Positions 1 through 64,000 are shown, counted from the stretch's first letter. The stretch is 64,000 nucleotides of DNA from Phyllobates terribilis (GCF_046119375.1 NW_027362772.1:279248001-279312000); one strand, 5' to 3'. Numbers and translations are program-made. The notes: a model not told the origin generated them from the sequence alone.

Positions 1-455
1 TCACCGGCCGGTGTCCCCGCAGCTTCTGGTACCTCCCCCGAAAATTACATCCGGGGGTCAGAGGTCCCAGCGAGCGTCATCGGGGCGGGACTTCCGGTTT
101 CGTCACTTCCGGTCGCGCCCCGTGACGTCACATCCGGGATGCAGGGTTTGCCGGCTACCATGCTGTGTAGGTACCGCAAACCCCAGCCCGCACGCGGGGA
201 GACCACATGTCGGCGCCCCCCGCGGCGCTTCCAGGAACCACGGGAGCGGCCGCAGCAGAGACTGTGCCCGGCCACAACCGACCGGCCCCGGCCCAGGTAG
301 GCTGAACTTGCTGCTGTCGCCGCCGAGAAGGAAGGTCCCCCATCAAGGACAGGAAACCAATGATGCGGGAGAGAGGTGCCGCCCTTTTTATCTTGAAGGT
401 TTCCTGTCCTTGAAGGGCGGATCCCCTCTCTCGTTGTGCCGTCATGGGTGACAGA
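1..455. mobile_element. GC-rich repeat end, possibly the terminal region of a DIRS-like (tyrosine-recombinase) retroelement; truncated by the window edge
   Basis: CpG-rich block with CCGGAAGT/TGACGTCA motifs and a perfect 16-bp inverted pair, TCAAGGACAGGAAACC (343-358) / GGTTTCCTGTCCTTGA (398-413). No recognisable protein, so the DIRS assignment is pattern-based only. Confidence 0.3.
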
Positions 456-779
456 AAAATTCTATTTTTTCCCTAGAGGACCAAGCTGGAAATGATGCAG
501 CAGCTGATCTAGCCAGAAATATAGGGCTAGTGGCACACATACTTGGTCTGAACATGGCTGCTGTTGTATCTAATAAACACTTTGGGGTTCTTTTTAGATA
601 TCCTGCCCTCTGGAGCATTTATTTTGTCCATCTTTTTGAACCCTTAACACTGACTTTACCTGGCAGTTCATGTAAAAGAGTATTATTCAACACCCCCCCA
701 TCAGACCTATCCATGAAAGTCAATGGCTGCTCACTCTCCACAGTCCCACAAGCTCGCAGCACCAGGGCAATCCTTGACT

Positions 780-1561
780 TTCATCTCGCCTTCAAACTAC
801 ATATCCAAGCGCTTTCCACTTCCTGCCGACTCCAACTCAAAAATATTTCCCTGCAAAATCTGCAAAAACACTAGTGCATGCTCTCATCTTCTCCCGCCTC
901 GACTACTGCAACCTCCTGCTCTGTGACCTCTCTAACACTCTCGCACCCCTCCAATCTATCCTAAACTCTGCTGCCCGACTAATCCACTTGTCCCCTTGCT
1001 ATTCCCCGGCCTCTCCTCTCTGCCAATCCCTTCACTGGCTCCCCATTGCCCAGAGACTCCAGTTCAAAACCCTAACCCTAGCATACAAAGCCATCCACAA
1101 CCTATCTCCTCCATACATCTGTGACCTAGTCTCCCGGTACTTACCTGCATGTAGCCGTCGATCCTCACAAGATTTCCTTCTCTACTCCCCTCTTCCCACA
1201 ATCGCAAACAAGATTTCTCGAGTGCATCCCCACATCTCTGGAACTCTCTACCCCAACATATCAGACTCTCGCCTACCGTGGAAACCTTCAAAAGGAACCT
1301 GAAGACCTACCTCTTCTGACAAGCCTACAACCTGCAGTAACCCTCGCTCCACCATACCGCTGCACAACCAGCTCTACCCTCACCTACTGTATCCTCACCC
1401 ATCCCTTGTAGACTGTGAGCCCTCACGGGCAGGGTCCTCTCTCCTCCTGTACCAGTCGGTGACTTGCATTGTTTAAGATTATTATACTTGTTTTTTATTA
1501 TGTATACCCCTTTCACACGTAAAAGCGCCATGGAATAAATGGCGCTGTAATAATAATAAAA
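780..1561 (+). mobile_element. LINE-2 (L2) 3' fragment, 5'-truncated and degenerate
   Basis: ORF 874-1302 'HALIFSRLDYCNLLL...LHWLPIAQRLQFKTLTLAYKAIHNLSPPYI' is the typical L2/CR1-clade ORF2 C-terminus. It ends in a (TAA)n tail at about 1548-1561. Confidence 0.85.
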
Positions 1562-1757
1562 ATAGTGGCACAATCCCTTTAAGCTCAAACATTTGCAAAC
1601 AATAATGGTATCCATAGCCCTAAAGGCATTCATTTGTTAACTCAGTTTCCTGCAGAGCCGTCAGCCGGACGTTTGAATATTGCTCATATTCTCAATCATA
1701 AACGAATGACTTGACAATAATTTTACAATTTTTTTTTAATTATCCGCACAGTCTTAC

Positions 1758-4700
1758 CTTCCTAAGAACCTTCCCACAGGGCGGCCAGCCGAGTCCTTGT
1801 GCAAGACCATTAAAAAACCAGAGGATGGCAAAAACAGAGACACTTGAACTCCAGGAGAAAAGGACGTTTACTACACCCACCAAACAGAGTCCCGATGAAA
1901 AAAGCCATCGAGCGCTCATCTGGTCAGATAGGACCCCGCTGATAAACTTGCTTATTGCGTAGGCTGCGGACTGGCTGCTGGTGATGAGACCTGCGGACAA
2001 TACATTGCTGGTTACACATTTATTAATCTAGATATTTAATTTAATACAGAATTTGCATATGAAAGTAGGCCACTAATCCTAAAAATCTTCATTTACAGAC
2101 CTGTCGATATGCCCTATTGGGGCACATGGATGTCACACAGACAAGGGACACTTTAGCATAAGGTTGTGTTCGCATCAGTATTGGAGGTTGTGATGAATGA
2201 GGCGCTATTACTTTATGAAATGATGGACCAGCAGGATCTGTCAGGACCCATTAGTGTCCGCTTTGTGATAGATCTCGCGCACCCGTCAGCTCGACAGACG
2301 CAGGCGTGACCGTAGACTGAACTGTAATAGTGTCCTGGCTCCTGGTTACACTAATGAGTACGAATCTGACAAAAGACGGAAAATACTTGGACTTTTCTGA
2401 AGCATATCACCCCTCAGATACCGGTATTGTGCAAGTTATGGTTCACTGGTCTTAAAAGTGCAATTCTTTATTGTATTGAAAGCAGAGTAAAAGGCTGTAT
2501 CCAAAGAGTAGTATTCAAGTAGTATACTGAGGATCTGTGCTCGGGACATTAAGATTTATTTTTTTTTACATACGGGCAAATAAATTGCCCATGGCAGGGG
2601 GTGATATAGCAGGTATAGTGGCGTTCATTTACTAATGTGTTTTAATTTTTAGAGGGTTTGTATGAAGGATTGTTAATTTCCCCCTATAGGTCGGGCAGTA
2701 ACTACAGTATCAGTCAGCAGAAGCCAATCTAGTATCTGCTGAGTGGGAGAACGTGCAGTGAAGTCAGGAGCACTTGCCTCGACCTCATCATGTGCTGGTT
2801 GCTCGAGACGGAGTAAAGGAAATTTGTTCCATGTGCGGCTTGGAGAAGAGGATCTGAACACTGGGACTGATCTACTGAGCATGGACAAGAGGATCCGGAC
2901 AGTAGGACTGAGCTACTGAGCTTGGAGAAGAGGATCTGGACACTGGGACTGATCTAATGAGCATGCACAAGAGGAAACGGACAGTAGGACTGAGCTATGG
3001 AGCACGGACAAGAGGATCCAGACAGTGGGACACAGCATTGACGAGATGATCCAGACATCCGAACAGTGAGAATGACAAGAGGATCCGGACAGCGGAACAG
3101 AGCATGGACGAGAGGACCCGGACAGTAGGACTGAGCATGGATAATAGGATCCAGACAGTGGGACTGAGCTACTGAGCACAGACAAGAGGATCCAGGCAGT
3201 GGGACGGAGCATGGACGATATAATCCAGACAGTGGGACTGAGTATGGACAAGAGGATCCGGACAGTGGGACTGAGCATGCATGAGATGATCCAGACAGTA
3301 GGACTGAGCTATGGAGCATGGACAAGAGGATCCAGACAGTGGGACTGAGCTACTGAGCATGGACGAGATGATCCAGACAGTGGGACTGAGCATGGATAAC
3401 AGGATCCGGACAGTAGGACTGAGCATGGACAACAGGATCTGGAAAGTAGGACTGAGCTATGGAGCATGGACAAGAGGATCCAGACAGTGGGACAGAGCAT
3501 TGACAAGATCATCCAGACATCCGGACAGTGAGAATGAGCATGGACAAGAGGGTCCGGACAGCAGGACATAGCATGGACGAGATGATCCAGACAGTGGGAC
3601 TGAGCATGGATAAAGGATCCGGACATTAGGACTGAGCTATGGAGCATGGACAAGAGGATCCAGGCAGTGGGACTGAGCATGGACACACTAGTTGGACACA
3701 AGGCAAGAATCAAAGGAACAGCACGGGGGCCATGGCAGGTATGTTACATGAATTTCTAAGCAAGTAATACCGGGTATTAGTAAAATTTAGTTATGAAAAA
3801 TATTCTACATGAACTGTCTACTGCGATAATGATATATTGTTAGGATGTAACCATTTCCTTCCCTTTCTTACCACATACATTAACACATTCTACTCTAAAA
3901 ATACTGTTATCCAGGGAAGGTCTCATGCACAACAGACTAAAGTCCGCCAGAACCACCAACATCGCTGGTTTCGGTCAACTGTGTAATGCGTTCTGGGGGC
4001 CTCCAGACTCTCCCAACAGATGACGTAAAGAGAGAGAAGGATCGCCAAATTGGTGCTTAAACACTTGACCCTATTGTTCTCTGCCAGAGACGTTTGGCAG
4101 CGGCTTTTTCCGCCCTCTCCATTGAAAACACATGAACGCTTGGCTGCACTAAATGTTCTTGTATATGGGGCCGTTGGGAGAGTGTGGAGTGTTGGCTGCT
4201 GACTTCATGTGGCAAATTGCAGACGTGACGGGGTCCATTCACAGCTTCATGCAGGTAGCAGATGGATGCAAGAGCCGCAACTAGTACTGTCTCATCTGCG
4301 AAAAGCACAAGACTTGTGCAAGCTGTGATGTTTTCATGGACCACTGGTTGTCATGTACACACTACATGTACACAATAGCACATTGACTTTCACTGGTCCG
4401 GGTCCGCTCTGTTGAACACACAAACAGCAACCGCCAGAAAATACTTTTATGTAAGTGTGGCCTTGTTGCTGTATACAGCTCGAGGACATGTATCTAGCCA
4501 AAAAAGCTTTTCATTGAGAATCCGCACATAGTTCCTTCTTCAGCATGGTTTCTTATCGTACAGCAGCACTGCAATAACATCGGCTGCAAAAGTCACATTT
4601 CTATATGACAGAGCGGGCCATAAGGACATGTGCCTCCCCCTTTTCCCAAAGATTGGCTCTTTATCCTTCATTCTAATTTTTTATTCTAAAATGGACAGAA

Positions 4701-4978
4701 AAGCAGAAAAAGTGTAGTTCTGCACTTTATGCTTACAGTTAATCCTGCCCACTCTGTATTTACAGTGCAGGTACATGAGCGGTCATATACAGCGAGATTT
4801 ACATTGTATTGCAATTCCACTTACCCAAATCATCCTTGTCCAGTTTTATTTCCTGCATTATAGACGGCATGACGAAAGAGAAGGTCTTACGATTGAAGTA
4901 ATATAGTGTGTAGCCCACGAACATGGCCCCGAAGATGACCGTCCGGTAGTAGCCATATCCCTGCCCTTGTGCTCCCAT
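1758..4978 (-). CDS. SLC37A4: Glucose-6-phosphate translocase (G6PT), 5' partial; coding exons complement(join(1758..1990,4825..4978)); downstream exons lie off-window to the left
   Basis: Exon 4825-4978 gives [52 protein letters not shown]. Exon 1758-1990 (233 nt) gives [32 protein letters not shown]...[17 protein letters not shown]. Both closely match vertebrate SLC37A4, with GT-AG sites and consistent phase. Confidence 0.97.
2838..3684. repeat. Degenerate minisatellite (~33-bp core AGCATGGACAAGAGGATCCAGACAGTGGGACTG with insertions) in an SLC37A4 intron
   Basis: Direct tandem repetition is visible; it produces the repetitive ORFs at 2913-3713. Confidence 0.9.
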
Positions 4979-5029
4979 CTTGCCTCGTATCTCAGAGACT
5001 TACAAGCACGGCTTCATTGACAGATGGCA

Positions 5030-5276
5030 GAGCGAGCCCCGTTGTTGCAGAACTGTATATATATAGATCAGCGCAGCTCACATATGCCAAGCCGCAGTTC
5101 AAGACCCCAAGGTGGTAAAACGAGACAGTCAGTCGGAGGAGGGGAAAGCTGCCGCCAGTCTCTCGCTCTGCTGAGCTGTGAGTTTGCTCCCTTGTCCTCT
5201 TCCCGGTAGGTCGGTGGAGGCTGTTTTATCTGTTCTGGGCCAATGATTAACTCTCAGGTGTTGTGCACAAGTTGCC
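5030..5276 (-). promoter_or_regulatory. Putative proximal SLC37A4 promoter (TATA-like TATATATA at ~5056-5064; HNF1-like GTTAATCATTGGC at 5239-5251), plus a strong splice acceptor at 5277-5278
   Basis: The HNF1-like site matches consensus GTTAATNATTAAC at 11/13. The acceptor reads TTCTCTCCTTTCTTCCTGTCCCTGCAG| on the minus strand. Confidence 0.5.
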
Positions 5277-5957
5277 CTGCAGGGACAGGAAGAAAGGAGA
5301 GAATTTAGCCAGACATGTAGAAGAAATGTAAAAAGATCGCTTTACAATAGTAACTAACATATATATGAAATAGGGGTATGTAACAATCAGGGAAACAAAA
5401 GAGAAGACAAAAACAATCGCCCATGAACCGAGCACAAGGAAGCAACTCCGCGCACAAGAACGCAAGACTATAGCTCCCCATATACAATGGAATAACGCCG
5501 GGGGTCCCAGACTCTCCACCGAAAGATTAATAAAATTATACGTTTACCACGATTTCTAGAATTATCGTTGTTTTATTTTTTATTTCATGAAAATAAGAAA
5601 CTTTGTAATATATCTTAATCACAGAAATCTGCCTCTTTCATTCTCAATTCATGGGTAAACATTTGTGTTCAGTGCAGACAGATTTTCACGGTGCTTAAAA
5701 AGTTCGATGGAGAGGGGAGGAGCTAGAGGCCGACACTGACATCCTGCTGCAGTTCTCCATAGAACTTCATGAGCACCAATTGTCATCGCCTATCTCAGTA
5801 ATGGGAAAAAGCCTGTACATTTTACCCATGAATTGAGAATACAGACAACCATGAGATACTGAGATGGAAAAGAAAAAAGGCACTTCAACAGGTAAAATAG
5901 CAAAAAAAACAAATTTATTAGTTCATTAAAAAGGGGGGGGGGGAGAGGATTAACCGG

Positions 5958-6001
5958 TTCTAACGCGTTTCTGGCGGCATAGTTGAGCCCTTAGTCATAG
6001 C
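5958..6001 (-). ncRNA. Degenerate Penelope-type minimal hammerhead ribozyme motif in a probable Penelope pLTR remnant
   Basis: Minus strand: GCT-ATGACTA-A-GGGC..GCCA-GAA-ACGCGT-T-AG. Same layout as the 28.6-kb copy, but stem II is damaged and the triplet is GUU. Confidence 0.45.
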
Positions 6002-6561
6002 AAATAAACAGGGAAAATGGGGTTATATCTATATATACACACACACACCACAGGCAATAAGATCACAATACTAAGGAGAAAATTTAATTAAATATGCAAA
6101 CAGAGCTTTCAGCCACAGTTCCCAGTGCATTTAAAACACTTGAATGTATATATACAAGCTGAATGCCTGTGTGTAAAAACAAACAAGTATGTAGACAGAG
6201 GTTCATAATGGGTTTGAATTGCTTGAATATATACAAGCTAGAAGTATGTGCATGAAAAAACACACCAGAAAAAGAGGGTCCAGAATACAAGGAAGTCAAA
6301 TAAATGCTTATTAATTCATGGATAATAGAAATCCTATGCAATAAGCGAATGTACATAACATCAATTTTGAAACCAATGATTTTTGTATATGCAAATGAAA
6401 TAAAAACACAATAGTATGTATGGTGCCATAGGCAATATACATTTCATATGCAAACAGGTGTACACGCAGAGCTGTCAGCCACAGTTCCCGATGGGTTTAA
6501 ATCTCTTGAGTATATAGCCTATGTGCCCACATTCAGGATTTGAATGCAGAAAATTCCTTAA

Positions 6562-6926
6562 AGGAGTTGTCCACTACTTTCACATTCATGATAGGGATAT
6601 CAATAGGATAGGGCATCAATGTTTGATCAGCCGGGGTCCCGCACCCGACCGGAAGTGCTTACCTGCGGTGCTTGGCCGTCAAGTTGTAGTGGCCGGCGCG
6701 GGGTACTGCACATCCGCCTCCTATTCAATTCAATGGGAGGTGGATGTGCAGTACCCCGCAGCGGCCAGTACAGATGGACAGCTGAGCACCGCAGCTAAGC
6801 ACTTCTGGCCGCCGACACTGATAACAGCTGATCGGCGGGTGTGCCGGGTGCGGGACCCCAGCCAATCAAACATTGATGCCCTATCCTATGGATAGGGCAT
6901 CAATGAAAAAGTAGTGGACAACTCCT
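6562..6926. mobile_element. T2/Kolobok-type MITE with TTAA target duplication
   Basis: TTAA|AGGAGTTGTCCACTAC ... GTAGTGGACAACTCCT|TTAA, with long internal inverted arms. Confidence 0.85.
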
Positions 6927-7586
6927 TTAAGGTTTCTGCCTCCCTTAGCAGGAAAAAAACTGCAGAAAAAAATGTGCGTTTTGCCGCGATTTTGATGCGT
7001 TTTTTATTCGTTTTTGTACATCAATGAATGCTTTTTGGAGCTAAATAAAAATATTTTAAAAAAGAAAAGTGGGGCATCACTTTAACCCTTGGATTACTAT
7101 TAGACCTAGGGTGAGCATATTGGTTAATTGAAATGATTAAAGAATGTGTTTGTTGTATTTCAAATAAAGTGTTTTACTCTGTGTCTGTGTTTATTTAACT
7201 ATTTACTTTAATTAGGTTTAGTAATGAAAGGGTCTGATTGACACCTTGCTATCACTAAACAAAAGGGCTAGTTGTCAGCTAAACCCAATCTCATTAGCAT
7301 TCCCATTCATGTAATTTCTGGGGCAGCTGAGAGCTGCTATTTTTAGCATAGGAAGGTGCCATTAGGCAAACATGTTCCCTGGCTATTAATAACAGCTCAC
7401 AGCTGTTTCGTTAGCCGCTACACCCTCACAATCAGCAACCAGCAGCGCTTTGGACGCAGCGTATTTTGTCCATGGATACTAGCCCCTTCCGCAGGTCTTA
7501 ATATCACCCCTCTCATCTATAAGATGCGCCAAATCTGGAGCTTAGCCTCCGCTCTTCCCACTGCCGTGTAGCGGTGGCGAGTGGGG

Positions 7587-10500
7587 TAATAACATAGTAA
7601 CATAGTTTTAAGGTTGAAGGAAGACTAATTCCATCTAGTTCAACCCATAGCCTAACATGTTGATCCAGAGGAAGGCAAAAAAAAAACCATATGGCAAACA
7701 CTAAGCTCCACATTGGGGAAAAAATTCCTTCACGACTCCATACGACAATCAGACTAGTTCCCTGGATCAACGCCCTATCAAGGAATCTAGTATATATAAC
7801 CTGTAATATTATACTTTTCAAGAAAGGCACCCATGCCCTTCTTAAATGTTAGAAGTGAATCACTCATTACAACATCATGCGGCAGAGAGTTCCATAGTCT
7901 CACTGCTCTTACAGTAAAGAATCCGCGTCTGTGATTATGACTAAACCTTCTTTCCTCCAGAAGTAGAAGATGCCCCCTTGTCCCAGTCTCTGGCCTCAGA
8001 GTAAAAAGATCAGTAGAAAGGTCTTTGTACTGTCCCCTCATATACTTGTACATAGTAATAAGATCACCCCTAAGCCTTCTTTTTTCCACAGTAAATAACC
8101 CCAAGTGTAATAACCTGTCTTGGTATTGCAGACCCCCCAGTCCTCTAATAACCTTGGTCGCTCTTCTCTGCACCCGCTCTAGTTCAGCTATGTCTTTCTT
8201 ATACACAGGAGACCAGAACTGTACACAGTATTCTAAGTGTGGTTGCACTAATGACTTGTATAGAGGTAAAATTATGTTCTCCTCATGAGCATCTATGCCT
8301 CTTTTAATGCATCCCATTATTTTATTTGCCTTTGCAGCAGCTGCCTGACACTGGCCACCAAACGTGAGCTTGTCGTCCACCAATACACCCAGGTCTTTTT
8401 CAGTTACAGTTTTGCCCAGTGTTTTACAATTAAGCATATAATTATACATTTTATTTCCTCTGCCCAAGTGCATTACCTTACATTTATCCCTATTAAAGCT
8501 CATTTGCCATTTATCAGCCCAAGCTTCTAGTTTACATAGATCCTCCTGTAATATAAAATTGTCCTCCTCTGTATTGATTACCCTGCAGAGTTTAGTGTCA
8601 TCTGCAAATATTGAAATATTACTCTGTATGCCCCCTACAAGGTCATTAATAAATATGTTAAAAAGAAGGGGGCCCAATATTGACCCCTGTGGTACCCCAC
8701 TGTTAACTGAGACCCAGTCTGAGTGTTTTCCATTAATAACCACCCTTTGCTTCCTATCACTGAGCCAATTCTTAACCCACATACATATATTTTCCCCTAT
8801 CCCCATTGTTCTCATTTTATGTATCAACCTTTTGTGTGGAACCGTATCAAAAGCTTTTGAAAAGTCCATATACACAACATCCACTGCATTTCCTTGGTCC
8901 AGTCCAGAACTGGCCTCCTCATAAAAACTGATCAGATTTGTTTGACAGGAACGGTCCCTCGTAAACCCATGTTGATATTGGGTCATGAGGTTATTCTTCT
9001 TCAGATACTCTAGTATAGCATCTCTTAGGAAACCCTCCAGGATTTTACCCACAGTAGAGGTTAAGCTTACCGGCCTATAATTTCCAAGTTCGGTTTTTGT
9101 CCCCTTTTTGAATATTGGCACCACATTTGCTATACGCCAGTCCTGTGGTACAGACCCTGTTATTATGGAATCTTTAAAGATTAAAAATAATGGTCTATCT
9201 ATGACGTTACTTAATTCCTGCAGTACTCGCGGGTGTATCCCATCCGGGCCCGGGGATTTGTCAACTTTAGTGATTTTTAGACGCCGCCGTACTTCCTGCG
9301 GGTTAAGCAAGTGACATTTAATGGAAAATTTTTGTTATCACTAATCATGTTTTCTGTCATGTGTTTTTCTTGTGTAAATACGGTTGAAAAAAAATCATTT
9401 AGCATATTGGCTTTTTCCTCATCCTCATCCACCATTTCACCCAGACTATTTTAAAGGGGGCCAACACTATCATTTTTTAGTTTTTTACTATTTATGTAGT
9501 TAAAGAATATTTTGGGATTATTTTTACTTTCTCTGTCAATGATTCTCTCTGCCTCAATCTTTGCTGCCTTGATTTGTTTTTTACATAATTTATTTAATTT
9601 TCTATATTTATTTAATGCCTCATCACTACCTACTTGCTTTAGTTCTCTAAATGCTTTCTTTTTGTCACTTATTGCGCCCCTTACAGCTCTATTTAGCCAT
9701 AGTGGTTTCCTCCTATTTCTAGCATGTTTATTCCCATAGGTCCTATTCAGGATGTTAATAAATGTCTTCCATTTGCTTTGTGTAGCTTTATGTCTCAGGA
9801 TATCGTCCCAGTTTATTGCACTAAGATCATCTCTCAACCGTTGGAAATTTGCCTTCCTGAAGTTTAGTGTCCTTGTAACCCCTCTACTACACACCTTATT
9901 GAAGGTTACATGAAAACGTATTATTTTGTGATAACTATTACCCAAGTGACCCCCAACTCGTATATTGGATATGCGGTCTGGCCTATTGGTTAATATTAGG
10001 TCTAGCAGTGCCCCCTTCTTGTTGGGTCCTGAACCAGTTGTGAAAGGTAATTGTCTCTCATAGTTGTCAAAAACCTATTACCTTTGCTTGAACTACATGT
10101 TTCTGTCCCCCAATGTATTTCAGGGTAGTTGAAGTCCCCCATAATAATGACTTCTCCTTGAGTCGCTACTTCATCTATTTGCTTTACGAGGATATTCTCC
10201 ACCGCTTCCATTATTTTTGGAGACTTATAACAAACCCCTATCAGTAATTTATTATTTTTTCCCCCTCCCCTTATCTCCACCCACAGGGGCTCTACATTTT
10301 CATTAGATTCACTTATATCCGCCCGCAAGACAGGTTTTAAGGATGATTTTACATATAAACACCCCCCCCCCCTCGTTTGCTTGTACAGTCATTTCTGAAC
10401 AGACTATAGCCCTGTAAATTAACTGCCCAGTCATGGCTCTCGTCCAGCCATATCTCAGATATCCCTACCATGTCATAATTATTTTCCAACAAAATTAATT

Positions 10501-10700
10501 CTAATTCCTCCATTTTGTTGGTGAGGCTTCTGGCATTAGTGTACATGCATTTTATGTATCTCTCTGTACCTCTATTCCTTCTTACTTTATTGACTGTTCT
10601 TACCCCACCCCCAATATCTTTATTTGTGCCCAGGTCACTATCTGCACTATCTTCCCCACCTATAAAATGAATACCCTCCCCCCAAATCCCTAGTTTAAGG
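7587..10700 (-). mobile_element. CR1 non-LTR retrotransposon, 5'-truncated near the start of ORF2; ORF2 frameshifted but a 507-aa RT segment is open
   Basis: APE endonuclease fragments at 10349-10711 (YTNARSL..MVGISEIW) and 10002-10328 (IIMGDFNYP), linker 9451-9945, and RT 7787-9310 (KSPGPDG, YRPVSLTS, QHGF, GVPQGSILGP, FADDTK). The CR1-type 3' end GGTTGAACTAGATGG...(TATGTTAC)n is at 7587-7650. Confidence 0.95.
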
Positions 10701-12041
10701 TTGGGGTTCATGTCAGCCTTGTATTGGCGGCTGACATGAAGCCCAGGTTAGTAATGGAGAGGCGTCTGTAAGACGCCCCCATTACTAACCCCGTAGCAAG
10801 GTTTTTTTAGGCTTTTTTCAATAAAGACATGGCCAGAATAAAGAAGTTAATTGAAATTAAATTACACACGGTTTTAATAATTTATTTATTATTCGTCTAA
10901 AACCCAAATCCCTCATCTCCGGTAAAGAAAATAAATTAATAAAAAACAACCATATCCCTCACTTGTCCGCCGTCATGACGTAATCCCAGTGTCCCACGGC
11001 GATCCGGGTCACTTCTACAGGAGTCACATCAATCACTGAAGTGACTGCTGTAGAAGACAGCACTGTACACTTCTTACAGGAGTATAAATCACTCCTGCCA
11101 GTGTACATTGCTGCCCTGCTGGCTGAATTCATCAGCTGATCAGCTCTAGTGACTTCATTTACTGCATCAGTGCTGTGTGGGAAAATTCCCACACAGCACC
11201 AGTGCCATAAAGTGAGATCCTGGAGCTCATTAGCTGATCTCCAGCTGATGAACTCCGGTGAACTCAGTCCCGGCAGCACAGCGATGTACACTGCCAGGAG
11301 CGAGCGTGCTCCCATCAGTGTACTGCTGGCCGTCAGGTGATCAGGTCGCTGGGGGACATCGGGAGGATGCCAGACAGGTGAGAATATGGTATTTGTTATT
11401 TTAATGTATATTTTTACTTTTTTCTTTTTTTACACCACGCACAGATGCTAGCTCGGCTGAGGAGACTACTTCTCCCCTCATCTGCCCCTCTCTTGCTGTT
11501 ATCATCGGGAGCGGCGGTCGGATGATGGGAGAAGTAGTCTTCTTCCCCAGCCGGGGTACCATTCTTTTGTGCGTTTTTGCAGCGTATTTGACTCACTGAC
11601 TTGAACGGAGTCCGTCAAATACGCAGATATATTTATACCTGCGGGCTTGCTGAGGTTCAATTGACCTCTGGGACATGGGGGCAATGTTCAAATGCCTGAA
11701 GATCCTTTTCATTGATACGACATTGAACAGCTTATACCACAGGCACATGTATTGTATTTTAAGAAAATACTGATGTAATTAGTTTGTCCCTTGACCCTCT
11801 TTTTTTTTTTGCTGAATTCTTACATAAAAATTTTTTAAAAAAGGTATTTTTATATTGATAGATTCATTGTTAAGAGCTATGGAGTTTTTTTCTAACCACC
11901 GTAACTAGGGATAGTGTAATAAAATAAAAATAAATAAATAAATAACACATTATTGTGTTATAATAAGAAAAAATAAGTGCACAATTAACATTTGAGGTTG
12001 AAATCGGTCAGATCAGCTTAGAGGTTGCGCTTGAACTCGTT

Positions 12042-12171
12042 NNNNNNNNNNNNNNNNNNNNNNNNNNNNNNNNNNNNNNNNNNNNNNNNNNNNNNNNNNN
12101 NNNNNNNNNNNNNNNNNNNNNNNNNNNNNNNNNNNNNNNNNNNNNNNNNNNNNNNNNNNNNNNNNNNNNNN
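12042..12171. other. Assembly gap (130 N)
   Basis: Run of N characters. Confidence 1.
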
Positions 12172-13299
12172 TCCATTTTATTACACTATCCCTAGTTACG
12201 GTGGTTAGAAAAAAAAACTCCATAAAACAGCTCTTAGCAATGAATGAAGATAGCATTGAATCATGACTCATGAGTTTCAAATCATTTTTCATCTTGGTTG
12301 CTGCCTATGCAGAGTGCTGATGATGAAATTAATTTGTCATCGGTGGTAGCGACTGAGATGACAAAGCTCACTTTAATATAACAAGAACTTTGCCAAGTCT
12401 GTCGCTGCCTATGCAGAGCGCACCAGCAGATGACCAACTCGTATACATCGCTGAGCTCTGCATAGGCAGCATCGGGACAAGCATTCAAGGAAGGTTCTCT
12501 CCTCTTACACAAAAATAAAGCAAAACAGTGTAAATATTTGATGATCTTTGCAACTGAGAATTTATCATTAACAAGTCCGCCATTAAAAAGGAGGACGGTT
12601 TCTTTAGCAGGGAAACGTTCCCTGACTTTATCTAAGGCACAAACAAAAACATAAGAGTAAACCGAGCTGTAAAAGTGAATGAGCAGAAGGACAAATTCCA
12701 GGAGGTGTTTTTCTTCCTACGGGCAGACGTTATACCCTCTGTACACATACTGCAACCGAAAAACACCATTTACAAGGCCTGAACTCTGACCGATGAGGAC
12801 AGGCCGAACCAGATCCTCAGGTAAGGAGCCGAAAACCTGACATCTAAAACTAGTAAAAAAAATGAATGGGACGAGCTGCAATAGTTAATTTCCGTGTGTA
12901 AACAATTAGGGGTGCAATGTTCACAGGAGGACCGATCCAACTTGCAGGGCCAGCCTGTTTTTGATCTGCGTGCTGGTTATTTTGCTTTCCATTTGTTCTT
13001 AGGTTGTGTCTGGTATTGTAGTTCTGCACCATTTATAAGGATGAGGTGTAATACAAGACACAGCCTATGGGTGGCGCTATTACTGGAAGAAGAACAGCAA
13101 GTCTGTGAGCCTCCCTTGCCTTCTTATGCAAGGATAGCATATTACAGCTACAGGCCTGTACTCTAAGTAGCCAAATTGGCGACAAAAAAAAAAGTGCAAT
13201 CTGACCAGTTGGAGAGCTATAAGCAAACACAGGACACATAACTTAGGAGTCCAGTGTATTCATGAGGCTCATTTCTGCAGTGATTAATAGGCTGCTGAG

Positions 13300-13755
13300 T
13301 AGAGATGGGCGGATCGATTCACAGGACACTGGCCAGGTCAGTAGTCTCTGGCCGCTGGATATGAGGCTCGCAAATCTCTTATCTCACAGGATCCCCGACA
13401 CGGCTATTGATTAACCGAGCTGGAGTGACGTCATCTGTGCGTCATGCCGCAATGATGACGTCACACCAGACCAGCTAATCAAAAGCCGCACAGGGAGATC
13501 CTGCAAGGTATAGACTCGCACCAATCGTGAATACATCGGTCTAGCAGCCACATCAGTATTGTGTGGTCGTCAGACGGAAGTCCTTCGGATAGCCTCCGAC
13601 CTGACAAAATCGTCTTCTTTGGAATAGCTGGCACGGCTTTGGTCATACCGGGCCGACTTACTCAAAGAAAAGCCAGGGAGATAGGATGGGTTTGGAAGGG
13701 GTCCTGTCCGACGGCTGCAGAATACAGGTCCATAGAATTTATTCGCTCATCTCTA
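13300..13755. mobile_element. Non-autonomous DNA transposon/MITE with TAGAGATG...CATCTCTA termini
   Basis: Short terminal inverted repeats; no coding capacity. Confidence 0.55.
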
Positions 13756-13782
13756 CTTTAAAAAACTAAGTGAAAACTTTAA

Positions 13783-15571
13783 GGCTGTGTGCCCACTATG
13801 CGTTTTTTATGCGTTTCCGCAGCGGCAATTGCGCTGCAGAAACGCTTAAAAAATGCTTGGCAGAAGGTCTGCCATGTTCCCCAATGATAATCTGCATGTG
13901 CTATGCACATGCTGCGGAAATTTCCGCTGCGGATTGTCATTGCGGAAAAATCCACAGCACTACCAATTATTTTGCGGAATCGCGGCAATTTGGCCGCCAT
14001 TGACTTGCATTGAATCGCTTAATATCGGCATGACTACATCTGTACATGCGGATATTAAGCGATTCAATGTGCGGATGGTACCCGTGTCTGGAGAAAAGGA
14101 GACTCTTCTCCAGACCCGGGTACCATAGTACCTGTAAAACAAAGAATTTAAAATAAAGAAAAAAACATTATACTCACCTTATGATGGCCCGCGGTCTTCT
14201 ATCTGGTACGTCTTGGCTCCCTGCTGGCTCGCAATGGAGTAAAAGGACCTTCCATGACGTCATTCAGTCATGTGACAGGTCCAGCGGTCGTGTGACCTGT
14301 CACATGACTAAATGACGTCATGGAAGGCCCTTTTACACCACCGCGACACACCGGGAAGACCCGAGAAGGAGACCGGGGGCCATCGGAAGGGGAGTATAAT
14401 GTTTGGTTTTTTTTACCATTTTTATTCTTTTTGTTAACTAACTTGGTCACACTATATAAAATCCATGCCGGTTGCATGGATTTATATAGTGTGACCTAGT
14501 TGTCAAGCACTTTCCTAGTGATGCTAAAAGTGCTTGTCAACCCACATGCAGAAATGCATGTGAAGAACGCTTCACATCCGCATGTCCCTGGCAGGAAAAA
14601 TGCATGTACAATCCGCATGTACAATCCGCATGCGTTTTTTTCTGCCAGGGAGATGCGGAAATGCTCAGGAAAAATCCAGAGCATTTCTGCATCGTGGGCA
14701 CATAGCCTTAGGCTGCGTGCCCACTATGCGTTTTTCAAGCGTTTTTGCCGCGGAATTTCCGCAGCGAAAATGCTTAAAAAAGGTTTGGTAATAAGTGCCC
14801 CATGGTCCCCAATGATAATCCGCATGTGCTCTGCACATGCTGGGGAAATTTTCACTGCGGATTATCATTGCGGAAAAATACACAGCATGTCCATTAATTT
14901 TGCGGACACTCAGCTTAATTGCCGCCACTGACTTGCATTGAAACGCATATTATCCGTGTCAGCACATTTGCACGCACGGATATTATGCGATTTAATGTGC
15001 GGATGGTACCCAGGCCTGGAGAAGAGGAGACTCTCCTCCAGACACGGGTACCATAGTACCTGTAAAAGAAAGAATTTAAAATAAAAAATAAAGATTATAC
15101 TTACCTTCCGATGGCCCCCAGTGTTTTCTCCGCTCCGTCTGGTCTGTTGTATGGGTCGCTGTGGTGTGAAGGACCTGCCACGACGTCAATGAGTCATGTG
15201 ACAGGTCACACCACCACGACCGATACAACACACCGGATGCAGCGGAGAAAAGACCGGGGGCCATCGGAAGTTAAGTATAATCTTTATTTTTTTATTTCTT
15301 ACCATTTCTATTCTTTTTTTTTAACTATTACTTGGTCACACTATATATGCCGGTTGCATGGATTTATATAGTGTGACCAAGTTGTCAAGCACTTTTCCAA
15401 GTGATGCTAAAATCGTTTGGAAAAGCGCTTGATAACCCGCATGCAGAAATGCATGCAAAAACGCTTCACAAACGCTTCTACCTGGCAGGAAAAACGCATG
15501 TAAAATCCGCATGCGTTTTTCCTGCCAGGGAAAAGCGGAAAAAATATGCAGAATTTCTGCATCGTGGGCAC
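13783..15571. mobile_element. Two head-to-tail PIF/Harbinger-type MITE copies (13783-14707 and 14711-~15571)
   Basis: TAA|GGCTGTGTGCCCACTATGCG ... GCATCGTGGGCACATAGCC|TTA|GGCTGCGTGCCCACTATGCG ... GCATCGTGGGCAC. The two internal sequences are homologous. Confidence 0.8.
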
Positions 15572-16749
15572 TTAGGATACAAGATTTTTGCTCCATTCTG
15601 GCTACAAGGGGTACTACAAAATGTCTCTTTGTGATGTAGAATAATCAGACAGAAATTCCCAGGATTGCTGAAGTTTCGGCACCTGCACACATTGCCCCTG
15701 ACACCCCTCCATTCATTCAGACATTGCAGATCACTTTTGTGGCCTTGCACAAGCTAAATATAAAAGCTGCTGATCTGTGCAGCACCAGGGGCTGGAACAC
15801 CGCCCTTCTCAAATAGCAAAAGGGCAAAAATGAGAGGCCGCTGGGATCATTAACTCCTGCCGGTCACAGGACACTGCAGCTGACTATATATTTGCTGCAT
15901 GCTATAAAGTGATGTAAATTATTGCACATTTCTGATTCTGGCCTTGGATACGTCAAATTTATTAGAACTTGGTGCATTGTATATTTTTCGAGCCTGGAAT
16001 AAGAAACGCCAATCTTGATGAATCCGCCACCAAATTTTAAAGAAAAAAAAAAATTTTTTTTATTTGCGTCATTATTTTCTGAGACCCAAAACTGGTATTT
16101 TTCTGTTGATGGAGCGTGATTTTTGCACAGCGAGCTGGTGGGTTTTTTTTCTATATCATTTTGGGGTAAATCAGTTTTTTGTGTCATGTTATGGGAAGAT
16201 TCAGTGACCGAAAGGAGGCAATTCTGGCGTTTCAATTTTTTTTTTTTCTTTATGGCATATACATTTGTGGGTTAAATAATTTTAGATTTTGATAGATTGG
16301 ACTTTTACAGATGCGGTTATACCCAAATATGTTTATTATATAACTTCTTAGTTTTGGAATTGGGAAAAAAAGGGCTAATTTAAACTTTTAACTTTTTTTA
16401 AATATCTTTAAAACTTTTGTTTTTACTATTTTCCCTTTTTTTGTTAGCCCTTATAGGGAACTTGAACCTGTGATCGTTTGATCGCTTGTATTATATATAG
16501 CAATACTTCAGTTATTAATGAATATGGTAAAAATCATGAACTTATATAAAGCGCAGCACAAAGATGATTTCGATGGGGGCATCCAAGGGGCTTGCAACAC
16601 CCTTAACAACTTGTGATCACAATGCTGGGGAAGGGGTGAGGTCGTCCCAATGTCCAACCAGGATCATACTTAAATCATGCCTTCAGGAGATTGACAGTGG
16701 CATTTAAGTGGTTAAACGACAGCAATTAGAGTTGAACCTGCCCCGTGTG

Positions 16750-17152
16750 GTGCAGGATCTGCTCCATTTATTGTCTATGGGACTGCAGGAAATAGTGGAG
16801 CACTGTACTCGACAGTCCAATAGACAATGGTGAGGTGACCGAGCATGCGCATCTCTGCTCCATTCATTGTCTATGGGACTGCAGCAAGAAGTAGAGTGCT
16901 GTACTCAACAGCACTGTAGACAATGGTGCGGTGGCTGAGCATGCGCATCTCTGCTCCATTCATTGTCTATGGGACTGCAGCAAGAAGTAGAGTGCTGTAC
17001 TCAACAGCACTGTAGACAATGGTGCAGTGGCTGAGCATGCGCATCTCTGCTCCATTCATTGTCTATGGTACTGCCGGAAGTAGTGGAGCTCTGTACTCTA
17101 CAGTCCAATAGACAATGGCGCATTGGCTGAGCATGTGCATCTCTGCTCCATT
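16750..17152. repeat. 96-bp tandem repeat, ~4 copies
   Basis: GAGCATG(C/T)GCATCTCTGCTCCATT recurs at 16841, 16937, 17033 and 17129. Confidence 0.9.
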
Positions 17153-17978
17153 CAGAAAGAAGCTGCAGACTCCATGGTCTCGATATCGGTGGGGATACAG
17201 ATGATCAGCAAGTTATTTCCTATAAGACAGATAGGGGGTAACTTGATATTTTGGGAGTAACCCATTAAAGAGGATTTCCTCGATCCACATCTACCATCTC
17301 CCCACAGGACAGGGGATAAATATCTGAACATATCCCATTTGGGGTGCAGTGAGGATTGCTGGCAGCTCTTAAGATATTGCCTTGCTCTGCTCAAACTTCT
17401 CATCACTGTGGTGGGGAGGAATAGTGGGCTCGGGACCCCCATTACAGTTCTGTAAATTGTGCCTTTTAAGACTAAAAAAAAGTAAGAATCTTAAAAACAA
17501 GGTAAAAAGTAGAAAAAGGAGAGGAGCCGCCTCTGGCAGGACAGCGGGGACGGCACATTCTGTCCAACCTGTTTGTGGACAGCGGGAACTTGTATTGATC
17601 TGTATAAAGGTTGATGGGGAAATTCTGCAGAACGACCGACCGTAGAGACTGCGCAAAAGTGCAGCGAGGTAAAGGGGGGTCCGTTATGTTTTAAAGGTTA
17701 TGTTTCAATAAGTCGCCATTTTCAAAAATATTTGCAAACTGATATAATGAAATTACCTGTATTTAGAATAAAAAAAATGAGGGACACTTTTTAGGTCTCA
17801 GTGGAGTGACATTTGGCTTCTCCCCACTTGCTCACGGGGATGTGTGCGGGGCCTAAGAAGGCATCCAAGCACACAAAAAAAAGAAAACAGAGAAGGTGTT
17901 GCTTTCATGGTCTCACGATTTTGGGGATCATTTTTTCTAGCATACCATCAAAAATGAGATGATTAAAGTTGGTCCAGC

Positions 17979-18646
17979 AGCGGGGATCTCTGACAGCCAC
18001 CTCTGCGGGGATCTCTGACAGCCACCTCTGCGGGGGATCTCTGACAGCCACCTCTGCGGGGGATCTCTGACAGCCACCTCTGCGGGGGATCTCTGACAGC
18101 CACCTCTGCGGGGGATCTCTGACAGCCACCTCTGCGGGGGATCTCTGACAGCCACCTCTGCGGGGGATCTCTGACAGCCACCTCTGCGGGGGATCTCTGA
18201 CAGCCACCTCTGCGGGGGAACTCTGACAGCCACCTCTGCGGGGGATCTCTGACAGCCACCTCTGCGGGGGATCTCTGACAGCCACCTCTGCGGGGGATCT
18301 CTGACAGCCACCTCTGCGGGGGATCTCTGACAGCCACCTCTGCGGGGGATCTCTGACAGCCACCTCTGCGGGGATCTCTGACAGCCACCCCTGCGGGGGA
18401 TCTCTGACAGCCACCTCTGCGGGGGATCTCTGACAGCCACCTCTGCGGGGGATCTCTGACAGCCACCCCTGCGGGGGATCTCTGAAAGCCACCCCTGTGG
18501 GGGATCTCTGACAGCCACCCCTGCGGGGGATCTCTGACAGCCACCCCTGCGGGGGATCTCTGAAAGCCACCCCTGCGGGGGATCTCTGACAGCCACCCCT
18601 GCGGGGGATCTCTGACAGCCACCCCTGCGGGGGATCTCTGACAGCG
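17979..18646. repeat. 26-bp GC-rich minisatellite (GCGGGGGATCTCTGACAGCCACC(T/C)CT), ~25 copies
   Basis: Direct tandem repetition, with two variant zones (CCT then CCC). Confidence 0.97.
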
Positions 18647-18999
18647 ACCAACCGGGAGGGGGAGGGGGGGGGTCTGCCAGCAAACTGCGGGGATCTGCCA
18701 GCGACCGGGGGAGGGATCTGCCAGCAACTGGAGGGGGGAAATCTTCCAGGGATCAGGGAGGGGGATCTGCGACCCCCATCATGTGCTGTGCTGACAGCTG
18801 TGCCAGGGTCTCGCAGTTACACGTAGCGGCTGCGACAGAACATGGCGGCTCCCTGGTCGCCCGGGAACACTGCGGCAGACACCGTGTGACCCGGACTGTA
18901 GAGCGGGGCGTCGCCTCAGCCCTGTCATGTCCTGTCCCGCCTAGTCTTCCTCCCCAGCCCTGTACATGGCCGTTATTCCAGCCTATACTCGGTGCTTAC

Positions 19000-19100
19000 C
19001 GGCAGCCGTGCCCCAGCCTCTCCTCACGTCCTGCCCGGCTTCCTCCGTCTTATGTCCTCAGTGTACAGAGCGGTGCCGCCTCTCCGGGCCCACGGTCCTC
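19000..19100 (-). other. Candidate non-coding first exon of SLC37A4 within a CpG island (18660-19110)
   Basis: Minus-strand donor GCTGCCG|GTAAGC at 18998-18999 in a CpG-rich block. No other gene is recognisable between it and the acceptor at 5277. Confidence 0.45.
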
Positions 19101-22100
19101 TCTGTGGGGGCCTGTGAGAAAACACTAGTGAATTTGCCACACTAGCACTGACTGGAAAAAACTTCAGTTCTTGTTAAAAAAAAAACACAAAAACATTTTC
19201 CAGTTTAACCCTTTCCTTCATTTTTTTTTTTGTCTGTCGCTCCCCTTTTTCCATGACTTCCCTTCTTTTTTTTTTTTTTTCATTTTTCCATCATTATGTA
19301 CGGTACGGGCTGTACCTCTGTATAACACCGTTCATTTTACTATATAATATACTGAAAACCGGGGAGAAAAAAATACAAGCGGGGTAAAACGAGAAAAAAA
19401 AAAATTCAATTCCGCCATTTTTTTTTTGGCCTTTTGTTTTTATCGTGAGGTAAAAATTACCCGGTAATGTGATTCTGAGGGTCGGAGATGTTACCCAGAT
19501 GTTTTATATATATAATTTAATGGTTAAATGAAAAAAAACTTCAGAAGTTTATTAACGTCTAAGCTCACTGCCATCGCTCTGTCTCCAGCGCCATCTTACC
19601 CAAGACCTCTCCCCATCCTAATTATCAAAGACCCACAGTCTCCAACACCACTATAGACATTTTTTGGGAATCACTATGAACCCCATCTAGTTCCTTGCCC
19701 CTGTTAGTCTCCAGCACCCGTTACACTATGAGCCTTAGTCATATTTTGTCATTTATTTTTCTTTTTAACCAGTTTTATTTCGCGCAAAAATTTCAGGTAG
19801 GCAAAAAAATCACTTAAAAGGGAGGAATGGAATACATTTGTGCAAAAAAAAAAAATTCAACTTTTTAGAAAGTGACAATTGATGATAGCCACAAAAATCT
19901 GGGGAAAAAAAAAAAAAATATATGCAAACATAATAAAAAAAAAGCAAACAAGAAAAGGCAAAATTGACTTTGAATCAAAATTGACTTTGAATTTGGCACA
20001 AATAAAAAAAGAAAAAAAAAAACGCTAAAACCCCCCAAAAATAGACACCACTTCAACCGCAGAGGATCCGCTGCTGCTTCAGTACAGGAAGCGACGACGT
20101 CCCATTCTTTGGTCACTAGAACGTAGTCGATTAACTGGAACGGGATGTTATCGTGCGTGCCTTATACACTAATGATCAGAGAAACTAATTTTACATTTTA
20201 GGAATTTAATGAACCCAACAAATTTAAACAATATTGGACACTTGGCGTGAATTAACCAAAATAGCCACCGCCATTTTACACATTGCAGAAGGTTATATCA
20301 GCCAGAGAAGGATCACATGACTTCCAGGCTTCCCCATAATGCCTTACAGCTATCACATCACATGACATACCACAACCAATCAGGAGAGCCTATCATAGCT
20401 TGTATAAAAGCCAAGGCAGGAAATGCAGCAGCCATTACGTGGTGAATCCGGATAATGAGAGGAAGTCCCATCTTAACCAGGGATAGGGCGAGAAATCCAT
20501 AAACCACTGAAGAAACCATACAGATAGTAGCGTGGGATGGTTTCCATCCGTTAACCCATAAACGATGAAGTCACTTGGACATTATCAAGGCTGTGCTCGC
20601 CTTAAAAAGCTTGAAAGAGTTTGGATAAAGTCCTAGGAGACCTCAGAAGATTACACACATCTTATCGGGACAATTGGAGGCTTTAGAGTACTTTTAAATC
20701 ACAGAAAATCGTTCCTTCACTGAGCCTCTTTTTCTTGTTAGCTGGACTAGATCTTAAAGGGGTAGTTCCACAAAAAAAAAAAAAAAAATCGCCTCTCCAT
20801 ATGATAAACATATGTTCCCTGGAGATCCGGCTGCTGAGAGCCCACTGATCCCGAGAACAAAGGACTCTTTAAGTCCTGTTGAATGAAAAGTTGATGTTCA
20901 TGTGCAACCACTGCCCTACAGATTGTTTATTACTCCTGTAGCCAGTTGATGGTGCAGTGTTCGCACATAATCACTAACGTCATTTACAGAGGACTTCACA
21001 AACCCAGTTCTGGTGGTAGATGGGGTCCCAGTGGTCAGACACCCAATGATTATACAATTATAACCTGCCCTGTGGAGAGGTGATCTATGTTGTTCATGGG
21101 ACAATCCCTCTAAGGTTATGTTCAGACAACTGAAACTTTCGGTGATCCTGCCTTTGAACCCCTTTTTTAATTATTCATTTGAATCGGACCATTGACTAGA
21201 ACGGGCTCAGTAGGCAGTCCAATTTGCGACTTCTGCTTATACCGACTGAAATCTGAAAAAAAAATTGTCTATTTGAAGAAGACATTAATAAAAATAAATA
21301 GATTTCTGAGGGAAGCACTGCTTAATATTCATGGGCCAGAGAATGTGGGAAAGGCAGCACTTGTTCAACATTGCAATTTTCCATTATTATGTAACAGCCT
21401 CGGTCTTCATCCCGAGCCATGGAGACTAGACCGGTCCACCAGGGTCTTCGCCATTATCTTGCTGGTCTTCCTCTTCACCTTGTTGCTTCTATTCTTCCGA
21501 CCATGACATCCTTCTCCAATGATTGCTCTCTAAGTACGATGTATCCAAAAGTAGGAAAGTCGTAGCTTGGCGATTCTTCCCCGATGACCAAAAAACCCCC
21601 CAAAAACGAAGAAATATTACAACAAAAAATGCTTGTTGCTTCCAAATCTTTCAGAGGCAATGTTTTTACATAAATACATGTACTTTCATACAGCTTCTAT
21701 GTATCACAATACCTATCAGGATGGTATCAGTGCACACTGGGTTTTTTTTTTTTTTGTGGGCTTTTATTTTGGTGCAGAAATTGAGAGGAAACTGTCTAAA
21801 TCCCCCTCAAAAACTTGGGATGTTCTGCATCAAAAGACTGTTCATATAGACTGCAGAATGAGTTAGGCTATGTACTATGATACATAGAGACTGTAGAAGC
21901 CAGACAGGCTAATATTTTAAAGCACCACTCCAGCGACTTTGTTTTTTTTTTTATCATGGCACTACTAATCTAAGTTCCCTGCCCCTAGTCTTATACTTAC
22001 TAGCCGCCATCTTCATCTTTTATCGATGCCGTTCCCTAAGTCTGTGACTGGTCAGATTGCTCTAGTGTTTGCCGGGCGGTCCAGAAATCACAACTCAATG

Positions 22101-25100
22101 TAAGGCTATGAGAGCCAGAACGAGACCCTCATAGACTTACATTGAGAACTCGTGACCGTTCCCCTCAGACTTTCGGTCAGTCAGAAGTTGAGGTCTGAAG
22201 ATGGCGGTGCAGAACCGGAGCGACACCGTGAACAGCTGTAGACAGCGGCTGGTAAGTATAAGACTAGGGGCAGGGAACTGACATTCGTGGCATCACATAA
22301 AAAAAACTTATTGCAAAATAAATACTTTAGTCAAAAATACATGCATTCAAATAAAAATAAAAAAAATCCACAGAAAGTGTCCCCCGGTAGCAGCAAACAG
22401 ACAGGGGTCAGAGAGATTCTTAATAACACAGTCTCACTTTCAGAAATATAAAGAACTTTATTATTTTGTTTTCCTAAATTCTGCAAATGGTAAAACAGCA
22501 CAGTTCTGGAGAAAAAAAAAAACCCTGGACGCAATTTAACAGGAGGATCCTGGCTTATTCAGCGAGAACTTTCTCCACCGTCTCGGGACACTTGATGAGA
22601 ACCTTACACTGTCTGGGAGCCAGGACTGTCATTTTTATATTTTTATTACAATGCACTCAAAAGGAAACAAACCAAAATTAAGACCTTCCTAGACTTCACT
22701 CAGCCAAGGGGGGGGGGGGGACGGGGGGACGGACACCATCTTGTATTGCAGTAAGTGGCTGCGGATTACAATGCAGCTTTGCTTTGGCAAGAAATACATT
22801 CATATATCTCCCAATTTGGATCTACGACAAGCTGCCCCGCTTCTACAATACAAAAAAAACCTGCATAGAACGGCTTAGATATTAATTAAAAGAAAAAAAA
22901 AAAGATTTTTTTTAAACTTGCAACTAGTTTAGTTTTTCACAAAATTTCAAAAAAATGGCAGAAAAAGCGGGTGGCAATGGTTGGAGGGAGTGTGAAGGCG
23001 ACACAACCGCTCCCAAAAGATTTATTTAAACTTGCACTAAAATTATTGTAGCACAAACCAGTGTAAGACACATGTGTAAGTAAATCATCCCCACTGAGAG
23101 AAGGGAGTTTTTAAAAACCTGTTCATTACAATATAACATCAGCAAATTACCGAATGCAAAAAAATAAAATAAGATCAACCATCAAAATGAGTGTGACCCT
23201 GTAGTACAAACATGAGGCAGGATAAGTTACTATGGAACAGAGCAGGATGAAAAAACACAGAAAGAAGTAGAAGCAGAGATATTTCATAGGGATGAAAGGA
23301 GCCAAAGCAGCCAGAATATAAAGCCCTCTACCTATTTTGGAGCTCAAAAAGGCATCTTTAGGAGGTCAAAAAGAAATTGGATCAGTCAGGACAAAACAGC
23401 AAAAACGTTGCTAAACTTTAGAGAAGTTTTTGTTTTTTTTTCCAAGCTTTGCCATTATTGGGACGAAAGCTCGACTATCGAGCTGTATCACAACTAACTA
23501 AAAAGTGCCATGTACCACAGATCTAGGCAGCAAGTGACTGGTGTAGGAGAAAAAAAAAACATCCACAGCAAATCTAAGAAGAAAAAAAAATGTACACAGA
23601 TTCTATGAAAGAGGCTACGAAGTTTGACGAACATTGTACCCATGTGTTACATGACAGTGGTTATGTCACGGGTACACGTGTAGCACAAGTATGAACTGGA
23701 AAGGACATCGCTCACCACAAGCCAAGTTTTATCTAATTGTAAGGGGAGAAAAAAAAATCAAAGTGTGTTCTGATATTTAAGTGCCAAAACCAAATATGAA
23801 CAGAATATAAATAGACCGGATATTAGATTTGTAGCAGAAAAAATAGGCGATTGATGCAAGAAGCAGAATACGCCTCACCTAAATTGTAGTTACAGCATCT
23901 TCACCAGAACATACCCAGGACACAGCAAGTGTATATGGCGTCCTATCACGGTGACCGCACCCATCACAAGAACAGGGGTCTTAAAGTCCCTTGTATGACT
24001 GGATCGGTAGTGAGCATCTGCGTCCGCTGCTCCAGTCACTGTGCGGTCGCACATGCTCACTACCACTCCATTCACAGAGGGATCGTCGGGCCCCCCGTTC
24101 TTAGGATTGGTGGACTCTGATAGATTACTGTTATCTAATGCATAGGTAGGTGAATGTTTTTGTATTATTATTACTACTATTAGACAACATTCTTTAATAG
24201 AAATCCTTAAGTGAAGCTAAAGGGGTCCAGGAACTGCTAATAGCACGATGGTTCCTTTGGGTCTATTCACAAGTCGTTTGCAAGGGATATAACATATACC
24301 TTCAATGGATGTTACAGTTAAAGCATACCAGAGATCCACAGCCCAAAGTTTCCAAAAGTTAAAAGTAGATCACATGATATACAGATATTTCCCCCCACCC
24401 ATAGATTAATTGACCAGAGATGAGGGAATCAATATGCAGGATCCAATAACAGCTGATCCGGGGGTCGGACCCCAGCCGATCAGACAATGATGACCTATCA
24501 ATGTAAAAGTAGTGGACAACCTCTTTAATTATGTGGCTTGGTGCAATGTCGTGTGTGCGTTATGCCAAGCCACTTACTTTAAAAAAAAAAAAAGGATCGG
24601 CAGGTAGGAGTCCCCTCCTGACCACCGAACCAGGGTCCTGCGAATTTATTTTGTCATCTCTACAGCTGATGAAAAGATTTACCAGCGTCACAAATACCGA
24701 AAGAACATGGGACCCTATGGAAACATTTGGCAAGTGCACAGAGAGCGTTCTCAGCGCACGCACCAAATAGACACCGCAAGCAAAATGTGAATATGTGCAA
24801 GCAAAGGTGACCAGAACTCATGGGCATCGTTAGTTGCTTTTTTTGCCAAGTTTTCCGTTTGATCAACTCTTTAATAAGTCACCCAAAGAACTTGGACAAA
24901 CAGACAATGCGCTAGTCCCCACTTATCCCATCCTTGCAGATGAACTTTTAGGAAACTAAGGCTGTAATACTAGAAAGCAGCTGAAGAGAGGAGACACTAA
25001 CCGGAAAGTTATTGCAATATTTCTTATCACCGTTAACCATCTGGAGAGAGAAGTTTAAGACACAGACACATTCTTTATAATGGCAGCCTTTTCTTTTTGG

Positions 25101-25544
25101 TGTAATGTCATTAGTAATTACATCAGGCCAGTCTCATTGGTAGACTTTATGTTTCCTCTGTGACACCAGAACAATTTTTTATGGCCTTTGCTTAAAAAGG
25201 GAAGAAGTTAGTTGAACAATCTTGAAGCACAAAAAATCATTGAGACTTAAATTTTTCCAGCAAAAAAATGCTGCATCTTCCTGTGTACACCCAGAGTTAA
25301 ATAAAACACAAAACACACAAAAAGGTAACAAAAACTTTCTAACATGGCTCTGACAGGACAGAAATATACATCTGAAGAACAGTTGTCTTTTTTTTTTTTT
25401 TAAGGTTTTTTTTTAGTTTTGGAAAAAAAAAAAAAAAGTAACCAAAAATAAAAGTTCAGTTTGTCTGAATCCGTTCAGGGTCCATTACAAAAAAAGTAAT
25501 GTCAATAAATATGAGTGCCAACGTAGATGGAGGATGTCACAGAG

Positions 25545-28500
25545 TTATAACTCAGTCTTCTCGTTCTCTTCTGGGGATTTCTGCGTCGTCGATTCTAGAA
25601 CAACGAAGAACCAAAGAAAATGGAGAAAGAAAAACAATTAGAATGGAATGACCACGGATGAATGGAACAATGTGACACATAATAGAGGGCAATGCAGTTT
25701 TCTGGAGTCCTTAGAGAACATTCACTGCATTTTATGGTACCAGTTTTGTGCATAAGAATTTTTGGACAACTAATGCATACGGGGCAGAGAATATCCACAG
25801 CGTATATTGACCAGTGCTGCGGATTAGACATCTGCAGCATGTCAGCATAGACATTAATATGGCGTCGCTCCTCTGCAGATATAACATTTCCCACTCTTCT
25901 GGGAAGGATTTCTACAAGATTGTGGAAGTCTGTGGAAATTTTTGTCTCTTCATCCAGAAGATCCCCAAATTGTTCCCACAAAGCTGAAGCTACAATTGTC
26001 CACAATGTCTTGTGCTGAAGAATTAAGATTTCCCTTCACTGGAACTAATGGCCCAATGCCGACCCCTGATAACAGCCCATAGCATTATCCTCCTCCACCA
26101 TCTGTACAGCGGCACAATGCAGTCAGGGGGTAACGTCCTCCTGGAATCACCAAACCCAGACTCCTCCATCAGACGCAGATAGAGAAGTGCGATCAGTCAC
26201 TGCACAAAACACGTCTCCTCCAGAGTCCAGTGGTGGCGGCTTTACACCACTCCATCTGACGCTCGGCATTGTGCTTGGTGATGTACGGCTGCATGCAGCC
26301 GCTCGGCCATGGAGCTCCTGGCGGGGGCGCAGTGTTTGTACTGATACCAGAGGAGGTCTGGACTATGCAGTTATGGGGTCAGAAGAGCAGTGGTGACTTT
26401 CTTGCCCTCTGCTCCTCAGCACTCGGCCCCCCACTCTGTAATGATACAGGGTCTCCACTTTGTGGCCGAGTTGCTGCGGTTGCTTCCACCTCTCAATAAT
26501 ATCACTCACAGGTGATGGGGGAACAATTTCATGAACGGACTTGTTACACCAGAGTTCACCGTCTTTTCCAAATGTCTCAGGTTTTTTAGATTCGTGTTAT
26601 GCCATAAAACAAACAATCAGTACAAGCCCCTGAAACAACACCTGTTCCTTATGGAAGAGTCTACTTGCATTACTCCTGCTCAATACACTGCAAATTCATT
26701 GATACATAACTTACATACTCACAAACTTACAATGTGACCAGAGCATTAAAATTCTTGTGCATGCCCCGGATTACCTGCTTCAGAACCGGCCAGTTCTAGG
26801 ACCTTCTCTTCGGCTGGAGGCTCCGCTGCAGGTTCAGGTTCACTGGGCGGCTCTGCGTAAAAGAAATAAAATATAAGTCTATACATTCACTAGAAGTCAG
26901 AGGCAGTTAATGAGATCCATTATATTAGCCATGGCACCAACATGAACAGAGCCTAAAGGTGGAAAGAAATAAAGAAAGAGTCCTAACAGAATGCAAAAAG
27001 AATGTTTTTATAGTCGCTTACCTTCCGTGCCTTCTTTTATAATTTTCTCGCCAGTCTCTGTTGTATTGTTTTCTCCATTATCCGATTTTGTGGTGTTATT
27101 CTTCGGCTTGGGCTTAGGCTTAGGTTTGGAAAACTTTGCTTTGTTTAGCAGGTACTGGATTTCCCTGTCCAATGCCGCTAATTTTTGCTCAATATCTTTA
27201 GACAACAAGACTGGTTTTTCGGTGGCTGGTAATTTGGCTTGCTCTGCTAGTGTTTCATTTTTCCATATCTATGTAGAAAAAAGGTTAATAAATTCAATAC
27301 AAACTGCTATCAACCATCTAACTTCTGCTCTAAATTTCAGAGCAGTGTTCGCAGCAGCGGAACTTTCAGCGATCAGCAAGTTACCAATAGATTCATTCAG
27401 GCAGCCCTTTTAAGAGACGGGTGGGAGCAACAGAGTCGTGGTGCTAGAATGGCAGGGGGAAGTAACGGTTATTTTGTCATTTCATGCCATTTATAGTCAA
27501 ACTTTCATGGATTCCCTGAAAATCTCTCTTTTCTTACCCAGGTGTCATTAATCAGCTTTTCCAGTGTATTTAGCTCCACGTCTGTGAATATGGGGTCTTC
27601 ATCCATGAGCATTCTAGCACTCCTAAAGAGAAAGGGGAAAAAAATGTAAAAATTAGATAAGACATCAGAAGAGATTTCGCACCGTGGGAATGTGACTACA
27701 GAGGGTGTAAATTCGGCAGAGATTTAAATAAAAATAAAAAAATCATACTCTCAACCACTTTGTTGCTGCCATTTTGCTGGAATTTGTGCAAATAGTCATA
27801 GCAAAAAAAAAATTGGGATCCTGGCAAATCTGAATTTTTGGTGAAGGGCAGGGGTGGGATGGACGGGACGGTGACATCCCAATATATAGAGTATGGGGTC
27901 CTGTCTACCCAGTGAAGGGCTGGTGGGATGAATGGGATGGTGAGACCCTAATGTATAGAGTATGGGGGGGTCCTGTGTACACAGTGGAGAGCAGGGCGAA
28001 TGGACGGGAGGGTGAGACCCTAATATATAGTTTGTACAAAGTTGATGCTCTCATCTCTACATGTGACCCTGATTTTTTGGTAGAGGGGTTACAGTATGCC
28101 CAAGCTCCTTGGCCAATCAGCACAGACAAGTGCCCTTTTCAGCAGTATGAAGCCCCCAATAAATTATAGTGAGTGCTCTCAGTACCCACTGGTAAAATAT
28201 ACTTCTATACAGTTCACTTACTTCAGAAAAATAGAAGAATGATTGAGCAAACTATCCAGAGTCGCCAGTTTGTCTGGCCACTTTCTCCGCTCTTCAACCT
28301 TGAAAAATAATGACTTGCATGCCTTCTTCAGCTCACTTAGCTTGTCCTTCAACTCCTGCAATAAATGTGATCGATGGATGAAAATAATTTGCATAAGAAA
28401 ATTCCACCTTAACCTGAACCTGTCATATTGGGTCCGTGGACAGCAGGAACCAGTGACAGTAGGTCCTCGTCAGAATCTGAAAAACTGCAGCACTTTAAGT

Positions 28501-31500
28501 TTTAAAAAGAGTCGGGAACACTGAGAAAATGTGCAGAGTAGCTTTGGAGCGACTTGTACCTGCTCGCTTCAACTCGATGGGTGTAATGGGCAAATTCCCT
28601 TTTAATATGACTAACTACTATGCTATGATTAAGAGCGGTTAACCACTCGAAACGCGTCAGTTTTTTTTTTTTATATCCCCTTGTATGTGTTTTGTCATTT
28701 TTTAATGGATCTACAACAAAATAACTTTTTTACACTATCTACAGATGGATGTGTGGAATTTCCTCTTCTAATGACTAACTACATTCAAATCATGAATGCC
28801 CTTTATGCTCTATAAAGAGGTTCAAATTATATTAGAAGTTCCAGGTCTTAAAGGGAAAAAAAAAAAAAAAAAGCTATGCAAGATATTTTTTAATTAAACA
28901 CATATATTGTTTGGCTAAAAAGCATTTTTTCACAGAAGGGTTTCCTTTAGCATTTGGCTTCTACATCCTTTATGTATCACAGTACATAGCAGACAGGAAA
29001 ATGAGATACCAGTGAATCTAGTGAGCTCTTCTGAAGATTTGTATCTTTTATATCTAATAAGATTTATTGACCATTTAAAAGTTAATTTAAGTGATCCTAA
29101 ATAAGTAGGGGGGGGGTCACAGATTCTGCCACTTACTGGGGAATTTCACTCTTCACTCATTCTATGTACTGTGATGAAAAGAGGCTGTAGAAAACAAAAA
29201 TGGTCTAGCATTATTTTTTTTAAGGAAACCCTTGCAAAAAAATGATTCAAATGTTTAGAATAATAAGACACAACCAGAATATTCCATTTCACCCCGTTTT
29301 TAATCAAGTACCTTAGTAGTTGCTGTATATCCCTCATCTTCTAGCCAGGCTGAGGCTTGGCTAAGCTTGCTGGAGATCTCCTCCCTTTGCTCCTTTGTAG
29401 ACACTTTACGGAACTCACTTTGATCTAGTTTATCCTAAGGCAATAAGAGGACACCATATTATAGGAAGATCATAAATTAACATATATTCACAATGTAAGA
29501 AACGAACGGGGCTGAAGAGGCAGCTCCGTTCAATGTGTCGCAGGCTCTGCCAGGGGCTGCAGAACAGCTCCCAGTACCTGAGAATAGTACAGAGCTAAAC
29601 ACAGCTGATCAGTTGGGGTTCCTCCAATCTGGCATTGATGACCGATCCTAAGGACAGGTCTTCAATAATATACGCTCAGACAACCCCTTTAAATCCCACT
29701 CGCATGTAAATAAAGGTTTCATACCTGCGTCTCAAAAATAAAAGCTTCTAAGCTATTTGCAGCTTTTTCTCGTTCGTGTTTCGCCAAGTCTCGTTCAGTG
29801 AGTTCCTGCAACCTAGAGGCAAGGAGACAGATTACTCTTCATAGTCACATTCAGAGGATGTTACATCCCAAGTATTACTCTAAGAGGACAGGTAGTTAAG
29901 ACTTCTTTCCAATTTACCAACTTAGGGACAAATCATGGAAACATTTAAAGGGGTTTTCGGTTCTCTGTAAACGATCACGTGTCCATTCTAAGGGGCTGAG
30001 GGTATGAAGATAACAGAGTAACCCTGCACTTCACTCTCTTCAGATCTTTTCTTAATAATATACTCACTTTTTAACCGATTTCTTCATGTCTTCTTCATTA
30101 AGATCTGGTATATCATTAATGGTCTGATCGGCTCCGATCTCATCGACAAGTTTCTGCTTCTTGGGAGCAGCGGGTTTTTTAGCCTCTTCTTCGGGTGGCT
30201 TTGCAGATTCTGCATCTTTTGCCGTTTCTTCTTTCTCCTTAGTGTCCTACCAGAGTCAATAGACCATAGACTTTTAGTAACAATCCAGCAGCTGATCGTT
30301 TTGGAAATCAACTCCGTAAACGAGTATTAAGGGGGTTGTCCAGGACTTTGGAAAGTGATGGCCTATTCTTTAGAGGAGATTTGTGGGGGTCTGACATGCA
30401 ACACTTCCTACAGTCAGTCGTCATCTGGTCTGGCAGCCACTGAAGTTACAGAGTGTAAAATGCCCGGACACCACAGCGACGTGTAGTGGCCATTCTCTGG
30501 TACTACAACTCAGCTCCTCTTGACGTGAATAGGAGCCGAGCTGCACACAATGTACAGCGCCGTGATCTTCAGGCTCTGAACATCCAACCGCCATAGGACC
30601 TGCAAAGAGCTGATCATTGGGGGGTGCCAGGTTTCGGACCCCCTCAAATCTGCTCAATGGGGGTACCAGGTTTCGGACCCCCTGAAATCTGATCAATGAG
30701 GGTGCCAGGTTTCGGACGCCCATCAATCTGATATAGGCTTTCAATATCAAAGTCATGGATGAACCATTTAAGTGCATTTTGTGGGTCACCTTGTTCTCTT
30801 TTTCATTCTCCTTTTTCTCTTCTGATTTTTGGTCCTCTGCTTTAGCGTCTGAATCCTTTTGGTTGCTCGCTTGTGTTGTTGACTCTTGATCTTCTTCTTT
30901 AGTGGCCTCAGTTGGCACCTCTTCTTCTTCCTGTAAAATACATTTAAAAAAATTTGAAACAGGATGGTCCGAGGCCAAACTTCATAAACTTTAGTAAAGA
31001 GACACAGCGTAGAATGACATTCATGGGAATCAGCCCAGAAATACAGATATATGCTGGTCGTTTTATAAGATGCCACATAAGTAGATCTGAATATGATGTT
31101 TGGGTGATAAAGTCTTACCTGGACACTCTCTGTGGCATTTTCCTTACTCTCCGTAGTGGAACTTCCTCCTCCGAACAAACTTGATATAGTATTTCCTAGT
31201 TCTGAAGAGGCAGAAGTAAAAGATACACAGCACATGAAAAAAGAATATAAATGTACAAGACCATGAAAAAATACCCCAAACAAACAGACATTCTGTAGCC
31301 AGTATTATTTTCCCCTACACCTGGACCACCCTTTTCTTTCTCATCATATTTTGTCTTATTAATCTGAGAAATATGATCTGGTTCATGCAGGCGAAGTGTC
31401 ACTTACTCGTTAATGTAGATTCCTGCTCTGGCTTCTCTTCTACCAGCGTCTCAAACACAGCTTCCACCTAAACAGATTGGAGAAAAATTCAAAAATTAAT

Positions 31501-34500
31501 TTTATCTATAATCCATAACGAAAATCCACAGAACAAATGGAATTCAAAGACCGCGAGGAAACATTCGCACTACGACTAGAAGAGACTTCATATCTCATCT
31601 ACTTCGCTTGTTCTGCATTACACAGCAGATTTTCCAAAAACATCCGCTATGTGTGCATGAAAAGACCTCTCATTCTTAAAGGTTTCTCCCTTCGTTGGCC
31701 TTACCCTGTCCAGGCTGAGTATTCCACTTTCGTCCATATTGAAGTGAGCCTTGATACCTTTTGACTCATAGTCGGCCTTCTTCTGAAAACTTTCCCCAAC
31801 TCCACTGAGTTTAACAGTAGTCAGGTTCAGTGATCCAAAAATTCTGCAATTTAAAAAAAAGTGGCACGTTCATCACGACTGACATTTCTATGGCGCTCTT
31901 GCAATGCAAATGCAAGTAACAATTAGGAATTTCCATATCCAAGGTCTTACTTCAGATCCTCGGCGTCCAGGAAGCTCAGGTCTCCGTAATTAATGTTAAA
32001 TTCAAAATCATCGGTGTATCGATTAAAGGTGATCACTTTGCGCTGGGGGTAGGGCGCCAGCCTCTGGAAGAGAATCCTCTTATTGTGCTTCAAGCTTTTA
32101 ACATCTTCTTCCTCCACTTCTCGAGTAAACTCCACCTGATAGAAGAAATCACTTAAAAGAGTTTTCTCATCATCATAAATTGGTAATCTTTGCAATTTGC
32201 CTTTTATTAAAAATCCTCCCTGGTCTTAAGAATGGAGGAGTTTTTAATTCTATAGTTTACAGCCCATTGTCTAGGTTACTGGCCACCGCTGCTGTGTAAC
32301 AGAGGTGGCCAGATTCCTAAGCAAAGAGTGCAGCAGTGTCAAGATCTGTGCAATAAAGTTTGCCAGCGCTGCTCTGAAGCCAGCCAACCTGGACAGCTTA
32401 AGTGCCCCTGCGCTACTCTGAAGCAGCAGGAGGGAGTGCACCGCCACCAGCAAGTAAGAAGCTGGGACATAGGAGCCGTGCACTCGTGAAGACTCAGCAA
32501 GAATAAGCTTTTGAAAGACATTTCCTCACACTGTAACCCATCAAAGTTATAAGTCTTACCTGTATTGGAAAAATAGCAGCGTCTCGGACTACAAACGGCT
32601 TCACTTTAAAGGCTTTACTCAGAGCGGCTGCCTGATAAACGGCTCCCATAGCAGCAGCTTCATCCGCATTTATGTTCTTCCCAAGCTCTTCCCTGTGACA
32701 AAATTGTTATTTATATTGACAATTAATATGATTGGATAGGTTTTAAGTTTTATCCCCAGTGGCCAATTTTCATTTTTTGGAATTTTGTTATTCCCCTCCC
32801 TTTTAGAAACTAACTTGACATTGCCATATGAGAGCTTAATTTTTGCAGTGTTGAATGACACCATCACCTAGTGTTTCTGAAACCCTCATTCTCAGGCACC
32901 AGCTGGTGGCCTTCATTGTAGAAAAGGAAAAATAACCAACTTAGAGGTCATCAAAATGGCAATTTCGATGCGACATACTCACTTGCCCACGGCTTTAAGG
33001 AGCAGCTCTTGAACTTTGGGAATACGAGTGCTACCACCCACTATGATGACCTGATCAATTTCATCCTATCAACACAAAAACAGACTCAAACACTGGAAAA
33101 AAAATATACGTATACAAAATTACGAATGTGAAATACATTGCTCATGCGTTATCCTCACCATGTTCATCTCGGCACTACTCAAAGCTTTCTGCACCGGAGA
33201 AGAAACCCTTTCGAAGATATCTGCACACAGCTCCTCTAAATCTTGACGCGTTACTTTGGCTTTAAAATCAATATCATCCATAAGACCCTCGATCTGTGCA
33301 CCAAAAAAACATTTGACGCGTGAATATGAGAGGTGGTCCGAATCGATTCCCAGGACCTGGTCTTTCGGTCATGTCAGTCATTTGTGACAGCCTCCTACCT
33401 CACAGTATCTGCAGCTTTTCTTTTGAGTAGCCGGCCTGGCTTTGTCACGCAAGGTGAGGGAAGGAAGTGTACAACGACGGGAAGAGTGGGAAGGGGGCCC
33501 AACAAACAGGGAAAGGGGGAGTGGAAACCCCTAGGCAGATCTAATATCACCCTGACTACCCTATTGTCCCTATACAGGTTCCTCACCCATCGCCGAGCAG
33601 GAACCTAATCCCTGAATGTCCCTAGAGCTTGGCCCTAGATAGGGAGAGGACAGGGTGAGCACTAGTCAGGCCCCACTACAAAACTAAATACATCAAGATA
33701 ACAAACAAAGAGGATACACTTAGCTTGAGAAGACACCAGAGAGAACACCAACTGTCCTCCAATGGAAGTCAAAGAAGAAACTAGCCAACTACTAGCACTC
33801 CAGACATTTACAGAGGAACATAGAACTATCACCGGCTATCACTCCACTCTCTGGAGACACAGAGTTTTTATCTACCAAGCAAGGGTGTGTCAATTAGCAG
33901 AAGGTGGAGGTCGCTGCTGGGTCCTAAAGGAAGAAGGATATACCTATACTACAGAGATGAGGGAATCACGAAGGCATCTGCAATGCCAAGCGCAGTGGCC
34001 TTCTACAGCCGGATCCACAGCGATTGTCTGTCACACTTGATACACCCGTGACAGGCGTGACGTCATCGTTATGGTGTGACATCACACCAGGATGTTTAAT
34101 CAAAAGGAGAGCTGCAGATGCCGTCATATAAGAAGTGGTTCTCATCCAAAGACCTCAGATTGCTGACATGGCCATTTGACCAGGGTTTGGATTCTGTTAA
34201 TTCACCGTCTAATATATGGTTGTTTTGCAAAGTTTACACTATGGTACCTGTGCCATGTGATCATTGTTGGCACTTAGGATGGTCTTCACGCGATTAGCCT
34301 CTTTTAAGAGCTTGGCCATCGCCCGGGGATTCTCTCGAACATCCTTCTTGGATTTCTTTTGTTCATTGAAAAGCTTGGCTAAGTGAGCTCGAAGCCTCAC
34401 ATCTATCTCAATGCCACCAAGAGATCGGTCAAACCTATAAGTAATTTGGGTAAAAAAAAGAAAAATCTACTTTGTTGAAAGTGAAAACCAAACAGTGCAA

Positions 34501-37500
34501 GTACCTAGTGGTTTAGAGAAATGTTATCCCCAAAAAGATAGGGAATACATTACAGGGATAATCTAATCTACATAAATCATCATGTAACCGCTGGATACGT
34601 CATAATTGTTAGATCTGTGTGAGTCCCACCTTTGGGACCCCCAGCAATCACCAGAATGTGGGGTAACGCGTGTTCCCCATTCTCCTCTGGACACAAGGCT
34701 ACAGCCAGGAAGAGTTAAATATAACTACTCCATTCGACGCCTGGCTGCACACAAGTCCCCTGTCCTTGGATCAGCGGGTGGCCTAATGGTCGGATATGCA
34801 ATCGATAGGTGGTAACTTGCTTGGAACGAATTTCTGGTTTGATAAAAGTCAGCCAAACCAGCTAATTTCAGAAGGATCGGCCAACACTCCAATTGTGTAT
34901 GGGGGCCTCCTAACTAGAGTTGGATTTATGGTGGTTGATCCTTTTGTTCTCTGGAAGATAAGCTCACCGCTAGAGGAGTCTGGCCGCAACTCTCAGAGAA
35001 CATAAGAGTGCTTGGCCAAGCTAAGCGTTCTTGTGTATGGAGGAGTCAGGAGAGGAAGCCATTCTGCCGATAGCTGCCCAACGTGTATGGGGGCCTGTAG
35101 ATCAATATGGGTCACACCAGGGGAATATCTGAAAATGACGACTTGTGTCCCACGTCCTTCCCTGCCAAGAAAGTGGTGTCCCACATTCTCTATGGCACTG
35201 AAGACATGGAGGACTTCAGTGCCAAGAGGAGTTGAATGGAGGCGCTCCAGTCAATTCTTCCAGTCTGTGGTCTTGCGGGCAGAAGAGAACAAAATTCCCC
35301 ATTCTGGAAATCAATTGGGGTCCCAATGAGGAGACCCACACCAATCTAACAGTTACCACCTATCCATTCAATAGGTGATAAAGAAGTTTTCCATCCGAAG
35401 CAAGTTAACGCCCATGTCAAACATGGAGACTCTTGTCAGTGCAGGGACCAACCACTGTGGTCTAAGGCACAGACGTAGTGCTGCGCTCAGCCTCTGTGGT
35501 CTAAGGCACAGACATAGCCCAGCGCTCAGCCACTGTCGTCTAAGGCACAGACGTAGCGTGGGCTCTGTTTTCTCCATGTCTTCAGCATAGTAAACTTAGA
35601 ATGGAAGGTCAAGATTCAGGAGCGACCTGCCACTGCATTCAACTCATCCTCTTAGCCTTGCCCCTTTTTTCTAGATCTTTCCAAAATGTTAAGGCCTAAC
35701 AAATGTCTTAAAGAAGAATTTGGCATACAGCATGTACCAATTTATTTTGTTTGTCAAGTTTCCAACACAATTTCTTTAAAGGATAACTCATTTCTTACCC
35801 AACACCCCGGATTTGAAGCTGTGGCTGAATGCCTGACTCCTTGGTCTTTGTAGTCTGATAAGTCACGATAGTGCATGCTGTACTCCTTGATCCCATATCA
35901 TAAAACATAATGCTCTGTAACACAAGGCAGATGTACAATGAAAGGGGGTTCAAACAATTTCTAACAGTAAGACCTTCACATTTAATTGTAATCCTCCAAC
36001 ACATTCAGTAAATCATTACCATTATAAGAAACCTGGTTATAGAGCAGGAAGAGCTGACTCTTAGCTGCCATCATCATGTTATAGAGCAGGAAGAGCTGAC
36101 TCTTAGCTGCCATCATCATGTTATAGAGCAGGAAGAGCTGACTCTTAGCTGCCATCATCATGTTATAGAGCAGGAAGAGCTGACTCTTACCTGCCATCAT
36201 CATGTTATCCTCCTGCTCTATAACATGATGACGACAGCCATGACTGGATATTTAATGTGACAAGTTCCCTTGGAATATGCAGTCACACCTCCATGAGGGC
36301 TGTAGAGTTACAAAGTCAGAACCAAATCTCTCAAAAAGAAAATCAGCAACGCATTCCTCTGATGGGAACCAACCCAATTTTGGACCAAAATACATTGTCT
36401 TTATGCAAATCGTTGATACATAAAGTGTAAGTGTGCCTTTAACAGATCAAACTTTCTGCAGTGAAATCCACAGCTACAAAAACTGCTGCAGGCTGCAAAG
36501 TTTCTAGGCTTTTGACCCTTTGAGCTGAAAAAAGTCACATGAGTGAGAATTCAGGAAATGTGGCTACTGTGGGTTTCAGCAGATTTGCAGCGTGCAATTT
36601 CCACGGGAATGTACCCTGAAAGCATAAAATGTGCAAACAAACCTGTGCAGTGGCGTTAATATCTTTCCTTCGGAAAACGCCATAGTTCAGAGCCACTGCA
36701 GTGTTATCATTGATGAGCTGAAGCACCTTAAGGCCGGCTAGCTTGGCGGCTTGGAGCACGGCTCTGCGCTCCGCCTGGTTAAAGAAGACAGGTACCGTAA
36801 TCACCACGTCCTTAATGGGCTGCTCTAAAAATCAACGAGACAGAAATGGTTAGAGTAACAGAAAGCGGGCCGAATAGAAATATTTCAAGTTTGCGATGGT
36901 TAAAAAGAAAAGACAGTAGATAAATACAGAGTTCTAGATCCAACAGCCACATGGCTGTCCGGCCACAATTGGAGTACTGTATATACTCGAGTATAAGCCG
37001 AGTTGTTCAGCACATTTTTTGTGCTGAAAAAGCCCCCCCCCCCCTGGCTTATGCTCGGGTATATACCCAAGTATATAGAAGTTCCGTTGGTGGATAGTGA
37101 AGGGGGGGTTTGCAGCGACAGAGAAGCGGGGCACACGCAGCAGTTGATGCTGCAGCTACCACGTGTGCCCGCTGCTAAAGGGTAATGAATATTCCCTCTT
37201 CTCCACTCCCATGGGCGTGGATAAGAATGAATATTCATTTTCTTTAGTAGCGGGCACAGAGGAGCGCTGAGCCGCAGCTCCTGCTGACAGTGCCTGCTAC
37301 TAAAGAGAATGCATATTCACTCTTTTCCACGGCCCCGGCGTGGAGAGGAGTGAATATGCCGGCAGCTCACATCAGCGTGTGAGAGCATATGGCTGTGACG
37401 CCATGTGCTGCTCAGGTGCTGACATGAGCTGCTGGCAGCAGGACGCAGCGCTGGAGCAGAGGTGAGGAAGGAAGGTGAGTATAAGTGTTTATTTTTTTAT

Positions 37501-40500
37501 GTGTGCAGTGATGGGAGGCCATGCATACCAGCATTGGGGGATGAGGGGCGCCGTGCATACCAGCATTGGGGGATGAGGGGCGCCGTGCATACCAGCATTG
37601 GGGGATGAGGGGCGCCGTGCATACCAGCATTGGGGGATGAGGGGCGCCATGCATACCAGCATTGGGGGATGAGGGGCGCCATGCATACCAGCATTGGGGG
37701 ATGAGGGGCGCCATGCATACCAGCATTGGGGGATGAGGGGCGCCATGCATACCAGCATTGGGGGATGAGGGGCGCCATGCATACCAGGATTGGGGGATGA
37801 GGGGCGCCATGCATACCAAGATTGGGGGATGAGGGAGCAATGCGTACCAGGACGGGTAATTTACCAGTAGCTGCTGAATTTCCCACCGTAGGATCATACT
37901 CTGTTCAATAAGTTTTCCCGTTTTTTTTTTAAATTAGGAACCTCGGCTTATACTTGAGTATATACGGAACATTAGACTGGTGGCGGCAAGATTATTTTGT
38001 ATGTGTATGAGGGGAATTGTCCACTTCTGGGAACTTTTTTTTTTTTTTTTTTTTTTGTGCATCATTTTTGCAGTTCGGTTTCATAAGAAAAGAAAAAAAA
38101 AAAAGAAGAGGTACACTATTTGACTTGAACAGGCTCTTTATTTCCATACACATTCAAATTTAATGTGGTCTGTGTTCATAGATCAGCGGAGATCACAAAA
38201 ACGCAATGAAAAACAATGAAAAGAGAGAGAAACTCTCCCTTTGGACTATCAGAAAGAGCTCACTCACGGAGGCTCAGTTAACTCATTCTGCAGCCAGTAA
38301 TAGAAAGTGCAGCACAGAGGCCATAGAAGGCAAGGGGTGCAAAAATTTTAAAGAAACCCGACTGCAACTAAATAACTATTTCTAACCAAAAATAAATGAG
38401 AAGGTGTGTCCAAACTTTTGGTCTGTAATTTAAAAGATTTTTCTGTATTTTCATGAGTTTGAAAATTGTACATTCACACTGAAGGCATCAAAACTATGAA
38501 TTAACACATGTGGAATTATATACTTAACAAAAAAGTGTGAAACAACTGAAAATATGTTTTATATTCTAGGTTCTTCAAAGTAGCCACCTTTTGCTTTGAT
38601 GACTGCTTTGCACACTCTTGGCATTCTCTTGATGAGCTTCAAGAGGTAGTCACCGGAAATGGTTTTCACTTCACAGGTGTGCCCTGTCAGGTTTAATAAG
38701 TGGGATTTCTTGCCTTATAAATGGGATTGGGACCATCAGTTGTGTTGTGCAGAAGTCTGGTGGATATACAGCTGACAGTCCTACTGAATAATTTGTATTA
38801 TGGCAAGAAAAAAGCAGCTAAGTAAAGAAAAACGAGTGGCCATCATTACTTTAAGAAATGAAGGTCAGTCAGTGCGAAAAATTGGGAAAACTTTGAAAGT
38901 GTCCCCAAGTGCAGTTGCAAAAACCATCAAGCGCTACAAAGAAACTGGCTCACATGAGGACCGCCCCAGGAAAGGATGACCAAGAGTCACCTCTGCTTCT
39001 GAGGATAAGTTTATCCGAGTTACCAGCCTCAGAAATCGCAGGTTAACAGCAGCTCAGATTAGAGACCAGGTCAATGCCACACAGAGTTCTAGCAGCAGAC
39101 ACATCTCTTCAACAACTGTTAAGAGGAGACTTTGTGCAGCAGGCCTTCATGGTAAAATAGCTGCTAGGAAACCACTGCTAAGGACAGGCAACAAGCAGAA
39201 GAGACTTGTTTGGGCTAAAGAACACAAGGAATGGACATTAGACCAGTGGAAATCTGTGCTTTGGTCTGATGAGTCCAAATTTGAGATCTTTGGTTCCAAC
39301 CACCGTGTCTTTGTGCGATGCAGAAAAGGTGAACGGATGAACTCTACATGCCTGGTTCCCACCGTGAAGCATGGAGGAGGAGGTGTGATGGTGTGGGGGT
39401 GCTTTGCTGGTGACACTGTTGGGGATTTATTCAAAATTGAAGGCATACTGAACCAGCATGGCTACCACAGCATCTTGCAGCGGCATGCTATTCCATCCGG
39501 TTTGCGTTTAGTTGGACCATCATTTATTTTTAAACAGGACAATGACCCCAAACACACCTCCAGGCTGTGTAAGGGCTATTTGACCAAGAAGGAGAGTTAT
39601 GGGGTGCTACGTCAGATGACCACAGTCACCAGACCTGAACCCAATCGAGATGGTTTGGGGTGAGCTGGACCGCAGAGTGAAGGCAAAAGGGCCAACAAGT
39701 GCTAAGCATCTCTGGGAACTCCTTCAAGATTGTTGGAAGACCATTTCCGGTGACTACCTCTTGAAGCTCATCAAGAGAATGCCAAGAGTGTGCAAAGCAG
39801 TCATCAAAGCAAAAGGTGGCTACTTTGAAGAACCTAGAATATAAGACATATTTTCAGCTGTTTCACACTTTTTTGTTAAGTATATAATTCCACATGTGTT
39901 AATTCATAGCTTTGATGCCTTCAGTGTGAATGTACAATTTTCAAAGTCATGAAAATACAGAAAAATCTTTAAATGAGAAGGTGTGTCCAAACTTTTGGTC
40001 TGTACTGTACATACAAAAAAAATAAAATATAAATTAATAAATTATTATGATTAATAATAAATACTTTGCATGTATTATTGGTTAAAAAAATGTAGTGATT
40101 GAAAAAAAAAATCATAACTGGGGTAAAAAACTAATTAATTTGTCTTGCCTATATATTCTCAGTTAACTCATTCTGCAGCCAGTAATTGCAATATTTCTAA
40201 AGAAACCCAATTACAAAAACTAGACAGACTTTTGTTTAAAAAAAAAAAAAATGACCCAGTAATTTTTACCAAGCAATGAACGCCGTACGAATGAAACCCA
40301 AACACCGATGAGAGTTGCTTTGAATGGTGAGAAAACCAATGCGGTCATTCAAATCTACAACTCATCCCAGATAAAGCAAGCCCTTGTATGGTTATGACAA
40401 AGGATAAAAAAAAAAAAAAAGTTATGGTTTTTGAAAGAAGAGGAGGAAAACAAAATGAAAGTGCAAAAATTAAAATTGCCCATGTCCTTAAAGAGTTAAA

Positions 40501-43500
40501 GTCATTAATAAAATACCTTGCAATAGATCCAATTTTATATGTAATACACTGGAGTATGGAGGAGGGTGGGGACGCTCACAGGCTTACTCCAGGAAAAAAA
40601 TATTATAGTAATTTATTTACAATTTACCTGCAAATTCTTCTGCAAGAGTTCTGGTGTAGTTGAGCGTCATGGCTAGAAGTTCTTCAGGAGAATACAACAG
40701 TTCTCTGAAAGCATAAAATACAAAGAAGGATCAGAAGAACTGCAAGCAAGTGAGTGCACACAGGCAAGAGAGCCTGCGGCTGTCAGAGCATGCTGAGAGT
40801 TATAGTCTCCCATAAATATACCACCATTATACTTCTATTATCAGAAGAAAAAAAAAAAAAGTACGTACTCCGACAGCTTGAAAAGAACCGTGCCCCGCTC
40901 GGCCTCCCTGACAACACTGTACTCAGGGAACCGGCTTCTAAAACTCTCAACTTGGGGGTTTTCTGCCCGCTTTCCGATCAAGTCTTGGAAGTAACGGAAC
41001 GTCACCTTGGGATTCTTAGCTGCCTGCGGAGAATAAAGGACACAACAAAACTTAGTCGGTCCCTGCTAGTCTGTACTTCAGAGGACGACCCCATCCAAAA
41101 ATGCATGATAGGAGCAATAATGGCATCTGTGCGAGTAAACATCACTAGTTTTATTTTTCACTCATCCCTTTAAGAATAATTTTCCTTGCGCCTGACGGAT
41201 ACAAGTCACTTACCAGCCCTACAGCACTGTCCCCAAAGAGACGCTCATTATCTTTTAAAGCTACGGCACAAGGCGTCTTTCTCCTCGACTCCCTGAGAAA
41301 TAAAAGGTTAACAAAAACATTAAATTGGAAGTCTGCTGTGAAGCTTGCAGAACTATGAATGCAGCTCTTGATTAGAGCACAGTCTAACAGACCCCATTTT
41401 TTTTTTCAGAACTGCAGCACATAACGCCAAAAATGTAAAAAACGTACAAGCAAGATCTCCCCCACGTCCTACTAAATTAAACGCTCCCTCCTTTCTGGCC
41501 GACAGGACTTACTTGTTTAATACAATTTCCATAGGGACTCCGGGTTTTACTATTGCAATTTTCATCCATTCAGAGCCCAGATCCACAGACATGACGGCCA
41601 CAGAGTCTGGAGAGAAGAACATCAGGTTGTCAAAAATCTGCACCAGAGGAATAGTGAGAAGGAGCCAGAATCATCCCGCCCCCAGTGCACCTTCAGCCTC
41701 ATTTACATAACTATTCAAAGTGGATTTTCTCAGTAACAGGATTTACATTTGCAATCAGGACACAATAAGTGAACTTATATTTTTCTATCCTATCCAGAAG
41801 TGTCCTCAGTTTGGTGGCCTTAAAAAGCCTGACAAGTTCTCTTTAAATAGGGGTTGTCCTGTTGAGATAAACCTTTCTTTATTGAAGCCGGTGCAGTGAT
41901 CAGGGGGTCACCACGCGGATGGATTTCCGAGCCCCGGGGGAGCATCTATTGTAGGGCAATGAAAAAAGCTGAAGTATCACATCTCCACGAGTAATGCAGA
42001 GGAGAGACAGCCATTGTTCAGGGTAAGAGGAGATTTCATGCTGGGGAGAAGCCGACAAGTTAAGGAGAAGGTCTCCCTCACGATCCGATGTTTTTTTCCC
42101 ACATTGTAGTATTTTGTATGGCGCTACTATAGTTCTCAGCCTCGCCGCCCCTCAACATGAGATACGCTGCCTGATGGTCCCTCTACACCAAGATGCGCCG
42201 TCTCGCTGCCCAATGATACAACTTTCAGCCTGAGACTTTGCACTAAAAACTTTAGCTCAATATGAGAACTTCAAGCAACTTTTCAATTATGGGGGAGAGG
42301 ATAGAATAAAAGCTTCATCCTCTCAACCCAAAAGTGTCAAGAAAAGAATAAATAAATAAATAAATAAAAAAAGGTTTTAAAATCTGCAGCAAAGGTTTGG
42401 GGGTGTCAGTGGTTTGTTTGCAAGCTTCAGAGCAGGAGGCTCTGTGCACTGTAAGCCTGTGTAAAGTCATAACACAGTCATGTGAAGACAAAGCAACTGA
42501 CGCACCTCAGAGCAAGACATTGCGGCTGTCACCCATGGCACCCAGTTTATACGGACTGTCTGGAGCAACCGGCTGCGATCCGGAGGACACCATTTGCATT
42601 TAAGTTGTGAGCTTTGCAAATAAAAGACATTTAAGTTGAAGTTTCCTTGGGTCACTGCCCCATTACCGCACAGTGTGAACACCGCCGCACTACAATGTGT
42701 GTATATATAATATACACTGCTCAAAAAAATAAAAGGGAACACTTAAACAGAATATAACTCCAAGTAAATCAAACTTCTGTGAAATCTAACTGTCCACTTA
42801 GGAAGCAACACTGATTGACAATCAATTTCACATGCTGTTGTGCAAATGGAATAGACAATAGATGGAAATTATTGGGAATTATCAAGACACCTTCAATAAA
42901 GGAGTGGTTCTGCAGGTGGGGACCACAGACCACATCTCAGTACCAATGCTTTCTGGCTGATGTTTTGGTCACTTTTGAATGTTGGTTGTGCTTTCACACT
43001 CGTGGTAGCATGAGACGGACTCTACAACCCACAGAAGTTGCTCAGGTAGTGCAGCTCATCCAGGATGGCACATCAATGCAAGCTGTGGCAAGAAGGTTTG
43101 CTGTGTCTGTCAGCGTAGTGTCCAGAGGCTGGAGGCACTACCAGGAGACAGGCCAGTACACCCGGAGACGTGGAGGGGGCCGTAGGAGGGAACCAACCCA
43201 GCAGCAGGACCGCTACCTCCGCCTTTGTGCAAGGAGGAACAGGAGGAGCACTGCCAGAGCCCTGCAAAATGACCTCCAGCAGGCCACAAATGTGCATGTG
43301 TCTGCACAAACGGTTAGAAACTGACTCCATTAGGGTGGTATGAGGGTCCGACGTCCACAGATGGGGGTTGTGCTCACAGCCCAGCACCGTGCAGGATGCT
43401 TGGCATTTGCCACAGAACACCAGGATTGGCAAAGTCGCCACTGGCGCCCTGTGCTCCTCACAGATGAAAGCAGGTTCACACTGAGCACATGTGACAGACG

Positions 43501-46500
43501 TGACAGTCTGGCGACGCCGTGGAGAGCGATCTGCTGCCTGCAACATCCTTCAGCATGACCGGTTTGGCAGTAGGTCAGTAATGGTGTGGGGTGGCATTTC
43601 TTTGGAGGGCCGCACAGCCCTCCATGTGCTCGCCAGAGGTAGCCTGACTGCCATTAGGTACCGAGATGAGATCCTCAGACCCCTTGTGAGTCCATATGCT
43701 GGTGCGGTAGGCCCTGGGTTCCTCCTAATGCAGGACAATGCCAGACCTCATGTGGCTGGAGTGTGTCAGCAGTTCCTGCAAGATGAAGGCATTGACGCTA
43801 TGGACTGGCCCGCCCGTTCCCCAGACCTGAATCTGATTGAGCACATCTGGGACATCATGTCTCGCTCCATCCACCAACGTCACGTTGCACCACAGACTGT
43901 CCAGGAGTTGGCGGATGCTTTAGTCCAGGTCTGGGAGGAGATCCCACAGGAGGCCATCCGCAACCTCATCAGGAGCATGCCCAGGCGTTGTAGGGAGGTC
44001 ATACAGGCACGTGGAGGCCACACACAATACTGAGCCTCATTTTGACTTGATTTAAGGACATTACATCAAAGTTGGATCAGCCTGTAGTGTGTTTTTCCAC
44101 TTTAATTTTGGGGGTGACTCCAAATCCAGGCCTCCATTGGTTAATAAATTTGATTTCCATTGATGATTTTTGTGTGATTTTGTTGTCAGCACATTCAGCT
44201 TTGTACAGAACAAAGTATTCAATGAGAATAGTTCATTCATTCAGATTCTTTATGCACAGCCAAATGTCTGAATCAATCTGTACCAAATTCAGGCACTTCG
44301 GAAGAGAAATATTTTTTGCAAACAGGTAAACTAAAAAGACTTGTGTGAAGTCGGGAAGTTCTACTAGTACTTTATAACAGGAATAATCTGCGATTGCAGA
44401 AAATAGAAACGTTTTATTCGGCGCCATTACTGCTGAGAACACGAGTGCACAAACCCTTCATTAACACAACTACTTCTCCGGGCCAAAAGAATCATTCAGC
44501 TCTCCGCAAGAGTCTCAGAATAAGGGTGGAACAGGGACAACGATCCCATCGCAGTGCATGGACTGGCCGGCGACTCTGCTCACCCGAGCATGTAGTTCTA
44601 TGCAGCTGTCACGCTCGGGTCAGCAGAGCCGCCGGCCAGTCCGTGCACTAGGAAGCGATCGTGGTCCGCGTTATACGGCCGTCTGATTGCGCTCTAAGGC
44701 TAGTGATCACTGTGCCAGTAACAGCACGAGGACAGGAAACCACACTGCATTGTTTCCATGAGCTTTGCAAACACTGATTGCAAATTATACAGGAGCAACA
44801 CGGACATCCTGTGTGATCAGAGGCGGGAAAACTGCCAAACCAGGACACCTGCTGCTACTGGAGCCAGCAGGACTACACGACTCCTAATCTGACACACACA
44901 GGTTTAGCTTTGGGTACACGGGACCTATCGGGTGTGGAAATTACACTCTGAAATAACCTTAAAAGTCTCAAAGTGAGTCTCCGTAATAAAAGTAGTTCCT
45001 ACATGTATCTACCAGCTTCCCCATTCACTTCCCCTTACTCTTGACTAATTAAAGGAGACTTGTCACCGGATCAGAAGTGCTCAGAGTTTGCTCTTTTATT
45101 TCCACTGATCCCCTGAGTTTTCTGTTTTTTGTATTATTTAAATCCGCCATACGGCTCCAGAGATAAGGACCTTTTTATTTAGTGCTACTGTTATGATCTT
45201 TACTAAGGGGGCGTGGCTCGTAGTAATTATGTAAAACTACTAAGCCACACCCCATATGATCCTGTAAGCCACACCCCCTTAGTAGCAGCAAAATAAAAAA
45301 GGCTCACATCTCTGGAACCATACGGCGGATTGAAAAAAAGAAAAAAACAGTAGTCAGGGGATCTGCAGGAATAATATAGTAGCAAAAACTGGGCACTTTT
45401 TACCTGTCTACAGGTCTCCTTTAACCCCTTAATGTCCTAGGGTGTATTAGTACACCCTAGGCCATCACCCCCGATTCAGCACGGGCTCTGGCACCGAGCC
45501 CGTGCTGAACCGGGCACATGTCAGCTGACATGTGCCCGCAACAGCAGCGGGTGGAAACGCGATCCACCAGTGGCTGTTAACCAGTTAAATGCTGCTGTCA
45601 ATCTTTGACAGCTGCATTTAACACCGCCGCCATGGAAGCGCGGCATTAGCCCCGCCATCGGTGACCCCGTCACATGATCACGGGTCACAGATGGGTGGGC
45701 ATGACAACACGGAGTCTGCAGCAGACCCTTGTGGTTGTCATGTCGCGCTTGCTATGAGCGCCACCCAGTGGTCGGCACTCATAGTAAGTGAGCATTTCTG
45801 CTACACAGAGGCGATCTGCTCATCACCTCTATGTAGCAGAGCCAATCAGATAACTGCAGCTTCTAGTCTCCTATGGATATTATTGAAGCATGCAGAAAGT
45901 GGAAAAAAATATTTTTAAAAATATTTAAAAAAAATAAAATAAAAGTTTAAATCACCCCCCTTTCGCCCCATTCAAAATAAATAATAAAAAAAAAAATCCC
46001 ACATACACATATTTGGTATCGCTGGGTTCAGAATCGCCCGATCCATCAATATAAAAAAATAATTAGTCTGATCTGTAAACGGCGTAACGATAAAAAAAAT
46101 TCTAAACGCCAGAATTACGTTTTTTTTGGTCATCGCAACACTGAAATAAAATGCAATAACGCGCAATCAAAACATTGAATCTACCCCAAAATGATATCAA
46201 TAAAAACGCCAGCTTGACGCGCAAGAAATAAGCCCTCACCCGGCCCCAGACCCCGAAAAATGGCGCCATTTTCTTTTTTTTAGCAAACTTTGGATTTTTT
46301 TCACCACTTAAATAAAAAAGAACCTATACATGTTTGGTGTATATGAACTCGTAATGACCTGCAGAATAAGAATAGCAGGTCAGTTTTAGCATTCAATAAA
46401 CGTGGTTAAAAAAAAAAAAACACAAAAAACACAAACCGTGGAATTGCATTTGTTTTGCAATTTCACCGCACATGGATTTTTTTTTTCCTGTTTTCCAGTA

Positions 46501-47624
46501 CACGATATGGTAAAATCAGTGATGGCGTTTAAAAGTACAACTCGTCCCGCAAAAAATAAGCCCTCACACGGCCATATTGACCAAAGAATAAAAAAAGCTA
46601 TGGCTCTGGCAAGAAGGGGAGCAAAAAATGAAAACGCAAAAACAGAAAAACCCAAGGTCGTTAAGGGGTTAAAGGATATGGTCACCTTCAGAGATATTTT
46701 ATTGTACTTAAATGCATGAATTTGGGGCTAAAAGTTATTTTTGTAGTTGGGATCCATTAAAAAGTTTGCTTAATTTGGCTATTACAGGCTCTTTGTTTCC
46801 ATGTGCATTGCAGGCTGCAGAATGAGTTAACTGAGAATTTGTCAGTGAGCATCCTGGACGTCTTACGCCTTATCCAGAAGTCAGTTTCCCACGTATGAAG
46901 GGTTTTCAAAGATAGAGCACATTCCCATTATAATCTATGGAGCTGTTCACTATGTGTATGCAAAAAAAATCACGGAGAATTGTCTGTTTTAGATCTGCAT
47001 CAAAATTAAGATGTTAATGGGTCCGAGAAAATTCCTGACAGAACACGGATGTCATCAACGTGCAGTCCGTGGCTAACACTGCAACGTCACGTTGACAGTG
47101 TGGCAACAAACCAGTGAGCTTAGCGGCTCTGAAGGGGGCGTTCCAGTTTTAAAAAAATGCAGCCGGGGCTGAACACCTTTAACATTCCTCAGGTCTTTAA
47201 ATCTGCTAAGAGAAGCTCAGAAAAGCAGATTAAAGGAAAAAAACACAATAAACTCTCCGCCAGAAAGAGCTCACTGATGGATCCTCAGTTAACTCAGTCC
47301 GCTGTTAGCGATGAGCAAGGAAACAAAAGAGCCTGTAAAAAAAATCCAAATGGTGCAACATTTTTAAGGAATCAAAAAAATAAAAAATAAAAAATCAGCA
47401 CAGGATACAATCTTTGGTACAAGGACACTGCAGAAGCCTGGAGGAGTCTGGCTGCAGCGGATGGGGGAGATGGTCAGCCTTTACGACATCACATGGGTAA
47501 AGCATCAGAGATATTACCTGCAGCAATAACATGGGCGCCACACTCTCTTACCTGTTGTGGAGGGGAGCAGGACCACCAGGAAAACTGAGAGGAGGGCACA
47601 CAGCGTCCACGTCCGAGGGTCCAT
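25545..47624 (-). CDS. HYOU1: Hypoxia up-regulated protein 1 (GRP170/ORP150), ER Hsp70-family chaperone/NEF; complete, 968 aa; coding exons complement(join(25545..25594,26775..26852,27022..27268,27538..27622,28222..28355,29312..29434,29725..29812,30068..30246,30790..30930,31119..31201,31407..31467,31705..31843,31951..32135,32560..32692,32983..33065,33159..33293,34248..34434,35799..35914,36643..36824,40628..40704,40869..41023,41214..41292,41513..41606,47552..47624))
   Basis: 24 GT-AG exons sum to 2907 nt in a continuous frame. They encode a signal peptide ([24 protein letters not shown]), [84 protein letters not shown] and a C-terminal KTEL*. Most exon sizes match the mammalian gene as I recall it. 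Confidence 0.98.
25960..26730 (-). pseudogene. Highly degenerate Tc1-like transposase remnant in the last HYOU1 intron
   Basis: Residual 'LDNC..PTLWEQFG' and 'GGG.IMLW' type segments interrupted by many stops. Confidence 0.55.
28619..28770 (+). mobile_element. 152-bp Penelope-like pLTR-type insertion flanked by a 12-bp target-site duplication
   Basis: ATGACTAACTAC occurs at 28607-28618 and again at 28771-28782. The insert begins with a hammerhead-like motif followed by T-rich sequence. Confidence 0.65.
28622..28661 (+). ncRNA. Minimal type-I hammerhead ribozyme motif (Penelope-type) with A3-U8 core and an extra A after A9
   Basis: GCT-[A U G A U U A]-A-GAGCGG(UUAA)CCACUC-GAA-AC(GC)GU-C-AGU. 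Stem I has 3 bp, stem II has 5 of 6 positions paired, stem III is the palindromic ACGCGU, and the cleavage triplet is GUC. Confidence 0.6.
33443..34053. mobile_element. Solo LTR (611 bp)
   Basis: Termini TGTCACG...CGTGACA; the flanks GGCTT/GGCGT form an imperfect 5-bp TSD. Confidence 0.7.
35457..35560. repeat. 39-bp tandem repeat, ~3 copies
   Basis: GTCTAAGGCACAGAC recurs at a 39-bp period. Confidence 0.8.
36037..36232. repeat. 42-bp tandem repeat, ~4 copies, ending in an inverted partial copy
   Basis: GTTATAGAGCAGGAAGAGCTGACTCTTAGCTGCCATCATCAT repeats, followed by CTGCTCTATAACATGATGA. Confidence 0.85.
36977..37967. mobile_element. Tc1/pogo-superfamily MITE carrying an internal 32-bp minisatellite (37520-37845, ~10 copies)
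   Basis: TA|CTGTATATACTCGAGTATAAGCCGAG ... CTCGGCTTATACTTGAGTATATACGG. Confidence 0.8.
38394..40007 (+). mobile_element. Tc1-like DNA transposon with ~200-bp TIRs; transposase pseudogene 38800-39844
   Basis: [22 protein letters not shown]..., in-frame TGA at 38977, DD34E motifs ([15 protein letters not shown], ..PDLNPIE) and a frameshift near 39620. The TIRs are complementary, and TA follows the right end. Confidence 0.95.
42715..44246 (+). mobile_element. Second Tc1-like family member; right TIR truncated; transposase pseudogene 43010-44033
   Basis: TA|CACTGCTCAAAAAAATAAAGGGAACAC left end. [20 protein letters not shown]..., [15 protein letters not shown] and [15 protein letters not shown] are present, with stops near 43322/43331 and a frameshift near 43505. 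Confidence 0.93.
45053..45420. mobile_element. T2/Kolobok-type MITE
   Basis: TTAA|AGGAGAC...GTCTCCT|TTAA. Confidence 0.75.
45425..46668. mobile_element. piggyBac-type non-autonomous element
   Basis: TTAA|CCCCTTAATG ... CGTTAAGGGG|TTAA; no transposase ORF. Confidence 0.8.
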
Positions 47625-47828
47625 CTTGCAGGGGTCACGCCACAAATTATATACACCTGCACAATGTAAATGGTATACATGAGCGGAAAATCCAAAGTCC
47701 CTGAGACCACAGACTGGAAGAGGCCCAAGAGGCCAGCAAGAACGTGCTGACAGTCTCCAGGGGAAAAGATGGCCACCTTATTGTAAAGTGGCACAAAACA
47801 CTTCAATCTTCACCTAGTGACTGAGGCC

Positions 47829-50800
47829 TGATCCTCAGTGCGGCGCACAGGACTGGTGATCCCCCGTCATCAGTGTGGCGCACAGGACTGGTGATCCCCC
47901 GTCATCAGTGTGGCGCACAGGACTGGTGATCCCCCGTCATCAGTGCGGCGCACAGGACTGGTGATCCCCCGTCATCAGTGCGGCGCACAGGACTGGTGAT
48001 CCCCCGTCATCAGTGCGGCGTACAGGACATGAGATCCCTCATCATCAGTGCGGCGTACAGGACTGTCACCCATCATCATCAGTGCAGCGTACAGGACTGG
48101 TGATCCCTCGTCATCAGTGCAGCGTACAGGACTGAGATCCCTCGTCATCAGTGCAGTGTACAGGACTGAGATCCCTCATCGTCAGTGCGCAGCGTACAGG
48201 ACTGAGATCCCTCATCGTCAGTGCGCAGCGTACAGGACTGAGATCCCTCATCGTCAGTGCGCAGCGTACAGGACTGAGATCCCTCATCGTCAGTGCGCAG
48301 CGTACAGGACTGAGATCCCTCATCGTCAGTGCGCAGCGTACAGGACTGAGATCCCTCATCGTCAGTGCGCAGCGTACAGGACTGAGATCCCTCATCGTCA
48401 GTGCGCAGCGTACAGGACTGAGATCCCTCATCGTCAGTGCGCAGCGTACAGGACTGAGATCCCTCATCGTCAGTGCGCAGCGTACAGGACTGAGATCCCT
48501 CATCGTCAGTGCGCAGCGTACAGGACTGAGATCCCTCATCGTCAGTGCGCAGCGTACAGGACTGAGATCCCTCATCGTCAGTGCGCAGCGTACAGGACTG
48601 AGATCCCTCATCGTCAGTGCGCAGCGTACAGGACTGAGATCCCTCATCGTCAGTGCGCAGCGTACAGGACTGAGATCCCTCATCGTCAGTGCGCAGCGTA
48701 CAGGACTGAGATCCCTCATCGTCAGTGCGCAGCGTACAGGACTGAGATCCCTCATCGTCAGTGCGCAGCGTACAGGACTGAGATCCCTCATCGTCAGTGC
48801 GCAGCGTACAGGACTGAGATCCCTCATCGTCAGTGCGCAGCGTACAGGACTGAGATCCCTCATCGTCAGTGCGCAGCGTACAGGACTGAGATCCCTCATC
48901 GTCAGTGCGCAGCGTACAGGACTGAGATCCCTCATCGTCAGTGCGCAGCGTACAGGACTGAGATCCCTCATCGTCAGTGCGCAGCGTACAGGACTGAGAT
49001 CCCTCATCGTCAGTGCGCAGCGTACAGGACTGAGATCCCTCATCGTCAGTGCGCAGCGTACAGGACTGAGATCCCTCATCGTCAGTGCGCAGCGTACAGG
49101 ACTGAGATCCCTCATCGTCAGTGCGCAGCGTACAGGACTGAGATCCCTCATCGTCAGTGCGCAGCGTACAGGACTGAGATCCCTCATCGTCAGTGCGCAG
49201 CGTACAGGACTGAGATCCCTCATCGTCAGTGCGCAGCGTACAGGACTGAGATCCCTCATCGTCAGTGCGCAGCGTACAGGACTGAGATCCCTCATCGTCA
49301 GTGCGCAGCGTACAGGACTGAGATCCCTCATCGTCAGTGCGCAGCGTACAGGACTGAGATCCCTCATCGTCAGTGCGCAGCGTACAGGACTGAGATCCCT
49401 CATCGTCAGTGCGCAGCGTACAGGACTGAGATCCCTCATCGTCAGTGCGCAGCGTACAGGACTGAGATCCCTCATCGTCAGTGCGCAGCGTACAGGACTG
49501 AGATCCCTCATCGTCAGTGCGCAGCGTACAGGACTGAGATCCCTCATCGTCAGTGCGCAGCGTACAGGACTGAGATCCCTCATCGTCAGTGCGCAGCGTA
49601 CAGGACTGAGATCCCTCATCGTCAGTGCGCAGCGTACAGGACTGAGATCCCTCATCGTCAGTGCGCAGCGTACAGGACTGAGATCCCTCATCGTCAGTGC
49701 GCAGCGTACAGGACTGAGATCCCTCATCGTCAGTGCGCAGCGTACAGGACTGAGATCCCTCATCGTCAGTGCGCAGCGTACAGGACTGAGATCCCTCATC
49801 GTCAGTGCGCAGCGTACAGGACTGAGATCCCTCATCGTCAGTGCGCAGCGTACAGGACTGAGATCCCTCATCGTCAGTGCGCAGCGTACAGGACTGAGAT
49901 CCCTCATCGTCAGTGCGCAGCGTACAGGACTGAGATCCCTCATCGTCAGTGCGCAGCGTACAGGACTGAGATCCCTCATCGTCAGTGCGCAGCGTACAGG
50001 ACTGAGATCCCTCATCGTCAGTGCGCAGCGTACAGGACTGAGATCCCTCATCGTCAGTGCGCAGCGTACAGGACTGAGATCCCTCATCGTCAGTGCGCAG
50101 CGTACAGGACTGAGATCCCTCATCGTCAGTGCGCAGCGTACAGGACTGAGATCCCTCATCGTCAGTGCGCAGCGTACAGGACTGAGATCCCTCATCGTCA
50201 GTGCGCAGCGTACAGGACTGAGATCCCTCATCGTCAGTGCGCAGCGTACAGGACTGAGATCCCTCATCGTCAGTGCGCAGCGTACAGGACTGAGATCCCT
50301 CATCGTCAGTGCGCAGCGTACAGGACTGAGATCCCTCATCGTCAGTGCGCAGCGTACAGGACTGAGATCCCTCATCGTCAGTGCGCAGCGTACAGGACTG
50401 AGATCCCTCATCGTCAGTGCGCAGCGTACAGGACTGAGATCCCTCATCGTCAGTGCGCAGCGTACAGGACTGAGATCCCTCATCGTCAGTGCGCAGCGTA
50501 CAGGACTGAGATCCCTCATCGTCAGTGCGCAGCGTACAGGACTGAGATCCCTCATCGTCAGTGCGCAGCGTACAGGACTGAGATCCCTCATCGTCAGTGC
50601 AGTGTACAGGACTGAGATCCCTCATCGTCAGTGCAGTGTACAGGACTGAGATCCCTCATCGTCAGTGCAGTGTACAGGACTGAGATCCCTCATCGTCAGT
50701 GCAGTGTACAGGACTGAGATCCCTCATCGTCAGTGCAGTGTACAGGACTGAGATCCCTCATCGTCAGTGCAGTGTACAGGACTGAGATCCCTCATCGTCA

Positions 50801-51621
50801 GTGCAGTGTACAGGACTGAGATCCCTCATCGTCAGTGCAGTGTACAGGACTGAGATCCCTCATCGTCAGTGCAGTGCACAGGACTGAGATCCCTCATCGT
50901 CAGTGCAGTGCACAGGACTGAGATCCCTCATCGTCAGTGCAGTGTACAGGACTGAGATCCCTCATCGTCAGTGCAGTGCACAGGACTGAGATCCCTCATC
51001 GTCAGTGCAGTGTACAGGACTGAGATCCCTCATCATCAGTGCAGTGTACAGGACTGAGATCCCTCATCATCAGTGCAGTGCACAGGACTGAGATCCCTCA
51101 TCGTCAGTGCAGTGCACAGGACTGAGATCCCTCATCGTCAGTGCAGTGTACAGGACTGAGATCCCTCATCGTCAGTGCAGTGTACAGGACTGAGATCCCT
51201 CATCATCAGTGCAGTGTACAGGACTGAGATCCCTCATCATCAGTGCAGTGTACAGGACTGAGATCCCTCATCATCAGTGCAGTGTACAGGACTGAGATCC
51301 CTCATCGTCAGTGCAGTGTACAGGACTGAGATCCCTCATCGTCAGTGCAGTGTACAGGACTGAGATCCCTCATCGTCAGTGCAGTGTACAGGACTGAGAT
51401 CCCTCATCGTCAGTGCAGTGCACAGGACTGAGATCCCTCATCGTCAGTGCAGTGCACAGGACTGAGATCCCTCATCGTCAGTGCAGTGTACAGGACTGAG
51501 ATCCCTCATCATCAGTGCAGTGTACAGGACTGAGATCCCTCATCATCAGTGCAGTGTACAGGACTGAGATCCCTCATCATCAGTGCAGTGTACAGGACTG
51601 AGATCCCTCATCATCAGTGCA
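47829..51621. repeat. 3.8-kb zoned minisatellite in HYOU1 intron 1: diverged ~35-bp units, then 67 identical 36-bp units (48165-50576), then ~30 units of 34-bp variants
   Basis: Core unit ACTGAGATCCCTCATCGTCAGTGCGCAGCGTACAGG; (50577-48165)/36 = 67. No spacers. Confidence 0.99.
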
Positions 51622-51666
51622 GGCCATCCCGCATGCAGCGGCCTCTGTCCCCGCCGCTCCCCTCAC

Positions 51667-51695
51667 CTGTGTCCCCGGCTCGGCGCACTGTGTCC
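51667..51695 (-). other. HYOU1: HYOU1 non-coding exon 1 (5' boundary approximate); exon 2 acceptor gives exon 47552-47656
   Basis: Donor ACACAG|GTGAGG at 51665-51666, and a TATA-like GATATACAG at ~51715-51722 about 25 nt upstream on the minus strand. Confidence 0.7.
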
Positions 51696-51714
51696 GGTCT
51701 GTGGCGCTCCGGGC

Positions 51715-51930
51715 TGTATATCCACCAGTCACCCTGCAGAGCCCGCACAGTGTCGCGCACAGGCCTGAACGCGGCGCACGCTGATTGGTGGATTTACCGG
51801 CAGCCACAGCGTCAACCAAGCGCGGACATCCAGCCAATCAGGCTTTAGACAATTGTCCGGCCCCCACATTCCCATTGGTCCACGTTCCATCAAAGTAGCT
51901 GATTTGTCCACGATGCCGTGACGTCACGAA
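51715..51930 (-). promoter_or_regulatory. HYOU1 unfolded-protein-response promoter: ERSE-like CCAAT-N9-CCGCG (51770-51788), CCAAT (51834-51838), ERSE-II ATTGGTCCACG (51874-51884), ERSE-II variant ATTTGTCCACG (51902-51912), CRE palindrome CGTGACGTCACG (51917-51928)
   Basis: Motifs read directly. The ERSE (CCAAT-N9-CCACG) and ERSE-II (ATTGG-N-CCACG) consensuses are established ATF6/XBP1/NF-Y elements. Confidence 0.85.
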
Positions 51931-52380
51931 GTGTCTGACACATGGGTGGGGCTTTTAAAGTGGCGCTGCCGGGTGACTCGTAAGGTGTCTGCATCTGCCG
52001 GACGGGGCTGATGCAACGTGGGCGAAACAGGCTGAGCCAGTGCTGCAATAAGGAACATGTGCGCTGCGTGCGGCAATGGCGGCTCCATAGTGAACAGCAG
52101 TGAGGGCAGCACCGCACACTATAAGGGGAGGGATGGCTGACAACTTGGTTCAGCAGACTGCCCCTTTAAGGATTTGTTTTAATGGCCTTTGGCTCCAGTT
52201 TGAGCCATAGCAACCCTATGGATGAATGATCTACAGGAAGATGGAGCTTGATTATTGGCCCCCAAGTATGTCAGCGTCCAGGAACATTATATGTGTTGAG
52301 GAGAATGGAGGCGCTACACTGTAACTGCACGATAACTCCTTGCAGGTCTCATGCATGCAACAGTCTCCCTCCCCGAGCAT

Positions 52381-53478
52381 GCACAAGGGAGCGTACACCT
52401 GCATGGCCGGGGAGGCACAAGGGAGCGTACACCTGCATGGCCGGGGAGGCACAAGGGAGCGTACACCTGCATGGCCGGGGAGGCACAAGGGAGCGTACAC
52501 CTGCATGGCCGGGGAGGCACAAGGGAGCGTACACCTGCATGGCCGGGGAGGCACAAGGGAGCGTACACCTGCATGGCCGGGGAGGCACAAGGGAGCGTAC
52601 ACCTGCATGGCCGGGGAGGCACAAGGGAGCGTACACCTGCATGGCCGGGGAGGCACAAGGGAGCGTACACCTGCATGGCCGGGGAGGCACAGGGGAGCGT
52701 ACACCTGCATGGCCGGGGAGGCACAGGGGAGCGTACACCTGCATGGCCGTGGAGGCACAGGGGAGCGTACACCTGCATGGCCGTGGAGGCACAGGGGAGC
52801 GTACACCTGCATGGCCGGGGAGGCACAGGGGAGCGTACACCTGCATGGCCGGGGAGGCACAGGGGAGCGTACACCTGCATGGCCGGGGAGGCACAGGGGA
52901 GCGTACACCTGCATGGCCGTGGAGGCACAGGGGAGCGTACACCTGCATGGCCGTGGAGGCACAGGGGAGCGTACACCTGCATGGCCGGGGAGGCACAGGG
53001 GAGCGTACACCTGCATGGCCGGGGAGGCACAGGGGAGCGTACACCTGCATGGCTGGGGAGGCACAGGGGAGCGTACACCTGCATGGCTGGGGAGGCACAG
53101 GGGAGCGTACACCTGCATGGTCGCGGAGGCACAAGGGAGCGTACACCTGCATGGCCGGGGAGGCACAGGGGAGCGTACACCTGCATGGCCGGGGAGGCAC
53201 AGGGGAGCGTACACCTGCATGGCCGGGGAGGCACAGGGGAACGTACACCTGCATGGCCGGGGAGGCACAGGAGAGCGTACACCTGCATGGCCGTGGAGGC
53301 ACAGGGGAGCGTACACCTGCATGGCCGGGGAGGCACAGGGGAGCGTACACCTGCATGGCCGGGGAGGCACAGGGGAGTGTACACCTGCATGACCAGGGAG
53401 GCACAGGGGAGTGTACACCTGCATGACCAGGGAGGCACATGGGAGTACACCTGCATGGCCAGGGAGGGCGCACACCTG
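52381..53478. repeat. 34-bp minisatellite (GGGAGCGTACACCTGCATGGCCGGGGAGGCACA(A/G)), ~32 copies
   Basis: Direct tandem repetition; it generates the 350-497 aa repetitive ORFs. Confidence 0.98.
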
Positions 53479-53539
53479 CGAGAGGGTTGCAAGGAACCGA
53501 TGGTGACGGTGCTCTTGCAAATAATGATAAATATATATA

Positions 53540-55122
<1,583 letters not shown>

Positions 55123-55287
55123 TAAAGTCCAAATGCAAGAGAAGGGGGCTGTTAGGATCGGGAATAAGCTGGCGTTGGCGGGATCCCTTTAAAGATAGCG
55201 CCATGTAAATTTATGGTAGTTTGCACTACGCCGTCACGTGGATCCATAAGGTAGATGCCTTACTTCCCATAGTTTCAGGAAGTCCAG

Positions 55288-55612
55288 CTGGTAGCCGGTG
55301 TACCTACCGACTGCAGTCATGCTGGTGTACCTACCGACTGCAGTCATGCCGGTAGCCGGTGTATCTACCGACTGCAGTCACGCCGGTAGCCGGTGTACCT
55401 ACCGACTGCAGTCACGCCGGTAGCCGGTGTACCTACCGACTGCAGTCACGCCGGTAGCCGATGTACCTACCGACTGCAGTCACGCCGGTAGCCTGTGTAC
55501 CTACCGACTGCAGTCACGCCGGTAGCCGGTGTACCTACTAACTGCAGTCACGCCGGTAGCCGGTGTACCTACTAACTGCAGTCACGCCGGTGTACCTACC
55601 GACTGCAGTCAT
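55288..55612. repeat. 34-bp minisatellite (GCCGGTAGCCGGTGTACCTACCGACTGCAGTCAC), ~9-10 copies
   Basis: Direct tandem repetition. Confidence 0.93.
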
Positions 55613-56619
55613 ACTGACGGCTGCCGATCAGATCTGCGATGCATCATACTACTTTATTTGTTGCACATTCTGCCCGGGTCATTACTGTGACAGTAAATCG
55701 ATACTTTATGGAAAGCTCAATAATAAGTGTCACAATGAACAAAGAAGATTTTTAAGTCTGTTTAAAGGGAATCTGTCACCATATTTGCCCTATGTACCCT
55801 ATTAATATGGGCATACAGGTTGTAGACCGATGAAAAAAATCCTCCCTGTTTGGCTCATATCAGATGCCTTGTTGTTGAGAAACCTGCTTTTATCCAATTA
55901 TGTAAATGACCTCATCCAGGCTCTGGGGAGTACGCTGCCCTGAAGATCACTCCGCCTCCGCACTTCATTATCCTATGAATCACCTCCCATAGCAGCACTC
56001 TGTCCCTGTGACGTCGGGAGCGCCCCCGGAAATCTCGCGTCAGCGCACTTCATCTCCCGGCAAAGTTTCTACAGTGGAAACGCGCTAAAAAATACCCTAT
56101 TGCTACACCCATATTAGAATTAAAAACACATCAAGACCGTGACACAGACAGAAAAGGGCCCCTGTACAAGAATAGTAGATGAGCCCTTTGCAGTCCAATA
56201 GCTCATCACAATGCATAATTCACCTGCTTTGGAGCCGGATGTGGCCCTCTTGCCTTTTTGGTTCCAGGTTATGATATGTCCGCTCCTGTACAGGGGTGTG
56301 AGGGGGGAATGAACCTGTGCACGATTATAGGCCTGGTGATAATTATTAGATTGGTGCTCGGACCCCCCACTGATTGCTGGGATGGAGGATGTGATCTTCC
56401 CATACCAGGAACTTGGATAGGTGTTGTACATCTAACTGCTCCATTATAAATCTACGGCACGGAGAGGAAGCTGAGTGCGGTGCTGTGTCCAGGAGGAAGC
56501 GGCAGGGTGCAGGTACGACCAAGCGACTCGGCGAGGAAGATAGCGCTGTGTATAGGAGGAAGCGGCAGGGTGCCGATGCGGCCAATCGACTCGGCAAGGA
56601 ACCCTATCGGCTACAGCTC

Positions 56620-58165
56620 CTGGTATGTAAGGCACCCTTCATCCCTGTATGTATGGCACCCCTCATCCCGGTATGTATGGCACCCTTCATCCTGGTATGT
56701 ATGGCCCCCCTCATCCTGGAATGCTTGGCACCCCCTTATCCCCATCACGCTGCACAGAAAAAAATAAACAATCATACTCACATCCTTTTTCCTCCAGCGC
56801 TGTGTCCCGCTCTGTGCCGAAATAGTCACTGCTCCCCACGCCGGGACTGCATGCGTGGGGAGCTGTGACCATTCATTCTCCTTAATAGCGCGCATACTGT
56901 ACCCGCAGCGCGGCTCCTGCTGCGCTCGGCTGTCAGTGTGCCCGCTATTAAAGGCCATGAATATTCACCACACCCATGGGTGTGGTGAATATTCATGGTC
57001 TTTAATAGCGGGCACATGTGACCGCCGGCTGCAGCCGGAGCCGCGCTGCGGGTACATTATGCGCACTATTAGGGAGAATAAATGGTCACTGCTCCCCACG
57101 CATGCAGTCCTGGCGTGGGGAGCAGTGACTTTTCTGGCACAGCATCCCACTATGTGAGGGGGCACGGCAGTTTCGCCATGAGCGGGTCACACAGTGAGAA
57201 CCCTATCGGCAACAGAGCAGGACGCAGCGATGGAGGAGAGAGGAGTTGAGTATAATTGTTTATTTTTTTCTGTGAAGCGTGATGGGGATGAGGGGGGCCA
57301 TACATACAGGGATGAGGGGGGTCATGCATACAAGGATGAAGAGGGCCATACATACCGCGATGAGGCGGGCAATACATATCCAGATGAGGGGGGCCATACA
57401 TGCCCGGATGAGGGGGGCCATGCATACCGGGATGAGGGGGGCCATGCATACCGGGATGAGGGGGGCCATGCATACAGGGATGAGGGGGGCCATGCACACA
57501 AGGATGAGGGGGGCCATGCATACAAGGATGAGGGGGGCCATACATACAGGGATGAGGAGGGCCATACATACAGGGATGAGGAGGGCCATACATACAGGGA
57601 TGAGGAGGGCCATACATACCGGGATGAGGGGGGCCATACATACCGGGATAAAGGGGGCCATACATACAGGGATGAAGGGGGCCATACATACCAGGATGAG
57701 GGGGGCCATACATACAGGGATGAAAGGGGCCATACATACCAGGATGAAGGGGGCCATACATACAGGGATGAAGGGGGCCATACATACCAGGATGAGGGGG
57801 GCCATACTTACAGGGATGAAAGGGGCCATACATACCAGGATGAGGAATGAAGGTACCATACATACCAGGATGGGTGCAAAACACCAGGAAGAGGGATGAG
57901 GGGTGCAATGCTTACCAGGATGGTGGATTGGGGTGCCATGCATACCAGGATGGGGATGAGGGCCACGTATTACAGGATACCAAGATGGGGGATATTAACA
58001 GAATTGGGGAACATTACCTCTATATCAGTGTCAGCAGCAGACCCCCTCCCCCTTAACAGGGCATCATGACCACATTTTTTGCTTACATTTTTTTTCTATT
58101 TTCCTCTAAAACCTAGGTGCGCCTTATGGTCTGGTGCGTCTTATAATCCAAAAAATATGGTAAAA
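56620..58165. mobile_element. Foldback MITE (Tc1/pogo-like right TIR ...GGTGCGTCTTATAATCCAAAAAATATGG) with a central perfect palindrome and a 24-bp minisatellite (57284-57960, ~27 copies; ~5 inverted copies at 56620-56745)
   Basis: Inverted arms are centred on 56976/56977. The same internal architecture (CCCATGGG centre) appears in the 36977-37967 element. Confidence 0.7.
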
Positions 58166-58539
58166 AAATATATAAAATATTATCAAACATTAATTATTAT
58201 ATAATATTAATTGTAAAAAATATATATATTAAAGTCTCTTTAGGGGACTAAAAAATGTATAAGATGAAAAATAACAATAATAAAGTAAAGATAAATAGAA
58301 AAAAAATAAAAATATAACCGAAAAAATAAGTAAAAGTTTCTCAAATCTAAACTAAAACAATAAAAAAATAAGCGTATCTGACATCGTAACAGTCCGATCT
58401 ATCAAAATATAAAATTAATTAACCCCTAGGGTGATAAAAAAAAATCAAACTGTCTCCAGCCGCAGGGAGGTAACACAGGGACGGGTTTCAGAACTATATC
58501 AACCACTAAAAATGAAAAATTAGGAAGAAGGGGGCAGCA

Positions 58540-58781
58540 GGCTGCAGCCAATCAGAACCGAGCTCTTACTTTAAACCAGGAAATGTTTGGAAATGTAAGC
58601 AGCCACCTGATTGGCTTCTTTGTTGCCTAGCTACAATCGTCACGCTCTGTTCCAAACTCCTCCCACAACGAGCTCTCCGCCCCCTCCTTCGTCATAGGGC
58701 GTGGTTATATGAGGAAGTGACGTGGTTCTCGGCCGTCAACGGCGCATTGCGGTGTCGTCATTCTGTTGTTGGCGGGCCAGG
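58540..58781 (+). promoter_or_regulatory. RBM7 CpG-island promoter/5' UTR: CCAAT boxes (~58548, ~58610 reversed), GC box GGGCGTGG (~58697), ETS-CRE/UPRE-like GGAAGTGACGTGG (58713-58725)
   Basis: Motifs read directly upstream of the ATG at 58782. Confidence 0.65.
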
Positions 58782-61700
58782 ATGGGGGCTGCGGAGGCGG
58801 ACAGGACCTTGTTCGTGGGGAATCTGGACCCGAGAGCTACGGAGGAGCTGCTGTTCGAGCTGTTCCTGCAGGTCCGGAAGCCTTTACTGTACCGGGGCAG
58901 GGATGGCTGCGGTTTCCGGCGCTGTCTGTAACGTGCCGTAAGGATGGCGGGCGTGTGCGCCGAGAGCTGCCAACTTCTGACTAATGCGAGTATATGCAGA
59001 ACGTGGCTGTTCTCCTACTGTCCACAAGATGGCAGAGTGTACTGTACTGTGAGCACTGGGGACAGCACAATGGCTGAGGCACTGCAAGGGAATTAGGCCA
59101 TGTTCACACCTTGCTTTTTTTACTGCGTTTTTTAATGTAACTTGAAATCTCATGCACACACTTGTTTTTATCTTTTTTTTTCCTGCAGCATGTCCATTCT
59201 TCCACTGTTTTCGCAGCGTCTTTTCACCTATAGAAAGCAATGAGTGCAGCCGTCAGTTTTTGGTGAATAAATGCCGATATAGCAGGACGGCAAACACACT
59301 TCTTTTTCCCCAAATTTAATCCATTTTTTTTTTATGCAAATTCTATTAAATCCTTTTCTTTCTCCTGCCTCCAAGTACAGTTTAATGAAATTAGTGCAAT
59401 GTGTTTAAAGTTCGTGTCTCATTGCTTGAGTATCCACAGAGTATCGCGGGTGCTCGAGTGACACGCTCAAGTCCCCGCAGCCGCATGTTTCACTGCTGTA
59501 AAAAAAAAAAAAACATGCGGGGATTGCCTGCCAAACACAGGCAGTCCCTGCATTTTGTGGCTGTCTAACATGCGTGCGCCGGGACGTGAACATGATATTC
59601 GTGCGCCCTGGAGTAATGAGCTCTTGTGCTCATCACTACTGATTATGCTTTCAAGGTAGAAGCAAAGCTGAATTTTAGGATCCTGAAAAAGTCTGTAAAG
59701 CCTGCATTTTTTTTTTTACTAAGTGATACGGCTTTGGCTGCAAAAAAAAAAAAGCAGCATGTGAACATAGCCTAAGGCCTCCTTCATATATCCGTGTTTC
59801 CAATACGTGGTATATAATTTTTTTTCTTTTACTACCTGCCTGGCGGCGATTCAGCGGCTTCTGCTAACGTCATGTCGACAGAGCGGCGGCTTCTGCTAAC
59901 GTCATGTCGACAGAGCGGCGGCTTCTGCTAACGTCATGTCGACAGAGCGGCGGCTTCTGCTAACGTCATGTCGACAGAGCGGCGGCTTCTGCTAACGTCA
60001 TGTCGACAGAGCGGCGGCTTCTGCTAACGTCATGTCGACAGAGCGGCGGCTTCTGCTAACGTCATGTCGACAGAGCGGCGGCTTCTGCTAACGTCATGTC
60101 GACAGAGCGGCGGCTTCTGCTAACGTCATGTCGACAGAGCGGCGGCTTCTGCTAACGTCATGTCGACAGAGCGGCGGCTTCTGCTAACGTCATGTCGACA
60201 GAGCGGCGGCTTCTGCTAACGTCATGTCGACAGAGCGGCGGCTTCTGCTAACGTCATGTCGACAGAGCGGCGGCTTCTGCTAACGTCATGTCGACAGAGC
60301 GGCGGCTTCTGCTAACGTCATGTCGACAGAGCGGCGGCTTCTGCTAACGTCATGTCGACAGAGCGGCGGCTTCTGCTAACGTCATGTCGACAGAGCGGCG
60401 GCTTCTGCTAACGTCATGTCGACAGAGCGGCGGCTTCTGCTAACGTCATGTCGACAGAGCGGCGGCCTCTGCTAACGTCATGTCGACAGAGCGGCGGCCT
60501 CTGCTAGCGTCATGTCGACAGAGCGGCGGCCTCTGCTAGCGTCATGTCGACAGAGCGGCGGCCTCTGCTAGCGTCATGTCGACAGAGCGGCGGCCTCTGC
60601 TAGCGTCATGTCGACAGAGCGGCGGCCTCTGCTAGCGTCATGTCGACAGAGCGGCGGCCTCTGCTAGCGTCATGTCGACAGAGCGGCGGCCTCTGCTAGC
60701 GTCATGTCGACAGAGCGGCGGCCTCTGCTAGCGTCATGTCGACAGAGCGGCGGCCTCTGCTAGCGTCATGTCGACAGAGCGGCGGCCTCTGCTAGCGTCA
60801 TGTCGACAGAGCGGCGGCCTCTGCTAGCGTCATGTCGACAGAGCGGCGGCCTCTGCTAGCGTCATGTCGACAGAGCGGCGGCCTCTGCTAGCGTCATGTC
60901 GACAGAGCGGCGGCCTCTGCTAGCGTCATGTCGACAGAGCGGCGGCCTCTGCTAGCGTCATGTCGACAGAGCGGCGGCCTCTGCTAGCGTCATGTCGACA
61001 GAGCGGCGGCCTCTGCTAGCGTCATGTCGACAGAGCGGCGGCCTCTGCTAGCGTCATGTCGACAGAGCGGCGGCCTCTGCTAGCGTCATGTCGACAGAGC
61101 GGCGGCCTCTGCTAGCGTCATGTCGACAGAGCGGCGGCTTCTGCTAGCGTCATGTCGACAGAGCGGCGGCTTCTTTTTCGCTTATTGACCAAGATTTACT
61201 GCTGATGTCGTGGTGATTGACAGCCCGGCGCTGAGCTGTGGGGAGCCGTTTCGCCGGCGCCTGAGCTTCACACTGCACCGGCCTTACGTTATGTGAACTT
61301 TCTCTGAGTAATTATTTTGTTTTCTTTTTCCAGGCTGGTCCTGCATTAAATGTAAAAATCCCCAAGGACAAAGATGGCACTCCAAAATTATTTGCTTTTG
61401 TACAATTTAAGCATGAAGAATCTGTTCCCTATGGGATGAATCTGTTAAATGGAGTCAAACTATTTGGACGGCCTCTGAAAATCCAGTTCAGATCAGGTAC
61501 GCGGCCAGCGATTTGTGGACTGTCGTCTCACAAGAAGTTACTCTTTCCTTTCTTTTGATCAATTGTTGTTGTTCCAATTAAATCCCCTCCTTCCAAGACA
61601 AATATCATGTATGTATTTCATTGACCTAACCATACGGGTGGGCTGATCAGGTTACCGATAGCCTCCTTCTGTTTGACCACTTAGAAGCTAGAGACTGCAG

Positions 61701-63616
61701 CATCTCAGGGGTTAAGCTGCCGCAATTAGAGCTAACCAGACACGATACTCTTGTGGCGTCCTGCTCAACATCTTGAGCCACATTGGCCAATCTCGTGGCA
61801 CCTTCCAAACTACCGCAGACTGTGAGGTGTCTATCATGCCCTACATCTGCTATTGCAATCGATTTTTAATCTTGTGTTTTTAGGAAGCAGTCACGCCTCT
61901 CAAGAAGCAAATAGCGCAGCGTCCTCCCCACAAGGAAGCGGTAACTATTCTGGAAATGGTTCACCATCAAATGGCAACAGGTAAGATGAAGTTAGAGGAA
62001 CCAATAAGAACATGGCATTACCAGCAGGGACAGATACTATGCGAACGAGTGATGCCCCCATATAATATGTCCTATGATTGTCAGCAAATTGGCTCAGACT
62101 CAAAGTGAAAACAGGCGGCATGAATCAGAGGCCAGCTCCTGTTATTGCAGCTGTTTGTTTTACAGTAAATCTCTCTGGTGTTTCAGAGAAAACTTTCTTT
62201 GAGAAGCCGTCCGAGTGCGATCCAACTCCGATGGATGGGCCAAGGCCGACCTCAGACAACGCCTCCTTCCCGGCCTGTTTCCTCTGACACACAGCCGTGC
62301 CGTTGGCTACAATTGGAGAACGTTTGACATGTTAATTTGTATATTTTTTTCTAGATATGACTACAATTCCGATATGAGATACGACCACTCTCCTCCTGTT
62401 CAAAGCTATCAGAAACCGTACTCTTCTCCAGATGGGCTTCACAGACAAGCAATGGTGGGTGACTCTTCGATTGCTATCCCCACTTATGGCTTGACATCAA
62501 GACACCTGAGAGAGAAATATTATAATTGATATTGTTTAGTTTGGTTTTTCGTTTAATAGTAATGTTAAAGGAACGTAGCTTATAATGTACGAGCAGGGGA
62601 TGGGAGAGGATGCTGATGAAGGGACGGTTACATTTTGGTACTTTTCTTCTCCCGATTGGTCCAGTGGAAGGTTAAGAGCGTTGCCTGATGCACTCACTGT
62701 CGCTCATTACATTACTTGCCGAGATCTCCTGTTCCAGGGATGGTAGACTCTCACACAAAGATGCCAGTCATTCAGTTTTCATGGCAGGCTATACTTAAAT
62801 TACTCTAAAGGGACAACATAGAAGTGTAACAAGACCATTCACCTTGTAAGTACATCAATACTGCTGGCGCCTGTCCTGGATGTGGGAAGGAGCAATGGTG
62901 TGACATGTTTGGTGACAGTCACCGAATGGTAATAATGGCTGACGCAGCGTTCCATTTTTTCCATGGAGAATGTGTCTTTACTGCAACAGCTCAAGTACTG
63001 CAGCCAGAGTTATGCTCGGGTACAGTGGATTAGGATGGCACAAATGCCCGCTGCACATGCACCCCTCCTATTCATTAGTAATGCAGAGATTTAACTAGTC
63101 GAGGAGCAACTGTGTGGCGCAAGCAATATACAATCCCCAGATCCTGGCCGGACTAATGGCAATAAACACTGTGGCAAGTGCGACCGTGCCTATATCTAAT
63201 GGTGACCAAATATAAACAATGGAGTGGGCACTGCACTTGAGACACCTAACCTGATACTAGTTTAATTTTTTTTACCCTATTTTTTTTTTCCCCCTTAGGT
63301 GAATAGCTATTACAGACAAGGATCATCTCATGGTTCCAGCACAGACACAATGTCTTATTCCTCCTCCTCCTCAACAGCAAACTACCCACCCTATTACAGT
63401 CCATATAATCAAAGCTCCTCTCACTCTGCACCAATACGTCACGATTCCTCCTCCAGCCACCGAAAAATCCGGAGCCAATCCTCTCATCCTTATCCAAGCG
63501 ACGACTACCAGAGCAGCAGAGACTCTTACTACAGGGGCGGCCAGGAGGAGCACTACCACGACGGTCGCAGCTCTCATCAGAGGAAAGAGCCGCGATGGCG
63601 CCACTCTCACTATTAA
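58782..63616 (+). CDS. RBM7: RNA-binding protein 7 (NEXT complex RRM subunit); complete, 255 aa; join(58782..58871,61334..61496,61884..61980,62355..62454,63299..63616)
   Basis: MGAAEADRTLFVGNLDPRATEELLFELFLQ|AGPALNVKIPKDKDGTPKLFAFVQFKHEESVPYGMNLLNGVKLFGRPLKIQFRS|GSSHAS... matches the RBM7 N-terminal RRM. It has 5 GT-AG exons totalling 768 nt, and a Ser/Arg/Tyr-rich C-terminus ending RWRHSHY*. Confidence 0.96.
59853..61173. repeat. 32-bp minisatellite in RBM7 intron 1 (AGCGGCGGC(T/C)TCTGCTA(A/G)CGTCATGTCGACAG), ~41 copies in two homogeneous zones
   Basis: Direct tandem repetition; every unit contains GTCGAC. Confidence 0.98.
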
Positions 63617-64000
63617 ACGTGTTCACCTGTGAGGGGGCTGATCTGTGTGACCAGGTCTTATAATTGGGATCTAAAAGAAAATGTCCTTACCTTGGGTTTA
63701 ATACAAGGTTACATGAAACCTTGCATTAAACCTGTCCTGTATAACCTATTTTTTTAAGAAACATGGGGGTTTTTAAATAATTTTATTCAAAATATTGTAT
63801 TTGTTAAAGGAAAAAAAAATTGTTGTGGCCTATTCATGTAGCTACATATTGGTTATAATTAGGACTTTTTTGTAAGATGGTGACGTTAAGGCAGCCATAT
63901 TTTACAGTCTGTGTTACTGCAGCAATTCCAACCGCCTCATACATAAAGGATGGGTCAGTAGACAAGCGGTCCGAAACGGAAATTGCAGCCGTAACGCAGT

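Follow-up and report, generated by a model that had tools for sequence, protein, structure and literature searches.

Can a hammerhead ribozyme lineage in a frog genome have exchanged the C3-G8 pair of its catalytic core for A3-U8, and would such an exchange be a trait of the lineage or the private decay of a single copy? The question is raised by a short insert in a 64-kb window of Phyllobates terribilis (GCF_046119375.1 NW_027362772.1:279248001-279312000, one strand; 'the window' denotes this whole stretch). The reading that we favour, to which we would assign a probability of roughly 0.6, is that the insert is a solo copy, flanked by target-site duplications (TSDs), of a non-autonomous repeat family with a hammerhead of the type found in Penelope-like elements (PLEs), that its A3-U8 core is inherited and has been kept by selection, and that the copy at this locus (the 28.6-kb copy) is itself inert. 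On this best reading, the minimal PLE-type hammerhead and the U3-A8 core variants are already known, and what is new are the core letters A3-U8. A bolder proposal, that A3-U8 is a third natural and catalytically competent 3-8 pair, fixed in a many-copy frog Penelope or retrozyme lineage that CUGANGA- and Rfam-based censuses have missed, is tentative and in our estimate has the odds clearly against it. The features concerned are these:

28607-28618 (no strand): left TSD ATGACTAACTAC, a direct repeat in the sequence; family copies diverge at 28619/28621.
28619-28770 (+): non-autonomous retroelement unit of 152 bp, a solo copy from an abundant repeat family (~150 bp), delimited by contig depth.
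28622-28661 (+): minimal type-I hammerhead-like module with helix I GCU/AGU, the sole descriptor match in the window.
28625-28632 (+): core box A3-U4-G5-A6-U7-U8-A9 plus a bulged A (A3 = 28625, U8 = 28630, bulged A = 28632).
28633-28648 (+): helix II GAGCGG/CCACUC with a UUAA loop, a palindrome in the sequence and a hairpin present in the minimum free energy (MFE) fold.
28649-28658 (+): G12-A13-A14, ACGCGU as palindromic helix III, and C17, with the cut predicted 3' of 28658.
28661-28672 (+): T12 run directly 3' of the module, variable in length between copies.
28771-28782 (no strand): right TSD ATGACTAACTAC, a direct repeat in the sequence; eight contigs of run X1 diverge just past 28770.
5958-6003 (-): second, decayed A3/U8 hammerhead-like module, which has only the hammerhead module in common with the 28.6-kb copy.

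The edges of the repeat family were defined independently of the direct repeats, using Logan contigs from two DNA runs (X1 and X5, from different samples and studies) that were placed on 28500-28900 at a likeness of at least 80% (n = 88 and n = 53, respectively). The summed depth of the contigs rises from about 9 in the two flanks to 140-1000 strictly inside 28619-28770, and the non-fitting ends of other family copies start at 28616-28621 on the left and just past 28770 on the right (eight contigs, X1). These edges are the inner edges of the two 12-bp repeats, which are perfect and enclose 152 bp; hence the repeats are a TSD around a discrete unit, which is one copy of an abundant family with units of ~150 bp. 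The 152-bp insert between 12-bp direct repeats that a first-pass annotation, made from the sequence of this DNA, had described is thereby confirmed, its inner edges being the family boundaries. Both junctions of the insert are seen in two individuals, and an empty-site joint was not seen among the placed Logan contigs of these individuals. The possibility that the 12-mer forms part of a 164-bp tandem unit was considered and rejected, because other copies diverge right after 28770.

Copies of the family vary in ways that the contigs make visible. The family majority differs from the 28.6-kb copy at 28717, 28733, 28735, 28738 and 28743, and in other copies deletions of 6-8 nt occur at 28661-28667. 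A sharper right end and a slightly ragged left end fit a retroelement on the + strand, which is the hammerhead-sense strand. Since the 28.6-kb copy spans the predicted cut site, it would have been reverse-transcribed from uncleaved RNA. Another genomic copy contains an inverted junction, 28628/28740, represented by one contig in each run; inverted head-on arrangements have been described for PLEs, and at the 28.6-kb locus such an arrangement is absent, as are a pseudo-LTR and a partial tandem. Just upstream of the left TSD, ~30 bp (28576-28606) resemble the last 27 bp of the element (28744-28770), with a local score of 9.5 versus 6.3±1.1 in shuffles, a score reached by 36 of 2000 of them. This likeness could be due to chance, to a preference for targets that resemble the 3' end of the element, or to an older, decayed terminal fragment.

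Read from 28622, the module has the type-I hammerhead elements in register, as had been claimed for it. Helix I is formed by GCU (28622-28624) and AGU (28659-28661), 3 bp including a G·U, and encloses a core in which A3 is followed by U4 (28626), G5 (28627), A6 (28628) and U7 (28629), and U8 by A9 (28631). Helix II consists of the strands 28633-28638 and 28643-28648 around the loop 28639-28642, with G28633-C28648 as the pair 10.1-11.1. Next, G12-A13-A14 (28649-28651) leads into A15.1-CGCG-U16.1 (28652-28657) and C17 (28658), so that the cut that the first-pass annotation had placed 3' of C28658 falls at the expected position. The invariant hammerhead letters U4, G5, A6, A9, G12, A13, A14, A15.1 and U16.1, together with H17, are all in register between 28626 and 28658. 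The consensus letters C3 and G8 are not matched, an A standing at 28625 and a U at 28630, likewise across the family, and A3 and U8 retain the potential for Watson-Crick pairing with each other. Two further points were absent from the first-pass annotation. Helix II comprises five pairs and a C·A mismatch (28636/28645), which no placed family contig corrects at 5% or more of depth, and the 2-bp helix III would close a loop of 2 nt. In a monomer, the latter is sterically impossible, and a second molecule is therefore needed.

How far such a layout departs from chance was gauged with a descriptor that accepts any Watson-Crick 3-8 pair and tolerates no more than one mismatch in a helix II of five or more pairs. 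It further demands G10.1-C11.1, GAAA, U16.1, H17, a helix I of 3 bp and a helix III that is palindromic. The full descriptor matches the 64-kb window only at the 28.6-kb site and has no match in 100 dinucleotide-preserving shuffles; the hammerhead-like motif at 28622-28661 exceeds chance. The same result bears on an explanation in which the module is not derived from a hammerhead at all and its conserved boxes serve, for example, reverse-transcriptase recognition or as a promoter, the hammerhead register being a look-alike. Consistent with this explanation, the module lies at the 5' end of the unit and adjoins the T run, and the Rfam hammerhead models gave no match, at the gathering score or at E up to 10, to the whole window or to either of its two modules. 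MFE folds do not favour a hammerhead either: the monomer fold predicted by ViennaRNA has -7.4 kcal/mol and is not the hammerhead fold (-4.3 kcal/mol), and in the predicted dimer the two molecules are joined by the helix II palindrome GGUUAACC and not by helix III. For so small a motif, thermodynamic folding is weak evidence either way. A mere look-alike would, however, have to account for core letters, bulge, G10.1-C11.1, helix II and palindromic helix III that are all in register, for the absence of descriptor matches from the shuffles, and for the report of about 9,000 minimal PLE hammerheads of the same architecture in Xenopus tropicalis (PMC4209133); we regard it as highly improbable.

A short palindrome of the GGTTAACC/AACCGGTT type is present in both modules of the window at different places, namely at 28639-28646, inside helix II of the 28.6-kb copy, and at 5946-5955 on the minus strand, just after the cleavage site of the copy at 6 kb. 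ViennaRNA pairs two molecules through this type of palindrome.

The silence of Rfam has a counterpart in published descriptors, which use CUGANGA; a module with the core AUGAUUA would thus be missed by standard surveys, and the earlier statement that CUGANGA searches would overlook this variant holds, Rfam giving no match even at E up to 10. Its architecture is nevertheless familiar. In the minimal hammerheads of PLEs, which are of type I, helix II measures 6-8 bp and helix I is short, a nucleotide separates positions 9 and 10.1, G10.1-C11.1 is conserved, and 15.2-16.2 as well as loop 3 are palindromic (Cervera & de la Peña 2014, PMC4209133). All of these traits are present at 28.6 kb: the A28632 bulge, G28633-C28648, a helix II of six positions, a short helix I and ACGCGU at 28652-28657. 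PLE minimal hammerheads are thought to act as dimers, and canonical ones cleave poorly in vitro even as dimers (PMC4209133); what the first-pass annotation had said of palindromic stem III hammerheads in PLEs is stated in this source. Also shared are the tiny palindromic helix III, which implies a dimer, and massive dispersal as single motifs in frog genomes, the motifs of X. tropicalis being mostly single (PMC4209133). In contrast to the published PLE hammerheads, the core at 28.6 kb reads AUGAUUA and not CUGAUGA, and no PLE ORF or pseudo-LTR is linked to it at the locus. The unpaired nucleotide between A9 and G10.1 recalls hammerheads in which A9 is followed by an extra nucleotide (De la Peña & Flores 2001, as cited in PMC4209133) and whose core, as cited there, is the canonical C3-G8 one.

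Exchanges at positions 3 and 8 are themselves well precedented. C3 and G8 pair, and several natural hammerheads have U3-A8 in their place by covariation (Perreault et al. 2011, PMC3088659), as the first-pass annotation had assumed in speaking of compensatory swaps, and a U3-A8 covariant core is present in the Cercyon PLEs of Schistosoma (PMC4209133). Variants covarying at 3-8 have been reported to be active in vitro (Przybilski and Hammann 2007, as cited in PMC3088659), and primary work on exchange of the 3-8 pair (PMC1986816, PMC2271363) is cited in PMC3088659 and PMC3884650. Like the U3-A8 hammerheads (PMC4209133, PMC3088659), the module at 28.6 kb has another Watson-Crick pair at 3-8 and retains the rest of the core; unlike them, it has the orientation reversed, with a purine at 3 and a pyrimidine at 8. 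A check of the literature for A3-U8 among Penelope hammerheads, which the first-pass annotation had proposed, found U3-A8 published and no report of a natural A3-U8 hammerhead, an absence of evidence only, given text searches of a limited literature.

From which element the unit derives is less directly visible. The first-pass annotation had suggested looking for linked Penelope ORFs with reverse transcriptase (RT) and GIY-YIG endonuclease, and none is present within the 64-kb window. The sole RT ORF (7787-9310, minus strand) is preceded by an APE-type endonuclease, Exo_endo_phos_2 (10002-10328), and hence belongs to a LINE; as a candidate Penelope element it was rejected on account of this upstream endonuclease and the lack of GIY-YIG. 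The LINE remnant as a whole spans 7513-10711 (minus strand), its endonuclease being followed by an intact-looking RVT_1 ORF of 507 aa; the hammerhead module that lies 1.8 kb downstream has no relation to this remnant. A Penelope ORF is not required of a solo non-autonomous unit, and we infer the Penelope affiliation from an architecture that matches the published PLE minimal hammerheads.

A second source is possible, if doubtful: the unit may belong, as a monomer, to a tandem family of non-LTR retrozymes that spreads via circular RNA, and not be a terminal piece of an autonomous Penelope element, which would depart from the favoured reading only in the source. Metazoan non-LTR retrozymes are likewise short, AT-rich and non-autonomous with a type-I hammerhead, which in amphibians requires dimerisation (PMC7229834; Li, Clavereau & Pollet 2026 preprint). 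Retrozyme families of Xenopus are related to PLE terminal repeats, and their dispersed monomers are numerous, with 44% lying in introns (Li, Clavereau & Pollet 2026 preprint), a picture that would fit the solo unit at 28.6 kb. Retrozymes have canonical cores, however, and their defining features are tandem arrays and circular RNAs, whereas the 28.6-kb unit is known from DNA and is solo with a TSD, and its sharp ends do not lie at the predicted cleavage site. Tandem joints of the ~150-bp unit were not found among the placed Logan contigs. A terminal piece of a Penelope element accordingly remains our preferred, if inferred, source.

Irrespective of the source, A3/U8 is a lineage trait of the repeat family and not private decay. 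Within 28619-28648, which covers both A3 and U8, neither run has an alternative letter at 5% or more of depth. Many variants of that frequency are found further 3', both in the second half of the module and in the remainder of the unit; CpG-decay variants at 28653-28656 (ACGCGT) occur in other family copies. Among copies at least 80% alike, such uniformity can reflect recent amplification instead of selection.

A more distant comparison is provided by the second module, at 5958-6003 on the minus strand, which is A3/U8 like the 28.6-kb module and contains GCTATGAYTAAG and GAAACGCGTYAG in common with it. Over the module the two copies are alike with z=7.3 (0 of 1000 shuffles), and over the remainder with z=1.6 (86 of 1000), which is not significant; nhmmer likewise confines the likeness to the module. 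Homology of the whole elements was rejected on these grounds, and a global MAFFT alignment therefore over-aligns the T-rich remainder. In the core boxes GCUAUGAYUAAG and GAAACGCGUYAG, the two copies differ only at N7 (U/C) and H17 (C/U). These are the two positions that a hammerhead leaves free. The second module thus keeps the invariant core letters, with U17, and its helix II differs extensively from that at 28.6 kb, one position being compensated (A-U to G-C) and the C·A restored to C-G. An independent copy with the same swap had been claimed for 5958-6001, and the A3/U8 letters and the likeness of the module bear this out; as a hammerhead, however, the copy has to be regarded as decayed, because it has G·A at 10.1-11.1 and a helix I of only 2 bp. 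Searches of the 64-kb window with BLAST, nhmmer and patterns revealed no module copies beyond these two. A near-perfect, MITE-like hairpin palindrome at 13780-13870, the arms of which carry GAAACGC and GCGTTTC around GCAATTGC, surfaced only through a partial match in the search for GAAACGCGT.

Uniform A3/U8 letters would also be expected if the core had been dead on arrival, that is, if the founder of the family was already inactivated at positions 3 and 8 and the family spread by mobilisation in trans without any need for the ribozyme. The A-U complementarity would then be a coincidence and the uniformity a matter of young age. PLEs of the Naiad and Chlamys types do proliferate without canonical hammerheads, the 28.6-kb copy stems from uncleaved RNA, helix I is weak, the C·A mismatch in helix II is family-wide, and given two substitutions about one third of the letter combinations would pair. 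It is the position of the changes that speaks against an inactive founder: the sole two departures from the 11 invariant letters are the partners of a known tertiary pair. By our own reckoning, two random changes in these 11 letters would strike the 3-8 partners in 1/55 of cases and leave them able to pair in 3/9, that is, in about 0.6% by chance, which favours the view that the 3-8 pair was under selection when the source copies were active. Furthermore, the otherwise diverged second module keeps A3/U8 and varies in the core boxes only at N7 and H17. An inactive founder is therefore, in our judgement, rather unlikely.

Hence, we hypothesize that the first ~43 nt of the insert are a Penelope-type minimal type-I hammerhead module, in which the tertiary Watson-Crick pair C3-G8 of the catalytic core has been replaced by A3-U8 in a frog lineage, and that the replacement was inherited and, most likely, maintained because selection acted on the 3-8 pair of the source copies. 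In these, the module may act weakly as a dimer and be cut after C17, the ACGCGU palindromes of two molecules forming a helix III of 6 bp. The 28.6-kb copy, by contrast with such sources, stands alone, within an intron of a HYOU1-like gene of the Hsp70 superfamily and antisense to it; as a solo monomer with weak helices, it is almost certainly inert. One contig from a run that is only guessed to be RNA covers 28682-28832, crossing the element edge uncut and stopping short of the predicted cleavage site, on which it is therefore silent. Scans of metagenomes with two patterns for the module gave 0 matches; frog DNA is not expected there.

The host gene is outlined by stop-free segments on the minus strand, which from ~41.7 kb down to ~26.7 kb give colinear matches to the HSP70 profile. 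The best solved relative of one of its exons is Hsp105, and the gene belongs to the Hsp70/Hsp110 superfamily, which is consistent with HYOU1. Exon-like segments at 30067-30246 and 28221-28469 flank the insert and thus place it in an intron. Read in hammerhead sense, the module is on the + strand and antisense to the host gene; it cannot be part of that pre-mRNA, and an effect of the 28.6-kb copy on the gene is not likely. Where the first-pass annotation had called the copy antisense to HYOU1, the antisense orientation stands, with minus-strand Hsp70-superfamily exons on both sides, and the identity of the gene can be upheld only to the Hsp70/Hsp110-type level.

Either outcome for the A3-U8 core would be informative. 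If it cleaves, nature has explored the 3-8 pair beyond C-G and U-A, which would support the idea that G8 acts through its ribose and through pairing and not through base identity, and surveys based on descriptors and Rfam overlook a whole lineage of retroelement ribozymes. Should a competent A3-U8 lineage exist, the numbers of hammerheads given for amphibian genomes would be too low. Without cleavage by this core, the family would be a clean natural case of a hammerhead-bearing repeat that spread after loss of the ribozyme, which matters for the open question whether PLEs require their hammerheads in order to transpose.

Several other features of the window were recorded along the way. An assembly gap of 130 N occupies 12042-12171. 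Tc1/mariner-type transposase remnants are found at 42815-44033 (+), with HTH_Tnp_Tc3_2 and DDE_3, and at 54263-54781 (-), with a Sleeping Beauty-type HTH. Large and very regular GC-rich minisatellites lie at 47827-51620, 59854-61174, 52381-53467, 17982-18649, 57285-57845 and 37518-37850, with units of 36 bp (x107), 32 bp (x41), 34 bp (x32), 26 bp (x26), 24 bp (x23) and 32 bp (x10), respectively. Their units match mostly at 97-99% (88% in the 24-bp array), and the arrays have long stop-free frames on both strands.
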